64,000 nt of DNA from a virus (lineage: Duplodnaviria; Caudoviricetes): positions 1,656 through 65,655 of IMG/VR virus record IMGVR_UViG_3300028025_004842; one strand, given 5' to 3'. Shown piece by piece: positions 1 to 64,000 of the stretch. Every line of letters starts with the position of its first letter. The stretch's first letter is position 1. The notes beneath the pieces were generated by a model, which was not told the DNA's origin, did no database searches, and was given only the letters and a program-made list of their open reading frames with translations. Made by a program: the position numbers and the translations under genes.

Positions 1-50
1 CAACGTACTTAGTAGATTCTAATTATTAACAATCAAACACACATACACAC

Positions 51-197
51 ATGAAACATTCTTTTAACATCATTCGATTATTAGTAGCCCTTATCTTATT
101 GATGGGGCTTTTTAATTCATGCGCTACAAATACAAACGGCTTAGTAAAGCATGGCTGTCGTGGTCCCAAAGCGCATCCACACTACAAGCATCGTTGA
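51..197 (+). CDS. Small lipoprotein (48 aa, not in ORF track)
   Basis: Hand translation MKHSFNIIRLLVALILLMGLFNS-CATNTNG...; hydrophobic signal followed by a lipobox-like Cys. Confidence 0.65.
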   Translation: MKHSFNIIRLLVALILLMGLFNSCATNTNGLVKHGCRGPKAHPHYKHR

Positions 198-217
198 ACT
201 TCGGTGCAAAAGAACCT

Positions 218-244
218 GGGGGGCAAAGCGCTCCCCTTTTTTTT
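218..244 (+). terminator. Rho-independent terminator-like hairpin
   Basis: GGGGGGC...GCTCCCC followed by T8. Confidence 0.5.
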
Positions 245-263
245 GACTTAAAACTAAAAACAC

Positions 264-482
264 ATGAACTTAATTAACATTCAATACGTGCTTTTGGATT
301 CGTTTTCGGGAGCATACGATAAAAGAACTACGCAGCGTGATATGGACACGTATAACAAGATGAAGAAAGGCGTTGGCTCTCGCTTCAGAGAGTTTACTAA
401 TGGAATAGTATGGGACTGGAAAGTGGTAAGTGTATCACAATTAGATGAGAATAATAACCCAATAGAAACAACTGAACTATGA
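264..482 (+). CDS. Hypothetical early protein
   Basis: ATG ORF with ATGA overlap to the next gene. Confidence 0.6.
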   Translation: MNLINIQYVLLDSFSGAYDKRTTQRDMDTYNKMKKGVGSRFREFTNGIVWDWKVVSVSQLDENNNPIETTEL

Positions 483-676
483 CACTAACTGAAATTAAGA
501 ATGCCGTACTATCTGGGAAGAAAGTATGTTGGCACAATCCTGCTTATGAAGTTATCAAGGATAACAGGGAGCAGTGGATGATTAAACACATCGCTGGGCA
601 TTGTATAGCCCTTACATGGGCTGATGATGTTACAATGAATGGTAAAGAAGAGGACTTTAAACTTATGGAACTATGA
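479..676 (+). CDS. Hypothetical early protein
   Basis: ATGA-coupled on both sides. Confidence 0.65.
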   Translation: MTLTEIKNAVLSGKKVCWHNPAYEVIKDNREQWMIKHIAGHCIALTWADDVTMNGKEEDFKLMEL

Positions 677-1245
677 GAACAATAGAAACACTGGCCTACA
701 CTTTCGATGAACTATCGGAATCGGCAAAACAAAATGCTATTGCAGAATTCAACAACTTAGATCGTGAATACCATTGGATGCACGAAGCAAAGGATAGCAT
801 TGACAAAGCGCTTGAACACTTCGATTGCAGGAGTGGGCATTATAGTATTGACTATTCATGTGCATCGCACAGCTATGTTAAGTGGCGTTACATACGTAGC
901 TTCGAGGATGAGATACTTGGAATTAATGGCTCTCGATTATGGAAGCTGCTGCATAACAGATACGGAATATATTTCTGTAAGTATAAGAAGAAGTATAGAG
1001 ATACATTTGATGCTGACTGTCCATTCACTGGAGTAACTAGCGATATTGATTTCCTTGCTCCTATGATTAAATGGCTCAATGCTCCTGATAAGCATACAAC
1101 ATTCAAGGAATTGATTGATGATTGTATTGAGAGCGTATTGTGTGCAATGGAGAGGGACTATGACTACCAAAACACTGACGAATACATTACAGAAGAAATA
1201 ATAAATAACGGATACGAATTCACTGAAAACGGAAATAGAATATGA
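673..1245 (+). CDS. Conserved phage/MGE early protein (YTFDELSE.AK..A type)
   Basis: N-terminal YTFDELSESAKQNA and C-terminal YEFTENG resemble a widespread phage early-gene family. Confidence 0.65.
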   Translation: MRTIETLAYTFDELSESAKQNAIAEFNNLDREYHWMHEAKDSIDKALEHFDCRSGHYSIDYSCASHSYVKWRYIRSFEDEILGINGSRLWKLLHNRYGIYFCKYKKKYRDTFDADCPFTGVTSDIDFLAPMIKWLNAPDKHTTFKELIDDCIESVLCAMERDYDYQNTDEYITEEIINNGYEFTENGNRI

Positions 1246-1415
1246 AACAATCTGTATCACGTACTGAAATGATTCAGTACATCATCGACTATCACTTTAA
1301 CGAATTAGGATGGGGAGACCTGGACGAGAGCGAATGTTACGTTCTCAATATGCTATCCCGTAAATCCACAAGACAATTAACTCAAATGTATAACCAACAC
1401 CTAAATTCACACTAA
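1242..1415 (+). CDS. Hypothetical protein (57 aa, not in track)
   Basis: MKQSVSRTEMIQYIIDYHF...; ATGA overlap upstream and TAATG overlap with the clamp gene. Confidence 0.6.
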   Translation: MKQSVSRTEMIQYIIDYHFNELGWGDLDESECYVLNMLSRKSTRQLTQMYNQHLNSH

Positions 1416-2425
1416 TGAACACTAAAACAATCGCAAAAGCTGTTAAGGCAATCGTGTCTAAGAACAGCGTAATCCCTGCTTGTAGTCAAATACAATTCAC
1501 AGGAACTAATCTAATAGCAACAGACTTAGAAACGTGGATAAGCATCCCGTATGCTACGCCATTCAAGTTCTGTGCTGAACACGATAACATTATCAATATG
1601 TGGGAAACGCTCACTGATGGGTATAATGTTACGCAAGACGAATCAAGCATTGTCTTTCAGTATGGCAAGGCGAAGATTAAGATGATGGCGCAAGACTACG
1701 AAACGTATCCTATGCTCCCCGAATATGAGAAAGACGTGGATATTGTAAAGCTATTAGATAGCGATGTTAAGCTACTGACTACGGCAAATGATTTCATTGG
1801 CGCTGATGTATTACGACCATCATTTATGAATATATGCTTACGTAAGGGTAAGATGTATGCAACGGATTCACATTCAGCTATGTTCCATCCTCTCGAATCA
1901 GATATACAAGACGATGTATTTATATCCAAGAAAGTAAGAACGCTATTGCAATTATGGAATGGCGATTGGGATGTATATGCAGGAAGTACGTACACGTCAT
2001 TCACGAATGCTGATGGCGTTGTTATCACCACACGTACAAGTGATGAACGCTATCCCGATATTGAGAATGTAATACCTAGAGAGAACCCTGTCGAGCTTAA
2101 AGTAATAGTTAAGGAGTTCACTGATATCATCAAGACTGGCAGCAAGTTCGCTAATAAAGCTAGTAATCGTATGGCTGTTGTTTGTAACGAGGGTAAGACT
2201 ACGTTATCATTCAGCGATGAAGAACTAGGACAATCGTATGAAGCAGAGCTGGAGCTACAAAGTGTGAACAATGATATAACTATCGGATTCAATAGTAAGT
2301 TTCTTGATAGAGTGTTCAAGCACTGTGGCAACAAAGCTATAATCGAAATGAGTACACCCAACCGTGCTGCTGTAATCAATGGCACATTCTTACTAATGCC
2401 TGTAATGTTAACTAACGAAAACTAA
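1415..2425 (+). CDS. dnaN: DNA polymerase III beta sliding clamp
   Basis: ATDLE, YATDSH, RYPDIENVIP, IGFNSKFL and C-terminal LLMPV motifs of beta clamps. Confidence 0.9.
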   Translation: MNTKTIAKAVKAIVSKNSVIPACSQIQFTGTNLIATDLETWISIPYATPFKFCAEHDNIINMWETLTDGYNVTQDESSIVFQYGKAKIKMMAQDYETYPMLPEYEKDVDIVKLLDSDVKLLTTANDFIGADVLRPSFMNICLRKGKMYATDSHSAMFHPLESDIQDDVFISKKVRTLLQLWNGDWDVYAGSTYTSFTNADGVVITTRTSDERYPDIENVIPRENPVELKVIVKEFTDIIKTGSKFANKASNRMAVVCNEGKTTLSFSDEELGQSYEAELELQSVNNDITIGFNSKFLDRVFKHCGNKAIIEMSTPNRAAVINGTFLLMPVMLTNEN

Positions 2426-2445
2426 TCTTTAAATACTAAACTACT

Positions 2446-3396
2446 ATGAAACAAATTGCAATCTTTCAAATCAATGCTAACTACTCGGACAACGTACGAT
2501 TCGAGGGCAACTATGGCGATATCTCTGAACTCGCTGATAACATCAATGCAAAGGGGCTAATACAGCCCCTAATTGTTGAGCAGACTGATGATGATACGTA
2601 TGTTATTATCTCTGGACACAGACGATATGCAGCTATGAATATGCTCATTGAACGTGGCGATTGGGATGATAATTACTTAGTTAATTGTATCGTTCAACAA
2701 TACGAGAATGAATTAGAACGTGCTGCATCTAAGCTATTAACTAACGATAGCCAACCACTAAGCCCTGATGAATGGGCTGCTGAAATTGGTAGGCTTGCTG
2801 AACTAGGTAATGATGTACGTGTTATCGCTTATGCTCTTGGTAAGAGTGAGCAGTATGTTACAAGTATGCACAAAACGTGGTCTGCTATGAGCGAGGACGC
2901 TCGTAAAGTTATACGTGCAGGACAAGTAAGTATGACACTCGCTGCATTGATGGCTAAGAAAGCTGTTAATGATAGGATGGCATCACTAAGCGTACAGATA
3001 GCAGCCGTTGCTAAGCAAACTATCAAAGAACGTGGTGGTAATGTATCCGATGCCGTTGTAGGCGAAGCAGTAATGCTCACCACTACGCAAGTGTTAGATA
3101 AGGCATCACAGAATAAGAGTATGTCTGGCTATGATATTGCCGAGAGTATATTAGAGAACGTGGATAAAGTAAAAGAAGCGAATAAGGCAGCAAAGGCTGC
3201 ACGTAGCGCAGCAATATCCGTTGACCCTAACAAAGTACCACAACGTACACTCGAAGCGTATATGACAGCTCTAATAAAGCACATGAGAGATAGTGGTGAT
3301 GATACGGCTGAAATGTTACAAGCTATTGTTAAGCATTACAAGCTAGGCACTACGGATATGGACGAAGTAATGGAATCATTATACGAATCAATTTAA
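2446..3396 (+). CDS. ParB/Spo0J-like protein
   Basis: ELADNI..KGLIQPLIV...IISGHRRYAA ParB N-terminal motif followed by HTH (IAYALGKSEQYV). Confidence 0.85.
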   Translation: MKQIAIFQINANYSDNVRFEGNYGDISELADNINAKGLIQPLIVEQTDDDTYVIISGHRRYAAMNMLIERGDWDDNYLVNCIVQQYENELERAASKLLTNDSQPLSPDEWAAEIGRLAELGNDVRVIAYALGKSEQYVTSMHKTWSAMSEDARKVIRAGQVSMTLAALMAKKAVNDRMASLSVQIAAVAKQTIKERGGNVSDAVVGEAVMLTTTQVLDKASQNKSMSGYDIAESILENVDKVKEANKAAKAARSAAISVDPNKVPQRTLEAYMTALIKHMRDSGDDTAEMLQAIVKHYKLGTTDMDEVMESLYESI

Positions 3397-3442
3397 TCAA
3401 TGTAATATAGGGGAGAGGCATCCTACCAACCTCGCTAACATT

Positions 3443-3928
3443 ATGAAACAATCTGAAATCAAGCAGTTATTATCTGACCTCTCTCACGTCTGCGACGTAG
3501 GTGCAAAATACAGCACCAAAATTAAACCGAAGGACAGGGTTAAACTTCAATCTCAAAATGACGTTTTCAATCTCATGCACCAATGGTATATCAATACCGA
3601 AATGTATGAGCAGAGGGAAATCTTTAGCGTGTTATTGATGACACGATCTAATCAAGTGTTGGGCATCGTAAAATGTGGCGAGGGTACGTCATCACAATGT
3701 ATTGTCGATAAGCAATACATCGCACGTCTTGCTATATTAGCTAACGCACAAGCTGTCATCCTATGCCACAATCACCCATCAGGTAATGTAAATCCAAGTG
3801 ATGCGGATATTGCACTCACTAAACAACTTAAAGAAGCATTCAAGCTATTGGATATAGCCGTTCTCGACCACGTAATACTAACGCAAGATAACGGATACAC
3901 ATCCCTGGCAACACAAGACTTAATGTAA
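3443..3928 (+). CDS. radC: RadC-like JAB domain protein
   Basis: E..S..HNHPSG...PS.AD...T..L...LDHVI JAB motif. Confidence 0.9.
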   Translation: MKQSEIKQLLSDLSHVCDVGAKYSTKIKPKDRVKLQSQNDVFNLMHQWYINTEMYEQREIFSVLLMTRSNQVLGIVKCGEGTSSQCIVDKQYIARLAILANAQAVILCHNHPSGNVNPSDADIALTKQLKEAFKLLDIAVLDHVILTQDNGYTSLATQDLM

Positions 3929-3952
3929 CACTAAAACCAAACACACATACAT

Positions 3953-4330
3953 ATGAAAATTACACTATCAACACAAGAAAGCGAAGAGTATTTCTACAAT
4001 GCTCTTTGCAATGGGCTTAGTTATATTGGAGGCTATGGGCTATCCGTTGACTTCAATGCTAAAGAATACAAGGCTGCAAAAATGAAATTAACCAATGCTT
4101 GCTACGAAGATGTATTCATGCAAATGCTACGCGATGGCGGTACGCTAACATTAATTGACGAAGAATGCGATGGCGAGTATACGCGAAGTATTAACATTAA
4201 AGATATCCATGAACGTGTTCAGAATACAGAAACAAGTCATTTGATGGACATGGTTAATGGTTATGATGATGCGACTACAGCGGATGTGATTCTACAAAGT
4301 GTATTTTTTAACGAAGTAATATTTGGATAA
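3953..4330 (+). CDS. Hypothetical phage protein
   Basis: ORF ending DA.TADVILQ.VFF.EVIFG, a recurrent phage early-protein ending. Confidence 0.7.
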   Translation: MKITLSTQESEEYFYNALCNGLSYIGGYGLSVDFNAKEYKAAKMKLTNACYEDVFMQMLRDGGTLTLIDEECDGEYTRSINIKDIHERVQNTETSHLMDMVNGYDDATTADVILQSVFFNEVIFG

Positions 4331-4333
4331 GAC

Positions 4334-4816
4334 ATGGCAAACATTTGCACAAACACGATAACGTTTTCGGGAGAGGACTTATCACCAATCAGAAATCTTA
4401 TTAAAGAGATTCAGCAAGAACAGGACAATGGAAACGCATGGCTACCCGAAGGATACAAAGGGGATTATTATCATTGGCTATTTGATATTGACATCACAGA
4501 TTACGATGAGGAAATTGTTATTAGCTGCTGGACTAAGTGGTCGCCTCCTATCGAGGAGATGGCGTATTTATGTAAGCAAACCAATGTGAACGTAAACATA
4601 CACTACGAAGAAATGGGAATGGGATTGTATGGTGTATGCTATTACAATTCTATTGATGATGAGTTCGAGGATATATGCCTTGATGATGATGACATTAATC
4701 GCATCGAGTACGATGAGGAGAATGATACGTACACGCTTGATGGCAATCCTATCCAATCAGACTTCGAAGAATACGAGAATATGCTAATTGAGAAACTTAA
4801 ACAACTAAACTTTTAA
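4334..4816 (+). CDS. YubB/Api92 (DUF1281)-like ferredoxin-fold protein
   Basis: MAN.C.N start, TKWSPP and YEE.GM..YG motifs. Confidence 0.65.
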   Translation: MANICTNTITFSGEDLSPIRNLIKEIQQEQDNGNAWLPEGYKGDYYHWLFDIDITDYDEEIVISCWTKWSPPIEEMAYLCKQTNVNVNIHYEEMGMGLYGVCYYNSIDDEFEDICLDDDDINRIEYDEENDTYTLDGNPIQSDFEEYENMLIEKLKQLNF

Positions 4817-4827
4817 TAACTAAACAC

Positions 4828-5157
4828 ATGGAAAAACTAAATCAAATTATCGAATCAATGGCTTTGGCGCAGTTCAAGGCAGACACATCAGGATGTGATA
4901 AGCGTAATGCTTTTATGTTGAAACACGCCACACTCGGAGAGTTTATGGAATTTTTTAATACCAAAGAAACAAGTGTTGGTACTACTTGGGCTTACGAATA
5001 CAGAAGATCATTACTTGGTAATATGCAAGGGTTATCTGAAACATTCTGCCGAGAGGTACTATGGCCTAGAATGAAAGATGGATACATCGAAATCGTTGTC
5101 AAATCATTAGAGAATAAATTAGAATCCACTTACAAAATAACAATCGAACAACTATGA
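4828..5157 (+). CDS. Hypothetical protein
   Basis: ORF in coupled early array. Confidence 0.6.
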   Translation: MEKLNQIIESMALAQFKADTSGCDKRNAFMLKHATLGEFMEFFNTKETSVGTTWAYEYRRSLLGNMQGLSETFCREVLWPRMKDGYIEIVVKSLENKLESTYKITIEQL

Positions 5158-5444
5158 AAAAAGCAATCTTTATGTTACTTATTGCATCATCATTTGTATC
5201 ATGCACTAAGGAGGAATCACTAAGCAGTAGTACCTCATGCTACAAGTTCACTGTTAAGCAGACTACCACTTGCACCCCTTATGTAGAGGGAGTGAACAGC
5301 ACTGTAACGTCATACACTGAAAGTTGTGGACTGACATCATCGGGGGCGCAGGATGTATGCGATTCGATGAAATCCACCACCACATCTTATAGTGGAGGAT
5401 ACACGATTAAAGTAACCACTACATGTACTTACATTAAACTATAA
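5154..5444 (+). CDS. Cys-rich lipoprotein (paralog of 13662..13934)
   Basis: MKK-hydrophobic-FVS-C lipobox; shared CY.F...Q / C..T...A / V.T.C pattern. Confidence 0.75.
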   Translation: MKKAIFMLLIASSFVSCTKEESLSSSTSCYKFTVKQTTTCTPYVEGVNSTVTSYTESCGLTSSGAQDVCDSMKSTTTSYSGGYTIKVTTTCTYIKL

Positions 5445-5448
5445 TCCT

Positions 5449-5676
5449 ATGAAAAACCAAGTAACGAAATCACGATTCCTATCGTGGTACATTAGCGATT
5501 CAGATGATGCTTACGACATAGGCCGTGATGTAATTAGTGCTTTAAAAAATAAAGGCACATACACAATCAACGTGAAAGAACTATTTGATAGCTGCGGATA
5601 TTTACCTGCTTTCATCTGTGTTAATAACGATGATGGAGAATACGAACCTAATGAAGTAGAACTAATAAACGGATAA
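5449..5676 (+). CDS. Hypothetical protein
   Basis: ORF in early array. Confidence 0.6.
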   Translation: MKNQVTKSRFLSWYISDSDDAYDIGRDVISALKNKGTYTINVKELFDSCGYLPAFICVNNDDGEYEPNEVELING

Positions 5677-5680
5677 TCCT

Positions 5681-5902
5681 ATGCCACGCTGTACTAACAA
5701 CCCGAATACGTTTGTAGCCGGAGCGCTACCAACTATTACTATCGACAATAAATCTTATTATGTCGATGGAAGATTAAAGCAACTACGCAACGTACATGAC
5801 TTCATGGATAGCGTAAGTTGTACTGTCGATGATGTATGGGATTCACTCTCCCAACAAGATCGTGCTATTGTATGCTATGAATTTATGGGGGAACGTATAT
5901 GA
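5681..5902 (+). CDS. Hypothetical protein
   Basis: ORF in early array; YYVDGRLKQLRNV motif. Confidence 0.6.
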   Translation: MPRCTNNPNTFVAGALPTITIDNKSYYVDGRLKQLRNVHDFMDSVSCTVDDVWDSLSQQDRAIVCYEFMGERI

Positions 5903-6162
5903 AACACTTTCCTAATGGATTCGATTCGTGGATGGAAACACACTACGAAGTCGTACAAGCAATAACGCTCAAACTATCTGACGAAGATATGGAAGAAGAT
6001 AGCGCATTGTATGAGCGCTTGGAAGAAGAGGGTACTGCTGGTATGTATACGCTATCAGAAGAACTAACGGATGCCTTCGAAGAAGAATACGAGGGCGCTG
6101 AATGGGGCGAGAAACTAGATTACTTTGACACTATTGAAAACTTTTTAAACTTGAAACTATGA
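5899..6162 (+). CDS. Acidic hypothetical protein
   Basis: FPNGF.SW.ETHYEVV start; very acidic. Confidence 0.65.
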   Translation: MKHFPNGFDSWMETHYEVVQAITLKLSDEDMEEDSALYERLEEEGTAGMYTLSEELTDAFEEEYEGAEWGEKLDYFDTIENFLNLKL

Positions 6163-6362
6163 TAGCACTATGGAAATCAGATTACGTATTGTACGACAAG
6201 GCAAATGACCATGTTATACAATTTAGCGGTGGCGATATAGTAATATATGCCGATAAGGAAGAAGCACTTATGGATTGTAGGGGTAACGAGTATGTTATCC
6301 CTTGTACGGAACTACCTCAACATTGGCAAGAAACATTAATCAAACAACTAAACGAACTATGA
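6159..6362 (+). CDS. Hypothetical protein
   Basis: ATGA-coupled ORF. Confidence 0.6.
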   Translation: MIALWKSDYVLYDKANDHVIQFSGGDIVIYADKEEALMDCRGNEYVIPCTELPQHWQETLIKQLNEL

Positions 6363-6592
6363 GCAGTAAAAATATAATGACTATCGGAGAACTTAGAGAA
6401 GCAATCTCCCACCTATCGGACAATGATTGCGTTGTCCTTGAAACAACTGACCTCGACACTGGCGATGCTATTGATTTGTTTCCATTCTACATTGATGTTA
6501 TTGATGGGATACAACTAACCAACGGCAACACCATAAGCGAAGTAAGACTATGCCAAATGGATAATTCACACTTTTTAAAACACGAACTATGA
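6359..6592 (+). CDS. Hypothetical protein (start moved to the coupled ATG at 6359)
   Basis: MSSKNIMTIGELRE; ATGA overlaps at both ends. Confidence 0.6.
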   Translation: MSSKNIMTIGELREAISHLSDNDCVVLETTDLDTGDAIDLFPFYIDVIDGIQLTNGNTISEVRLCQMDNSHFLKHEL

Positions 6593-6849
6593 ACACTAAA
6601 CACACACAAGGAGATTGGCACACTAAAGATGGGCAAATCTATCCAACAGACACAGGCAAGACACTTGCACTAATTCCTTATTACGATGAGGATAACGAAG
6701 AACACGTAGCGAATGCTAGACTAATAGCTGCTGCTCCATTTATGCTTATGGCATTACAAGAAGCAGCCGAGCATTCTGTTATCTACGACACACCACCTGC
6801 ACTTATAGAACTATTCCAATACGCAATCAATAAAGCTACACAACCATGA
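6589..6849 (+). CDS. Conserved phage protein (KHT.G.W...ANARLIAAAP type)
   Basis: Characteristic ANARLIAAAP motif. Confidence 0.7.
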   Translation: MNTKHTQGDWHTKDGQIYPTDTGKTLALIPYYDEDNEEHVANARLIAAAPFMLMALQEAAEHSVIYDTPPALIELFQYAINKATQP

Positions 6850-7061
6850 ACGAAATAGAACAAGCAAAGAAAACCCTGCGGGATGCTGGGTACTTTACAG
6901 ACAACCTATGGCATATCGAAGATGTCAAGTATAGATTCGATGACTGCGATGATGAAACAGCGCAAACGATATTAGAATCAGCACTAACTAACGAATCAAC
7001 CATGCAGCATATATTCGGGTGTATGGATGAAATTATAGACACTAAATACAGATCATTATGA
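6846..7061 (+). CDS. Hypothetical protein
   Basis: ATGA-coupled ORF; LWHIEDV motif. Confidence 0.6.
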   Translation: MNEIEQAKKTLRDAGYFTDNLWHIEDVKYRFDDCDDETAQTILESALTNESTMQHIFGCMDEIIDTKYRSL

Positions 7062-7276
7062 AACATTACTTTTTATTCGGATACGATGCGTGCCTTACAT
7101 TCCATGAGCATCACGATACAATACAGGATAAGGCAAATGCAATAATGAAAGACGACTATGACACTTATCACTACGATGAGTTAGAAGATAGTCCGTTACA
7201 ACTACTCGGAGCATTCGCTGGATGGAGTGATTACGCTCTTATCGACGAAGAATTATACAACCTCTTATTTCAATAA
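7058..7276 (+). CDS. Hypothetical protein
   Basis: ATGA-coupled ORF. Confidence 0.6.
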   Translation: MKHYFLFGYDACLTFHEHHDTIQDKANAIMKDDYDTYHYDELEDSPLQLLGAFAGWSDYALIDEELYNLLFQ

Positions 7277-7279
7277 CCT

Positions 7280-7453
7280 ATGAAACAGCTATTGTATCGT
7301 ACATTCAAACCTTTTCCATACGTTGTATGGTATTGCGCTATGTTTGTCGCAATGCCATCAATACTATTCTGGAATCCATTCGAATACTATTGGGTGGTAG
7401 TGTTATCCCTGTATTGTATTGTGCCACACGTTAGGTTATGGCTTTATTGTTAA
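7280..7453 (+). CDS. Small hydrophobic membrane protein A (57 aa, not in track)
   Basis: MKQLLYRTFKPFPYVVWYCAMFVAMPSILFWNPFEYYWVVVLSLYCIVPHVRLWLYC; gap-free paralog of the next ORF. Confidence 0.75.
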   Translation: MKQLLYRTFKPFPYVVWYCAMFVAMPSILFWNPFEYYWVVVLSLYCIVPHVRLWLYC

Positions 7454-7471
7454 CATTCTAAATCATTCAAT

Positions 7472-7645
7472 ATGAAAAAGCTATTATGCAGAATCTTTCA
7501 ACCTGTGCCGTATGTATTCTACCTACTGGCAATGTTCTTCGGACTTATATCCGTTTATATGTGGTGTCCATTCCCATACTACTGCTTAGTAATATGTGCG
7601 CTGTGGTGTATATCTCCTTTCTTTAGATTGTGGGTATTCTCATAA
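7472..7645 (+). CDS. Small hydrophobic membrane protein B (57 aa, not in track)
   Basis: MKKLLCRIFQPVPYVFYLLAMFFGLISVYMWCPFPYYCLVICALWCISPFFRLWVFS. Confidence 0.75.
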   Translation: MKKLLCRIFQPVPYVFYLLAMFFGLISVYMWCPFPYYCLVICALWCISPFFRLWVFS

Positions 7646-7775
7646 TCGTGATAATTAGATAGTTACATTAAAATAGCACGTTTCTCGACATACTACTTTG
7701 TAGTGGTAGCAAGGGATACGTGCTATTGTCATTGTACATTTGGTATTTAATTTCGATTGTACGAATTTTACGCAA

Positions 7776-8168
7776 ATGAAACAGACTGATAATTTTGAAC
7801 AAAGCAAGAATGAACTACTTAACACCAAGTTTGTGTTCATCAATGCTAAAGATGTGCTGAGAATAATCAATAAACACATCCCAATAGAGCTTGTTGGAAA
7901 GCGAAAGAACAAGGCAAAAGTTATAGGGTGCTATGTCTTTCTCATGCAGCACCACACAAACTGTGTGTATTCGTTGCGTGATTTCGCAAACCAATGGGGA
8001 TTGAAATACGTGCAATCAATTCAGCATTTTATAGGCAGACACAAACAAATGTATGCCGAAAGCGAAGGGTATAGACATCTCGTTCTGCTATGCCTACGTG
8101 ATATGAAACGCAAGAACGATAGATTAAAAAAAGTATTTGAAAACAAAATTACAAACACAGACTTATGA
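7776..8168 (+). CDS. Putative DNA-binding protein, DnaA domain IV/TrpR-like HTH
   Basis: YVFLMQHHT..YSLRDFA..WG..YVQSIQH resembles the DnaA C-terminal HTH; ATG start at 7776. Confidence 0.45.
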   Translation: MKQTDNFEQSKNELLNTKFVFINAKDVLRIINKHIPIELVGKRKNKAKVIGCYVFLMQHHTNCVYSLRDFANQWGLKYVQSIQHFIGRHKQMYAESEGYRHLVLLCLRDMKRKNDRLKKVFENKITNTDL

Positions 8169-8410
8169 AAACATTCGAGAACTATGAATCCTGGGCAATG
8201 GAGAATGCTAAAGAAGGAGCATCCATTGTATCTTACAAACCAACCAACACGCTAACAGCATCAGCTAAGTACTACAATCGAAAGATTGAAACACAATGTA
8301 TTGTTATTATTGAAGGCACAACGATGCAGCCATTTGCCGTTGCAGCTACTAAGGTTACATTCCTCAATGAGCCATGCAAAGAACGTATGACTAAAAACAA
8401 TGAGCTATGA
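8165..8410 (+). CDS. Hypothetical protein
   Basis: ATGA-coupled ORF. Confidence 0.6.
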   Translation: MKTFENYESWAMENAKEGASIVSYKPTNTLTASAKYYNRKIETQCIVIIEGTTMQPFAVAATKVTFLNEPCKERMTKNNEL

Positions 8411-8922
8411 TTAAGAAAGAAAAGGAAGCGTTATTGATTACACTCGTTAAAGCTACAATGCTCAACGTAGATGAACTCAAACGCATGGAGAAACTAAAGG
8501 ATAAGGATGAAGCCGTTAAGAAGCTCCTAGACATCTATTACGCCTTTAAAGACCAAGTGTTAGGTGAGCCAATACAATCAATGGTGAACTACTTACAGTT
8601 CGCTAAGTCATCTCTCGATGAAGCTATGATATACCTATCGGGTGATGAACTCGTGGAGGTACAAGATGGAACAGATGAGATGGGCGATCCAATCATCAAG
8701 CAGATGCCTCAGAAGGTGGCTGTGATGGTGGATAAACAGAATGGAATGCCGGAACGCTTTCGTGATATCGGAAAGAACATCAAGGATGTTGCTATTGATG
8801 TAATGGAAATGGTGAATGCACAACGCTCCCTACTCGGTGGGAATCCCACTGATGAAACTGATGTACCAATGTTAAAAGCTGGCAGCAGCTTCGCCGATTA
8901 TGTAGCAACTAAAAAACGTTAA
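8407..8922 (+). CDS. Hypothetical helical protein
   Basis: 171-aa coupled ORF. Confidence 0.65.
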   Translation: MIKKEKEALLITLVKATMLNVDELKRMEKLKDKDEAVKKLLDIYYAFKDQVLGEPIQSMVNYLQFAKSSLDEAMIYLSGDELVEVQDGTDEMGDPIIKQMPQKVAVMVDKQNGMPERFRDIGKNIKDVAIDVMEMVNAQRSLLGGNPTDETDVPMLKAGSSFADYVATKKR

Positions 8923-8923
8923 T

Positions 8924-9088
8924 ATGAATTGTCCTAAATGTAAATCCACAAATCGTAAGATAATATCTTATGACCGTGTAATTGAAAAAAGAATAATGAT
9001 GATAAGAAATAAGTGGGAATGTCAGAAGTGTACGTATAAGTTTTATGTATCATTCCCCGAAGAACAGCCAAGAGCTGCAACAATATAG
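8924..9088 (+). CDS. Small zinc-ribbon protein (54 aa, not in track)
   Basis: MNCPKCKS...WECQKCTYKF; two CxxC pairs. Confidence 0.7.
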   Translation: MNCPKCKSTNRKIISYDRVIEKRIMMIRNKWECQKCTYKFYVSFPEEQPRAATI

Positions 9089-9099
9089 TGTGTGTGTTT

Positions 9100-9130
9100 A
9101 GCGCCCCATCAGGAGTGGTGGGGTGTTTTT
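9100..9130 (+). terminator. Rho-independent terminator
   Basis: GCGCCCCATCA-GGAG-TGGTGGGGTGT stem-loop followed by a T run. Confidence 0.65.
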
Positions 9131-9148
9131 AAAAACTAACAAATTAAT

Positions 9149-9403
9149 ATGGCATATATATACGACATCAATCTATTCTATTGGGATAAAGAAACCAATA
9201 CGTTTAGTGTGAATAATGATTCGCTATTCACTGCGGAACACGCACAAGCGCATCCGAATCAGAGAAGACAATTTTATATTTTAAACCAAAAGACAGGCAA
9301 TAGTATGAGATTCAGACTTTCAGATGTTAATGAAGATAGTCTTATCTTTAAGTCAGAAGATGACTTAACCGCCGTCATAAAACTAAATAACTATGGAAGA
9401 TGA
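9149..9403 (+). CDS. Hypothetical protein
   Basis: ATG ORF. Confidence 0.6.
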   Translation: MAYIYDINLFYWDKETNTFSVNNDSLFTAEHAQAHPNQRRQFYILNQKTGNSMRFRLSDVNEDSLIFKSEDDLTAVIKLNNYGR

Positions 9404-9602
9404 CCACTACATTCCTTGGCATCCTGCTTATGAGGACGAACCTATCCTATGCTCATATTGTGAAGGCACTGGGATTACAGAATCAACATTTGCTGATGAG
9501 GAAACAAATGAAGTAATTATTGAGCATGATCCATGCACTGCGTGTAAGGGAACAGGTATAGAGCCTGATGCTGAACGTGATTGGGACGAAGACCCATATT
9601 AA
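9393..9602 (+). CDS. DnaJ-type zinc-finger protein
   Basis: CSYCEGTG and CTACKGTG repeats. Confidence 0.7.
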   Translation: MEDDHYIPWHPAYEDEPILCSYCEGTGITESTFADEETNEVIIEHDPCTACKGTGIEPDAERDWDEDPY

Positions 9603-9663
9603 TATTTTAATTGTTTTTCAATTATTTAATACCTATTTTTGCGTCAAACTTAAACCAATCAAT

Positions 9664-10008
9664 ATGGACACAATTCAAATATCATCTGATGTATTCGCAG
9701 GAATGTGCGTTGCATTAACAATCTTAACGTGCGTATGTGGATTCATCTTTATGGATTTACGTAGAGAGAAGATGCGTAGAACCTCAACAGAAGCAGCATA
9801 CGCATCTGTAAATGGAGCGCTATCAGAAATCAAGCAGCAAGAGAAATACTGGCGTGATAGCTTTGCTAAATTAACCATCGAGAAGGATGAGCTTAACAAG
9901 GCTATCATTGATGCTAACGAACACATGGCGAAAGAAATCAAACGTCAAGAGCGTAAGATGAATAGAGCTAAACGTCTTTCTGAATCTACATTAACTAAGG
10001 ACGTATGA
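9664..10008 (+). CDS. Membrane-anchored coiled-coil protein
   Basis: ATG at 9664 downstream of a TATTTTTG promoter (9634-9641); one TM segment then coiled coil. Confidence 0.6.
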   Translation: MDTIQISSDVFAGMCVALTILTCVCGFIFMDLRREKMRRTSTEAAYASVNGALSEIKQQEKYWRDSFAKLTIEKDELNKAIIDANEHMAKEIKRQERKMNRAKRLSESTLTKDV

Positions 10009-10271
10009 CTAGTATCATTGAATTATTAGAACACGACTTCCCGAATCCTACTAAGATATTAATCTGTAGGGCAGCACTTGGCTTATCACAGAAAGACTTA
10101 TCGTTGTTGTGTAATCTAACACAAGCGCAGATTAGTACGTTTGAAGCTGGCAAGACGAAGCATATATCCCTATCGGTATTTAATAAGATGGTGGAGGGTA
10201 TGTTGAGGTATGAACGTAAGCTAGATAGGAAGAGATTCAGAGAGGAATCTGTATCTTTGGAGAATGATTAA
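10005..10271 (+). CDS. XRE/Cro-type HTH regulator
   Basis: RAALGLSQKDLS...TQAQISTFEAGKT. Confidence 0.8.
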   Translation: MTSIIELLEHDFPNPTKILICRAALGLSQKDLSLLCNLTQAQISTFEAGKTKHISLSVFNKMVEGMLRYERKLDRKRFREESVSLEND

Positions 10272-10881
10272 CAGAGAAAGAACATTGGTTGTAATTATAT
10301 GCGCCATACTACTTGGTGTCATATTCCTATTGACGTTGGAACGTAATGCGTGGAAGCACAAAGCTATAATCGCTAATGAGAACTATGAAGCACAGCTTCT
10401 CTCATCAAAGAAATTAGCTAATGGACATACACGTACGTTACTATTGACAGAAGACCAATTTAAAGAGCGTGAAGGAGCTTATCTCGACAGCATCAATAAA
10501 CTATCGGACGATAAGATTAAACTCGCTCACGTTCTTCGCTTGACGAAATTCGAACTAAGCAAGAAGCAACAGACAAGAGTGGAATGGAGGGATAGTTTGA
10601 TTGCAGGAGATACAGTACGTATTGGACGTAGTGTTGCTGTAAGAGATAGCTGCCTTTCTATTAATATCTTCGAACCCGAAGGAAGCGATACAGTGTACGT
10701 TGACCTACAACTTGACATACAAGCAAGTGTTATAGTGTACGAGGGTAAGAGAACGAATCAAGTAAAGCTATTCGGACTTAATCTATTCCGCTATGGTAAG
10801 CGTACTACATCTGCTAAGATGAATACCAATTGCGAGAATGCGTCCATCATTATTGATGACGTAGAAATCATAAACAAGTAA
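10264..10881 (+). CDS. Putative spanin-like (Rz-type) membrane protein
   Basis: N-terminal TM segment, coiled coil and beta-rich C-terminus as in Bacteroidota phage lysis accessory proteins. Confidence 0.5.
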   Translation: MINRERTLVVIICAILLGVIFLLTLERNAWKHKAIIANENYEAQLLSSKKLANGHTRTLLLTEDQFKEREGAYLDSINKLSDDKIKLAHVLRLTKFELSKKQQTRVEWRDSLIAGDTVRIGRSVAVRDSCLSINIFEPEGSDTVYVDLQLDIQASVIVYEGKRTNQVKLFGLNLFRYGKRTTSAKMNTNCENASIIIDDVEIINK

Positions 10882-10938
10882 TTTTAATCACCACTCATTC
10901 AAGGCATTGCGTAATTATTAATAATTATTATGCGATGC

Positions 10939-10971
10939 TTTGCTATAGGTATTAATATTCAACTAAATTTG
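10939..10971 (+). promoter_or_regulatory. Bacteroidota sigma70 promoter (-33 TTTG / -7 TAAATTTG)
   Basis: TTTG 10939-10942 and TAAATTTG 10964-10971 upstream of the 10993 operon. Confidence 0.65.
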
Positions 10972-10992
10972 TAACCAATTAATCTTAATCAC

Positions 10993-11298
10993 ATGATAAA
11001 AACAGTAACAATGTATTGTATTTCAGAACAGGGAACTGAACTGGAGTATGGAGAGGTGTATGATGGAGAGTTCTACGGAACGTATTTTCACACCAACGGC
11101 AGCAGGTATTCTGCTGACAGATTCTCAACAGCGAAGCCTCCAACAGGTAAGCCTATGAACTTAAAGCCGAAAGGTGATGTATCATCTATTGCTTCTAACG
11201 CTCCTCATTGGGGTAAGGTGAAGCGCTATGCTGAACTATCTAAGAAGCATAAATGTGAAGCGTATTTTGTTGAACTACTAACAGAAGGATTGTTATGA
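10993..11298 (+). CDS. Hypothetical protein
   Basis: First ORF after the promoter. Confidence 0.6.
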   Translation: MIKTVTMYCISEQGTELEYGEVYDGEFYGTYFHTNGSRYSADRFSTAKPPTGKPMNLKPKGDVSSIASNAPHWGKVKRYAELSKKHKCEAYFVELLTEGLL

Positions 11299-11570
11299 TG
11301 TTCGTATTCGCACTTGTATCGGGAGAGGAATACTTCCGCATAGACTACGCTCGTAAGCAAATGATTAGCGTGTACAAGCACAAAGACCAATTTGGTATTC
11401 GTATTCTAACAGACTTTGCTGCTATCAAGACGTTAGTACATACGCTGCTAAGTGATAGCCCACAGTACAAGATTATCTCTGCTGCTGAATTCTTTGATGT
11501 GCATAACGACATCATTACAAAACTTGCCGAGGAGCAAGACATTTTATACAACGAACAATTTAATAACTAA
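11295..11570 (+). CDS. Hypothetical protein
   Basis: Coupled ORF. Confidence 0.6.
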   Translation: MMFVFALVSGEEYFRIDYARKQMISVYKHKDQFGIRILTDFAAIKTLVHTLLSDSPQYKIISAAEFFDVHNDIITKLAEEQDILYNEQFNN

Positions 11571-11582
11571 ATAAATAAATCC

Positions 11583-12341
11583 ATGAATCCATTTACAGCG
11601 CCTACGTCAGGCACAACATTCGAGAAAGAGCTGTTCCCCGCAGGAGCGCAAATTGCAGTATTGTACTCTATGGTACATTGCGGAAACCAAGAGCAAGGGG
11701 GTCAATTCCCAGGTGTCAAAGACACAATGCGTTTTACATTTGAATCGCCAACAGAACTACGTCAGTTCAAAGATGGTGAAGCAGAGAAGCCAATGGTTAT
11801 TGGTTGTAAGTTCACCCGTTCAATGAACGAGAAAGCAGGACTACGCAAGATGATTGAGGGTATATCAGGTAAGGCATTTGCTACTGATAAAGAAGCATCG
11901 TCTTATGACTTCCGTAATCTATTAGGTAAAGCGTGCATGATTAACGTGGTACACGAACCTTCTAAGGATGGCAGCAAGACTTACGCTAACATCAAATCGT
12001 TTATGCCTATTCCAAAAGGATTCCCATCTCCGATGGCTATCAATCCATTGGTATCTTACTCTCCATTGATGCACGATGCTGAATCATTTGCTATGCTTCC
12101 TGAATGGTTGCAAGATGAGATTAAGTTATCACCTGAGTTCATCGCTATGATGGATGCAGAAATGAATGGTTCGATTCCTACGCCTCCTGTTAATCCTTTG
12201 AGCAATGAGCGAACTGAGGTCGCTCCTGTATCATTTGATGAGGAGAAGAAAGCTGCTGCTAAACCAAAGAAGGCAGCAGAACCAAAGATTGATGATCTTC
12301 CATCTAGCTTCTTCGATGGAGCAGATACATTGGAATACTAA
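11583..12341 (+). CDS. ssDNA-binding/replication protein (NGO0469-like family)
   Basis: FE.PTE...PMVI.....SMNEKA.LRK, LLGKACMINV, YANI and LPEWLQ..I..S.EF motifs; acidic tail. Confidence 0.7.
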   Translation: MNPFTAPTSGTTFEKELFPAGAQIAVLYSMVHCGNQEQGGQFPGVKDTMRFTFESPTELRQFKDGEAEKPMVIGCKFTRSMNEKAGLRKMIEGISGKAFATDKEASSYDFRNLLGKACMINVVHEPSKDGSKTYANIKSFMPIPKGFPSPMAINPLVSYSPLMHDAESFAMLPEWLQDEIKLSPEFIAMMDAEMNGSIPTPPVNPLSNERTEVAPVSFDEEKKAAAKPKKAAEPKIDDLPSSFFDGADTLEY

Positions 12342-12392
12342 TATTAACTTATGGGAGGGGAGAACACTCCTCTCCCTTTAATAAACACACAG

Positions 12393-12806
12393 ATGAAACA
12401 CATAGTAGATGAAATAGCAGCTATGCTTATGGCTGTTGAAGATGGGAATGAGAACCCACTAAGAGCATACGTAGAACTAAAGAGAATAGAAAAGGTGGTT
12501 GAAGAATCAATCAAGCAAGTGTTCCCCGAAGCGCTAACAGAAGCATCCAAGTATTCTGAAAAGACATTCTCATTCAATGGAGCAGAGATAACTAAGAAGG
12601 CTAACCCTGGGCGTTGGGATTACAAATCATGTCCACGAGTAGAAGACGTAGCTGCGCAGTTAAAGGAAGCACAAGAGCAAGCTAAGGCAGCATACAACCA
12701 ATCACAGAAGGGCGCTCTCCTATTGGATGGTGACCAATGTGTAATTGAACCTGCTTCATATATGCACGGATCTGATAGCCTATCAATTAAAATCACTGCG
12801 CTATGA
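12393..12806 (+). CDS. Conserved phage protein
   Basis: G.ENPLRAYVELKRIEK and WDYK motifs; start moved past the hairpin at 12352-12376. Confidence 0.65.
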   Translation: MKHIVDEIAAMLMAVEDGNENPLRAYVELKRIEKVVEESIKQVFPEALTEASKYSEKTFSFNGAEITKKANPGRWDYKSCPRVEDVAAQLKEAQEQAKAAYNQSQKGALLLDGDQCVIEPASYMHGSDSLSIKITAL

Positions 12807-13168
12807 CGAGAGAAGAAGAAATCGCCGAAGAAGTTTACCAACAGCGTAAACGCTTCGCTGTAATGGAGAACCTAACGCTCTTTGATATGGCTGCTAAAGC
12901 ATGGTGGGGTGATTATGGTATGATGCCTGTCTCATATTTCGCTAAAGCTTATCGTGTAGATTTGCATAAGCTAACGATATTGATACAGAAACAGATGGCT
13001 GCTAGAGTTGATATGGAACTACCTAACACAGCTCCTAAGATTGAGATTGTGCATTCAGAACATGAACTTAAATATCACCCATCAGCATTCGCTGCTGAAC
13101 CACCTTATTCACTTGAACTATACTACTTCCTAAAATATGGATTTAAAGAAACCTCGATTGCAGGATGA
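12803..13168 (+). CDS. Hypothetical protein
   Basis: Coupled ORF. Confidence 0.6.
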   Translation: MTREEEIAEEVYQQRKRFAVMENLTLFDMAAKAWWGDYGMMPVSYFAKAYRVDLHKLTILIQKQMAARVDMELPNTAPKIEIVHSEHELKYHPSAFAAEPPYSLELYYFLKYGFKETSIAG

Positions 13169-13212
13169 TATTCCTCTTTCACAACGTAAATACGAAAAAA
13201 TACTAACGTGCA

Positions 13213-13659
13213 ATGGCGATAAGATTACAAAGAAAAGGAAGCGCATCATCTACGAAAAGAACGAGAGCGCCCAAAGCTAAGAACAAACTTGCACCAAGGG
13301 TGGCACGTACTCGTAACGGTGGCACTATGACCGAGGCTCAATTCTTTCAGAAGCTACGTGGCGCACTGCGTAGTGCATTCAGATGGTGGAAGCCTATGTC
13401 GATGGCATTGGATAACTCCAAGCGTGTACACAAAGGCTTAAACAAGAAGTTGAAGTATGAATATCAATGTGCCATATGCACAGAGTATTACGCTCGTACA
13501 GGTGTGGAGATTGACCACATCGTACCTTGTGGTACACTACGAAGCTTCGAGGATGTAGCTACGTTCATTGAACGCCTAACGCCGGAAGACCCGAAAGCAT
13601 TTCAAGTGCTATGTAAAGCATGTCATTTAAAGAAAACTAACGAAGAAAGAGGAAAATAA
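13213..13659 (+). CDS. HNH endonuclease
   Basis: YQCAIC...EIDHIVPCG...QVLCKACH.KKT. Confidence 0.85.
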   Translation: MAIRLQRKGSASSTKRTRAPKAKNKLAPRVARTRNGGTMTEAQFFQKLRGALRSAFRWWKPMSMALDNSKRVHKGLNKKLKYEYQCAICTEYYARTGVEIDHIVPCGTLRSFEDVATFIERLTPEDPKAFQVLCKACHLKKTNEERGK

Positions 13660-13661
13660 CT

Positions 13662-13934
13662 ATGAAACAACTAATCACAATGGCAGCGCTATTGACTGCC
13701 CTAACATCATGCGAAAAGGATTGTTACAATTTCAAGTGTTCACAGAACGTAATTACATACGATAGGTTCGGAACTGAATCATCTAACAGCGCTGGTTCTG
13801 TTGAGATAGACAAATGTGATTTCACCAAAAAGGACGCTAAGAACTTTATCAAGTCTATGAATGGTAAAACGACAACGAATGTTGGAAATATTAAAACAAC
13901 TGTTTCTACGAGTTGTAATATCGTAACACAATAA
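13662..13934 (+). CDS. Cys-rich lipoprotein (paralog of 5154..5444)
   Basis: LTALTS-C lipobox; shared Cys spacing. Confidence 0.75.
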   Translation: MKQLITMAALLTALTSCEKDCYNFKCSQNVITYDRFGTESSNSAGSVEIDKCDFTKKDAKNFIKSMNGKTTTNVGNIKTTVSTSCNIVTQ

Positions 13935-13938
13935 TATT

Positions 13939-14058
13939 TATATTTGCAATGTTCAGAGGTAGTATCCTGAATTAATGTAAAACATTGTCGCCCTATGGTG
14001 ACTGCGAGGTGGAGATCATATCAAAGCCGATACTACCGCAGTCCTCATAGGGTTTTTT
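13939..14058 (+). ncRNA. Promoter plus structured leader/attenuator RNA upstream of the replication operon
   Basis: TATATTTG 13939-13946; long stem 13991-14006/14037-14052 followed by T6; GGTAGTATC (13958-13966) is the reverse complement of GATACTACC (14029-14037). Confidence 0.6.
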
Positions 14059-14064
14059 ATTGTT

Positions 14065-14262
14065 ATGAATAAGAAACAAAATGAATTGATTAAGAAGTAT
14101 TGCTTGTTTAAAATATATGCAAGCCATTGCGCTAACGATAATCCCGAAGATGCTCGTGAGGAGATATATGAAGAACTTATAAATGTATCTAAGGTTCGAT
14201 TGCTAGAAAAGGCAATAAGATATGATGAGGCATCACGACATAATCCATTTAAAAATGTTTGA
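14065..14262 (+). CDS. Hypothetical protein
   Basis: ATG directly after the leader. Confidence 0.55.
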   Translation: MNKKQNELIKKYCLFKIYASHCANDNPEDAREEIYEELINVSKVRLLEKAIRYDEASRHNPFKNV

Positions 14263-14947
14263 TTACTTCAACGGATTTTGGAAATGGGTTAGCGATAATC
14301 CTGATAAGGTTGACCCTTCTCTTTGCGCTGTGTATTTCGCTTTATTAAACAGAGCAAATAAGACTGGGTGGAAAGATAGCTTTGCTATTATCCTAATCGA
14401 CCTTCAAGAAGATTGTGGTATATGTTCTAGGACAACAATGCTAAAAGTTATTTCTAAATTAGAGGAGTATGGGTTCGTTGAAACAATTTCAAAGACGAAT
14501 AATCAATACAAGAATAGAGTTATACGCCTTCCATTAAATGGAAAGCACGTGGAAAGCACTTGGATACCACTTGAAAAGCACGTGGAAACTACTTGGACAC
14601 ATAATAAGACTATTAAAGACAATAAAGAATATAAAGATAATACTGCTAAAGCAGATAAATCAAATTTCAAAAATTGGACTAAGGAAGAATTTCAACAAGA
14701 CATAACTAAGAATCATGGCAATCATGACCACGATATGATTAAAGCATTTTATAAATATTGGAAAGAGTTGGATGGTAAAGGTAAAATGAGATTTCAATTA
14801 GAGAAAACTTGGGAAACAAATCTTCGATTAGCAAGATGGAAGAAATTCAATTCCTCCTCAAATCTTTCTTTTGAAAAAAATAAGAATGGGGCGGCGGCCT
14901 CGCCGAACACATTCAGTCGCGCATCAAACGGATTACAAATCAAATAA
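14255..14947 (+). CDS. Replication initiator (lambda O/DnaD-like wHTH)
   Basis: N-terminal wHTH (AVYFALL...KLEEYGFV), internal iterons, C-terminal FYKYW...MRFQLEKTWE...RL..W; directly precedes DnaB. Confidence 0.8.
   Translation: MFDYFNGFWKWVSDNPDKVDPSLCAVYFALLNRANKTGWKDSFAIILIDLQEDCGICSRTTMLKVISKLEEYGFVETISKTNNQYKNRVIRLPLNGKHVESTWIPLEKHVETTWTHNKTIKDNKEYKDNTAKADKSNFKNWTKEEFQQDITKNHGNHDHDMIKAFYKYWKELDGKGKMRFQLEKTWETNLRLARWKKFNSSSNLSFEKNKNGAAASPNTFSRASNGLQIK
14539..14640. repeat. Iteron array and AT-rich tract: putative replication origin
   Basis: About 5.5 tandem 11-bp units TGGAAAGCAC(G/T) at 14539-14600, then TAAAGA repeats, inside the initiator gene as in lambda ori. Confidence 0.75.
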
Positions 14948-14950
14948 GCT

Positions 14951-16342
14951 ATGAGAAACGTAACAACAGAACAAGCCATCCTTGGCGTACTACTATCACC
15001 AGGAGATCACTTCCGTGATATCATCCCACAATTACACGTCAATCTATTCACTGACGAATTCTGTATCAAAGTGTTCAGAGTGATAGAAGCGCTGTTTAAA
15101 GAAGGGAAAACACCCAACCTGATTAACCTAATCACTAAGGGTAAAGCAATGGATTTAATATCACAATTGGATATCCATAAGATTACCGTATGGACTACAG
15201 CCATCACATACAACGAACCCGTTAACGAATACGTTGATGAGTTGAAGGATGAACATATCAAACGGCAGATAGCATTAGTCATTGCACAAGAATCTATGGG
15301 GCTATTGGAGAATAAGTCGGGGTCTGATATTGCTATGAGCATTGGTAATAAGATGACAGAACTCCTCGACACGAATTCCAGCAGCGACAATCTAATCACG
15401 CTTGCAGAACTAACGAGCGATGAGAGGGAATTATACTACAAGCGTTCAGAACTATACAAGAGTGGTAAGACATCGGGAATGGAAACGGGTGTTGGTAGCA
15501 TTAACAAATACACGGGCGGATGGCAGAACGAATTTATCATCATTGCTGCTCGTCCAAGTATGGGTAAGACGGCATTAGCGTTGTTTCATGGCGTTAAGAG
15601 TGGGCAGCCTGGTATATACTTCAACCTAGAGATGAACAAGAGCCAACTAACGCAGCGATTGATTCTACAGCATACTGACAACATCGTTGGTTCGCATCTT
15701 CGTGATGGAACACTAACGAAGGATGAGATGATGGAGTTTGAGCGTACCATTGGTAAGATTGAGAATGTTCCATTTATGATTTACGACAAGGCACGCTGCG
15801 GTGTACATCAGGCAGTACGTGTAATGAAACAACAGCATCGCAAGGGGAAATGTAATTGGGCAATCATTGATTACTTGCAGTTGATGACGTTGGAAGGTAA
15901 CAAGGGGAACAACAGAGAGAATGAGATTGCTGAGATTAGTAGGATACTACGTTCAGCGCAGAAGGAATTAAACATTCCCATCATTGCATTGGCGCAGTTG
16001 AATAGAGATTGTGAGAAGCGTCCCGATAAGAAACCTTTGCTATCTGACCTACGTGAATCGGGTTCATTAGAACAAGATGCTGATACAGTAGCATTCATCT
16101 ATCGCCCTGCGTACTATGGATTACAGAAGGATGATGGAACACCATACACCAACGAGATATTCTATCTATTCGAGAAGCACAGACACGGAGCAACGGGGTC
16201 GGTGGAGTTCAGACACAACTACAACCTAAGTCAGTTCTTCGCTATCAATGACTACGCAACACCACTACCTGTACCAACAGCACCAACTAACTTCAGTAAC
16301 TTTACCGATGCATCTTGGATGAGAGATGACGATTTAATATAA
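14951..16342 (+). CDS. dnaB: Replicative DnaB-like helicase
   Basis: AARPSMGKT, IIDYLQL, LAQLNR, DLRESGSLEQDAD and KHRHG motifs. Confidence 0.95.
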   Translation: MRNVTTEQAILGVLLSPGDHFRDIIPQLHVNLFTDEFCIKVFRVIEALFKEGKTPNLINLITKGKAMDLISQLDIHKITVWTTAITYNEPVNEYVDELKDEHIKRQIALVIAQESMGLLENKSGSDIAMSIGNKMTELLDTNSSSDNLITLAELTSDERELYYKRSELYKSGKTSGMETGVGSINKYTGGWQNEFIIIAARPSMGKTALALFHGVKSGQPGIYFNLEMNKSQLTQRLILQHTDNIVGSHLRDGTLTKDEMMEFERTIGKIENVPFMIYDKARCGVHQAVRVMKQQHRKGKCNWAIIDYLQLMTLEGNKGNNRENEIAEISRILRSAQKELNIPIIALAQLNRDCEKRPDKKPLLSDLRESGSLEQDADTVAFIYRPAYYGLQKDDGTPYTNEIFYLFEKHRHGATGSVEFRHNYNLSQFFAINDYATPLPVPTAPTNFSNFTDASWMRDDDLI

Positions 16343-16578
16343 TGGAAAAGCAGTTAGCCGATAAGATAATTCACACAATGAATAATAGCCTCCCTGAGAG
16401 CGTATCTATAACTTGGAGACACATTCGTATACCTGACGTTAGAAAGACGTTTATATCGCACCGCAACTACCTTAATCACGCTAACGTAGAGAGTAGAGTA
16501 TATGAATCTTACTTGGAGGAATGTTATTTCTTATTGAAATTGATTAAACTACGTAATGTAAAATTGGAATCAGTATGA
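16342..16578 (+). CDS. Hypothetical protein
   Basis: TAATG-coupled ORF. Confidence 0.6.
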   Translation: MEKQLADKIIHTMNNSLPESVSITWRHIRIPDVRKTFISHRNYLNHANVESRVYESYLEECYFLLKLIKLRNVKLESV

Positions 16579-17012
16579 AAGTTACTATTACCACAAGCGT
16601 TGTAAACGGAAAGATGACAAGTAACAGAGAGTTGCTTGCAAAGACAATGGCTTCATTCGAAGGAATGGATGTGGATATTACAATAGAGAAGCACAGAAGG
16701 AAGCGTAGCAATCCACAGAATAGTTATCTGCATGGGGCTGTGCTTCCAATCATACGCAACAGATTAATAGAGCTGGGCATCAACGAAGCGCAGAGTAAGG
16801 AGTGGGTGTTTGATTTCGTCAAAGCCAATTGCCTCGTTACAGAAATTGTAAACACGGAAACAGGTGAGGTATTGAAATCACTTGGAAAGAGTTCGGCTCT
16901 CGCTACGTGGGAGTTCAACGAATTCATTGAGCGCATACAGCAATACTGCTCCGATAAACTATCACTATACATCCCAAATCCTGGGGAATACTTAACATTA
17001 TCACTCGACTAA
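16575..17012 (+). CDS. NinB/DUF1367-like protein
   Basis: KRSNPQNSYLHG...SSAL...EFNEFIE.I...IP.P. Confidence 0.7.
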   Translation: MKVTITTSVVNGKMTSNRELLAKTMASFEGMDVDITIEKHRRKRSNPQNSYLHGAVLPIIRNRLIELGINEAQSKEWVFDFVKANCLVTEIVNTETGEVLKSLGKSSALATWEFNEFIERIQQYCSDKLSLYIPNPGEYLTLSLD

Positions 17013-17016
17013 CACT

Positions 17017-18255
17017 ATGAACGTACTCTCATTATTTGACGGGATGTCTTGCGGAAGGCAAGCGCTCGAAAGAGCAGGATTTAAAGTTGATAAATACTTT
17101 GCATCCGAAATTGACAAATATGCCATTCAAGTTGCGATGGCTAACTACCCCGATACGATACAGCTAGGCACTGTTGTAGATGTCGATGGATATGCATTAC
17201 CACAGATTGATTTACTTATTGGAGGAAGTCCTTGCCAATCATTCTCATTTGCAGGAAAACGAAATGGAATGACCACATTATGTGAGCAGGAGATATTGAC
17301 ACTTGAACATTACCTTGAACTAAAAAAGGAAGGATTCGAGTTTGAGGGACAATCGTATTTGTTTTGGGAGTTCATGCGCTTACTCAATGAGGTGAAGCCT
17401 AAATATTTTATGCTAGAGAACGTAGAGATGGGAGAGAAATGGGAGAAGGTTCTTCGCCACGCCATTCAAGTTCCTGCCTTACACATCAACTCTGCCCTTG
17501 TTAGCGCACAGAATAGAAAGAGAGTGTATTTCACAAACATAGGAATGCAGCCAATGGGATTGTTCGGTGACTTGGAAAGCATCATACAGCAACCAAAGGA
17601 CAAGAAAGTACTGCTTAAGGATATATTGGAAGAAGACGTTGATGAGAAGTATTTCCTTAGTGACAAGATGATTAATTGGCTTGACAAGCACGCTGAGAAA
17701 CGTAATGTCGATGTTAAGAAGTTAGATGGAAGCACTAAGACTGCGTGCTTAACTGCTACAGCACAGACTAAAGGAAACCTAACAACATATTACGTAATCC
17801 ATAATACACAGAAGAGAAGCGCTGACAGACCAAGCATACAGAAGAATAAGAATGCAGGAGGCAGTGGTCATCTAAGCCGTGAGGATGGTAAGACATACTG
17901 CTTGGATACCGCTTGCACTATGGCTGTTGAAATTAAACTAAAGAAGCCCAACGTACAGATTCAAAAAACGATTGATAAGAATATATTCATCGAAGGAGAG
18001 GTAAAAGCGCTTGATTTCTACAATCAATCTAAGCATGATAAATGCCCAGCTTTAGCCAATCCATCTCACGGACACATAGGGCTATTTGCTCCAACATCGC
18101 GTATACGTAAATTAACTCCGCTAGAATGTAAAAGGCTTCAGACGGTGGCTGATGATTACATAATGCCTGTTAGTGATACGCAAATCTATAAGCAGTTAGG
18201 AAACGGATGGACTGTCGATGTTATCGCGCACATATTTTCGTATATGAAGTTTTAA
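17017..18255 (+). CDS. DNA (cytosine-5) methyltransferase
   Basis: LSLFDG, GGSPCQ, ENV, Q.R.R and YKQLGNGW motifs. Confidence 0.93.
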   Translation: MNVLSLFDGMSCGRQALERAGFKVDKYFASEIDKYAIQVAMANYPDTIQLGTVVDVDGYALPQIDLLIGGSPCQSFSFAGKRNGMTTLCEQEILTLEHYLELKKEGFEFEGQSYLFWEFMRLLNEVKPKYFMLENVEMGEKWEKVLRHAIQVPALHINSALVSAQNRKRVYFTNIGMQPMGLFGDLESIIQQPKDKKVLLKDILEEDVDEKYFLSDKMINWLDKHAEKRNVDVKKLDGSTKTACLTATAQTKGNLTTYYVIHNTQKRSADRPSIQKNKNAGGSGHLSREDGKTYCLDTACTMAVEIKLKKPNVQIQKTIDKNIFIEGEVKALDFYNQSKHDKCPALANPSHGHIGLFAPTSRIRKLTPLECKRLQTVADDYIMPVSDTQIYKQLGNGWTVDVIAHIFSYMKF

Positions 18256-18280
18256 GTATATTTGCATATAGCAATATACT

Positions 18281-18562
18281 ATGGCACGTAAAGCATCCAA
18301 AGCAATTCCGAAAACTACAACAGGAAAGAATAAGAACTATCTTCCTACATCGCAAGGAGCTGGAATGACAGCCAAGGGTAGAGCTGCTTACAACAAAGCT
18401 AACGGATCAAACTTAAAAGCACCTGCGCCTAACCCTAAGACTAAAAAGGATAAGGGACGTAGGAAATCATTCTGCGCTCGTATGTCCGGAGTACCAGGTC
18501 CAACATCTAAGGATGGTAAATTAACACGCAAGGGAGCTGCATTAAAGCGTTGGGCTTGTTGA
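18281..18562 (+). CDS. Small basic phage protein (DUF6321-like)
   Basis: GMTAKGRAAYN...GSNLKAP...RRKSFCARM; TATATTTG promoter at 18257-18264. Confidence 0.7.
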   Translation: MARKASKAIPKTTTGKNKNYLPTSQGAGMTAKGRAAYNKANGSNLKAPAPNPKTKKDKGRRKSFCARMSGVPGPTSKDGKLTRKGAALKRWAC

Positions 18563-18563
18563 T

Positions 18564-18794
18564 ATGACACGCAAGAAGCAGCAACAGATAATGGCTATCG
18601 CAAAACGCATCAAAGCGTTACGCATATCTATGAATCTAACACAACATCAAGCAGCAGAGATTATAACAAAGGCATCGGGAAAGCCATGCTCACAGACATT
18701 GGTATGTCAAATAGAATTAGGAAATAAATACATCAGCGAAGCGCAGGAAATCAGATTCATTACGGCATTAAAAAACCACCCAAAAATCGCATAA
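18564..18794 (+). CDS. XRE-type HTH protein
   Basis: RIKALRISMNLTQ...SQTLVCQIELG. Confidence 0.75.
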   Translation: MTRKKQQQIMAIAKRIKALRISMNLTQHQAAEIITKASGKPCSQTLVCQIELGNKYISEAQEIRFITALKNHPKIA

Positions 18795-18808
18795 ATCTGA
18801 GGGTGGTT
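18770..18808 (-). terminator. Terminator at the convergence of the + and - arms
   Basis: AACCACCC/GGGTGGTT stem with an adjacent A-run on + (T-run on -). Confidence 0.5.
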
Positions 18809-18824
18809 ATAAAGAACAAGGCAA

Positions 18825-19046
18825 TTAGTTTAATTCGTATTCTAAATATTTGTGGAAATACTTATCCCACATTATCATTAGCACTTGATTATCTTCTTCG
18901 GTGAATACACCTGTTATCGTCTTCCATGAATCCCTTGCTATCCTTAGTGCTGTGTGTTCACACATTGTATTCTGAGCAACATGACAAGCCAATACGCTTA
19001 TTAATCTCTTGTTATGTGTTCTGCCTGTTGGGAATCGCTTATCCAT
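18825..19046 (-). CDS. Hypothetical protein
   Basis: ATG ORF at the end of the minus arm. Confidence 0.55.
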   Translation of the reverse strand: MDKRFPTGRTHNKRLISVLACHVAQNTMCEHTALRIARDSWKTITGVFTEEDNQVLMIMWDKYFHKYLEYELN

Positions 19047-19075
19047 ATAACTATTAATCGGTACTAATTTATGTA

Positions 19076-19645
19076 TTATTGTTTAATGCTACTACACAAA
19101 TCTACAATTTCTCTAATTACTTCGTCCAGCTCTGCTGATGATGTCTTTAACATTGCAAGCACCTCTAGCTTTTCAGAAGAATAATCTTTATCCTTCGCCA
19201 TTAGTTCTGACAATGCAATTATGTTAGCCAATGGCTTGCGTACCTTATGTGATTGTATCCAAGCGATGTTTTCTAACACACGCTTCTGCATTTCGTAATC
19301 GTGAGATGAGATGCTTACAACATCGAATAGCTGTATGCCTACGAGATGGAATGTTTGTTTTCCATACGCCACCTCCCATGTACTCCATCGTTTTGCCCCA
19401 TTCTTATGTAACAGACGACACTGAAAAGAAAAAGGAAATGGGCTGCCGTCAACGGCCCGACCCATCGACTTCTTTAGCAGCTCCATATCCTCTTGTATTG
19501 TTATGAAATGCTCCACATTTGTAGGGGAGATGTGCGAAGCAAACGTATTGAATAGCTCATTGCTGTATGTTATGTCGCCCTCCTTATTACAGCATACATA
19601 GAACACATGAAGGGAGTTCTCTAATATCACATTTCCTGGTATCAT
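19076..19645 (-). CDS. PAS + HisKA-only (no HATPase) signalling protein
   Basis: PAS features (G.ITYSN..F; RLLHKNGAKRW..W) then H-box IAWIQSHKVRKPLANI; ends after the dimerisation helices. Confidence 0.8.
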   Translation of the reverse strand: MIPGNVILENSLHVFYVCCNKEGDITYSNELFNTFASHISPTNVEHFITIQEDMELLKKSMGRAVDGSPFPFSFQCRLLHKNGAKRWSTWEVAYGKQTFHLVGIQLFDVVSISSHDYEMQKRVLENIAWIQSHKVRKPLANIIALSELMAKDKDYSSEKLEVLAMLKTSSAELDEVIREIVDLCSSIKQ

Positions 19646-19672
19646 CCATCAGTTGTATGGATGCAAATTTAA

Positions 19673-20164
19673 CTAATTTTTAATCGCCATTTTAATTTTT
19701 CCAATTAATGAACACCAATGAGAATAACTATTGTATGCGTACAATATTAATATCAATAGCATTAGCGTGAATGCACCTGCGCTCACCTCATCGTTGTATT
19801 CTTTCTCTTTTTCTGCGTACAACATAGCCTTAGGTTTTATAGTTCCTATAATTTCTAATGCGCTGCGTGTATCACCTGCTTCGTGGTAGTATGTAGGTGC
19901 AATAGTGTCGGAGGCAAGCTTCAACGTATTTTTTTTGACTTCAATCTCCAAATCGCTAAAACTATATACAGACGTATCCTTTTCGTGAAATAGGATTTGC
20001 CCACTATCCGAAATAAAATAGTTGTATTTAGCATCAAGGGCAGACGTATAGTCCGGAGCATACTGCTTCAACGCACCAATTGTGGCTTCGTCAAAGTGAC
20101 GTACCACAGAAGTGTCTTGCGCTGCATATATGATTGTATCTCTCGTTTCCTTATTCATCGTCAT
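19673..20164 (-). CDS. Membrane protein with C-terminal TM helix
   Basis: FTLMLLILILYAY hydrophobic segment. Confidence 0.6.
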   Translation of the reverse strand: MTMNKETRDTIIYAAQDTSVVRHFDEATIGALKQYAPDYTSALDAKYNYFISDSGQILFHEKDTSVYSFSDLEIEVKKNTLKLASDTIAPTYYHEAGDTRSALEIIGTIKPKAMLYAEKEKEYNDEVSAGAFTLMLLILILYAYNSYSHWCSLIGKIKMAIKN

Positions 20165-20363
20165 CCTTTCTCTTTGGAAGATAACCAGCAGCTATCAATG
20201 CAGCTATACACGCAGCCATCGTTTCTACTGTTATTAATTTAAAGATAAGAAGAAATACCATAAGTATCACCAATAGAGAGCCTATAGTGCCTCTCCAATG
20301 CTTTATGATTATATCCAAGACAATCATAAACTTACTTCTCCTTCTCCTTATTGTCATTGTCAA
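20151..20363 (-). CDS. Putative holin (2 TM)
   Basis: KHWRGTIGSLL.. two hydrophobic helices and a charged tail. Confidence 0.6.
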   Translation of the reverse strand: MTMTIRRRRSKFMIVLDIIIKHWRGTIGSLLVILMVFLLIFKLITVETMAACIAALIAAGYLPKRKDDDE

Positions 20364-21124
20364 TTAGATTTAATGTAATACATCTGATTGCTGCCTTGCG
20401 CTATTCTACGTCCTATTATGTCATAGGATTCGCCTACGTGCGTTTCTGCATCAATATGGACATATACTATATCCGATAGCGTAACATCGCCATTAACGTC
20501 CACTTCTCGTATTGCTATGTAATGATCTCCTCCCTTGTTATAATCCAATGGGATATTGTAATCAGATAGATTGGAATTAGTTTCCACATATGGAAACTGC
20601 GTATACAACGTTCTCCAATTTACAGCATCAGGGCTTTCTATAATCTCGAACTTTCTCGTTCCTGTATTGGAGCAAGTGAGCCATCGTACGTGTAGTATCC
20701 CCTCAGAATGATATGCATACACACCGCAGAACTCCACAGCGAGCGCACTCATCTGTATCATATACGGGCAGAAGTTATCAATCAGCGTTGTCTGTATTGT
20801 ATAACACACTGTAATAGTATCCGTTCCTGGAGCAATAGATGTAGTGTTATCAATCATAATACAAGCGGAGTTATACTGCTTCACACTCGTAACGAAAGCT
20901 GGCGCTCCCGATGGAGAAGAATAGCTGAATGCTGCTAACTGCCCTACGTTCTTACGTGGCACTTTAACGCATATTGTAGTATCACGTATCGCTCCTGAGA
21001 TACATTGATTAGTGAAATACAAACTAAAGAACGAGGGAAGCGCTAAATATGAATTAGCCGTCCTCGTTACATTACATTGTGCTGTTGCCGATATGCTTAT
21101 TAGCAAAAATAAAAGTGCCTTCAT
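20360..21124 (-). CDS. Secreted protein resembling Bacteroidota T9SS cargo
   Basis: SPI signal ATA-Q; LAVEF...RW.T.S.....FEIIES.D...W and IREVD.NG....S.IV.V Ig-like module; YDIIGRRI CTD-like tail. Confidence 0.65.
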   Translation of the reverse strand: MKALLFLLISISATAQCNVTRTANSYLALPSFFSLYFTNQCISGAIRDTTICVKVPRKNVGQLAAFSYSSPSGAPAFVTSVKQYNSACIMIDNTTSIAPGTDTITVCYTIQTTLIDNFCPYMIQMSALAVEFCGVYAYHSEGILHVRWLTCSNTGTRKFEIIESPDAVNWRTLYTQFPYVETNSNLSDYNIPLDYNKGGDHYIAIREVDVNGDVTLSDIVYVHIDAETHVGESYDIIGRRIAQGSNQMYYIKSN

Positions 21125-21178
21125 ACGTTGTTATACGCATCAAGGCACTCCTCGTTATTCCTACTTAGTAGGTATTAG

Positions 21179-22276
21179 TTACACGTATTCAACAAAGAAA
21201 CGAAATTTTAATCCTGTCAATGCTTGTCTTGGTTGAATTTGAAAATTAACCATTTGAGTGAAATAATAATCATCTCCATTAGAATCTAGTCCTTCATAGA
21301 AACTACCAACTCTTGAGCCATTTGGATTATACGTAGTCATAACCAACTCTCCCCAAGCTGTTCCAGGATCGCCAATATTAGTAGCCAATGTGCCATAAGG
21401 TAATGTTGCTCCAGGAACTTGTTGGTCAATCCCTCCATAAGGATTAACTACATTGTAATTTCCAAATACTCCAATTGTACCTGGAGTTTCACCGACAAAT
21501 ACTCCTAATGAATCATAACTTGAATATCCCGAACCTGCCGTAAGACCAAATGCACAATCATTGGATATATCATAAGCCAAATTAGTATATACTTTAACTT
21601 TTGTTATTGCGCTCCAACCTGATGAAGGCTTAAAAGCAATAAAATTATTTGGAGAACCTGGGTTACTATATAAAACCAAAGGCAATGATGGATTATTTAA
21701 CCCATCGGTAGTACCCCATACAGCAAATGAAGCAAAAGCAGTATTTTCTACCACCAATGTTCCAGATGCAGCAGAATACACATTATTGGTAGCAGTTGTA
21801 TTAGTTGTAATTTCTCCTGAATCGTATTGCGCTGTTGCAGGTGCGCTCCATACCCAAGCACCTGGAAGAGGATTCTCAATACAAATGAAATCATAAGCAT
21901 TACCATCAGGAGGAATGATTGCAGGAGTATCGACAGGATAATTATTTATCTGACCTCCTATCATAGAAGGAAATAAACTTATGTTTATTGATGAACGATT
22001 AACAACAATAACACGTTTACCTGTAACGGGTAAAGGTAAACGACAAGCGTAGTCTGTTGGCGTAGCTGTCACAACAATATTCACCCCATACTCCAACACT
22101 AATGTAGTGTTAGCCATTGTGGTGTTGTTAGCCACTAACCCATCAAATACAACCGTCTGTCCTGCTGATGAGAAATCAAGCATTGACGTTAATAATGGAC
22201 GCATTTTAATTGCAGGATATTGCGCTCCTGTTACAATCTCATCTATTCCTGCTTGTATCTCCGCTTGTGATGCCAT
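21179..22276 (-). CDS. Putative tail fibre/spike or virion appendage protein
   Basis: Beta-rich G/T/N/P composition within the tail operon. Confidence 0.6.
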   Translation of the reverse strand: MASQAEIQAGIDEIVTGAQYPAIKMRPLLTSMLDFSSAGQTVVFDGLVANNTTMANTTLVLEYGVNIVVTATPTDYACRLPLPVTGKRVIVVNRSSINISLFPSMIGGQINNYPVDTPAIIPPDGNAYDFICIENPLPGAWVWSAPATAQYDSGEITTNTTATNNVYSAASGTLVVENTAFASFAVWGTTDGLNNPSLPLVLYSNPGSPNNFIAFKPSSGWSAITKVKVYTNLAYDISNDCAFGLTAGSGYSSYDSLGVFVGETPGTIGVFGNYNVVNPYGGIDQQVPGATLPYGTLATNIGDPGTAWGELVMTTYNPNGSRVGSFYEGLDSNGDDYYFTQMVNFQIQPRQALTGLKFRFFVEYV

Positions 22277-22620
22277 TATGCAAAATCGTTAGGGTTAAAA
22301 TCTTGTTGGTTGAAGTCTGGCCATTCGCCATTCAAATATGTTTCGGGTAATGTAGCAATAGGCTTCGTAGTGAAATTTACATTCCTACATAACCAATTAC
22401 ATATTGTTACAATATCACGCTCCATCAGTCCAATCACACTAATGCAATTGGTGGAATATGATAGCACTGTATCAGTGTAGTTCTTCGCTATGAATAACGT
22501 TTCAGGCATACATCCCTCATCGCATCCAATGGCAATCTGCTCATTTACGTATGCTAACTGCTTCTGTATAGCTGAATATGCTATCAGAGCGAATGATTGA
22601 TATTGTCCTAAACTAGCCAT
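22276..22620 (-). CDS. Small structural (tail hub-like) protein
   Basis: Coupled in tail operon; ends DFNQQDFNPNDFA. Confidence 0.55.
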   Translation of the reverse strand: MASLGQYQSFALIAYSAIQKQLAYVNEQIAIGCDEGCMPETLFIAKNYTDTVLSYSTNCISVIGLMERDIVTICNWLCRNVNFTTKPIATLPETYLNGEWPDFNQQDFNPNDFA

Positions 22621-23822
22621 TAGTTGTATAATGTATAATAAACTAATACTTCTGCTGTAGCTGTTCCGCCTGTTGGATTACCCGTAGATGTAGCAATGTA
22701 CAAATCACTTGCTTTACCTACCTGATATGCTGTCGTTCCTAAGTTTAAAAAGAACGCTTGGTATCCTCCAGAACTCGTTGCTCCCCATACTCCATCAGCC
22801 ACCATCAAATCATCGGTAGCCATTTGAAAGTAAATTCTAGCGTCTGTATTTGTTCCATATGACGTTGCTGCGCTCATCAATATTACAATATTGTGTATGA
22901 TAGCGAAGTTAGCAAGCGTATCAAGAATCTTGATTGGCGTAGTGAAACTTGCTAATATCTGTGCTGACGACAAGCTTGTTACAGCCAATTGCATTACAGG
23001 CGTTCCTACGGCGAAATTATCAGCCGTCAACAATCCCGTTGTCAATGTCGTTCCGTTGCGTTGTAATACACCGAAATCCGTAGGGAATCCAATATCCGTA
23101 GGAGCAGCAGTAGCATTCGTAGAGTTACCCATTATAGTACGTGCTACCATAGGAGTAATGTCAGCAGTTGATACTGGTCTTGACGTAGATGCTGCCACCC
23201 ATGTCGAAACCCCATCAAACGTAGCAAGGATGATGACACCACCATTAAGCGCTTGGTTAGCATTGATGCTGATGCCAAACACTGTTAGTGTATTAGCGCC
23301 TATCGTAATGCCACCTGCAATCTCTATCTGAAACTGACTTCCAGCTTTGATACCCGTAGTGCCTGCTGTTACAGTGTAATTAGATGTTAGCGTTACAGTG
23401 CCTGTCAATCGCTGATATGACGTATCTACGCCTGCTACTAATGTCTTTGTTCCACCAACAGGGACAACAATATCCGTTACCCCTTGCGCTGCTTGTGGTT
23501 GGTCTTTTCCATCAGCGAAATACTGAACGCTCCACGTAGTGCCATCGTAATAGCAACTGAATGTACCATTTTGGTTCACTTGGTCTTGCGCCATCGTAAC
23601 CCCTGCTATAACAACACTGAATGTGCTTATTGATAGATTGGCTTCCCAACGTAGAGAAAAGGATGATATAAACCCTGCCGTTACTGTAGGATTTATAACA
23701 ACATTCCCTAGCAATGTAACAGGAGCTGTAGTATAAGCTAATACATCATATGCCTGACCTAGTGGCGTTGTATTATCAAGAGTTAATCCTGATGCGGTTA
23801 TTTGTTGTCTAATGTAGTTCAT
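22620..23822 (-). CDS. Tail fibre-like structural protein
   Basis: T/A/G/V-rich with two repeated beta modules ending YDGTTW / FDGVSTW. Confidence 0.65.
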   Translation of the reverse strand: MNYIRQQITASGLTLDNTTPLGQAYDVLAYTTAPVTLLGNVVINPTVTAGFISSFSLRWEANLSISTFSVVIAGVTMAQDQVNQNGTFSCYYDGTTWSVQYFADGKDQPQAAQGVTDIVVPVGGTKTLVAGVDTSYQRLTGTVTLTSNYTVTAGTTGIKAGSQFQIEIAGGITIGANTLTVFGISINANQALNGGVIILATFDGVSTWVAASTSRPVSTADITPMVARTIMGNSTNATAAPTDIGFPTDFGVLQRNGTTLTTGLLTADNFAVGTPVMQLAVTSLSSAQILASFTTPIKILDTLANFAIIHNIVILMSAATSYGTNTDARIYFQMATDDLMVADGVWGATSSGGYQAFFLNLGTTAYQVGKASDLYIATSTGNPTGGTATAEVLVYYTLYN

Positions 23823-24592
23823 TATACTGCTGATATTTTATCAATCGTTATTGACTTAAAGTACACTTGATTCACCACTGCTTGATACAAGTCAGTATAT
23901 ATAGTATTTAGCACCGTAAAATCTAATCCAGTTAAACTCCTTTGATATGTATATTGCTGATACCCTATATCACTTGTGCTTAAGCTTGCTATATTCATAT
24001 CAGATGTAACTCTACATAATGCTGTGGTTGCTGATGTTTTTATAATTTCAAGCTTAGTATTATATTGAAAAGATGTACTTGCTGTAAACATATATATTTC
24101 TTGACTTAATGGAGACAATGTACATGATACACCAACTGTTGTACCAACACCCCATCTAATCCTTCTTTGCGCTTTAAATAAATTTGCTGGAATTGTATTT
24201 TGTATCAAATACATTGACACTAAATTTACAACTAAAGCATCTCCATCACCAAGTAGTGTATTTGCAGGAATTGCAACATCATGCTGTTGAACCCAATTAT
24301 TTATTATCGTTGATGAAAAGAAATCTATAGGCATACTATACAACCTACTCACACCATCAACTCCATTGCCCCCAGGAGTACCTGCTGCGCCTTCCGGAAT
24401 CTCAAAGTCAAATATAGCAGCGCCTGATGTACCTACATTAGTTACTGTAGCAGGATCGCCTGGATTAACAGTCGTAACAGTTCCTACAGCTATAGTCGCC
24501 GCAGCACCTGGCGCTCCCGTATTCCCTGCCACATTCGTGCTTAGAATAGGTATGCTTAAACATCCTAAATTTGGTAAACAGCAATCTGACAT
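23822..24592 (-). CDS. Collagen-like tail fibre protein
   Basis: GxxGxxG stretches flanking ATIAVGTVTT..PG..ATVTNVGT..AAIFDF.IP. Confidence 0.7.
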   Translation of the reverse strand: MSDCCLPNLGCLSIPILSTNVAGNTGAPGAAATIAVGTVTTVNPGDPATVTNVGTSGAAIFDFEIPEGAAGTPGGNGVDGVSRLYSMPIDFFSSTIINNWVQQHDVAIPANTLLGDGDALVVNLVSMYLIQNTIPANLFKAQRRIRWGVGTTVGVSCTLSPLSQEIYMFTASTSFQYNTKLEIIKTSATTALCRVTSDMNIASLSTSDIGYQQYTYQRSLTGLDFTVLNTIYTDLYQAVVNQVYFKSITIDKISAV

Positions 24593-24612
24593 TTCTTTAT
24601 CGTTTTTTTAGT

Positions 24613-25248
24613 TTAACATCCACACCCACAGCCACAAGACAAGCATAAGCTCGCCATTGCATCCACTTGTGCGTCAACAAAATCTTTATCACCCAAACTT
24701 ACGCCTCCCAATAGGTACTCGTAGTTTAAGAATATCTTAATCTGATTCTCAGTCGTTACATGACCTGCTGCACCTCTCACCACTGTATCATCCTTACAAC
24801 GCTTTGATAAGCACGTAAAGAACACCCACTGCTGATTGATAAACGTATCAGTTCCATCTGAGCATTCATACGTTACTAAGTATGAGCCATCAGATAAATC
24901 GCTACTAGGGCTTGAATTAAATAACAACTCGCTATTGAACTCTAAGTTGAAGAATGGGAATATTGTGCTGTTAAGCAATGGTAGTACATTTACTACAACG
25001 CCAAACTCATCCATTCTAGTAGCGGCTGTAATTACATCATTCGCTATCGTAAAATCAAACGTAATAGGATATATATAACCCTTCGGGGTAATCTGTATTC
25101 TTGCAAACGTTATGTCCGTAGTAAGCGTGTTAGGCGCTCCCCATCCCCCTTCATTGGTAACAGCATCATATACTCCTGTCGTGTCATTGAATAACGCAGT
25201 CTTGCAATCGCATTGTTGGGCAAGACAGAAATTTAGTGATACTCCCAT
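24613..25248 (-). CDS. Tail hub-like structural protein
   Basis: F.DTTG.Y....N.GGWG.PN motif and CxxCGCGCGC end typical of Bacteroidota/crAss-like phages; TAAATTTG promoter at 25273-25280. Confidence 0.6.
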   Translation of the reverse strand: MGVSLNFCLAQQCDCKTALFNDTTGVYDAVTNEGGWGAPNTLTTDITFARIQITPKGYIYPITFDFTIANDVITAATRMDEFGVVVNVLPLLNSTIFPFFNLEFNSELLFNSSPSSDLSDGSYLVTYECSDGTDTFINQQWVFFTCLSKRCKDDTVVRGAAGHVTTENQIKIFLNYEYLLGGVSLGDKDFVDAQVDAMASLCLSCGCGCGC

Positions 25249-25313
25249 TGTGTTATTATAATTTTACGATTCCAAATTTACAAATAAATTGAACAGAGAT
25301 AATTATTTATTTA

Positions 25314-28300
25314 TCATTGCTTTTTTTCTTCAATAGCATCAACATATGCTTCAAGCTTTTCTCTAATATTCGTAGGGAATTCCAAGAATAGATATTTCTT
25401 ATCCCATGAATTGATTGAGCGTATAGCTGACCTGATGTACATCTCTTGCGATTGCATCTCCTGTATATCATTTATAATGGCCACCTTCTTACAAATAGAA
25501 TACAACGATGTCATACACTCTTTGTATTGTCCATTGTTATCGAACTTCATCAACTGATTCATGTTCGTTTGTCCCTCTTCTGTAACATGGTCAAATATAG
25601 TCTTCACCATCTTACCCATCGTTTCATTCGCCTTTTGATTCTCTTCGGCGGTCAACTCTAAATTGTATTTGATTATGCTAGGATTGAGCTTATAATCTCC
25701 CCCTTTCTTAATTGATTCAGCTTGCAATCGCTTATTCCCTTTAAGCTCCAATATAGTCTTCTCTGTTTCTGCTTCGGATACTGATGAATAGTATTTATAT
25801 CTTTCTCCCTTAACCGCTTTCTCCTGCTCTGATTCGTAATCACTCTCTATTCCTATTACATCAGGAATAGTAGTGGAGCTTTGTACTACTGGATAATAGT
25901 TGTGCATCGTGTGCATCTGCATGTATGGATCGTCTTCATACGCTCTATTGAACGGAAGAGATACTTCTCCTTTGTCAAATTGAAACATATCAAAACCCAT
26001 AAATGGCCCTACCGCTTTTAATTCCTCCTCTACAGGACGACCAAAGCAATCAGTCTTATTGCTTCGTAATGCGCCATCTGTAAATGCTAAATTGATTGCC
26101 ATCTTTTCAAATACGTCAGTAGCTAACTTATTAGGATTACCATTATAAGCATCGTAAGCATTCTGTGCATCCTTCTGTAATCCCGAAAGAGGAACAAAGG
26201 ATTGTATCATATTGGCAAATACATTCTTTCCTGTTTCTATAGTTCTTTCAAATCCGCCCTTGTTCGATTCTTGTGTTAATTGCATTAGGTCGGATAGCGT
26301 CTTGTACTGCTGTGACATAGAACTGTAATTCATAACGCCTGATAATGTATTCATCATATACATTCCAATAGCTCTATTTAATCCTTCATCATCTTCTACA
26401 AATGGTTTTCTGATTCCATCTACAGCTCTTGATGTTTCGAATACACGATAATTATCTAATACAGCAGCAGCAGAGATAGCCCCGTAGAATGGAGATATCA
26501 TCCAATTGTATTGCTGAACTCCATCAATATAAATATATCCACCTTTAATTGGGTCTCCCGAAGCATCAAGTAATCCACGCCCCTCCATTTCTTTCGTTGC
26601 GATGAATGTACCCTTTCCTTTTGCTGCCTTTTCTATGCGCTTATCATCGTCATCATCACCCCCTCTTAGTTTCATCAACATAGCCACAAGTCCTGCTGTT
26701 ATAGCATACGCAGCAAACATTGATTCTCTCAATCTCGCTTGATCCATCTTCAACATGAAGTCAAGCTTATATGACATATTCTGTTCTTTCGGCGTTAGCC
26801 CTCTCTTACCTGTTCTTTTATATTTAATACTCCTTAATGTACTTAGCAAAGGGTCGTATTTTATATACAATGAGAATCCATTAGCAACAGCGTTATTGAA
26901 CAATGGCATTAATGTAGAATGTTTTAATGGCGACATTTTACCACTGCTTATGTAATTCAATACATCAGCTAATTGCCCAGGCGTTCCTTGTGGTCTTCCT
27001 AAGAATGATATCTCCCTTGTGTTCGCTGATATATAACGATTGATTTCTTTTTGATATTCTTCTGATATCTTCAATGCGTCATTAGTCGATAATGCAGGAT
27101 TTAAGTTTTGGTTTAATTGTACCAATCTTTCCATTACTCCTTCTGAAAGAAGCTCATACATACGAATCTTTGTTTCGTTATATATCCTAGCTTCCTTTGT
27201 TCCTATCTTCATTAACCCTGGGTCTTGTGGGAAAGCATCAGTGGATGAGAATCCAGAATCCTTCCATAACTGACTATTACGCATCTCTTGCATAGCCTTT
27301 GAAAATGCAGCAGTTACTGTAGTTTCATCTCTCCCAAGCAATGCTGTTACATCTTGGTATATCGCTCTCCTTGATTTATCAATTTTATTCTTCTTATACA
27401 ACTCCTTCAATAATGCCCCGTATGCTTGTCTTGATGTTATAGATGTAGCAAGGGGAATCGTTAAAGCATCTACAACGGCGAATGCTCTTGATGAACCAAC
27501 AAGAAACACTTTAGATAATGCACGTTTAATTTTGCTTTTCTGATTTAATATATCAGTTTCTATATCAGAACGCCCTTCTTTATTTATACCTATAGAACCA
27601 AATGTCATATTATCTCTAGTAGGACTTACCTCTAAGATAATAGGCTGATTTGTTACAGGGTCTATAACTGATGTTTTTAGCGTATTAAATGTACCACCTA
27701 GCTTTATATCCATTTCCCTCATCATCTGCATCACCATCTTTGGAAATGTTTGAAATACGTTGGATATAATAGCTTTGTTCAATATTGATGCTCTTAATAG
27801 CAAGTTGTTAAATTGATATGCTGCTATGTAATTGAACGTCTTAATATTTCTCCCTATGATACCTCCGCTTGCTTTAGCTTTTAATGTATTGATATAATTA
27901 TTAAAAGCATTGTTTGCGTTAGCTAATGCGAATGCTCCCTTTGTTCTTGCCGCAGCTACATTTTCTGCAAGCTCCGTCAGCTTAGCTATATTCTCAGGAG
28001 TTAAGATTGGTAAGCCGTATTTAACAGCAAACTTATCTATGTACCTATCTCCCTCTAATACTCCGAACAATATCTGTTTTACTATTGCAGGGTTCTTACT
28101 TTCAGATATAGAAGGTTTTTTTTCTGCGTATACTCTCGCTAATGCCCTATTCATTTGCCATGATGCAATTTCCTCATACGTTTCCATGAACGCATCAATG
28201 GCTTTATTCACTTGCGCATCGGTCATTTCGTTTTCCTTCAACGCCTGATTGATACCTCTTAGATTCGTAGTAACAAGTTCTCTCACTTGCTCCCTCGTTG

Positions 28301-29681
28301 CATCAACAGCAACCTTTCCGTCTTTTCCTACCAATTTAAGAAGCTCCGAAAGTCCACTTCCTTTTGCTCCATTCTTATTGAGATGAACACCAAATGAAAC
28401 TAATACGTCTAATGCTTTCTTTATTCTAGGATTTGAATATTTAGATAAGATTGTTGTTGGGTCAATATCCTGTCCAGTAACAAGATTGGCGATATCTGTA
28501 AATACCTCTGTACGTATTTTCTTTGCATCTACTGCTACTTCTTTGGTTTTCTGCTCCCCATCAAATCCAAGCTCATCTTTAACGTCATTAGTTGCCTTAT
28601 TCCTAACTCTATCAACCATCATAAATGGAATCATTTGAGCTAAGTAATTACGCATTGACAATCCTTGCGCTATATATGTTCCGTAGTTTTGGTATTCTTT
28701 ATTTGCTAATTCAAAAGCCTCTGTTGTACTAGCATCCTGCCTTGCTGAATATGCAGCCATTGAATCAATCAATCGCTGTGCGAATATTGCATTGATTATA
28801 TCAGGATGAAGCTCTTGATTTTTAGCTAATTTATATGCTACATTACCAGTTCTATCGGCATCCATCAATGCTATTGCATCAGCCATTACTTTCTTCTGAT
28901 TGCGAACTTCGTAATTCTTTCCAGCTTCTACAATATCAGCTAAATCATTTCTTTCTTGTTTGCGCAATCCTGCTACAAAATCTTTAGCAGTCTTGGATAC
29001 TTTAAGCTGTCCACTTCCCCTTTGAGATTCTTCAACCTCATCGGAATATCGAGCCATTTCTTCTGTTAAATCTTTCTCTATATTCTCCTTCTGACTATCA
29101 GTTAATCCTGCGTAATCTTCATTTGCTCTTAACGATTCAATAGCAGCATTAATAATATCAATAAACTTACCACCATTTTCTGCAACAAGGGCAGCAGCTT
29201 CTAAGGCTGCATCTACCGCTTGTTCAAGGAATGGTAATGATGAATATGTTTCTCCTCTGTTCTTTAATTTAGCAGCACGCAATTTCTCCGCAAACAACTT
29301 ACCCTTTTCAGTATTAGTCATCGGCTTGGCTTCCTCCTGCACAATTGGTGCTACAACATCAGCAGCCTCCTGTGCAAGTGCTTCTCCAAGCATATTGAAC
29401 ACAGCAACAACATCGGGAGTTCTTACTTCTTCGGGGATCGCCTTGCTTGATTTAGAGCGATTGCGACTGCCTGCTTTTGGTCTTTCCCCGCCTTTATCTC
29501 CTTCTTTATATTCTTGCTGATTGTCTCCTTCGACTTTCCCTTTAGTAGCGGCATCGTATTTAGATTTTAGTGTTGGTGATTCTTTTGTTAGCTCTGCAAT
29601 GTTATCCATTACGTACTGACGTGCCTGAGTGAAATCAAGCACTGTTCCGTCCTTTAATGTGTACTTACATGGATTAGCCAT
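25314..29681 (-). CDS. Giant helical putative ejection (internal virion) protein, 1455 aa
   Basis: Size, helical composition and position at the end of the ejection-protein block; no RNAP motif seen. Confidence 0.7.
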   Translation of the reverse strand: MANPCKYTLKDGTVLDFTQARQYVMDNIAELTKESPTLKSKYDAATKGKVEGDNQQEYKEGDKGGERPKAGSRNRSKSSKAIPEEVRTPDVVAVFNMLGEALAQEAADVVAPIVQEEAKPMTNTEKGKLFAEKLRAAKLKNRGETYSSLPFLEQAVDAALEAAALVAENGGKFIDIINAAIESLRANEDYAGLTDSQKENIEKDLTEEMARYSDEVEESQRGSGQLKVSKTAKDFVAGLRKQERNDLADIVEAGKNYEVRNQKKVMADAIALMDADRTGNVAYKLAKNQELHPDIINAIFAQRLIDSMAAYSARQDASTTEAFELANKEYQNYGTYIAQGLSMRNYLAQMIPFMMVDRVRNKATNDVKDELGFDGEQKTKEVAVDAKKIRTEVFTDIANLVTGQDIDPTTILSKYSNPRIKKALDVLVSFGVHLNKNGAKGSGLSELLKLVGKDGKVAVDATREQVRELVTTNLRGINQALKENEMTDAQVNKAIDAFMETYEEIASWQMNRALARVYAEKKPSISESKNPAIVKQILFGVLEGDRYIDKFAVKYGLPILTPENIAKLTELAENVAAARTKGAFALANANNAFNNYINTLKAKASGGIIGRNIKTFNYIAAYQFNNLLLRASILNKAIISNVFQTFPKMVMQMMREMDIKLGGTFNTLKTSVIDPVTNQPIILEVSPTRDNMTFGSIGINKEGRSDIETDILNQKSKIKRALSKVFLVGSSRAFAVVDALTIPLATSITSRQAYGALLKELYKKNKIDKSRRAIYQDVTALLGRDETTVTAAFSKAMQEMRNSQLWKDSGFSSTDAFPQDPGLMKIGTKEARIYNETKIRMYELLSEGVMERLVQLNQNLNPALSTNDALKISEEYQKEINRYISANTREISFLGRPQGTPGQLADVLNYISSGKMSPLKHSTLMPLFNNAVANGFSLYIKYDPLLSTLRSIKYKRTGKRGLTPKEQNMSYKLDFMLKMDQARLRESMFAAYAITAGLVAMLMKLRGGDDDDDKRIEKAAKGKGTFIATKEMEGRGLLDASGDPIKGGYIYIDGVQQYNWMISPFYGAISAAAVLDNYRVFETSRAVDGIRKPFVEDDEGLNRAIGMYMMNTLSGVMNYSSMSQQYKTLSDLMQLTQESNKGGFERTIETGKNVFANMIQSFVPLSGLQKDAQNAYDAYNGNPNKLATDVFEKMAINLAFTDGALRSNKTDCFGRPVEEELKAVGPFMGFDMFQFDKGEVSLPFNRAYEDDPYMQMHTMHNYYPVVQSSTTIPDVIGIESDYESEQEKAVKGERYKYYSSVSEAETEKTILELKGNKRLQAESIKKGGDYKLNPSIIKYNLELTAEENQKANETMGKMVKTIFDHVTEEGQTNMNQLMKFDNNGQYKECMTSLYSICKKVAIINDIQEMQSQEMYIRSAIRSINSWDKKYLFLEFPTNIREKLEAYVDAIEEKKQ

Positions 29682-30175
29682 TATACGCCTCGTTGTTGGT
29701 CAAACAATAACTCCCCTGCACTATTCCCCATTATTCTATCTAATGTAGACAATAAATCTCCTGCTTCGCCAATGCTCTTACGTTGTGTTTCCACAAAGAA
29801 CAACAACTGCTGATGTATTGTAGCGTCATCGCAGTCCATATACCAATCATTATAGAACTCACCTAACGTCACCTCTTTGGTGTAATACAGCTCAAAAGCC
29901 GAACGTAAAGTTGGAATAGCATCCTTCATAGCTTTCACCATTGGAACGTCTGCTACATCGCCTCTATCGTTCACGAAGTCCACCCATATCTGATAATGCT
30001 TTAACTCATCCTTCGATTCCTTTTGGAAGAATGCCGTACTACCAAACCATCCTAATCCCTGTAGTTGATTAGCAATGTGCTTGTATGTATTGGAAGCGTC
30101 AAGTTCGTATCCGATGGCTTCGTTAATCTTCTTTTTGTATTCTGTACTAAGTAATGATGTTCTCATAATCAGCAT
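29681..30175 (-). CDS. Ferritin (non-heme, FtnA-like)
   Basis: INEAIGYEL.AS..Y; FFQKESKDELKH; four-helix length; likely start at MRTS (30166). Confidence 0.85.
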   Translation of the reverse strand: MLIMRTSLLSTEYKKKINEAIGYELDASNTYKHIANQLQGLGWFGSTAFFQKESKDELKHYQIWVDFVNDRGDVADVPMVKAMKDAIPTLRSAFELYYTKEVTLGEFYNDWYMDCDDATIHQQLLFFVETQRKSIGEAGDLLSTLDRIMGNSAGELLFDQQRGV

Positions 30176-30585
30176 TCTATTTTGGTGAATATTCCTTTCG
30201 CTTTTAACTCATCAGCGATGGCTTCAAAGTTACTACTTATTGCTTTAGCTACAGCAGCATCCTCTCCGTACTTTTCTTTGAATGCTTTGTTCGCCTCTGC
30301 CTTGCTCTTTATACTTTTACCTTTATTCGTAGAATCGAAATCATCGAAGATGTTTGCTTTCTTCTCCTCTGCTTTTGCTTTTGCTTCCGCCTTTGCCTCC
30401 GCTTTCTTCTCACGTATCAACAATGGATCACCCTCGTTGAAAGCGTTGTCATAACGAATGGATTTTAGATACGGAGAGTTGTCTACAACCTCATCCTCCA
30501 AATGCAATGTGTCGAGAAATCGCTTTATGAAATCTGTTTTAAAGAATACCCTTTCTCCGAATGTTACCCTACAAGGTTTGCCCAT
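30169..30585 (-). CDS. 138-aa putative adaptor carrying both N-terminal 'PC' and C-terminal 'KGI...C' modules
   Basis: N-terminus resembles that of the 1455-aa protein; C-terminus resembles that of the 1187-aa protein; EAKAEAK helical linker. Confidence 0.7.
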   Translation of the reverse strand: MGKPCRVTFGERVFFKTDFIKRFLDTLHLEDEVVDNSPYLKSIRYDNAFNEGDPLLIREKKAEAKAEAKAKAEEKKANIFDDFDSTNKGKSIKSKAEANKAFKEKYGEDAAVAKAISSNFEAIADELKAKGIFTKIEC

Positions 30586-30597
30586 ATCAATAATTTC

Positions 30598-31074
30598 TTA
30601 ACGTAATCTTCCTGAACTTAATGTTTTCATGTAATCAGCCTGCTTCTGCATTTGTCCCATTTTGTAATCTCGCTCCTTCGCTGCTACGGCTTTCTTTGCT
30701 TCAGTCGCTTTAAACTCTGCTGCATCGCTCGCTGCTTGCTTCTTTAGCTTACTTCCCTTCAACCATCCTACTGTTGCACCTACTGCCGCACCAACACCTG
30801 CCCCTACTAACGTACCAACTCCAGGAATAGCACTACCAAGTGAAGCTCCCATTGACGCTCCTTTGAGCGCACTAGCTCCTGCCATCTTCGCCACAGTACC
30901 CTTCTCGAACTCCGGAGGAGCTTGCATAGGCTCCATCTCAGGATACTGCTCCTTAAAGTAATTGTTAGCATTGTCCAACGTACCTTGGTCTTGCATCTTT
31001 TCCGCAATGTCATTATAACCCATCGTTGGATAGTGGTTATACTGCATGTAGTTTACGTACGGGTCTCTTGACAT
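30598..31074 (-). CDS. Glycine-zipper putative ejection protein
   Basis: GASMGASLGSAIPGVGTLVGAGVGAAVG. Confidence 0.7.
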   Translation of the reverse strand: MSRDPYVNYMQYNHYPTMGYNDIAEKMQDQGTLDNANNYFKEQYPEMEPMQAPPEFEKGTVAKMAGASALKGASMGASLGSAIPGVGTLVGAGVGAAVGATVGWLKGSKLKKQAASDAAEFKATEAKKAVAAKERDYKMGQMQKQADYMKTLSSGRLR

Positions 31075-31075
31075 A

Positions 31076-34000
31076 TTAATTACAATCTATTTCAATTATA
31101 CCTTTTCTTTGCAATTCTCTCAACGCTTTGTCAACCATCGCCTCTGTTGGTTTTTCTTTCAACATTCTAATTGTATCCTTATCAACATTCTTATTAACGG
31201 CAGCTTGCAAATCACGATATATCTGCTCTAGTTCAGCATTAGCTTGGAACTTATCCTCTACTGATTCTACTCCCTCTTGCGCTGGGAATGCTTGTGGTGC
31301 TTGTTCGGATGTAGGGGTGGTGGTTTCGGCTTGTAGCGTTGGTAAGTATTTTTTTACGTCAATAATTTGCCCTGCTTTTTTAGTTGGTATTCTAACATGG
31401 GCTTCATCACCAAACGTATCGTCTATTTGTATACTTTCAATAGGTACTTTTAACTTAACTATAGATTCTCCATACCCTTCATTCTGACCTGTTTCTTTAG
31501 TGGAAAAGAATACGCCATCTTCAAGACCTTTCATCTTGCCTGTGCTTTCTATTTCCTTTTTGTTCTCAGGAGTTGTTCTATGGTATATAGTAACCATACC
31601 ATCATTATCAATCTCTGCTTTGTTATCATTAAGCTCATCAGCTAAATCCTGTGCATCTAAAAGTTTATCTCCTTGAACTCTTTTAGATATACTTTCTTTG
31701 GCTGCTTCTAAAGGCGATACTTTTTCCTCACCCTTCGCTTCTTGGGTGGGTAGGGATTGTTCTACTTCTTTATCGTCAAAATTTTGGTCAATAAAACGAA
31801 TAGCATCCCTATGTAGTCCTTGTTCTTTTAATTTGTCTAAAACTTCCTGTTTATTAGTTGCACCATCTTTTATTGCCGTATTAATATACTCTTGCCCCTT
31901 TGCAATTTTATCATCAAAAGAAATGTCTTTTTCTATAAATACAGGTATCAATTTTTCACCTCTTTCTCTTGCAACAACAGCCCTGTTTCTGCCCTCTTGT
32001 TTATGCGCCTGCCCATTTTCTTTTAATGACAGATACGGCATATTTATCTTATCCCCCTTATTTATACCTTCAATAATACTTGCCTTTTTCTCGTCAAGCA
32101 CGTTTAGGTCGGTGTTGCTTCTTGTTATATCATCCCTTACTTTTTTCAAATACGCATCTGGCGACATCATTACAACCTCACCGCTTACTCCTTTATAGAA
32201 GTAATTATAGCCATCATCTTCCAACAAACCGTCTAACCCACTTATTCCTGTTTTTTTAGGATTAAACATTCCTTTGTAACTTTCCACATCTCCCTCTACT
32301 CCACTCTCACCCTTCGCTTCTTCTGCAACGGGGGCTTGTGCTTTCAGCTCTTTCTCTTGTTCTAATAGCGGCGTGATTACCTCATCATACTTATCGTATA
32401 TCTCTTTCTTTGCTACTTCGTCATTAGGGTCAATAGCTTCGTTCTCCGCTTGCTCCTGCTCTCTTAGGTTTGCTATAGCATTCTCTACCTCTGGAAGAGT
32501 TTGTGGTGCTTCTTCTGTTGGAAGATTCTTACCCTCTGCAATCTCACCCAATCTATTATTCACCTCATCCAACCTATCCTGTAAAGGCTTCGCCATAGCA
32601 GGATTAGTCTGTTCTATCTGCTGCTCTAAATCTTGCTGTTCAAGAACTAACGCTGTTGCCTCTGCTCTTGCAGGTTCACTCTCTACTACAGGAGGAACAG
32701 TCGCTGCTGCTTGCTTTGTCTTTTCAAGCATCTCCACCATCTGCTGCTTCTGCTCAGGTGTTATATCGTTAGCTACAACGGAAGCATCAAGCTGCTCCAT
32801 GAAATCAATCTCTGCCTCTGGATCACGAGCTGCCTTATTCACTACATCAGCAAATGCTTTATTTCTCCCTGCGCCAAAGAACGGCCCTAATAATCCCCCT
32901 CCTGCTGCACCTGCAATAACGCTTTCTGCTAATCCTTTTCCAAATCCTTCAAGTGATAAGTCGTCTTTGAATTTAACATCTTCCTTTAACGATGCTAATT
33001 TCTTAGAACCAAATTCAGTTGTAAATTCCGCCCCTTCTTGTAATCCTTCTTTAGCAGCCCCCTCTAATGTATTAAGAAGAACCTTCTTCCCAAACTCCAT
33101 CATCATCTGCGGAGTTCTCTTTTCAGCTAATTCCTTCGCTCCTTGCTTAATTGCGCTTTTAAGCGATGTCTTACTAAATGCTCCTGCTAATGATTCAACC
33201 CCTTTATCCCCTAAGTATGCAGCAACGATTCCTGTTGGCATAGCGAAGAACATTGATTCAGCTTTTGTAAGCCCTGCATCTCTCCCCTGCTTATATATAT
33301 CTCCATACACTTGCGAGAATCCTGCTGCTTGCGCTCCTGTAGCCCCTGCTGCTGCTCCGCCACCAAACGTCATAGCAACGCTTCCTAATAGATTTCCTAA
33401 TAGCTGTGATGTGTTATATACATTGACATCATCCATCAACGATACATTCGCTTGTGGGCTATACTTAGCAACATCAACAGACACTTTATCTGCTAGATTG
33501 AATATAGCGTCAGACACTACATTTCTATCCGTTGGTAATGGTGATGGTAGTACATCAATCACAGCCCCAAGTGTCTTTAATAATGCAGGAGCTGTTGCGT
33601 TCCATGTAGAAGCAGCCATTACATCAGAAGGACTTCTTGGATTTATAATGGTTGATGGAATCAATCCCTTTAGATTTGATTGAACACCAGCTCCCATTGT
33701 CTTAATGAAGCGTGCGTTCTGCTGATATTTGTTTAGTTGGTCATTGTAATCACTAGCAGCTTGATTGTAGTTAGCTTGTGTCTGCTGCAATTGTTCAGAA
33801 AGCATTGATGCTGTCTGTGAGTCAATGTTAGGATTCTGTAATTGTTGTTGTAGATTCTCACCCTCCGCTTTTATCTGTTCCAATCCTTGTGTAAGGGCTG
33901 TGATATTCTGATCTAACTGCTGATTCTCTGCACTCTTCTCTCTTGAAAAGTCCTTATACATTCTAGCTTGCTCCGTCTTGCGCTCTTTGATGTCGGGAAT

Positions 34001-34639
34001 AGCATTAACACTTGCTATCCTAACTTGCTTTGGCGATTTACCTGCAAGCATCTTAGCCACCTTATCATCGCTGATATTAGGTAATTCACCACCAGGAACT
34101 TGCTTACGCAACTCTTTTACATCTGCTGCTGATAATGTTTCAGGGAATGCTCCCTGTCCATCAGCATACACCTGCATAGTTTTCTGTATGTTATCTAACG
34201 ATGCTTCACTGCTTTTCTGTGGTAACGTAGATGGTTGTTCCACTCCACGTCCTTTCGTAGCCGAACCTCCACCCACCGATGCAGAAGGAACGGCTGATGG
34301 CTTTCCCAAGCCGCCAAATCCATACTTGTCAGCAGCTTCGTTTAGGTCAGCAGGCATGATTTGACTATACACATCATTCTCTACCAAAAGGGAATGTAGT
34401 TTTTTTAGCTTAATAGGGTCTCTGTATTTCTCAACAAAGTCATCAAACCTCTCAGGAGTTATCTTGCTGTATACATCATTATCTACAAGTAATGAATGTA
34501 GCTTTTGAAGATTCTGTAATCCTTTAGAAGGGTTAGGCTCTACATCTACCACATCTTCCTGTACATCAATAGGAGATTCCACTATTGGAGCTTCCATTGA
34601 TACTGATTCTTCTGGACTTGTAATAATTTCTTCTGCCAT
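31076..34639 (-). CDS. Polyvalent putative ejection protein with ParB-like and ART-like inserts, 1187 aa
   Basis: Coiled coil and Gly/Ala hydrophobic core (EG.QEG), MSPDAYL...QEGRNRA ParB-like segment, YHRT...GVFFST...YG ART-like segment. Confidence 0.7.
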   Translation of the reverse strand: MAEEIITSPEESVSMEAPIVESPIDVQEDVVDVEPNPSKGLQNLQKLHSLLVDNDVYSKITPERFDDFVEKYRDPIKLKKLHSLLVENDVYSQIMPADLNEAADKYGFGGLGKPSAVPSASVGGGSATKGRGVEQPSTLPQKSSEASLDNIQKTMQVYADGQGAFPETLSAADVKELRKQVPGGELPNISDDKVAKMLAGKSPKQVRIASVNAIPDIKERKTEQARMYKDFSREKSAENQQLDQNITALTQGLEQIKAEGENLQQQLQNPNIDSQTASMLSEQLQQTQANYNQAASDYNDQLNKYQQNARFIKTMGAGVQSNLKGLIPSTIINPRSPSDVMAASTWNATAPALLKTLGAVIDVLPSPLPTDRNVVSDAIFNLADKVSVDVAKYSPQANVSLMDDVNVYNTSQLLGNLLGSVAMTFGGGAAAGATGAQAAGFSQVYGDIYKQGRDAGLTKAESMFFAMPTGIVAAYLGDKGVESLAGAFSKTSLKSAIKQGAKELAEKRTPQMMMEFGKKVLLNTLEGAAKEGLQEGAEFTTEFGSKKLASLKEDVKFKDDLSLEGFGKGLAESVIAGAAGGGLLGPFFGAGRNKAFADVVNKAARDPEAEIDFMEQLDASVVANDITPEQKQQMVEMLEKTKQAAATVPPVVESEPARAEATALVLEQQDLEQQIEQTNPAMAKPLQDRLDEVNNRLGEIAEGKNLPTEEAPQTLPEVENAIANLREQEQAENEAIDPNDEVAKKEIYDKYDEVITPLLEQEKELKAQAPVAEEAKGESGVEGDVESYKGMFNPKKTGISGLDGLLEDDGYNYFYKGVSGEVVMMSPDAYLKKVRDDITRSNTDLNVLDEKKASIIEGINKGDKINMPYLSLKENGQAHKQEGRNRAVVARERGEKLIPVFIEKDISFDDKIAKGQEYINTAIKDGATNKQEVLDKLKEQGLHRDAIRFIDQNFDDKEVEQSLPTQEAKGEEKVSPLEAAKESISKRVQGDKLLDAQDLADELNDNKAEIDNDGMVTIYHRTTPENKKEIESTGKMKGLEDGVFFSTKETGQNEGYGESIVKLKVPIESIQIDDTFGDEAHVRIPTKKAGQIIDVKKYLPTLQAETTTPTSEQAPQAFPAQEGVESVEDKFQANAELEQIYRDLQAAVNKNVDKDTIRMLKEKPTEAMVDKALRELQRKGIIEIDCN
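31727..32322. repeat. 17-bp direct repeat CTCACCCTTCGCTTCTT flanking an in-frame domain
   Basis: Exact copies at 31727-31743 and 32306-32322 (both encode EAKGE). Confidence 0.85.
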
Positions 34640-34650
34640 TGTTTTTATTT

Positions 34651-36201
34651 TTATAGTCCGCTATTTTTAATGTCTTCCGCTTGCTGCGCTGCTGATTTCT
34701 TTTTCTTCGATACAGGCACATCACCCTTTGGTTTAGGAATATCAATTTTAGATGCAGGCGCATTTGATTGATTATAACTGTCAATCTTCTTCTGTAAATT
34801 ATCTCTATCTACTACAGCATTCTGATCTAATTGATTCAAATCAGCTCTTTCGTATTTAGTTGCATCAAGGAATCTACTAACTCCCATATCTGCATAGTTT
34901 CTCATCAATTCAACTGGTGAGCCATCATTAGTTTTTCCTTCTCCAAATACAACAAATCCAGCTTTCGCTTTTCCTTGCTGTGCCATTGCCAATGCGTATT
35001 GACTTAATAATGGCTCTCCTTTATTAAATTTCTTTGCAGGCAATGTATAGTATTGACCATTCTGTAATTTAATTTTTGTTGCAGGGAAATTATAATCTTC
35101 TTTTGCTACATACCCTAATCCAACTCGATTATATGTTCCTTCTACAACGTCAGCTTTCTCCATTCTTTTGCCTGATTTAACGTTGTATGTTTCACCATCA
35201 TTAGGAAGTGTTAGCTTTACATCTGATTGAACAGGAAGTCCTCCAAATGACCTAAACACTTGCTTACTAGGCCCCACGTAAATATCTGATTGCTGTGTGA
35301 AGTTAACAGGTATTCCTCCTGCTTTGCTTCCTGTGTTATAGCTAACATTAATTCCTTTAGAAGGAGTTACATTAATTTGCTTAGAGCGAGTGTCAACATC
35401 AGTCTGTGCTTTTTGCTGCACCCATGCTGTTGTATTCTTTAGGAATTCATCTACGCCTTCTGGTGTTGAGAAATCATATGGTCTATTTTCTTGTTGAGAA
35501 ACAAGTAAATAATCATTTATTGCAGATTTCTTTCTATTAGCATCACTCATAATGTTAGCAGTGATAAGCGCAGGGACATTTTTATTTATATCTGCTCCTG
35601 CAAATTTCTTATCGCCAACTGTAATTACAGGAGCGCCTTCCAATAATTCAAATTGCATACTATTTATAGACTTGGCAATACTTTCGCCTGTACCAGTGTA
35701 CTTAGGATTATCAAACACAAATTGGTCATTTGCAAATGCTATTGATGTAGCAGGCCCTAACTTAGCAAGTTCTTGATTAATTTGATTCTTATCTGATAAT
35801 GTACCAATAATCTTCAATGCTTCTGTATCAGCAGGCATACCACCTTGCTGTAAAGATAATCTCTTATAGCCCTCCGCTTGATCTCTAAATGCCTTGCTTG
35901 ATGAATTTATATCTTGCATATTGGCGGCGTGTAGAGAATAGTCATCAGGGCTGTCTTCGAATGATTGCAAGGCATCAGCATACTTCTGCTTTATCAATTG
36001 CGCTTGATAAGGAAGTAATCCCGATGTATCCACTTTCATCAATGCTCTTTCGTATGGCGCACGCTTCTTAGCCTTTGCTTCCGCCTCTGCTGCTTCCGCT
36101 TTAGCACGCCCTCTCTCCCTTGCGAGGTCTAACGCCATTTGACGCTTATAATCGTACTTGCCTTGTAATGCTATTCCTAATGCTAATGGTGATATTGCCA
36201 T
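34651..36201 (-). CDS. Putative ejection/internal virion protein, 516 aa
   Basis: Position between cargo genes; helical N-terminus. Confidence 0.65.
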   Translation of the reverse strand: MAISPLALGIALQGKYDYKRQMALDLARERGRAKAEAAEAEAKAKKRAPYERALMKVDTSGLLPYQAQLIKQKYADALQSFEDSPDDYSLHAANMQDINSSSKAFRDQAEGYKRLSLQQGGMPADTEALKIIGTLSDKNQINQELAKLGPATSIAFANDQFVFDNPKYTGTGESIAKSINSMQFELLEGAPVITVGDKKFAGADINKNVPALITANIMSDANRKKSAINDYLLVSQQENRPYDFSTPEGVDEFLKNTTAWVQQKAQTDVDTRSKQINVTPSKGINVSYNTGSKAGGIPVNFTQQSDIYVGPSKQVFRSFGGLPVQSDVKLTLPNDGETYNVKSGKRMEKADVVEGTYNRVGLGYVAKEDYNFPATKIKLQNGQYYTLPAKKFNKGEPLLSQYALAMAQQGKAKAGFVVFGEGKTNDGSPVELMRNYADMGVSRFLDATKYERADLNQLDQNAVVDRDNLQKKIDSYNQSNAPASKIDIPKPKGDVPVSKKKKSAAQQAEDIKNSGL

Positions 36202-36213
36202 ATGTATTATTTA

Positions 36214-37026
36214 TTATGATGTTCCGCCGCTAAACATTTTCGCAATATTAGCGAATGATGCTCCTGTGTCAAATGAATTAACCATATTCGTAGTTCCTTG
36301 CTGTACTGCTTGACCTAACGCTTGCTCTGTCATCAATCTACGGCGCATTGCTGCTTCCGTATTCATATTCTGCATTCTCTGTAATCCTGCTGTCTGCTCA
36401 TCTGCATAACGTATGTTACCCATCTGTCTGTCGGCATCGCCTGCTGCAAACTGATTTAGTGCCATAAACTTCTGCATTGAGCCTCTTGCTCCTAATGCTC
36501 CTGCGAGATTACCACCTGCTAGATTACGTTGATTAGCAAACTGCGTGTTTAACGCTGTTCCTAAATTAGCTTTATATGCTGCAATCTGCGATGGTGTATA
36601 TCCCATCTGTGCCATCTGTTGCGCTCTTTGATTTGCTGCAAGCGTTCCTGCTGATGCTTTATATTCGGGCTGTGGTGTTTTGGAAAGTTTATTCAATTGA
36701 TACAATCCAACACCTGTCTGTATAGCGCCTAATCCAAATCCAATGGGATTGAATCCTCCTGCTATAGCAGCAGGTGCTGCTGCGGCGGCTGCCGGAGCTG
36801 CGGAATTAAATATCTGCTGCGACATTGTATTAGGATTCGCACTAACCTGTGGATTTAATGCAAATTGAGGACTATATGGTTGCGTTCCACTTAATGTTGT
36901 TCCAGGTTGAGAATAACCTTGACCAGCATATTGAGGAGCAGAGGCAGGAGCTTGGTATCCATTTCCTAAATAGTAAGGATTTTGACCGCCATAATAATCG
37001 CCTCCTCCTGGATATTTTTCAAACAT
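36214..37026 (-). CDS. Putative ejection (cargo) protein, Gln/Ala/Gly-rich
   Basis: Low-complexity protein with amphipathic GLGAIQTGVGLYQ, directly after the muzzle gene. Confidence 0.65.
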   Translation of the reverse strand: MFEKYPGGGDYYGGQNPYYLGNGYQAPASAPQYAGQGYSQPGTTLSGTQPYSPQFALNPQVSANPNTMSQQIFNSAAPAAAAAAPAAIAGGFNPIGFGLGAIQTGVGLYQLNKLSKTPQPEYKASAGTLAANQRAQQMAQMGYTPSQIAAYKANLGTALNTQFANQRNLAGGNLAGALGARGSMQKFMALNQFAAGDADRQMGNIRYADEQTAGLQRMQNMNTEAAMRRRLMTEQALGQAVQQGTTNMVNSFDTGASFANIAKMFSGGTS

Positions 37027-37051
37027 ATCGTATCGTATTAATTTTGTAAAG

Positions 37052-40000
37052 TTATGGATTTTCTACGTTTCGTTGTCCTGTTCTTGTCACTACTGTCGTA
37101 TCATTTATCTTTTGCTTTTCATTAGCAGCGAAGAATGTACGTATCTTCAGCCATAGCCCTGTCATTGGCGCTGTTGGTTGGTCGTTACGCCCTTGTGAAT
37201 CGAGATTGTTTTTGATAGGGCTGAACGCTTGATTCTCACGCATAGTGAAATCTTCTCTATCTAAATACGTCTTTCTGTTGTCGATTCCATTTTCAGAAAT
37301 GAACTGCGTTTCAAACTCCACACGTTTAGGCTTCAATAGTGCTGTCTGTGCGTGTGCAATAAACTTCTTTACAGTTCTTGACATGTAGTTAATGATGTAC
37401 TCTGTAAAGCCTTCGTTTGCCTGTCCGTAGAATGTTATCTCATTAGCATCCTTATCACGATGACGATAGATGGGCAATGATGATATTTCAGGGAAGTCTA
37501 TTGGAGATTGGCTAAAGTATCTATTATTCTGCGTATGGTAAATTTTTGGATAGAACGTATAGCGATGAGTGAATGAATTCTTCTGCTCATTGAATACGAT
37601 TGTGTATGTATTGTAATAATCTAAGTTCTCCAATGATATAGCTTCCCAATACGCTTCACCCCCTGTTGTTCCAGGCTGTGTTGATGCTGTTGCTGTATGG
37701 CTTACCAAACAGAGATACAATTGAACTACTCCTTTAGTTTTTATTTGAATCTTTACTCCATACGTTTGATCTTCGTAGCTTGTAACTACTTTGTTCTTAG
37801 TATAGATCGTTCCATCCACCCACTCAGGACTATCCTTCCACGCTCTCTGCGTAATGATGAAATTCTTTCCAACGTTATCCCATACTGTTGTTATGCCTTG
37901 ATTGTCGGCAGGAGAATCTTTCCCTATCACAAAGCGCATACGCTCACGGAAGAACGTACTCATCATCTCTCTCTCCGATATGTTCACTGTTCCATCCGCA
38001 CCAAAGCGTACCACGCAGCCAAACTCATCATTCACCCATATTATGCATTCTTTTCCTGATGATGTGTATCCTTTGCACACCGACCATTTCTGATTCGTGC
38101 CAAGCATAGTAAGGCGTAACCCCTTACGAGATAATACTGATCCATCACCAATAAGTAAAGCTCCATCTTCTGCTGATTCTAATCGTCCTGTTGCATTAAA
38201 GAACTCACGAGTGAATCCTCTTTGTTGTAATGTAAATAACTCCCCATTTACAACCTCTAAGTGATTGATAGGCCCAAAGTTGTTTGGGTTATCCTGAAAG
38301 TCAAATGGAAGAAACTCCCTGTACTTATCAGTGTTGGCATTGTTAGGATTGAGCTGTGAGTAGTATTTACGTGTTATGTAGTTTCCTAAGTCATTTCCTT
38401 CGGGATCAAACACTGTTGATGCTTGAACTTGATTGAAAATGCTATATCCTGTGTTTTTGTAGTAGTAATCTCCATCAGTTGTTCCAATAGCAGGTATCAT
38501 CCAATCTGTCGGATTGTCTGGATATACAGGATATGTGCGGAATGGAGCATTAGCATCCCATTGCCTAAGATTGGTATTTACAATATTCGTTGATATGATA
38601 TTGAATGCGTATGATGACGTGTCTATTGAAATCCTTTTTCCTTGTCTAAATTGTACTTGTTGGTTGAATACATCTCCGCCAAATACCAATACTGAGGGCT
38701 GTCCATTATATGCAGTAGCTCCTGTGAATACTACAGTGTTTCCAAAGGCTTCTCTTCCTCCGTATTTATCTTTTTTTGCTCTGAATATTAAAGATTGAGA
38801 TTTACCTGTCCTTCCATTTACCGTCTGCTGTGTATTTTGTATATTAGTATCTAATTGAATAACAGGAGACCCTCTAAATAAAGTTCCATAATAATTTAAT
38901 ACGACTTGTTGTTTATAAAATATTTTTGGCTGAACTAGATTAGCAACCATAAAGCCATTGGATTCTCCTTCTCCTATATATTTACAATCTACAATATTTA
39001 CAATTTTTGCGATTGTAACTGGAAATGAACTAGGGCCGTATTGTTGCCAATATGAAAGCGTATCAGGTTGTGTAGAAGTTTCAGAAATTGTATCGCCACT
39101 GTAATATGGCAAATAACCAAAGTTTATTAATTGGTCACCTGGCAGAGATTGATTGTATTCCGTATATCCAAATAATATATCAGGACTATAGAATGAACCA
39201 ATATAATCTGTTATATCATTAAGAACTCCTGTGCTATCGTATAAAACATTGTCATCGGTAAATGTTTGCGAATTAGGATCATTCACATTCCCTAATCTTT
39301 CACCTCTTCTAGGTTCTATAAACACCCCTGCTGCAATTACTTCTGGAACTCTTTCAGCTCTCGATACTTTAACTGACTTGAATATATCTTTTACTTTAAC
39401 TCCATCAATCCGATATTCCCAATCAATATTATTTAGTTCAATATGCGTTTGATATAAATATCTTTCAGTTGGTGTAGACCCTAATGGGTCCCAATCACCA
39501 GGAGAATATGTAAAATATTCATCTCCTACTATCTCTCTTCTATCCCCTCCATTTATATCATTAAATTCTGCTTGACCATATAATGCATAATCTGCTTGAG
39601 TAAGGAATCTCATATCAAAACAGAATACGCTATCTGTTATCTTTCCGCTATATGTTTCAGCAGATATATAGAAACGATACCATTCGTAAGGTTGATACCC
39701 AACGTATTTTGAAGTATTTTCGGGATTATAGAATTCCTCCCACATCTCTGTTCTATATGCAGCAATTACGCCCTTGTTCTTTATAGAATACTTCATTGTA
39801 AGCGCCCAATCACGAATATCTATTTCTGTGCTTGTAGTTACATTTCCATATACCAACCTATTCTCACAAAATCTATTGCTTTTAGCTCTTATAATATCAG
39901 GACGTACAGCTATTGCTGTTGTTGTATCAAAGAATGTTATATCTGGCTCATTGCCATTATGCTCCAATATTATTTCTGATTGATCTGATGCTAGTATTTC

Positions 40001-41503
40001 CTTACGGATATTAAATCCGTTTACGACAACTGTGCTTACTCCACTACTAGCATAATTAAACCCAATAAGTTCAATATACTTAAATATGCCAGGTGTTATA
40101 CCTGTTACAAGTACACGATTAATCTTTGTCGTAGTATTTATTCCTACATAATTTCCATAGATTGGATGATATGTTGTAGTATATCCTATGTATGTTGGAG
40201 CGTATGTAGGAATAGGGTTAGATAAGAAACTTAATTCAGTTGCGGCATTGGTATCAGTTAAAAACCTAACAGCATATCTCCAATTCGCAGGTGGCACAGA
40301 ACCTCCTGATTGAGCTTGTTCATAATATTCCACTACAGCAGCAGAATAGTTGATTACGTTCTTTGTCTCATCAGTAAGCGTTTCATATGTGTAGAATCCT
40401 TCGGGGTTAAGAGGCAGCAATGCCCCATCCTCTATAAATGCTCCTCTGTAAGAGAATGTACGTGGATAATTGTAGTTATCTGTGAACTTTAATAGATAGC
40501 CATTGTTATTCAATACAGCATCCGCATCTATCTGATACATCGTTCTGAAATTGAATCTCTTTGATGCTAATATCCTTGTGTACGTATAACTATCTGTTTC
40601 TCCTACGTATTGCTGGACACCTATCTGACCTACACCATATGTATTCTTGAATATTATTCCGCCGTATTTAACATTTGTTAAAACTATGCCTGTTGTTATT
40701 GATAGGAATAATGCGAAGTTATTTTGGTCAATGTAATTGACTACCCACTCTCCATTAGCTATCGCTCCAGCTCCTACAGCATTTGCAATAACAATGCTTT
40801 CTCCTGACACCAATCCGTGGTTAGGGAAATATATTCCTATTTGTCCTCCATAAGCATTATGTAAATACATTGACATTGATGCATCATATATACTACTCTG
40901 GTCGTTGTCCTGTGTTGTTGAGAATAACCACGTTGTTCCAAGCAAATCCTTTGAACCTATCTCAATAAATCCACCCTGCCCTGTAATTGAAATAGCTTCC
41001 TTAATATCATCGTTGCGTAATACATTTCCATTGTTGTCTGTCAAGACCAATGTATAATCAGAATACGCACAATTTATTGTAATATCAATATATGGCTCTG
41101 TATTGAATTGGTTATCATAAATTACACCATACCAAAATAGCTGCGAAAATGCTTCCATTATAGCATCCTTCATCCCTTGTAATGACTGCGATGGCGCTGA
41201 CCCTCCAAGTGTTTGAATCAATTGTTCATTCTTATTAATGAATTGAATTTCTATTGTTTCAAAGTTCCCATCAATATATATCCTCGTCTGTTGTTGCTGT
41301 ACTTGCTGTATGCCAATATCGCATACCAATTTATTACCCAATGCAGGAGTATCGGAGAATAATTCTCCATCAGCATTAAATTCCACATTCACCCTATCAG
41401 GATAGTTACCCTCCTTTAACTCTAGGATATCTGTATCACTATTTAACTTTCCGTTTCTTGCTCTATTAACAAGTACAGGTACTGGTTGCACTGGTGTTGC
41501 CAT
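37052..41503 (-). CDS. Tail stabilization/muzzle (nozzle) protein, crAss-like
   Basis: GKLNSD...Y.D..N start, RLVYGN, FG.I..L and FNE..N.F...Y.F.P motifs; 1483 aa. Confidence 0.75.
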   Translation of the reverse strand: MATPVQPVPVLVNRARNGKLNSDTDILELKEGNYPDRVNVEFNADGELFSDTPALGNKLVCDIGIQQVQQQQTRIYIDGNFETIEIQFINKNEQLIQTLGGSAPSQSLQGMKDAIMEAFSQLFWYGVIYDNQFNTEPYIDITINCAYSDYTLVLTDNNGNVLRNDDIKEAISITGQGGFIEIGSKDLLGTTWLFSTTQDNDQSSIYDASMSMYLHNAYGGQIGIYFPNHGLVSGESIVIANAVGAGAIANGEWVVNYIDQNNFALFLSITTGIVLTNVKYGGIIFKNTYGVGQIGVQQYVGETDSYTYTRILASKRFNFRTMYQIDADAVLNNNGYLLKFTDNYNYPRTFSYRGAFIEDGALLPLNPEGFYTYETLTDETKNVINYSAAVVEYYEQAQSGGSVPPANWRYAVRFLTDTNAATELSFLSNPIPTYAPTYIGYTTTYHPIYGNYVGINTTTKINRVLVTGITPGIFKYIELIGFNYASSGVSTVVVNGFNIRKEILASDQSEIILEHNGNEPDITFFDTTTAIAVRPDIIRAKSNRFCENRLVYGNVTTSTEIDIRDWALTMKYSIKNKGVIAAYRTEMWEEFYNPENTSKYVGYQPYEWYRFYISAETYSGKITDSVFCFDMRFLTQADYALYGQAEFNDINGGDRREIVGDEYFTYSPGDWDPLGSTPTERYLYQTHIELNNIDWEYRIDGVKVKDIFKSVKVSRAERVPEVIAAGVFIEPRRGERLGNVNDPNSQTFTDDNVLYDSTGVLNDITDYIGSFYSPDILFGYTEYNQSLPGDQLINFGYLPYYSGDTISETSTQPDTLSYWQQYGPSSFPVTIAKIVNIVDCKYIGEGESNGFMVANLVQPKIFYKQQVVLNYYGTLFRGSPVIQLDTNIQNTQQTVNGRTGKSQSLIFRAKKDKYGGREAFGNTVVFTGATAYNGQPSVLVFGGDVFNQQVQFRQGKRISIDTSSYAFNIISTNIVNTNLRQWDANAPFRTYPVYPDNPTDWMIPAIGTTDGDYYYKNTGYSIFNQVQASTVFDPEGNDLGNYITRKYYSQLNPNNANTDKYREFLPFDFQDNPNNFGPINHLEVVNGELFTLQQRGFTREFFNATGRLESAEDGALLIGDGSVLSRKGLRLTMLGTNQKWSVCKGYTSSGKECIIWVNDEFGCVVRFGADGTVNISEREMMSTFFRERMRFVIGKDSPADNQGITTVWDNVGKNFIITQRAWKDSPEWVDGTIYTKNKVVTSYEDQTYGVKIQIKTKGVVQLYLCLVSHTATASTQPGTTGGEAYWEAISLENLDYYNTYTIVFNEQKNSFTHRYTFYPKIYHTQNNRYFSQSPIDFPEISSLPIYRHRDKDANEITFYGQANEGFTEYIINYMSRTVKKFIAHAQTALLKPKRVEFETQFISENGIDNRKTYLDREDFTMRENQAFSPIKNNLDSQGRNDQPTAPMTGLWLKIRTFFAANEKQKINDTTVVTRTGQRNVENP

Positions 41504-41506
41504 ACG

Positions 41507-42181
41507 TTATAATGAAAGAACTCGTGGATGAGATAAGTTAACTGCTTTTTGGAAATTGTTTTGGAACGATTGGAAAGCATCATAACTCACCACTCTGTCG
41601 TGCTGCGCCTTCCATTCTCTTTTCCATAATGCTCCTTGTTCCGGAACGTATTGCTTTGGATAGCGTAGGTAGAAGTTCCAACATATAAACCACATTACGG
41701 CTTCCACCATGTAGTCATATATCATAATGAATCCATCCTCATCCACCTTCTTCGCTTGATACGCCACCTTTACATTTGTAGGTGCATCGTTAGGATACTG
41801 CCATATAATTGCATTGTTGTTTATCATTACGTTGCCGGAGAAGTGTCTGTTATCAGCTCCTGTTACAGCGAGATTACATTGATCCAAGAAAGCGAAATCT
41901 GCAACATAAGCACCATACGCTTTCCCATAATAATCACAATAACGCATCGCAATCACCTTAATGCAATTATCAGGAAGCATTGCTTGCCCTTGGTCAATTG
42001 GAATAGTGATGTTCTCAACGTATAGTTGTCCCAAGCTATTCAAACGCACTAAAGCACGCTGTGCTAACGTATTTATGTAAATGTCGAATGATGTACCATC
42101 GCCTATGTTTAACATCTGCTTGGCTTCTGTAATAGCGTCCTCGATGGGAACAAACTTATAATTACCTGCTGCTGCTGACAT
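41507..42181 (-). CDS. Tail ring/tubular protein
   Basis: LP....KV, Y....VDEDGF and EAV.WFI motifs; position before the muzzle gene. Confidence 0.65.
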   Translation of the reverse strand: MSAAAGNYKFVPIEDAITEAKQMLNIGDGTSFDIYINTLAQRALVRLNSLGQLYVENITIPIDQGQAMLPDNCIKVIAMRYCDYYGKAYGAYVADFAFLDQCNLAVTGADNRHFSGNVMINNNAIIWQYPNDAPTNVKVAYQAKKVDEDGFIMIYDYMVEAVMWFICWNFYLRYPKQYVPEQGALWKREWKAQHDRVVSYDAFQSFQNNFQKAVNLSHPRVLSL

Positions 42182-42818
42182 TTTCTATATCGGATTTACT
42201 GTTTGAAACATGGTCTATTCTTGACATATATCTACGTCCTTCATCACTTTCTAATACTTTCTTGATATCAGAAAACATATCATCAGGCATAGGGTAATCA
42301 TCTAAGTCGATGTTGAAAGCTGGAGCGTCCTGTGGTCTTGATATTATCGCTCTCATCGTTAGCCCTGTTGCTTTCACTTGTGGACGAAGGAAGCCTGTCA
42401 TAGTATTGTTATTAAGCAAATACCATCCATCGCTTCTTACGTGCTTCATCTTCGAATGATTACGGAACTGACGTAGCTCTTGCTCACTCTGTACTTCACT
42501 TAATCCAATAGCGCATTCGCATATAGGAAACACACCATCAATACCATTCACCTTTGGTTGTGGGAATGTCATTATCGTTGGTATAGAAGCATTGAATGAC
42601 GTACACCCCTCATCTGTCCAATTGATTTCTAAATCAAAGTCCTGATAGCATACATTAGGCAAGTTCTTGAATGCCATGTAGTAATTGAATAGCACCTTTT
42701 GGCGTGCTATATTCAGTAGGTTGAGTAAGCGTAGCTGCGTGTTTGCAGCACTCTCATCGGTGTATATACCACCTAGCTTCCAACTACCTATCGTATCTAT
42801 TGCTTGTAGTGTATTCAT
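42162..42818 (-). CDS. Tail ring protein
   Basis: C-terminal D.DDYPMPDDM motif of crAss-like ring proteins. Confidence 0.6.
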   Translation of the reverse strand: MNTLQAIDTIGSWKLGGIYTDESAANTQLRLLNLLNIARQKVLFNYYMAFKNLPNVCYQDFDLEINWTDEGCTSFNASIPTIMTFPQPKVNGIDGVFPICECAIGLSEVQSEQELRQFRNHSKMKHVRSDGWYLLNNNTMTGFLRPQVKATGLTMRAIISRPQDAPAFNIDLDDYPMPDDMFSDIKKVLESDEGRRYMSRIDHVSNSKSDIENVSSSR

Positions 42819-42820
42819 CT

Positions 42821-43930
42821 CTATTGGTTTGTTACCACTTGTGGTGTATCCATATTCAATCCTTGTACATTCTTAGTGTCAAGGTCAAACAATCGTGCTG
42901 TAAAGTCAACAAGGTATTCAATGAACTCCTGTGAGTAGTACAATAACAAATCAGTATCGTTATTCAATGGATCAATCTCGAATGGTGGAAGCTTGATGTA
43001 ATCCATCTCCACATATTGTAGATTGCTCTTTGGTTCTATGATAATAGCATTGTCCGCCATTTGATAACGAGGGAAACGCTTTGTAGGAGAATCGACCTTC
43101 TGTACGTATTGGTCAGGCTTTAACTGAAAGCACGAATTCATCTTTGTTGATGTAATCACGCCTCCCGATACATAAGCACTCGTTGCAACAACAGGAGATA
43201 ATAACTCCTCGTCATTGTACAATCTGTATCTACGTGTACCTATCTGCTTAACGTAACGCTCTCCATTCATCCCACCTGCTCCAATAGCACCCGATATTGT
43301 AATCTTATTACCATCACGTAGCTGCGAGCGCTTCTGTAGCGTTATCTCTATCTTGGATGGTGTTGCGTTAACGCTATCAATCTCATCCTCATTCTCGAAT
43401 ATATACGCAGCACGTACGCTGAATAAGTGCATATAATCCTGCACCATATCCGTTGTAACAACGTTTCCTGAACGAAATGAACCAATATTTCCGGCTACTC
43501 CTGTTAATATCGAAAACGTGAAATCCGTAACTGTTGCTACTGCTCCGCTTATAGATAATGTCCCTGTGCTTCCTGTTACACTTACACTTGCTGTGTCGCC
43601 GTTTTGCAGCATATGTGGGAACGCTGTTGTTATAGTAGAGAAACTTGCTGATGGAAATAGTGGGCTAAAGACGTACGAATACGCTGTTACTGCTATCGGT
43701 TGCAATAGAATGCGTCCCGTTGTAGCAGGCACTTCTCTTGCGTACACCAATAGAGAACGTATCTCGTCATATCGCTTCTGCGTATCAAGCACATTATACT
43801 TGCTTGTAATAGACAACTGCAAAGCACGTCTAAAGAACGCCTTCTGTGTTGTCGGGTCGTAGTAGTCGCTATAAACTTTGTCTATCCTGCGCTCTACCTC
43901 TTTGTTGAAATCTACACCTGTAAATGCCAT
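42821..43930 (-). CDS. Head-tail adaptor/ring protein with inserted beta domains
   Basis: DEIRSLL and YIKLP motifs; position after the capsid genes. Confidence 0.6.
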   Translation of the reverse strand: MAFTGVDFNKEVERRIDKVYSDYYDPTTQKAFFRRALQLSITSKYNVLDTQKRYDEIRSLLVYAREVPATTGRILLQPIAVTAYSYVFSPLFPSASFSTITTAFPHMLQNGDTASVSVTGSTGTLSISGAVATVTDFTFSILTGVAGNIGSFRSGNVVTTDMVQDYMHLFSVRAAYIFENEDEIDSVNATPSKIEITLQKRSQLRDGNKITISGAIGAGGMNGERYVKQIGTRRYRLYNDEELLSPVVATSAYVSGGVITSTKMNSCFQLKPDQYVQKVDSPTKRFPRYQMADNAIIIEPKSNLQYVEMDYIKLPPFEIDPLNNDTDLLLYYSQEFIEYLVDFTARLFDLDTKNVQGLNMDTPQVVTNQ

Positions 43931-43959
43931 AAAGCAAAGATAAGCATTCTGATTATCAT

Positions 43960-43998
43960 AAAAACAAAAAGGGGCATAGATTACTCTACACCCCTTTG
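43960..43998 (-). terminator. Terminator after the capsid genes
   Basis: AAAGGGG...CCCCTTT stem preceded on + by an A-tract. Confidence 0.65.
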
Positions 43999-44015
43999 TT
44001 CAGTTATTTGGTAGA

Positions 44016-44933
44016 TTATACTAATCCGTCATTGATTGCTCCGAAGAACGCTGCTAAGTTAGCAACGCTATTGTCGTCAGCATTCACCATTACAACCTCT
44101 GGAATAACTACTCCTGATTCAACAGCAGCCTCAGACACCTGAGATACTTGAATACCAATGTATTCTTTTGCTGCGTTGTATCCTGTAATACGTCCTGCCT
44201 CAGCATAATATGCGTTAAAAGCATTAGTATTTACATTGAATGTAGCGCCTACAACAGTTACAGCACCAGTTGCTGATGTTCCGATTACGGAAATCAATCC
44301 TGATGTAGTAGGGATACAAGGGTATGTACGACCATTCAATTCAGCAGAACCTGCACCTGCAAGACCTGCGAATGTAATGTTATACAATTTATCAACTGTC
44401 AATCCGTGTGCAGCAGCAGTCAACACACGAGGCGTTGCATTTGATACAGCAGTTACAGTGATAGCCGTTGTTGTTTGTGTAGATGTCAATGTGCTAGAAG
44501 CAAATGCAATTACAGGAGCGTCAACTGTTCCTGTGAATACAACTCCTGAACCACTTGATGACAATGTTCCAAATACAGCTCCTCCATCAATACCAACTTG
44601 AATCACAGCAGCTACTGCTGCGTAGAATGTTGCTGCCGCAGGTGCAGATGCTCCTGTTGTGTAGCTGAATGGGAAGTTGATTGTTTCGCCAGAAAGAACT
44701 TGTTGAATCACACCACTATATGTCGTAGTTGCTGCGATAGCTGCTGTCGACGTAATAGTGTAGATTCCTGGTACTCCTGCTGATGTACCAAAGTACTGAG
44801 GAACGCCTTGTACTTTGTATTTGTTGATTGGTTCAGCTCCTGTAATAAACACAGTACCACCTACTGTGCTTACGTCTGCTGCTCCTGTTATCGTGTCGAG
44901 TACGAATACTCTTTCATTTAAGTTTAGTGCCAT
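44016..44933 (-). CDS. Auxiliary capsid/decoration protein
   Basis: A/T/G/V-rich, directly after the MCP gene and before a terminator. Confidence 0.55.
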   Translation of the reverse strand: MALNLNERVFVLDTITGAADVSTVGGTVFITGAEPINKYKVQGVPQYFGTSAGVPGIYTITSTAAIAATTTYSGVIQQVLSGETINFPFSYTTGASAPAAATFYAAVAAVIQVGIDGGAVFGTLSSSGSGVVFTGTVDAPVIAFASSTLTSTQTTTAITVTAVSNATPRVLTAAAHGLTVDKLYNITFAGLAGAGSAELNGRTYPCIPTTSGLISVIGTSATGAVTVVGATFNVNTNAFNAYYAEAGRITGYNAAKEYIGIQVSQVSEAAVESGVVIPEVVMVNADDNSVANLAAFFGAINDGLV

Positions 44934-44955
44934 TTCGTATATTATTTTTTATAGG

Positions 44956-46356
44956 TTAAACTTTGTTTTCAAGATAAACGTGAGCAGTAGGATTCATCAC
45001 ATTGATACCACCGATAGAGTAGATACGGAAACTGTTGAAGTCATTATCTGTACTTGTAAGTTCCATGTTTTCTACTGTCAATGCAGTACCATTAGAGATT
45101 GCGCTTCCTAATGATTCCATTGCAGTTAAACCACGTTGGAAAGAATAGAAATATTTAGAATTACCCATGTAAATCTTTTGGAATGCTGGGGCCATCATTC
45201 CTGATGTCTGCATCTGTACAGGAGAGAAATCTAGCATGTAGAAGTTACCCGATGTTTGTGGTAAGCCTTCGAATCCTGCTAAAGATGTCAATGTACCCAT
45301 TCCTTGCATGTCAAGCATTTTGTCGCGAACAACGTTTACATACTCGAAACCTGGAATCCAAATACGTGTAGCGTTCAAACCGTTGATAGAACCATCAGTG
45401 AAGTTAACAGCAATTGTTGCATCAAACTTCATGTAGTCTTTGTACCAGTTTGAAATCAACTTCATACCGATTGAACCCGTACGGATGATGCGGTTTGCGT
45501 TGTCGTTTCCTGGATTGCTCAAGAACCAATTACGTACGTAGTTTTCAAACTCAGACTGCGTGATAGCTGAATTCAATGCTGCGTAAGTACCACGATCTTG
45601 AATTTGTTGGTGGATACCTTTAGTAGCCGTTTGGTTCATTCCTGTTGATTCAGGGTTAACACCCTTAGAAAGGAACTGCGTCATTGCATTGTTACGGAAG
45701 AAACGTTGTAACGCTTCTTTAACAGGTGCAATAGTGATGTATCCTTCTGCATCAGAGATTACAGTGTTCTGTAATGATGCGAACAAGTTTTGTTGTCCAC
45801 CATCATCAACGATTGAACAGTAGTTCTCCCAAGTTTGCGGAACGATGTAAACACCAGCAGGGCCTTTAGTACCATTAGTGTCAACTGAACGTACGTATTG
45901 GATAACCAATTTACCAGCAGGGAAATCTCCTGCAACTGGTGCAGTGTGTCCTGGTGCTTGTGCTACTTTGATGTATCCTAATCCTGTTTCAACAACGCGA
46001 GAAAGATTACCACCAAATTTCAATGCTACTTGGTCGTTCTCACGGAATGCCTGATAATCAGGGTTAGTAAATGTGATTAACACAGAACCGCCTGTAGAAG
46101 CTACAGCGCTAGATACTTGTGCTTTGATGGTTGGGTCACCAGTGTATGCAATTTCATCCTTGTAGGTGAAAAGCATTTTGTTACCCGTACCACGAGATTC
46201 ATAAAAATTGTTAGTTTCTTCAATGATTTTCGTCCAAGCGTAAGCGTGTTGTCCTTCTTGTACAACCCCGTCTACAACTCTGTTACGAATCAACCCTTGG
46301 AGATTTAGCTCTTTCGCTAAACTGCCTTTGGTATACACCGCATTAGTTGCTGCCAT
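44956..46356 (-). CDS. Major capsid protein
   Basis: 466 aa; order portal-scaffold-MCP; biased codon use suggesting high expression; TG..G and C-terminal GI.V.NP. Confidence 0.75.
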   Translation of the reverse strand: MAATNAVYTKGSLAKELNLQGLIRNRVVDGVVQEGQHAYAWTKIIEETNNFYESRGTGNKMLFTYKDEIAYTGDPTIKAQVSSAVASTGGSVLITFTNPDYQAFRENDQVALKFGGNLSRVVETGLGYIKVAQAPGHTAPVAGDFPAGKLVIQYVRSVDTNGTKGPAGVYIVPQTWENYCSIVDDGGQQNLFASLQNTVISDAEGYITIAPVKEALQRFFRNNAMTQFLSKGVNPESTGMNQTATKGIHQQIQDRGTYAALNSAITQSEFENYVRNWFLSNPGNDNANRIIRTGSIGMKLISNWYKDYMKFDATIAVNFTDGSINGLNATRIWIPGFEYVNVVRDKMLDMQGMGTLTSLAGFEGLPQTSGNFYMLDFSPVQMQTSGMMAPAFQKIYMGNSKYFYSFQRGLTAMESLGSAISNGTALTVENMELTSTDNDFNSFRIYSIGGINVMNPTAHVYLENKV

Positions 46357-46397
46357 TTTATTGTTTTTTTAGTTAGTTAGTTTTTGGTTACTATGTA

Positions 46398-47498
46398 CTA
46401 CAGTTTGAAGTTAGGATTCTGACGTTGCATAGCTCTCTCATACGCTGCATCTTCTTCGGTGATAGTCTTCCCAGACCTCACTTCTTTTGCGATGCCTACA
46501 TTATGAGCTTGTACCGCCTTTGCTTCTAGATTCTCTGCACGAGCCTTACCAATCGTTTTCTTTGAGATATTCAATAACTCATCACGATGGATTGCTGTGT
46601 CAACGAATCTAACAACATCCTCTACAAATAGGTCAGATACACCATTAGCATCAGGAGTTGTGTAACGTACAAAATCAGGATTAAAGATGTCGCCCGATTT
46701 CTCGATAGTGGCTTTCATCTTTTCTGCCCATTCTGTGTTTACCACACGTCCATTAAAACGCTTTCCGATAATCTTCTCTATTCCTGTATGGATGTTTTTT
46801 CTCTGACGATTAAGCCATTCCATTTGTTGGCGTTGTTGTTCGTCACGCTTCAACTTGTACTCCTGCTCAATCGTTTCAAGTTTTGCATTGGCATTGCCTG
46901 ATAACGCCTTCTTCGCTGAACTAACGAGGGATTTTCTTTTTAACGTTGATGGTTCATTCATCCATGAGTAAACTTCTTCTTCAACGGCTTGAACGAGTTC
47001 ATCGCCCTCTAGTCCTAATTCCAAAGCTTGTTTCTCAAAATGTGAACGTATTAGTGTTTCTTCATCCTGTCCGTCAACAGAACTTACCACACCCACCTTC
47101 TTAAAGAACCCTCCTACTGAATGATTATCGCCCTCCGATATTCTGTACTCATTCCAAAGCTTTACTAAAGGGTCTGCTGTAAGTGATTCAAATGAAGCAA
47201 TCTGCGCTTGTAGCGTAGCTATTGTTGAATTGGCTTCATTTAGTTGTGCTTGCAGAGATTCTAAAGCTCCACTTGGACTAGCGCTAGTTCTTTCATCCCC
47301 CATGTTGGGAGCTTGTCCAAAATCTAACTCATCATCATACGAATCATCAACATCATTTACTAATGCTGATACATTGGTTGACTTCGCTTCAACTGCTGCT
47401 TCGGGTGTTGCATCCGTAGAGTTATCTACCATTGCTTCGCCTTCGTTAGCAATTATTGCTTGTTCGTTTTCAATAGGTTCTGTCAATACTGATTCCAT
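46398..47498 (-). CDS. Scaffolding-like protein
   Basis: Acidic N-terminus and coiled coil between portal and MCP; TAAATTTG promoter at 47507-47514. Confidence 0.65.
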   Translation of the reverse strand: MESVLTEPIENEQAIIANEGEAMVDNSTDATPEAAVEAKSTNVSALVNDVDDSYDDELDFGQAPNMGDERTSASPSGALESLQAQLNEANSTIATLQAQIASFESLTADPLVKLWNEYRISEGDNHSVGGFFKKVGVVSSVDGQDEETLIRSHFEKQALELGLEGDELVQAVEEEVYSWMNEPSTLKRKSLVSSAKKALSGNANAKLETIEQEYKLKRDEQQRQQMEWLNRQRKNIHTGIEKIIGKRFNGRVVNTEWAEKMKATIEKSGDIFNPDFVRYTTPDANGVSDLFVEDVVRFVDTAIHRDELLNISKKTIGKARAENLEAKAVQAHNVGIAKEVRSGKTITEEDAAYERAMQRQNPNFKL

Positions 47499-47586
47499 AT
47501 TAATTGCAAATTTATGTTTGTTTTACGTGTTATTAAACTATTAATTCAGTCTATGTTACTTATGTCGTTGATACTCAGTTAAATAA

Positions 47587-49905
47587 TTATTGTTGAGGCA
47601 TTCCTCCGCCCTGCTGTTGCATCATTTGTTGCATCGCTTCTGGTGGAATACCGCCCCCTTGCTCCATTCCTTGTGGTGGCATTTGCTCTCCTCCGCCTTG
47701 TGGTTGTCCTCCGGCTGCTCCATTCATAAATGCTGCAATATCCTCTTGCGAGTATCCTTGCTTGAGCATCTCTCTTGCCATATTCCCTGCTGTCTGAATA
47801 GACTGCTTGGCGATATTACCTTGCATCTCCACTTGCTTAGTTTGTGCTTGCCCTTCTGCCATCGCTTCTGTAGATTGTAATCTCGTAGCGTTAGCCATCA
47901 TCTCTTGTACACGCTGAATCTCTTGCTTCTTAGCAACAGAATACTTAGCGTAATCTTTAAGCTCACTGATGGTTTTAGCATCCTCAACATTAAGCCAATC
48001 TGCGAAGTCAATCTGACCTTGTGCCATTAGGTTATCCAATGCAGAAAGCATACGTGCCTTACGTGCAGGGTCGATGATATCACGAGTGGAAATAGATAAT
48101 GAGAAGTTAGTGTATGTATCGTCCTTTAAATCTACGATACGCTGTACTCCCTCCTCACCCAATAGTGATTGCCATTTTATCTTATCAGGATTCTTCTGAA
48201 TGTCGTTCTTCACGTATTCGATAGCAAACTGCGCAGCATCAGCGAATAGTTGCAATACACCTGTCATAGTGTACTGGATGCTATTAGATGCTAATCCTGC
48301 GGAGTTTTGCTGTGTCTTTAATCCAATGTATCCTGTCTGCGTACCCATGATGGCTGCTGATACATTAGCAATATCTTTCAATTCTGCTTTGAAACTTTCC
48401 TTAATTGCTAAATAGTTCTGAACATCTCGCATAAGAGAAACGTCCTCCTTCTGCATTAATGGTTCTCTGTCTGTGTAATCTCCATCCTCACCCGATGACG
48501 TTGCAACAGTGAAACGTGTCTTACGCAATTGAGAATATATCTGCGTTGGTGTCATCCCGTTCTTGAACTTCTTACCATTGATGGCAATGATAGTTCCTAA
48601 GTCCATCGTATAGTTCTCTCTGATACGATAGCTGATGGCATCCAGCTCCTTCTGCTTTGCTTTTAATTGGTCAACCAAACACTGATTGATACCGATGAAC
48701 GTGTCAGGTTGGAAGCACATAATAGGAAATAACTTATTCCCTGCTTGATTCGGATCGTCAATTACATCGTGAATACCGAAATCCACAATGAACATATTGG
48801 CTAACAACGTAGCTCTACGTATCACCTGTACTGGTGTTCCCTTCTTACCCTTACCACCCTTTAACTTGATAGCCACCTTATCGCCATCTTGGTCTTTCAC
48901 CACGCGATACCCCGAATCAATCGTTGCTTTCCAATACACAGTGATTTCACTCATGTACTGATTGATGGAGTTAAATAGCGTGTAATTGTATAATGCAGCA
49001 AGCTGCGTGAATATCGTAGTGTTGGTGTATGAGCCATTACGAATCTGAACAATCTCATCGTTGGTTAGATACTTACGATACTTGGCGATTGCTGCATCCT
49101 TGTGGATGAAGTTAATCTTTCCTCTTGATACATCGTATCTTCCGAAGTCATCATCCTTTGCTGACATAGCGAAGTACAAGTATGGAGGAACATCCTCTAG
49201 TCTTCCTTCTTCTGTTACGTTGATGATAGCTCTACGTCCTATTGTTACATTCATAAACTGACGAGAGTAATCCTGTGGGTTCATGTTGTTAGCACGAACG
49301 TAATCAAGGATAAGCCCTGCATCATGTTGTAAGTCTGTTGCGAAAGACAAGAATATCGTCTTTGCCACTTCTTCCTCTGTCGCTGCTGGGTTAGCAGGAG
49401 GAACGAATTCAAGCCCTGTGGCTTCTGTAATCTTCTCTATTTGTTTCTTGAACTTACGAGCTACCTGAACCATCTTTAGCTTCTTGGTAGCTTCGCTTTT
49501 CATCTCTTGGTTGAGAACGCTAACTCTTGGTTCAGCACTTGATGCCACCCCTAAGAACTGCCCACGTAAGAAGTTTACAATTGTATAAACATCCTTGCCT
49601 GGCATATACGGCGTTGATAAATCCTCTATCTGTCCATCTGCCCCTTCTATCTGTCCTAGATATACGCTTGTGTTTGCTTGAAGCCCCATAGCATACAAGA
49701 AGTTATCCTGTATCTGTGTAACCTCTGAACCACCAACACCTATCTGTGTCTTATCATAATCTCTCGTAGGAAGGCGATTGTATGCTCTACAATAGAACAA
49801 CGCACTAAGTCGATAATAGTTTGCATACGTTCCATATCGTTTAAGGATTTGGTCGTTGCTAAGTCCTTGGTCAGGAAGTGTGGCTAATATTGCTGAATCG
49901 TACAT
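47587..49905 (-). CDS. Portal protein
   Basis: 772 aa after TerL; VNFLRG, LVDQLK..Q and Q/M-rich C-terminus typical of podovirus portals. Confidence 0.8.
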   Translation of the reverse strand: MYDSAILATLPDQGLSNDQILKRYGTYANYYRLSALFYCRAYNRLPTRDYDKTQIGVGGSEVTQIQDNFLYAMGLQANTSVYLGQIEGADGQIEDLSTPYMPGKDVYTIVNFLRGQFLGVASSAEPRVSVLNQEMKSEATKKLKMVQVARKFKKQIEKITEATGLEFVPPANPAATEEEVAKTIFLSFATDLQHDAGLILDYVRANNMNPQDYSRQFMNVTIGRRAIINVTEEGRLEDVPPYLYFAMSAKDDDFGRYDVSRGKINFIHKDAAIAKYRKYLTNDEIVQIRNGSYTNTTIFTQLAALYNYTLFNSINQYMSEITVYWKATIDSGYRVVKDQDGDKVAIKLKGGKGKKGTPVQVIRRATLLANMFIVDFGIHDVIDDPNQAGNKLFPIMCFQPDTFIGINQCLVDQLKAKQKELDAISYRIRENYTMDLGTIIAINGKKFKNGMTPTQIYSQLRKTRFTVATSSGEDGDYTDREPLMQKEDVSLMRDVQNYLAIKESFKAELKDIANVSAAIMGTQTGYIGLKTQQNSAGLASNSIQYTMTGVLQLFADAAQFAIEYVKNDIQKNPDKIKWQSLLGEEGVQRIVDLKDDTYTNFSLSISTRDIIDPARKARMLSALDNLMAQGQIDFADWLNVEDAKTISELKDYAKYSVAKKQEIQRVQEMMANATRLQSTEAMAEGQAQTKQVEMQGNIAKQSIQTAGNMAREMLKQGYSQEDIAAFMNGAAGGQPQGGGEQMPPQGMEQGGGIPPEAMQQMMQQQGGGMPQQ

Positions 49906-50098
49906 GTTCTAGTTTCCATATTTTAAATACTTCTCCATTCTGATCTACGACAAGCCAAAACAAGTCGCACGTTTGATTGCCGCTTAATAGCGACCCCTGT
50001 GGAAATACATTCAGCACAAGACACTTCTCCCATATAATCTGCCCCTTCTTTAAGCATTCTGCTTCGCAAGGGAAATGTATTTGTGAGAAGTCTATCAT
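49871..50098 (-). CDS. Small hypothetical protein, probably leaderless
   Basis: TAAATTTG (50104-50111) 5 nt before the ATG. Confidence 0.5.
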   Translation of the reverse strand: MIDFSQIHFPCEAECLKKGQIIWEKCLVLNVFPQGSLLSGNQTCDLFWLVVDQNGEVFKIWKLEHVRFSNISHTS

Positions 50099-50121
50099 CT
50101 TGGCAAATTTACGTATTTAGT

Positions 50122-52017
50122 TCACTTCTTTTGCATAGTAAATAAATGTGAGAAATCTCCACCCGATTTTGCCGCTCCTCCATTACCTGCCACCATCACT
50201 CTCTCGCCCTTTGCATTAGTGGTGAATGATATTTGCGTTGCAGGAAACTTCTCCTCTATCGTACGCTTGTGCATGATAGTTCTGTATTCTTCGTGTAATG
50301 CTTCAGCCATAGCCATAGCATCCATGAAATCCGTATTCTCGAATGGGAAGTTAAAGAACTCTGAAAAGAACCTATCTATCCATATATCCTGCATATTGGA
50401 CTTTACATAATCCCTAACAAGCAACCTCAACTCCGTTGTGTTCTTATCCTTATTAAGTCCTTTCTCCGGCTTGGCGTTCTTAGCCCTAAATCTACGTGGA
50501 CACCAAGCGAGCATATCCATACATCCCTTATGCTTATACGATGTCTTTAATGCGCCAATAGAGTTCTTTTCTACAAGTGCAACAGCGTTGTTGTATAGCT
50601 GCTGTAAATACATTGTACGTCTAGCTGCGTCATCAGCATCGTATGTTCTCTCAGCGTAGTACGCGACATACTGATTTGTATCAAAGCATTTCACTGCTGC
50701 TACGTGGTCAGAACCCTTATCATTGATTGTGGTGAATGGAATCGTATCAATCCCTACTCCATACGTTCTTCCAATAACAGGAAGTTCAAATATGTAATAC
50801 TTCGCTCCTTCACGCTTCTCCAAGAACTTAATATCCATCTCACCTGTTGGCTTTGGATATACGTAAGCTGGTTGGTCGCACTTATTGAAGTTCTTATGCT
50901 TCACTGCTAAGTCCACCTCTTGCTTTTGGTCTTTATACATTAGCACTGTTTCTTCCTCCCACCACGAATCCGTTGCTATATCAAGAAGCTCATTAATATC
51001 CAAAGGATACTGCAAGCATTCTTCCATAAACGCTTTCTTGTTTGGAAGTTTCTCCAATATCCTTCTGTTGTTTAATAGCGCTTCTCTTGCCTTTGCTCTA
51101 TCTACGTATCCATTAGAATCACGAACATCAGTGTACTTGTTGTTCACCAATGATCCATCTTCATTGTATATTGGAATATATGGGTTGAACCAAGAAGCAT
51201 CAACAAATAATGGAATGATACCATACGTTGATGCGTTCTGCCACATATCAAGAGCGTTCTTCAATCCCTTTGCTGTTGCATCAGATAATGAGCCTACGTA
51301 ATACAGGCTTCCTTGCTTACGCATAAACTCCTTCACAAGCGCTGCTCCCCTACTTCTCACTTCCTCTACGTATGGATGCTTGAATATCTCATCTACAATT
51401 ACAGCTCTTGCTCCTTGTCCCTCCAGCTTACTTGGGCTTTTAGCACTGAACGCTGTTTCAACACTCTGTATCGTTGAGAGTAATCCAATGTCTTTCTTTC
51501 CCTTCTCACGTAATCCAAACTTCACAAACTGCTTATCGCTTTTCTCATCGGGCCATGAGCCAATAACGCCTGGGCGATAGAACTCATCCATCCCATCGTA
51601 CGATATCTTTAGCTTATCTGCGAAGTTCATCTTAGTGGTATCCACCGCCTCTGATGTCATAATCACCTTACACCCAGGATTCCATATCGCTGTCTTTAAC
51701 GGAAGGAATCCATTCATTATCGTTGACTTCCCTGCACCACGCTGTGTAATCCACATACCATCCGCCTTCTTCTTATCCACCTCATCGAGCCAAGGGAATA
51801 TCACATCCTTATCTACAGGGCGTAGGTCGGGGTAGAACTGCTCCCCCGTTACACGATTCTTTATTGTAAACTGCGTTAGGTAGTAGTAGTAATCGCCCGA
51901 TAGCCCATCAAAGCCATTATGCCAACGCTTTTCTTCTCTTATGTAATACTTTAACTTCTCTGCTTCATTCTTAAACTCTGGTTGCTCATGCTTCCATTTG
52001 CCGTGTCTGAATCCCAT
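50122..52017 (-). CDS. terL: Terminase large subunit
   Basis: QRGAGKS Walker A, VIVDE Walker B, YGVGID nuclease motif, VEKN, D.MDA. Confidence 0.9.
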   Translation of the reverse strand: MGFRHGKWKHEQPEFKNEAEKLKYYIREEKRWHNGFDGLSGDYYYYLTQFTIKNRVTGEQFYPDLRPVDKDVIFPWLDEVDKKKADGMWITQRGAGKSTIMNGFLPLKTAIWNPGCKVIMTSEAVDTTKMNFADKLKISYDGMDEFYRPGVIGSWPDEKSDKQFVKFGLREKGKKDIGLLSTIQSVETAFSAKSPSKLEGQGARAVIVDEIFKHPYVEEVRSRGAALVKEFMRKQGSLYYVGSLSDATAKGLKNALDMWQNASTYGIIPLFVDASWFNPYIPIYNEDGSLVNNKYTDVRDSNGYVDRAKAREALLNNRRILEKLPNKKAFMEECLQYPLDINELLDIATDSWWEEETVLMYKDQKQEVDLAVKHKNFNKCDQPAYVYPKPTGEMDIKFLEKREGAKYYIFELPVIGRTYGVGIDTIPFTTINDKGSDHVAAVKCFDTNQYVAYYAERTYDADDAARRTMYLQQLYNNAVALVEKNSIGALKTSYKHKGCMDMLAWCPRRFRAKNAKPEKGLNKDKNTTELRLLVRDYVKSNMQDIWIDRFFSEFFNFPFENTDFMDAMAMAEALHEEYRTIMHKRTIEEKFPATQISFTTNAKGERVMVAGNGGAAKSGGDFSHLFTMQKK

Positions 52018-52018
52018 A

Positions 52019-52630
52019 CTAATTGTTTTCGTTATATCTGCCGTATCGCTTATCCGTTCCTTTACCCACTGTCTTCACGTATCCCTTGTTGCGCATTACA
52101 GCATACGCATCAATTAAGTCTTTAGGACGTGATATTTGTTTCAATGCTTGTGTTCGTATAGTCTTTGCTATTTGAGTGTTCCTATTGGCTGCCAATAGCA
52201 ATTCTCCCTTATGGTTCTTTCTACGCTTCTCGATGTACATATCCTTGTACAACCCATACTGTTGCAAGTCGATCTCCTTTTCCTCTATATCGTAGTTTAT
52301 CAATAGCTGCATTGGAAGAGAGAATATCATCGCCATTACACCAAAGAACAATAGGTCAAACCCTAGATGTGTTCCCTTATGTAGTCCACGTATAGTTCTT
52401 GATGCACTACGTACGCCACTGCTATGTACCCTCGCCTCATACGTACGCTGGCTCATGCCTGTAAACTCTAATAGATAACGTAGGTTTCTAAAGTAATTGA
52501 TACGATAGAAGTCAAGCATAGACGATAGCTGTAATGGAAGCGTATCCTGCGTGCTGTACTTGCGCCTCACACGCTGCTCCAACAACGTACCGCTTGCATC
52601 CTTGTATATGTCCTTCGTTATTAATGTCAT
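52019..52630 (-). CDS. Hypothetical basic protein upstream of TerL
   Basis: ORF 1 nt from the TerL start; own promoter. Confidence 0.6.
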   Translation of the reverse strand: MTLITKDIYKDASGTLLEQRVRRKYSTQDTLPLQLSSMLDFYRINYFRNLRYLLEFTGMSQRTYEARVHSSGVRSASRTIRGLHKGTHLGFDLLFFGVMAMIFSLPMQLLINYDIEEKEIDLQQYGLYKDMYIEKRRKNHKGELLLAANRNTQIAKTIRTQALKQISRPKDLIDAYAVMRNKGYVKTVGKGTDKRYGRYNENN

Positions 52631-52638
52631 AATATATT

Positions 52639-52658
52639 ACAAAAATACTTATTTTTGT
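52639..52658. promoter_or_regulatory. Back-to-back divergent -7 promoters forming a palindrome
   Basis: ACAAAAATA-CT-TATTTTTGT gives TATTTTTG on both strands. Confidence 0.6.
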
Positions 52659-52662
52659 TGAT

Positions 52663-52962
52663 ATGGAATCAATAGAAATCACACAAGACGATATTCAACT
52701 TGCTGCTCTTAGTAAGATAATCATGGGGCTAAAGCCAACCAATGGAAAGCACATCTACAAGATAAATGTAGAAACACTTGAGATATCAAGACTCATTGGT
52801 AACGACTATAAGAGCTATGTAGCCTCGCTTTCAGAACGCAAAGAGGATATCGTACCAAAACTTAATCACCTATACTGCGCTGCTAAGTCACCCGAAAAGG
52901 CAGCCATTCAATTCGGCAAAATCCTACAATCCCTATCTGAACAATATGAGAACATCGACTAA
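52663..52962 (+). CDS. Hypothetical protein
   Basis: ATG 5 nt after the -7 element. Confidence 0.6.
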   Translation: MESIEITQDDIQLAALSKIIMGLKPTNGKHIYKINVETLEISRLIGNDYKSYVASLSERKEDIVPKLNHLYCAAKSPEKAAIQFGKILQSLSEQYENID

Positions 52963-53119
52963 TCCTTACACTTGGTACTACACCAATACAACCCTTGGTG
53001 ATACTAGCATTACAATCATATACGAATACTATATTGATTAATTTATTAACATTTCTTATATTTTATTTGGATGTGTGAAAATAATACCTATTTTTGCCAT
53101 TCACTTAAACATATAACAA

Positions 53120-53338
53120 ATGCAACAATCTGTTTCAATTATTGGTCTAACCTTTAATTTCGCTAGTGCAGGACTAGACACTGACACTAAAATTTCCAAT
53201 CTCCTTGATTATAGGAATTCAGTTCACAACAATCTCATAGAAGAGCAGAGCAGACCTAACCCGTCCTCTATTCTTATTGATATGTACATAAAAGAGATTA
53301 GTGCTTCTGAATCAATCCTACAATCTTTGGTGAGATGA
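53120..53338 (+). CDS. Hypothetical protein
   Basis: Follows promoter TTTG(53066)...TATTTTTG(53089); coupled to the recombinase. Confidence 0.55.
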   Translation: MQQSVSIIGLTFNFASAGLDTDTKISNLLDYRNSVHNNLIEEQSRPNPSSILIDMYIKEISASESILQSLVR

Positions 53339-54036
53339 ACGTAGGCTTATATCTTAGAGTGAGTACAGACGATCAGCAGTCTGGCTTACAAGTGTACATA
53401 CAGCAAGCAAAAGACTTCTGTGAACGCTACGGACACACATACACTGAAATATTTATTGACGAAGACGTATCAGGTGATAAAGACCTACAGAAGCGTCCTG
53501 CAGGAGCGAAGCTACTCGCTGCTTTGGAAAGTGGTAAAATTCAAGGGATTGTATCACCGAATGTAACACGTCTATTTCGTAACTTGCGTAACGGTGTGAA
53601 TACAATAGATGAGTTCGAAAAGCGCAATTGGCGTATGTTCGTTTCAGACGGATACGGGCTTCCTATCGACATATCTACCATTATGGGCTTCTCCATGTTC
53701 GTTGACCAATTAAAGTACGCTCAAATCGAACGTATGCAGATATCTGAACGTACAAAGAACGGAATGACGTACAGACGTAACAACGGGAAAGCTACATCAC
53801 ATACACCATACGGATACGAGCGTAGAGCTGATGACAAAACACTATACACTAACGATAGTGAGATGGATGTCGTTGCAATAATGCTTGAGATGTATTCTGA
53901 TAATATTGCTTATCTAGAGATTGCTAAAGAACTAAATCTCGCAGACATCCCTGCTAAGAAAGGTGGGAAATGGACAGCAAAGACTGTTCGTGGTGTCATT
54001 CAATATCAGAACAAGATAATGAAGAAAGTAGCATGA
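53335..54036 (+). CDS. Serine recombinase (resolvase domain plus short recombinase DNA-binding domain)
   Basis: YLRVSTDDQ catalytic motif, D..VSG, RP.G, RLFRN, ER..ISERTK, PYGY, GGKW. Confidence 0.92.
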   Translation: MNVGLYLRVSTDDQQSGLQVYIQQAKDFCERYGHTYTEIFIDEDVSGDKDLQKRPAGAKLLAALESGKIQGIVSPNVTRLFRNLRNGVNTIDEFEKRNWRMFVSDGYGLPIDISTIMGFSMFVDQLKYAQIERMQISERTKNGMTYRRNNGKATSHTPYGYERRADDKTLYTNDSEMDVVAIMLEMYSDNIAYLEIAKELNLADIPAKKGGKWTAKTVRGVIQYQNKIMKKVA

Positions 54037-54290
54037 AAATCTCTGACCAACTACTATACCTCAACGTAAAAAACAACCCAGCATATAAATCAGCACTAAG
54101 GAACGGCGTTATTAAAATAGGATTCAAGGAGTATATGTACGTACGCTCCCATGATGCCCTTATAATAAAAGACTTCTACCCACAATACAAGCTAAGGAAA
54201 GCAGATGGAGAAACGTGGGAACAATTTGTTGAATTCGCTATACAACACACAGATGGAATATCAAACGTCAAGGTTCAAAGCCTGCGATAA
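54033..54290 (+). CDS. Hypothetical protein
   Basis: ATGA overlap with the recombinase stop (MKISDQLL). Confidence 0.55.
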   Translation: MKISDQLLYLNVKNNPAYKSALRNGVIKIGFKEYMYVRSHDALIIKDFYPQYKLRKADGETWEQFVEFAIQHTDGISNVKVQSLR

Positions 54291-54477
54291 GAAATCATTT
54301 CGCTCGAAGAAGGAAGCGCAGAAAGCAGCGAAGACATTGCAATGCTCCCCTGACGTTAATGTACGTATGATGCTTCGCGCATACAGATGTGATAACTGCG
54401 AGTTTTGGCATCTAACACATCACATAGATTCCGAAGCCAAAGTGTTCTTTAGATCAGAAATGAAAAAGCCCCAATGA
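54205..54477 (+). CDS. Small phage zinc-binding protein
   Basis: C.KKSF...EA...RAYRC..C.FWHLT. Confidence 0.7.
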   Translation: MEKRGNNLLNSLYNTQMEYQTSRFKACDKKSFRSKKEAQKAAKTLQCSPDVNVRMMLRAYRCDNCEFWHLTHHIDSEAKVFFRSEMKKPQ

Positions 54478-54486
54478 AGGGGCTTT
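54463..54486. terminator. Terminator between convergent genes
   Basis: AAAAAGCCCC-AATGAA-GGGGCTTT. Confidence 0.65.
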
Positions 54487-54493
54487 AATGTTA

Positions 54494-54763
54494 TTACTTC
54501 TTCTTCATCATTTTACCCATTACCTTCTTCAACATTGGATTAGCTGCTTTAGCTTTAGCCGATGCCTTGCGTGATGTTACTGCTACAATAGCTTTAGCAT
54601 TCTTTACAGGAATACCTTGCTTCTTAGAAATACTAACAGCCACAGCCTTAAAGCCTGGATGCTTCTCTTTCATCTTTTGCGATTTGCTTTCACCCTTTTC
54701 GTGTTTAGCCATCGCCATTTTGCTTGCGTACATTTCTCCTGTACCTTTTTCTTTGATTGCCAT
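54494..54763 (-). CDS. Small Lys-rich basic protein
   Basis: KHPGFKAV...ISKKQG...AKAANPMLKKV. Confidence 0.7.
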   Translation of the reverse strand: MAIKEKGTGEMYASKMAMAKHEKGESKSQKMKEKHPGFKAVAVSISKKQGIPVKNAKAIVAVTSRKASAKAKAANPMLKKVMGKMMKKK

Positions 54764-54765
54764 GA

Positions 54766-55395
54766 TTATTTTGCTTTAAGTTTTTTCATTGTTGACTTAC
54801 TCGCTTTCACTATAGCCTTTCCTTTGTTGCGCTCTACAATAACAGCTTCGTTCTCTGCTTTCTGAATTCTGTTTCTTGCCTTACGCTCTTTAGTGTCTGC
54901 GATATATTTAACTGCTTGCTTAAGTTTCTTTCCGCCACCAGCAACTGTAATACCTGCACCTAACATAGATGCTCCAACACCTAAAGCAATGTTTCTACTT
55001 CTCTTAGCAGAAGCTCGTTGTTCAGCCAATACATTTTGCGATCCCTGAACTGTTGATGGAGCAGTAGTTCCACCCGAAGACATCTTTGCCATAGGGCTAG
55101 ATTTCTTACTAGGTTTTGCATTACTAGCATTCGTACCACCAGTAGACTTAGGAGTTCTACCTCCCATACTCATCGTAGCAGGGCCTGCCGACACCATAAC
55201 TCGTGATGATGATGTTCTATCGAAGTTAGCTGATCCTGATGCATCTCTACCCATAGGGCGTGATGGTTCAGCTCTTGGGCCTGATGGAGCAGAAGCCTTT
55301 GGCTTTATTAGTTTACTATTAGCACCACCAAACGTAGCAGGCTTCTTTCCCGACAGAGTTCTCTTACTCTTATCGTCATCTTTTTTCATTGCCAT
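54766..55395 (-). CDS. Basic low-complexity protein with one hydrophobic segment
   Basis: K/S/A/G-rich; IALGVGASMLGAGITVAGG. Confidence 0.65.
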   Translation of the reverse strand: MAMKKDDDKSKRTLSGKKPATFGGANSKLIKPKASAPSGPRAEPSRPMGRDASGSANFDRTSSSRVMVSAGPATMSMGGRTPKSTGGTNASNAKPSKKSSPMAKMSSGGTTAPSTVQGSQNVLAEQRASAKRSRNIALGVGASMLGAGITVAGGGKKLKQAVKYIADTKERKARNRIQKAENEAVIVERNKGKAIVKASKSTMKKLKAK

Positions 55396-55415
55396 GATTG
55401 TATATTTTTAGTTTG

Positions 55416-55736
55416 TTAACGTCTTCCTCTTCCTCCAGGCATTGCGCCTAATCCCTTGCATCCACCACCAAGTAATCCTGTCTTTCTGCTTTTTGAACGA
55501 CCTGACGATCCACCCTTCTTCTTTCTACCCTTGCCTCTATCCATCAAGTCCATTGGAGCTGACGTAGTTGACATAGTTGATTTAGGCGCAGACATAGTTG
55601 TCTTTGGTGCGGACATCGTAGTTTTTGGAGCAGACATCATTGCTTTTGGTGCTGCTGCTAATTTTGGTGCTGAACTAGACATAGCTGCTTTTGGAGCTGA
55701 TGTAGTTGCTAATTTCTTTTTTTCGAATAATGCCAT
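55416..55736 (-). CDS. Histone H1-like basic protein with SAPK repeats
   Basis: (T/M)MSAPK(T/S) heptad repeats and RGRR tail. Confidence 0.65.
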   Translation of the reverse strand: MALFEKKKLATTSAPKAAMSSSAPKLAAAPKAMMSAPKTTMSAPKTTMSAPKSTMSTTSAPMDLMDRGKGRKKKGGSSGRSKSRKTGLLGGGCKGLGAMPGGRGRR

Positions 55737-55757
55737 GATTATTATTTTCTAAATGGT

Positions 55758-56096
55758 TTACACTTTCTTTACTCTGTTACCCATCCCTACTCTTGACTTT
55801 TCAGCTTTCTTTGCTGCGAGCTTTGATGGAGAGATTTCGCTTTTAGTCTTTGGCGTTTCTTTAGATACTCGCTTCGTTGGTCTACAATATTCATTTGAAC
55901 CACCAGCTCCGCATGGATTTCCGCTTTTAGTGTCTTGCCATTTTTCAGATTCCCACCTTTTTAGGTTAGTTCCAGCTTTGGTCTTTTTTACATTACCACT
56001 ACCCTTCCTGCATTTAGCAATAGCCTGCGATGCCCTTGCAGAAGGAAACACAGCATACTGAGCCTTTACCTTTTTATAACAAGAATCTTTTGGCAT
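55758..56096 (-). CDS. Small basic phage protein (DUF5872-like)
   Basis: KD.CY.KVK..Y.VFPSA.AS; LKRW..EKW.D; CRPTKRVS..TPKT. Confidence 0.7.
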   Translation of the reverse strand: MPKDSCYKKVKAQYAVFPSARASQAIAKCRKGSGNVKKTKAGTNLKRWESEKWQDTKSGNPCGAGGSNEYCRPTKRVSKETPKTKSEISPSKLAAKKAEKSRVGMGNRVKKV

Positions 56097-56097
56097 G

Positions 56098-56283
56098 TTA
56101 CTTCTTCTTCTTCATTAAGTTCGGAGCTTTAATCTTAACAACCTTATTAGCCTTCGGGCCTTTAGCTTTTCCGGCTGCTGTAATTGCATTTGCCACTGAT
56201 GCTCCAGAGCGCTCCATTACGCTCTCCTTTGATTTCTTTACTACAGGATATGATTTCCCACAGCTTCCCATTGCTTTTGCCAT
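56098..56283 (-). CDS. Small Lys-rich basic protein
   Basis: First gene after the TAACTTTG promoter (56300-56307). Confidence 0.6.
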   Translation of the reverse strand: MAKAMGSCGKSYPVVKKSKESVMERSGASVANAITAAGKAKGPKANKVVKIKAPNLMKKKK

Positions 56284-56304
56284 GTCATTTTAGTTTTAAC
56301 AAAG

Positions 56305-56580
56305 TTAATCAATACTCTTTATATAATATCCCGTAATTGTAGTATTCCAATTCTCCTTAGAATACTTACTTTCTACATTCGTCAACACACTCACCCTATC
56401 CCCTACACTATGCTTTCCTATATGCCTGCAAGCACCAGCTCCCCAAAATCTTACCAACAGCTTCTTAGGAAACTCCCCATCAACATGCAACACCACCTCC
56501 CTCTTGTAATGAATAGGTTTGTCAGGAAGAGCAATCTCCTCCATCTCTGATATATGTTCTATTACGCCTTCTGCTTTCAT
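56305..56580 (-). CDS. DUF3127 OB-fold (SSB-like) protein
   Basis: KREVVL...EFPKK....FWG...VGDRVSV..N.ES....W.T.I.G. Confidence 0.75.
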   Translation of the reverse strand: MKAEGVIEHISEMEEIALPDKPIHYKREVVLHVDGEFPKKLLVRFWGAGACRHIGKHSVGDRVSVLTNVESKYSKENWNTTITGYYIKSID

Positions 56581-56581
56581 A

Positions 56582-56620
56582 TAAACAAAAAAAACCTCCT
56601 ACATTATTCTGTAAGAGGTT
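56582..56620 (-). terminator. Terminator-like hairpin
   Basis: AACCTC.TACA/TGTA.GAGGTT stem preceded on + by an A-tract. Confidence 0.55.
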
Positions 56621-56643
56621 GTAAATATACTTCATTTATAAAA

Positions 56644-57543
56644 TCAAATGTCCTTCGGATTTCCCGATAAAATAAACGAATCATCAATACCCAACTCCGC
56701 CATCTCCTTCTTCGTAGCAGCAGTCTTAGCACCAGCTTTAGCCAAAGCTTTAGCTTTCCCACCATCGAAAGGAGCTAAATAACGTCCTCTCTCCTTCAAC
56801 TTACGTTCTAGTATGCTATACAAATCAGAGCGCTCATTAAACGTTGCTAATGCGTATTCCTTAGTTTTACCCAAACTAATACCTTCCAACGTATAAACGC
56901 CATCCTCATTTACAATTACACCACACAAGATTGCACTAGCCACATTCAACTGCTTATAATCGAAAATAGCATCAACGTGATTCAAGAACTCTGTTCTCTT
57001 AGCTCTATCAACACTAATAGCGCCAGTGTTAAATCCAACCAAAGCATTTCTCAGCTCTCGCTCATCCAATCTCCAAGGTTCAATACCGAAGTGGATAGCA
57101 ATACCCTTATGCTCCGCCTCACTCATAGCCTTATACTTATCAAACACCTCAGCCTTCTCATCATCGTCATTGAACGTTGCTTCCAACTGCTCTCCCGTAA
57201 TTGTAAACAAATACAACGAATCGCTTCTTCTTACACCCGTCAATCCTAAAGCGTCTTCCATATCAGGATGATTCTCCACCCAACGCTTAATCTTCTCATC
57301 ACTAATACCCTTCTTACCCAACTCGATCTCGATAGAATACATATTATCGCGATTAAGCTCCAACAACGCTTTCTTAACCTCTTTCGTACGCTCCACCTCT
57401 ACAATGTCTCCATTGTCTAATAAAGCACGCATAAGCGTTTTATTCTTTTCAGAATCATAATACTCATAGGCAGCATCAATCATTCGCTTACCCGTTATCC
57501 TATCGGCATTCTTTGCTGATATAATAAGTTTGTTACTTGTCAT
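56644..57543 (-). CDS. Conserved protein resembling a crAss-like capsid-module gene, here displaced from the capsid genes
   Basis: C-terminal AI..GVI....G.Y....SLG.T.E.A motif; TATATTTG promoter at 57570-57577. Confidence 0.5.
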   Translation of the reverse strand: MTSNKLIISAKNADRITGKRMIDAAYEYYDSEKNKTLMRALLDNGDIVEVERTKEVKKALLELNRDNMYSIEIELGKKGISDEKIKRWVENHPDMEDALGLTGVRRSDSLYLFTITGEQLEATFNDDDEKAEVFDKYKAMSEAEHKGIAIHFGIEPWRLDERELRNALVGFNTGAISVDRAKRTEFLNHVDAIFDYKQLNVASAILCGVIVNEDGVYTLEGISLGKTKEYALATFNERSDLYSILERKLKERGRYLAPFDGGKAKALAKAGAKTAATKKEMAELGIDDSFILSGNPKDI

Positions 57544-57590
57544 ACTTAAATATTAAAACGTTTTTTTTACAAATATATACAATTTTACAT

Positions 57591-57678
57591 AAACAAAAAC
57601 GCCCCTGATATTACTCAGAGGCGTAGTTGAATCACTCCTTTATCACACAAAATACTAAAACCCGCTATGAACAACAGA
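57591..57678 (-). ncRNA. Candidate standalone small RNA (about 85 nt)
   Basis: TAAATTTG promoter at 57683-57690 (-), no ORF, terminator CGCCTCTGA-GTAATA-TCAGGGGCG-TTTTTG whose G-U pair forms only on the - strand. Confidence 0.55.
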
Positions 57679-57733
57679 TAGTCAAATTTACGCTTTTTTT
57701 TATATGACAAAGCGCAGAATCAAAAATAATTTA

Positions 57734-57874
57734 TACATTTGTCATGCACGCAATGAACATTATACAAATTTTTTTGCCAAAAATATTGCTCTCATTGAGC
57801 AAAGCATAAAAGGTTGTCAAATGCTTGTTGCGTGCAAACAATAAGAATTTGTATCGACTTTCCTTTTATGCTTT
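57734..57874 (+). promoter_or_regulatory. Promoter plus multi-pairing leader occluding the start codon of the HTH gene
   Basis: TACATTTG 57734-57741; three non-nested complementary pairs, one covering ATG 57868. Confidence 0.55.
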
Positions 57875-58791
57875 TACCTACTACGACAATACCGATTGAA
57901 CTCACTAATGCTTTCTTCGAACAGAAGAACAAGCACATGGAGAAGTCGGTATTGTTTTTTTTAGCATTAAAGAGTCTTGAATGGCGCTCATGTGGATACA
58001 TCAAGAACTACAAATCACGCCTCCAAGAAATAGCATCAAAACTTAACTGTTCCGAATCAACATTACGCAGACGTGTAGCAGAACTTAAACAATTAGGGCT
58101 TATATCTCATCATAAGAAAAGCATCGCCCTCAGATCATATTCCCATCTCTGCTCCCTATATAACATAAAAGATTCTCGTAGGCACTTAATATCATTAGAC
58201 ATCTACCTCCAAAATCCTCGATTCGTTATCGAACACATGGCTCTATCAAAAAGCATTGCACAACAGCAATACATCATCAACAAAAAAGTAAACGACATCA
58301 TATCATCTGACCAAAGACGTAATAACAAAACTCGAAGGATTGCTAAAGCGAAACTTAATGAGTTCCATAAGAATAATGGAATATCATTTATAGACGCTGT
58401 AGAGCAATTAAATTTCAACGTGCGTACTGAATCATCATTTGAGAATATCGTTAATCCTAGTAGCTTAAACGAGCTTAATACGCTTAAATCTAAGACAGCA
58501 TTATCTTGTATTGGAATGTCATTATTAATAGGACGTAAATCAGCAATCACTGGTTCAAAGCGTCTTCGTAAAATGACACACTTAAATATGATAAAGCGTT
58601 CTTATAGATATAAAGTGTTATACTATGGGAATGAAGCAAAGCAAGCGTTATCTTATTTAAGAAATGAAGAGCTTTCAACATACATGTTCAAGCGAGGCAA
58701 TTACATACTTTCACCTATTGCTTGTAGTATTGATGTATTGAATAGCGTATCTTCGAGTAAAGTTAATACACTTTTTGACAGAAATCAATAA
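57868..58791 (+). CDS. Winged-HTH DNA-binding protein (replication-initiator/regulator-like)
   Basis: IASKLNCSESTLRRRVAELKQLGLI; ATG at 57868 preferred over TTG at 57814. Confidence 0.65.
   Translation: MLLPTTTIPIELTNAFFEQKNKHMEKSVLFFLALKSLEWRSCGYIKNYKSRLQEIASKLNCSESTLRRRVAELKQLGLISHHKKSIALRSYSHLCSLYNIKDSRRHLISLDIYLQNPRFVIEHMALSKSIAQQQYIINKKVNDIISSDQRRNNKTRRIAKAKLNEFHKNNGISFIDAVEQLNFNVRTESSFENIVNPSSLNELNTLKSKTALSCIGMSLLIGRKSAITGSKRLRKMTHLNMIKRSYRYKVLYYGNEAKQALSYLRNEELSTYMFKRGNYILSPIACSIDVLNSVSSSKVNTLFDRNQ
58259..58286. repeat. 28-bp inverted repeat copy 1 (copy 2 at 63973-64000)
   Basis: CACAACAGCAATACATCATCAACAAAAA matches exactly the reverse complement of the window end. Confidence 0.85.
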
Positions 58792-58796
58792 TACCA

Positions 58797-58997
58797 ATGG
58801 TTTCAGTTAAGAAAGACAATAGACAAGAGCTATCCATTAGATGGAAAGCATTAAAGCAATACGCTAAGTCGTACACAGGAACAACGCATGGAATGAAGAA
58901 AAGAGATTTGATGCAGTTCTATTGCGAAAGACATAATATAACGCCTCCCAATAAAGATTACGACCGTTGGATATTATCGTTGCACATGCAAATATAA
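58797..58997 (+). CDS. Small basic hypothetical protein
   Basis: ATG ORF following the HTH gene. Confidence 0.5.
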   Translation: MVSVKKDNRQELSIRWKALKQYAKSYTGTTHGMKKRDLMQFYCERHNITPPNKDYDRWILSLHMQI

Positions 58998-59043
58998 TTT
59001 GCATTACCGCATTCGCTTAAAAAAGGTTACGTAACTTTGTATT

Positions 59044-62037
59044 ATGGCAACACCTACTACATCAGATTTCTTAGCAGTACCCATAAATGGTACTGACTTG
59101 ATTGCCTTTTTCAGAGGGAGTAATATATCTCGTCCGCTATATTTAAGATACAGCACATTCCTTGAAATCCTTTCACAATCCATAGGAGGAGGAACGCCAC
59201 TGCTATTACAAACCAATAGCGTAGATAATCCATCACAGACATTACTCAATCTAATACAAGGCTCAGGTATCACAATCACTGATAATGGAGCTGGTGGTGT
59301 TACAATAGCTGCAACAGGCGGAGCATCGTTTATAACGTCTATATCAGATACAGCAGATATTGACCTCAACGTTGCGTTATCGAATTTAACAGCGTCATTG
59401 ACAACAACAGGTGTTACGCCTAACACATACGGAAGCTCTACGCAAGTACCACAGATTACAGTGGATAGCAAGGGGAGAATAACGGGTGTTACGCTTGTTA
59501 CGATAACGGCCGGAGCTGGAAGTGTTACGAATGTATCAGCATCAGTGCCAAGTCCTACAACACCTGCGCTCTCTGTAACTGTCACCAATCCCACAACAAC
59601 ACCTGCTATAGCAATCACAGCAAATGGTACTACAGGGCAGTATGTAAGAGGAGATGGTTCGTTAGCAACATTTCCTACAATTCCAGTTGTAACAGGCTTC
59701 GTTCCATACACAGGGGCAACAACAGATGTTAACATAGGAGTACATAGCTTCATTGCTAACGATGGAACATACGATACAGAGATGTCACCATCATTCTTCG
59801 GTGTTGAGAATAATGCTGCTACGATATTCGCATTACTAGAATACAACAAGCTAACGCTTACTAATAGTGTTCTTCCAAGTGTACTAGAAGTATCAGCAAC
59901 AGGGATTACATTCCCCGATTTAACTGTTCAGACAACAGCAGGAGTTACGTCTGTAGGAGCAACAAGCCCTATAACGTCATCAGGAGGAACTACGCCAACT
60001 ATCTCTACATCTATGGCTACCAATAAGCTAATAGGTAGAGGAACGGCAGGAACAGGTGTAATGGAGGAGATAACGCTAGGCACAGGGCTTTCGTTATCGG
60101 GAACTACGTTGAATGCAACAGGTGGAGGTTCTTCCCCTCTTACAACAAAAGGGGATTTATACACATTCAGCACTCTTGACACAAGGCTTCCTGTAGGATT
60201 AGATACACAAGTTCTATTAGCAGATAGTAGTACAGCCACAGGTCTTAAATGGGGAACTAACACAACACCTCCTGCATTAGGATACTACGGAGCATTTTCT
60301 GATGTAACAGATCAGACTGCTGCTGTTATAAACACAGGGTATCCAATGTTATTGGGAGTAACTGATTTAACCAATGGTGTTACAGTTGTTAGTGGTTCTC
60401 GTGTTACAATAGCCAACACAGGAATATATAACATTCAGTGGTCAGCGCAGTTTAGAAATCCAGCAGCATCAGAACATGATGTTACCATTTGGCTTAGAAA
60501 GAATGGAGTTGATGTTCCAGGTTCAGCAGGGGTGGTGTTAGTTCCTGCAAAGCATGGGTCTTCGGATGGACACACGTTGCCATCATGGAACTTCCTTCTT
60601 GATGTTATAGCAGGTGATTATTATGAGTTCGTATGGAGTACAGATAGTACAGTAGTATTTATCTCATTTCAACCTGCTGGAAGCCCTCCTCCATCTACCG
60701 CATCCGTAGTACTCACTGTTACACAACAATCAGGGATATTGGCAGGTACGGGTATCACTGCTATCAATAGCTTGACAGGATCAGTACAGACATTGACAAA
60801 TGGAACATCGGGATTAGCACCTGTATTTAGTTCAGTAGGCACTACACACACGTTAAACATTCCATTAGCGAGTACAGCAAGTGTAACGGCAGGGTTGATA
60901 AGCAATACTAATTTCAATACATTCAATGGTAAGCAGGATGCTCTTACAGCAACGAAGTCAGTAAAGATTGTATCTAGCAATATTGAACTTGATAATGATG
61001 AAACATCTCCAACAGCAAGGAAGTTCTATTCCACATCAGGAGCAGCAGCAAGAGGATGGAGAGCAATAGAAAAAGCGGACTTACCTACAATAATTCAAGG
61101 AGCAGCATATCCATACGTTGAGAAAGAATTTACAAGTTCTTCGGGAGCAAGTGCTATTATTAAAATACCAGGAAGCGATGTAATATTTGCTGCATACACT
61201 ACAAGCAATACAGTTGTTGCTTACAATACTTTAACATCAGAGATATTAACAACAACAGTGGTATCTGGAGCAACAGGATTAGTGTATGTAGCAACAACAG
61301 GGCAAGTTTGGGCATTTGGTTCAACAGCAGCTTCAATAAATCGCTTTACAGCAACTACGGGAGTATCACTTGGTGCTACTGCGGTATTATTATTAACAGC
61401 AAGCTGTAGGGGTGTTTATGATGATTCATCAGTAACAGGAAATGTTTATGCTTACAATGGGGCAACAATGAATGTTATTAATGCTTCTACATATGCAAGA
61501 ACAGGTGTTGCTATAGGAGCTGGAACGGGAAGTAATGAACTTACATTGGTAACATCAGGTGTTCAAGCGGGATTGTTAGTTGGAACAGTTACTACTGGGA
61601 TTTTTGGATTTAACAAAGCAACAAATACACTTGCTTATGGGCCTGGTCTTCCATTCTTTTATACATATATTAAATTTATTCCATCGCTTGGTGTTTTCCT
61701 TGCTGCATCTGTATCTTTAAATATTGTCAGCTTTATTACCCCAACAACATCAACAACACTAACAGTAACAAGTTCAGTTAGGGGTATTCAAGTTCCATAT
61801 CAATTTGAGTTTGACGAAACAGAGAATAGATTATTTATTCCAAGCTCTGCTACAGGAACATTTCATATTAGAATAGCTGTTGTTGAATTAACTACTTTAA
61901 CGTGGATTAAATCAATTTTAATAACTGCTATTACTGCAAATTCCGTTACTTGGGTTGCTTCAGATAAAGCAAATAAGGCATTGTACTTTGTGGGAGCAAC
62001 TGCTGGAGGTTCAATAAATAAAATAGTTTACGCATAA
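59044..62037 (+). CDS. Tail fibre/receptor-binding protein
   Basis: T/G/S-rich fibre repeats (TYGSST.VPQITVDSKGRIT; LTTKGDLYT), a jelly-roll-like module and a beta-propeller-like C-terminus. Confidence 0.8.
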   Translation: MATPTTSDFLAVPINGTDLIAFFRGSNISRPLYLRYSTFLEILSQSIGGGTPLLLQTNSVDNPSQTLLNLIQGSGITITDNGAGGVTIAATGGASFITSISDTADIDLNVALSNLTASLTTTGVTPNTYGSSTQVPQITVDSKGRITGVTLVTITAGAGSVTNVSASVPSPTTPALSVTVTNPTTTPAIAITANGTTGQYVRGDGSLATFPTIPVVTGFVPYTGATTDVNIGVHSFIANDGTYDTEMSPSFFGVENNAATIFALLEYNKLTLTNSVLPSVLEVSATGITFPDLTVQTTAGVTSVGATSPITSSGGTTPTISTSMATNKLIGRGTAGTGVMEEITLGTGLSLSGTTLNATGGGSSPLTTKGDLYTFSTLDTRLPVGLDTQVLLADSSTATGLKWGTNTTPPALGYYGAFSDVTDQTAAVINTGYPMLLGVTDLTNGVTVVSGSRVTIANTGIYNIQWSAQFRNPAASEHDVTIWLRKNGVDVPGSAGVVLVPAKHGSSDGHTLPSWNFLLDVIAGDYYEFVWSTDSTVVFISFQPAGSPPPSTASVVLTVTQQSGILAGTGITAINSLTGSVQTLTNGTSGLAPVFSSVGTTHTLNIPLASTASVTAGLISNTNFNTFNGKQDALTATKSVKIVSSNIELDNDETSPTARKFYSTSGAAARGWRAIEKADLPTIIQGAAYPYVEKEFTSSSGASAIIKIPGSDVIFAAYTTSNTVVAYNTLTSEILTTTVVSGATGLVYVATTGQVWAFGSTAASINRFTATTGVSLGATAVLLLTASCRGVYDDSSVTGNVYAYNGATMNVINASTYARTGVAIGAGTGSNELTLVTSGVQAGLLVGTVTTGIFGFNKATNTLAYGPGLPFFYTYIKFIPSLGVFLAASVSLNIVSFITPTTSTTLTVTSSVRGIQVPYQFEFDETENRLFIPSSATGTFHIRIAVVELTTLTWIKSILITAITANSVTWVASDKANKALYFVGATAGGSINKIVYA

Positions 62038-62216
62038 TGAAAGGATTATTTTCACCTGAACAAGACACCATCACAAGCTATGGGATAGCATATGATGATA
62101 TGTCAGAAGAGGATAACGTGTATCCCATCCCCGATGATTACTCATTTGATAGATACACATACCAATCCATAACTCCAGGAGTATTTAATCCTGATGGATT
62201 TACATTGATTGAATAA
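62037..62216 (+). CDS. Small acidic tail-fibre chaperone-like protein (59 aa, not in track)
   Basis: TAATG overlap with the fibre stop; MKGLFSPEQD... Confidence 0.55.
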   Translation: MKGLFSPEQDTITSYGIAYDDMSEEDNVYPIPDDYSFDRYTYQSITPGVFNPDGFTLIE

Positions 62217-62245
62217 ACAATTACCTTTACAAAAAAATACATACC

Positions 62246-62728
62246 ATGTCTACATCACCAATTGGAACTCGCGTTCCCACGTTAGCACCAAACTCCATCA
62301 TCAGAGCTGGAATCCCATTGTCTGATAACTTCAACGCTACAGATGTAGCTGTGTCTGTGGAATCATTGTTAGCATCAGGAGCATGGACTCCCGAAGTACT
62401 AGCAACAACATATGCAGAAGTACCTATAGTAGATAGCGCACAATATTCAAAAGTTGGGAATGTTGTTAACTGCTCTATATTTTTATCTTTAGAATTAGAC
62501 CCGACTAAATCAGAAGCAGCATTTACACTATCCCTACCATTTGCAACTAATATAGATAGCAAAGAATTAATTGGGATTATAGCATTTAATGGAGATAAAG
62601 CTGAATTCTTATCATGGTCTATTGCTTTTGACACTGTTAATGGAGGGGTAGCGTTGGGGGTTGAGTCAGCAACTAATGGATATATATATAATTATTTACA
62701 CGTAATGTTCCAATATCAAATCGTATAA
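62246..62728 (+). CDS. Virion structural/fibre-tip-like protein
   Basis: SGAWTP...AQYSKVGNVV...SLPF motif of fibre tips. Confidence 0.6.
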   Translation: MSTSPIGTRVPTLAPNSIIRAGIPLSDNFNATDVAVSVESLLASGAWTPEVLATTYAEVPIVDSAQYSKVGNVVNCSIFLSLELDPTKSEAAFTLSLPFATNIDSKELIGIIAFNGDKAEFLSWSIAFDTVNGGVALGVESATNGYIYNYLHVMFQYQIV

Positions 62729-63204
62729 TGGACACCATCACACTCGCCCGAATAGAGCTGTTACACCCCAAGCTGCGTGCAGAAGCAAAGGAGATATACA
62801 TTGCAATATACAACGCTCTTAAAGGGCGTGCTGCCGTTCGCTTCACACATACACTGCGTACAATAGCGGAGCAGGATGCTCTCTATGCACAAGGGCGTAC
62901 AAAGCCAGGGAAGAAAGTGACAAATGCAAAGGGTGGTAGTTCATATCATAACTATGGGTTAGCCATTGACATATGCCTCATCATAGATGGCAAAGAGGCA
63001 TCATGGAACACACTCAAAGACTTTGATGGCGATGGCGTAGCAGATTGGATGGAAGCAGTGGCGATATTCAAAACACGAGGATGGGAATGGGGAGGCGACT
63101 GGGCGAAATTTCGTGATGTTCCGCATTTCCAAAAGACATTCGGCAAGACTACATCGCAGCTTAAAGCGTTAGTGAAGGGTAGTGGGTACCCTGCTCCTCT
63201 ATAA
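62728..63204 (+). CDS. Endolysin, M15 family L-Ala-D-Glu peptidase
   Basis: LRT..EQ..LYAQGRT.PG..VTNA.GG.SYHNYGLAID...WGGDW...D.PHFQ. Confidence 0.92.
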   Translation: MDTITLARIELLHPKLRAEAKEIYIAIYNALKGRAAVRFTHTLRTIAEQDALYAQGRTKPGKKVTNAKGGSSYHNYGLAIDICLIIDGKEASWNTLKDFDGDGVADWMEAVAIFKTRGWEWGGDWAKFRDVPHFQKTFGKTTSQLKALVKGSGYPAPL

Positions 63205-63376
63205 TAATAGCATACATATTCGTACCACGCTTACCCATTTCGTGATGTAGCACAAACCTACATCTGTCGTACTCCTTTGTGCCGTCAGGCACACGCTCCT
63301 CCCACACCTGTAATACGTTACCATGCGGTGTCATTACACACCATTGGTTATTCTCTTTAAACAGCGTTCCGTCCAT
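63161..63376 (-). CDS. Hypothetical protein
   Basis: TAATG-coupled minus-strand ORF. Confidence 0.5.
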   Translation of the reverse strand: MDGTLFKENNQWCVMTPHGNVLQVWEERVPDGTKEYDRCRFVLHHEMGKRGTNMYAIIIEEQGTHYPSLTL

Positions 63377-63579
63377 TATATAATCAGATCGTTTATTACT
63401 ATTCCATGCTCCTCACACTGCTCGTGAATCAGTTCGTGCATCTCTTCGATGTTTTTACACTTACGGCTATTGTGTATCATCTCCCATAGCACTAATGCCA
63501 TTCCTGTTGAATGAATACATCTACGATGCGCTCTTGCATCATCAGGGTCGCTTAAATCGAATGTTAGTCTTGCTTTCAT
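63376..63579 (-). CDS. Conserved small phage protein
   Basis: MKA.L.FDL..PDD..AH.RC motif; start moved to the coupled ATG. Confidence 0.6.
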   Translation of the reverse strand: MKARLTFDLSDPDDARAHRRCIHSTGMALVLWEMIHNSRKCKNIEEMHELIHEQCEEHGIVINDLII

Positions 63580-63794
63580 TTGTTGTAGGTTTCGTTGTAG
63601 TATTGTTCTGGTTTCATTGATGGAATATTTTGGTATCCATCCCAATAAGCCTGTTCTATCTGTTCTTTTTCGATTGCGAGGGCTTTATTCAAAGCTTCTT
63701 TATACTTGCTTCTTAATATCTCGGAATCAAATGATATTACTCCTAATAAGAGAATATCCAAAGATTCAACTGCTGTGAATCTCTTAGCATCCAT
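63576..63794 (-). CDS. Conserved small phage protein
   Basis: TAVE.L...A..IEKEQIE.AY..G...EQYYNETY motif common in Bacteroidota phages. Confidence 0.65.
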   Translation of the reverse strand: MDAKRFTAVESLDILLLGVISFDSEILRSKYKEALNKALAIEKEQIEQAYWDGYQNIPSMKPEQYYNETYNK

Positions 63795-63999
63795 AATGCC
63801 CTCCTTTCTCCATTACATCGCCTCTGCTGACTTTAAATTGATTTAAGTAAGCATATATATGCTTTTTAATCTCCTCCTTCTTAGAAACAGGCACACGCAA
63901 TGTAATGTTGCACGTTTCCTCTCCGTAAATAAATTTAGGCCCAGCATTCTTGCGCTTGCCCCCTCTGTTTTCTTTTTGTTGATGATGTATTGCTGTTGT
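63784..63999 (-). CDS. Partial small DNA-binding protein (RGG.R.NAG motif, RHH-like), 5' end missing
   Basis: Hand translation ...KENRGGKRKNAGPKFIYGEETCNITLRVPVSKKEEIK... Confidence 0.55.
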   Translation of the reverse strand, partial: TTAIHHQQKENRGGKRKNAGPKFIYGEETCNITLRVPVSKKEEIKKHIYAYLNQFKVSRGDVMEKGGHYGC

Positions 64000-64000
64000 G

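Follow-up and report, generated by a model that had tools for sequence, protein, structure and literature searches.

In modular polyketide and non-ribosomal peptide synthases, giant collinear proteins bear matched C- and N-terminal modules, the docking domains, which set the order of assembly through non-covalent contacts that serve catalysis. Crassviruses have to order, package and eject cargo of about 5 MDa, a giant RNA polymerase among it. Both crAss001 and phi14:2 encode this cargo after the muzzle gene, and its detection in their virions by mass spectrometry is reported. Inter-subunit disulfides are established in the crAss001 virion (the gp57 dimer, the tail hub-ring and R1-R2), and the paper on that virion describes no disulfide for the cargo. 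Polyvalent proteins of phages and conjugative elements are packaged and injected multi-domain effectors (Iyer et al. 2017, PMC5512222); the words 'cysteine' and 'split' are absent from the text of that paper.

The window analysed here, a stretch of 64,000 nucleotides, comes from a crAss-like phage. Its muzzle gene, which weakly matches phi14:2 g071, is the landmark that places a block of genes encoding P0001, P0003 and P0005 in the cargo region, and the muzzle-then-cargo layout agrees with that of crAss001 and phi14:2. After the muzzle gene and on the same strand follow ORFs of 270, 516, 1187, 158, 138, 164 and 1455 aa. The features are:

37052-41503, minus strand: crassvirus muzzle protein (PF25731, 9.6e-21)
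31076-34639, minus strand: P0001, 1187 aa, ending ..LRELQRKGIIEIDCN*
31079-31243, minus strand: C-module of P0001 (residues 1133-1187), ANAELEQIYRDL...KGIIEIDCN, with the Cys1186 codon at 31082-31084
30598-31074, minus strand: P0002, a glycine-zipper protein of 158 aa with 0 Cys (PF13488, 1e-5)
30169-30585, minus strand: P0003, 138 aa, starting MGKPCRVTF.. and ending ..ADELKAKGIFTKIEC*
30403-30585, minus strand: N-module of P0003, with the Cys5 codon at 30571-30573
30361-30402, minus strand: (EAKA)n spacer of P0003
30172-30360, minus strand: C-module of P0003, with the Cys138 codon at 30172-30174
29681-30175, minus strand: P0004, a ferritin of 164 aa (PF00210, 3.9e-15)
25314-29681, minus strand: P0005, 1455 aa, starting MANPCKYTL..
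29529-29681, minus strand: N-module of P0005, with the Cys5 codon at 29667-29669

The ORFs and their termini are as the sequence-only reading had described them, and the matched terminal modules on which it based a head-to-tail chain of ejection proteins are real, in a pattern stronger than first seen. The N-module spans about 50-60 aa with a Cys at residue 3-6, the C-module about 55 aa with a Cys as the last or penultimate residue, and both are kept in relatives. P0001 consists of a conserved head (about residues 1-780), a variable effector region (about 785-1100) and then the C-module. Since the first link, P0001, is without an N-terminal Cys and the last, P0005, without a C-terminal Cys, all tag Cys can pair head-to-tail.

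In pairwise statistics the two N-modules are only weakly alike, and so are the two C-modules. BLASTP aligned the N-modules of P0003 and P0005 at E=0.058 and reported no match between the C-modules of P0001 and P0003. When single-family HMMs were run against the 357 ORFs of the window, the other family's C-module was found only at E=0.56 and 8.2, and its N-module at E=6.2 one way, with nothing at E<=10 the other way; cross-family matches, where present, fall at the correct termini. Compared profile to profile, the N-modules matched at E=0.055 and the C-modules at E=0.0047. That the pattern goes beyond chance follows instead from the comparative evidence, namely the conserved modules, the invariant Cys, the extreme-terminal position, the gene order and the Cys exclusivity.

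The tags belong to no known family in Pfam, PHROGs or NCBIfam, and share a similar logic with the synthase docking domains with no sequence relation to them (no Pfam match). The P0001 C-module gave wHTH-type hints only (GMT-wHTH, E=0.025; MksE, E=1). Searching solved structures by sequence with P0001 and the P0005 family returned no credible match, and the ESM Atlas held no usable match to P0003. The AF2 monomers are of low confidence (mean pLDDT 46.5 for P0003 and 49.4 for P0001), with the P0001 C-module modelled as three helices (1135-1178) at pLDDT of about 70.

Split inteins, which come as two Hint-fold halves, also involve terminal Cys: the N-half, of about 100 aa, starts at a Cys after the extein, and an Asn closes the C-half, with Cys, Ser or Thr as the next residue. 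This candidate was rejected, as no intein or Hint family was found for the tags in Pfam even at E<=10, the upstream Cys is last or penultimate with nothing after it, and no more than 2-5 residues lie ahead of the downstream Cys. A lipoprotein-type N-terminal Cys was ruled out likewise, there being no hydrophobic signal before the Cys.

Gene order was compared across relatives. No close relative turned up in public phage records, either by megablast with the region or by tblastn with P0003 and P0005 against GenBank phages, and a single-protein scan of viral contigs gave no match. At the nine loci compared (the window and eight others, all found through the N-module and representing about four lineages), 12 of 12 junctions read C-module gene, one small gene, N-module gene. 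Co-occurrence and order of the modules were thus borne out in relatives, as the chain proposal had implied. The closest loci are not independent, since their ferritin/N-module junction DNA is 97-99% identical.

The small genes had been taken for unrelated ones lying between the partners. Glycine-zipper and ferritin genes do lie there, but the ferritin is not random: it occupies nine of nine junctions of the P0003/P0005 type. The glycine-zipper gene separates the partners of the first junction (P0001/P0003) and sits in the same position in loci L003 and L005; its product P0002 matches tail-lysin and tape-measure segments in PHROGs. At the second junction (P0003/P0005) the intervening gene encodes P0004, which is ferritin-like over its full length (PF00210, 56.5 bits with the cut-off at 24.5; its residues 8-161 align with 62 solved ferritins at E<=1e-3). 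Residues E24, Y31, E57, H60, E101 and Q131 are invariant among six sequences, and we take them to form the ferroxidase (di-iron) site.

Neighbouring genes of the block overlap, the ferritin gene with both its neighbours. Together with the conserved residues of di-iron-site type, this constancy of the ferritin could mean that the modules clamp a metal ion or act through the ferritin, be it a hub, an iron donor or a source of oxidant, instead of joining by a simple direct disulfide. A second pair of neighbouring proteins, with Cys-rich termini resembling a metal or multi-disulfide cluster, also fits such a role. We consider it very unlikely, because the first junction holds a glycine-zipper gene and no ferritin, the terminal-Cys pattern of canonical crassviruses (see below) occurs without ferritin, and one Cys per tag with no conserved His provides too few ligands.

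While the tags stay constant, the bodies between them are swapped. An HMM of the N-module, searched against 1.84 billion representatives, gave 31 hits of which 26 were credible; all 26 lie at the extreme N-terminus and none is internal, in line with the placement first noticed in the window. The full N-module with Cys5 is present in 22 of 26 P0005 relatives, the remaining four starting inside the module, and in 12 of those 22 it is retained despite bodies only 21-24% identical. Cys5 is invariant in the three alignments A1, A2 and A5. The C-terminal end is C, CN or CK in 18 of 18 P0001 relatives.

The P0003 family ranges from 129 to 1139 aa with both tags present and with inserted bodies at the position of the (EAKA)n spacer. 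The 138-aa protein, first read as a spacer link, thus emerges as a slot, whose inserts include ART-PolyVal-like and ParB_N-like bodies. P0091, a relative of P0001, carries Kinase-PolyVal in its variable region (1.3e-34), and P0073 passes the cut-off of 31.2 for ART-PolyVal, an ADP-ribosyltransferase domain, with 35.1 bits. The matches of P0065 (ART-PolyVal), P0068 (ParB_N-like) and P0067 (an effector match) fall below the curated cut-off, and P0001, P0003 and P0005 themselves have no Pfam effector match. Some relatives carry hallmark domains of polyvalent proteins in this way (Kinase-PolyVal, ART-PolyVal and, below the cut-off, ParB_N-like); in polyvalent proteins the domains lie in one polypeptide, whereas here they are split over three end-tagged polypeptides.

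In a distant lineage (L009 and L006) there is a single link, in which a 995-aa protein ending ..AGIIKKIEC* is followed by ferritin and then by a protein starting MAKPCKYTLADG... This 995-aa protein, from L009, is homologous to P0001 in the N-terminal part of the latter (E=1e-10). Two tag pairs, diverged from each other, are present in the window lineage, and judged by their sequences the pairs of the two lineages appear to have co-diverged, which we count in favour of docking. Matched C- and N-modules thus lie on successive gene products and are conserved independently of the bodies, as in a docking pair.

Junction DNA that is 85-99% identical between phages with differing bodies might be expected of recombination linkers or translational-coupling units, with the 138-aa gene as the leftover of a tandem duplication across the junction and the Cys incidental. 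Such a duplication would by itself yield an ORF with a downstream N-end and an upstream C-end, and the overlap of neighbouring genes fits too. However, in more distant comparisons the adaptor N-module shows protein-level purifying selection (27 synonymous against 13 non-synonymous codon changes between the window and L002), the Cys is invariant in lineages whose tags otherwise diverge, and Cys exclusivity is left unexplained, making this origin highly improbable. Nor is an overlap of the terminal Cys codon with the following start codon universal; L002, L009 and the P0001 junction do without it, and retention of the Cys solely through codon overlap with the ferritin start was rejected on the same ground.

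The Cys of these proteins are nearly confined to the tags. Every member of the P0001 family has exactly one Cys, last or penultimate (19 of 19), and every member of the P0003 family exactly two, at residue 5 and the C-terminus (36 of 36), so that the Cys first noticed in the window proved conserved. Among the N-module giants (1138-1797 aa) the N-terminal Cys is the sole one in 17 of 29. P0005 has four Cys (residues 5, 1212, 1389 and 1397), and two to three further Cys near the C-end are found in P0005 and its ten closest relatives. At the window background of 130 Cys in 12,667 residues (1.03%), the probability of no Cys in 1185 residues is 4.9e-6.

Untagged cargo is Cys-depleted too, with 0 Cys each in the 516-aa and 270-aa ORFs beside the block and in phi14:2 g068, g070 and crAss001 gp46. 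This fits the view that depletion reflects a need of ejected proteins to unfold, and that each terminal Cys acts within its own protein, as a redox switch or a protective cap without an inter-chain link, the cargo for instance being inactive until reduced; phi14:2 gp66 is reported to be self-inhibited before packaging. A lone Cys cannot form an intramolecular disulfide, though, and most of these proteins have only one, while the matched modules, gene order and two-tag family are left unexplained. We regard such switches as distinctly unlikely.

An end-only Cys pattern recurs in canonical Crassvirales, where it was present in the RNA-polymerase cargo block of 10 of 10 genomes sampled, at 13 junctions. 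In this block Cys make up 68 of 54,567 residues (0.12%), compared with 378 of 37,366 (1.01%) in other ORFs of the same nine loci. In phi14:2, g067 has one Cys (residue 1797 of 1797), g066 two (residues 3 and 2179 of 2180) and g065 one (residue 3). The C-terminal Cys of crAss001 gp50 is residue 2404 of 2412, 9 residues from the end of the protein, the start of crAss002 gp33 is ambiguous, and internal Cys are present in several canonical cargo proteins. Crassvirales cargo and the window thus share a Cys at the C-end followed by a Cys at residue 3-5 of the next protein, in proteins otherwise nearly Cys-free. The texts searched on Crassvirales cargo do not mention the terminal Cys.

Phi14:2 g067-g066-g065 and crAss001 gp47, gp50 and gp49 are likewise encoded after the muzzle gene; they are giant proteins whose presence in virions is reported. 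Body homology was not detected with hhalign (A1 against phi14:2 g065, E=0.54; A7 against g067, E=0.28), and orthology of the bodies with g065 and g067 was dropped. The N-ends of the window do not align with canonical N-ends beyond the Cys. Whereas the window has small glycine-zipper and ferritin genes at its junctions, canonical crassviruses show the terminal-Cys pattern without ferritin, and their middle link is the polymerase where the window has a 138-aa spacer. In the record no virion RNA polymerase was seen: g066 has no match there, and the ORFs >=200 aa lack a D[FY]DxD motif; as the record is a fragment, estimated 58% complete, this absence settles nothing.

We lean, by a modest degree, towards P0001, P0003 and P0005 being ejected virion cargo, docked head-to-tail through their tags and sealed by terminal disulfides. 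The C-module would form a small bundle of helices that closes with a beta-strand and the terminal Cys, and would bind the N-module of the next gene product, a putative beta-hairpin from Cys 3-6 followed by a helix. A single inter-chain disulfide between the two terminal Cys could then form when the particle meets oxidising conditions; since the host cytoplasm is reducing, this could happen only after assembly or release. The product would be an unbranched pseudo-polyprotein (1187 aa - 138 aa - 1455 aa), packaged into the virion in fixed stoichiometry and threaded through the tail in order, with reduction in the host cytoplasm releasing its parts. The two-tag protein would offer a slot for inserted effector domains. 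Unlike the non-covalent docking of synthases, the link in the virus particle would be covalent and reducible, as the one Cys conserved in each tag suggests. Like the crAss001 disulfides, the proposed links are Cys-mediated and join separately encoded crassvirus virion proteins, but those stabilise a fixed shell and tail and these would join mobile proteins end to end.

A wider version, plausible but somewhat short of an even chance, extends this to the whole order. Crassvirales may package and eject their virion RNA polymerase together with its partner cargo, all in a single unbranched pseudo-polyprotein linked by disulfides between end Cys, with other Cys purged so that only end links form and the chain still threads the tail; reduction in the host cytoplasm would separate the parts and switch them on. 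The end tags of the window lineage would then be a plug-in system, any effector between N-tag and C-tag being carried in as an extra link. If true, this would be a new viral route to a polyprotein built after translation. It would explain the free fusion and splitting of these genes in evolution, and two short tags would mark injected effectors in metagenomic phage genomes. End-only Cys offer a concrete hypothesis, directly testable in cultured phi14:2, crAss001 and DAC15. As the sequence-only reading had supposed, no prior description was found in the literature searched on Crassvirales and ferritin, ejection-protein disulfides or terminal Cys of cargo.

Prediction of a complex between the P0003 C-module and the P0005 N-module, suggested earlier as a check, gave a score of 0.47 against 0.04 for the best of three controls, the runs agreeing in at least 95% of contacts with a partner pLDDT of at least 69. 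Of 80 solved complexes 58 reached the mark, as did 2 of 110 mismatched pairs; at scores <=0.60 it was only 7 of the 80, together with both mismatches that passed, and a pass in this band is mostly wrong for guesses that were not already likely. The expected pairing was thus favoured over controls, and weakly supports docking. All the refuting conditions of the sequence-only reading that were put to the test came out on its side, this one weakly.

With support from prediction at that level, and with homotypic pairs meeting Cys parity equally well, the tags may instead not bind each other: each could anchor to a fixed virion part (portal, capsid interior or tail barrel) or homodimerise, C-tags tail-to-tail and N-tags head-to-head, as packaging signals and not chain links. 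In crAss001, gp45 is a cargo protein reported to bind both the portal and the tail rings, and disulfides stabilise the tail. We judge anchoring or homodimerisation unlikely. C-tag genes equal N-tag genes in number and the two kinds alternate (12 of 12 junctions), and one family, P0003, bears both tags.

The head-to-tail chain is further supported by gene fusions. According to record annotation and the literature, some Crassvirales lineages fuse exactly these cargo neighbours, in the same order, which argues against anchoring. By BLASTP the former junction could be located in FpV4 gp32 (4287 aa), near residue 1670, but in none of six other fused proteins. As the one Cys of this fused protein is residue 4286, it is without the junction Cys pair, a loss that neither anchoring nor homotypic pairing predicts.

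The termini of P0001, P0003 and P0005 given in the sequence-only reading were confirmed on the sequence, and its observation of matched end tags (C-modules, about 55 residues, Cys last or penultimate) and start tags (N-modules, about 50-60 residues, Cys at residue 3-6) was confirmed and extended. The region comprises:

41507-42181, minus strand: weak match to a ring protein
37052-41503, minus strand: crassvirus muzzle protein (PF25731, 9.6e-21)
31076-34639, minus strand: P0001, 1187 aa, carries a C-module
30598-31074, minus strand: P0002, a glycine-zipper protein of 158 aa
30169-30585, minus strand: P0003, the two-tag adaptor of 138 aa
29681-30175, minus strand: P0004, a full-length ferritin of 164 aa
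25314-29681, minus strand: P0005, 1455 aa, carries an N-module

After the muzzle gene, ORFs of 270, 516, 1187 (P0001), 158 (P0002), 138 (P0003), 164 (P0004) and 1455 aa (P0005) follow on the same strand. The closest cultured phage is the Cellulophaga phage phi14:2, with 26% identity over 14% of the length of the muzzle protein. In crAss001 and phi14:2 the post-muzzle position holds virion-detected cargo, such as the RNA polymerase with its partner proteins (article text of PMC10172136; record annotation). Among ORFs of at least 200 aa in the window, which is part of a 65,655-base virus record estimated to be 58% complete, none matched the phi14:2 virion RNA polymerase or carried a D[FY]DxD motif. 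The polymerase slot of canonical crassviruses, between the C-tagged and N-tagged giants, is here taken by a variable two-tag protein.

On its own, similarity between the paired modules is statistically weak. BLASTP aligned the N-modules of P0003 and P0005 at E=0.058 and reported no match for the C-modules of P0001 and P0003. HMMs built from one family without the window's own protein and run against 357 window ORFs gave non-significant values for the C-modules (E=0.56 and 8.2), and for the N-modules E=6.2 one way and none at E<=10 the other; the matches, where listed, sit at the correct terminus. Profile-profile comparison scored the N-modules at E=0.055 and the C-modules at E=0.0047; in the C-module case some 55 residues were aligned, and the P0001 type carries an insertion of 13 residues. 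Homology of the paired modules with each other is thus suggestive and unproven, and the case rests on comparative evidence.

Within each family the tags are conserved around exchangeable bodies. In the P0005 family, 22 of 26 relatives begin with the full module, MA(N/K/R)(P/N)C(K/E)YTL...; the other four start within the module, a sign of miscalled starts or fragments. C5 and 24 more positions are invariant over the first 49 residues of the 23-sequence family alignment, and 12 bodies share merely 21-24% identity with P0005. A search with P0003 found 33 proteins, 30 of which were aligned (P0061-P0063, fragments of 79-104 aa, were omitted); there is almost no variation in residues 1-61 and 76-138, and length varies at the (EAKA)n spacer. 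When a profile of ten N-modules was searched against 1.84 billion representative proteins (E<=1e-3), 26 of the 31 matches were judged credible, and in all 26 the module lies at the extreme N-terminus, internal in none. The other five (P0075, P0081, P0083, P0086 and P0089) were judged spurious, being repeat or unrelated proteins or lacking any scored stretch. Credible matches include P0003-type proteins of 292-1139 aa and distant giants (1138-1719 aa) whose core reads PCxYTLxDGxxLxYDExRxYxLxNY. Two short proteins, P0085 (119 aa) and P0088 (112 aa), join an N-module to other Cys-bearing ends (..LIDCIWD and ..LINCLWA) and may be adaptors from another lineage. In the P0001 family the head and the C-module are conserved and the stretch at about 785-1100 is variable; C, CN or CK is terminal in 18 of 18 relatives found with the last 60 residues as query. 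The variable part of one relative, P0091, matches Kinase-PolyVal (1.3e-34); ART-PolyVal exceeds its curated cut-off in P0073 and falls under it in P0065 and P0067, as does ParB_N in P0068. These are effector domains of 'polyvalent proteins' (article text of PMC5512222). The window's own P0001, P0003 and P0005 gave no polyvalent effector-domain match.

Gene order was compared across the window and eight related loci found through the N-module, two on viral contigs (L002, L009) and six on metagenome contigs (L003-L008), representing about four lineages. At all 12 junctions with enough sequence present, a C-module gene is followed by one small gene and then an N-module gene, the small gene being ferritin at nine and the glycine-zipper gene at three. 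L006, L008 and L009 are less closely related, and in L009 there is just one link and no adaptor: a 995-aa protein ending ..AGIIKKIEC and homologous to the P0001 head (E=1e-10), ferritin, and a 1303-aa protein starting MAKPCKYTLADG.., which resembles P0005 in the N-module alone (47% identity across 55 residues). N-modules of the closest loci share 97-99% DNA identity and differ by 0-1 synonymous changes, which reflects recent shared ancestry or recombination rather than independent conservation. More distant comparisons do show protein-level constraint on the tags; the adaptor N-modules of the window and L002 differ by 27 synonymous and 13 non-synonymous codons out of 60.

By blastn the junction cassettes are conserved islands and the bodies in between are replaced. 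The genome is mosaic: the DNA of a cassette, made up of C-module, small gene and N-module, has 85-99% identity between window 29146-31320 and L003, L004, L005 and L007, phages with replaced cargo bodies, so that recombination breakpoints fall just inside the tags. That the cassettes are pure recombination linkers is highly improbable: like the three other alternatives weighed below, this one leaves unexplained at least one of tag alternation, the two-tag family, the protein fusions and Cys exclusivity.

Placement of Cys is the strongest result of the analysis. Members of the P0001 family (676-1262 aa) have exactly one Cys, last or penultimate, in 19 of 19 cases. Those of the P0003 family (129-1139 aa) have exactly two, at residue 5 and last or penultimate, in 36 of 36, a count that omits the N-truncated P0059, P0060 with its deviating C-end, and the fragments P0061-P0063. 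Among N-module giants, 17 of 29 carry exactly one Cys (residue 3-6); one to three extra Cys occur toward the C-end in P0005, ten close relatives and P0082. The N-terminal Cys is absent in the first link and the C-terminal Cys in the last. The 40 other window ORFs contain 130 Cys in 12,667 residues (1.03%), a background at which the chance of zero Cys in 1185 residues is 4.9e-6; the window's untagged neighbours (516, 270 and 158 aa) also have zero. Terminal Cys acting as single-protein redox switches would be an unlikely explanation of a pattern that includes alternating tags and a two-tag family.

Following synteny from the window led to the polymerase block of phi14:2, in which the terminal Cys are the sole Cys of all three proteins:

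g067, 1797 aa: ends ..NTIC
g066, virion RNA polymerase, 2180 aa: starts MACK.., ends ..QECK
g065, 1421 aa: starts MSCK..

Nine further genomes (crAss001, DAC15, CrAssphage ZA, crAss002, FpV4, cr50_1, cr8_1, cr60_1 and 'Rudgehvirus') span Steigviridae, Intestiviridae and Suoliviridae plus FpV4; eight were chosen among 125 records matching g066 and crAss001 was taken by accession. The polymerase-core gene was verified in each, the flanking proteins being presumed partners. In 10 of 10 genomes, at all 13 unfused polymerase-block junctions, the upstream Cys lies in the last 1-4 residues and the downstream Cys at residue 3-5, with these exceptions and doubtful cases: the C-terminal Cys of crAss001 gp50 is residue 2404 of 2412; crAss001 gp47 and DAC15 gp078 lie on the strand opposite to their presumed partners; and for crAss002 gp33 and CrAssphage ZA the pattern depends on translation beginning at a later in-frame Met than annotated. 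The crAss001 proteins gp47, gp50 and gp49 together amount to about 694 kDa by the masses given in the text of PMC10172136. Cys makes up 0.12% of the block (68 of 54,567 residues) and 1.01% of the other ORFs at these loci (378 of 37,366); nine loci were counted, cr60_1 being omitted owing to its apparently recoded stops. Across 124 ORFs of at least 150 aa (window and six loci), Cys occurs in residues 2-6 in 13 and in the last three in 13, mostly in the tagged or polymerase-block proteins.

Annotation shows two of the three block proteins fused in several lineages, and according to the bioRxiv text on the phi14:2 polymerase all three form one polyprotein in some phages. The fused FpV4 gp32 (4287 aa) has one Cys, at residue 4286, and therefore no junction pair is left; the other six fused proteins have internal Cys. 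Tags that serve for anchoring or homotypic pairing, rather than for joining one protein to the next, are rather unlikely when set against such fusions and the alternation of tags.

Read with table 11, the cr60_1 cargo genes (L018 4799-26584) contain 9-55 in-frame stops, as expected if stop codons are recoded, and keep the terminal-Cys pattern (..KHCKKS, then MTCLRT..). The first post-muzzle cargo protein likewise tends to carry a lone Cys close to one end, and the end-Cys pattern may reach past the polymerase block:

CrAssphage ZA, 775 aa, L012 2797-5124: ends ..KQSCR
crAss002 gp30, L013 2456-4129: Cys550 of 557
Rudgehvirus g49, L019 3490-5763: Cys747 of 757
FpV4 gp30, L015 4096-5892: starts MKKKC..
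cr8_1 gp90, L017 783-4331: starts MTKKC..

The sequence-only reading had proposed that the modules dock head to tail. According to low-confidence models, the N-module consists of a beta-hairpin (residues 6-15) and a helix, and the helices of the C-module lead into one short final strand. A complex prediction for one pair, the P0003 C-module (76-138) with the P0005 N-module (1-60) on custom alignments, lent the contact weak support, scoring 0.47 against 0.04 for the best of three controls. Of 80 solved complexes 58 reached the mark for this score, as did 2 of 110 mismatched pairs; only 7 of the 80 reached it with a score of 0.60 or under, and so did both of the mismatched pairs that passed. Contact agreement between runs was at least 95% and partner pLDDT at least 69. 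In the proposed contact the last strand of the C-module would pair antiparallel with the first hairpin strand of the N-module, placing the C-terminal Cys beside the N-terminal Cys. The docking contact would be sealed by one disulfide, the linked cargo would form an unbranched chain threadable through the tail, and the chain would be released by reduction in the cytoplasm; from binding onward we infer every step. The Cys purge fits proteins that need to stay unfoldable in an oxidising environment and avoid mispairing. Head-to-tail docking is supported by every available computational test and is, physically, a proposal.

A link mediated by metal or by ferritin, whose gene lies at most junctions, is decidedly unlikely. 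Ferritin itself (29681-30175, minus strand) occurs at nine of nine adaptor-to-giant junctions, overlaps both neighbouring genes and retains invariant residues that we take to be of the di-iron-site type. It could be cargo, an iron control or an oxidant source for disulfide formation. Our literature search found no paper pairing ferritin with Crassvirales.

Inter-subunit disulfides of the crAss001 virion are described for the gp57 dimer, tail hubs and ring proteins, and none is documented for cargo, in the article text of the atlas (PMC10172136). That text has seven mentions of 'disulfide', none for cargo, and zero of 'cysteine'. The virion disulfides tabulated in Extended Data Table 2 of the atlas could bear on the proposed linkage, and samples both reduced and untreated were collected for that study. 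Neither word occurs in the text of the bioRxiv polymerase paper, nor 'cysteine' or 'split' in that of the polyvalent-protein paper (PMC5512222). Literature searches found no earlier description of terminal-Cys cargo tags. The proposed system is a variant of virion disulfides, terminal docking domains and polyvalent cargo, and the terminal-Cys pattern is applicable far beyond this window.

Opposite-strand thioredoxin genes are annotated in CrAssphage ZA (L012 28078-29357), cr8_1 (L017 28659-28928) and 'Rudgehvirus' (L019 28780-29055), a few kb beyond the polymerase cargo block. They possibly reduce cargo disulfides after entry, or may serve nucleotide metabolism alone.

In another reading frame, an ORF of 43-48 aa (MPLLKGKSKK.IS.NIKKE.KAGK.QKQAVAIAL.QAR..) runs across residues ~43-86 of the N-module giants, at window 29426-29554 (minus strand), L002 1569-1709, L004 761-904, L006 3321-3461 and L008 871-1008. 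The copy in distant L006, where the main frame is poorly conserved, is 44% identical to that of the window. A match to DUF6496 is weak and under cut-off (E=0.03), and the ORF may be an overprinted gene.

A second late-protein pair has Cys-rich adjoining ends: a 211-aa protein (24613-25248, minus strand) ending ..ASLCLSCGCGCGC and a 256-aa protein (23822-24592, minus strand) starting MSDCCLPNLGCLSIP.., whose L002 relative contains a collagen-like Gly-X-Y stretch. The pair is kept at L002 5793-7080, L003 14584-15956 and L009 11988-13521, and looks like a multi-disulfide or metal cluster linking two tail-fibre-like proteins end to end.
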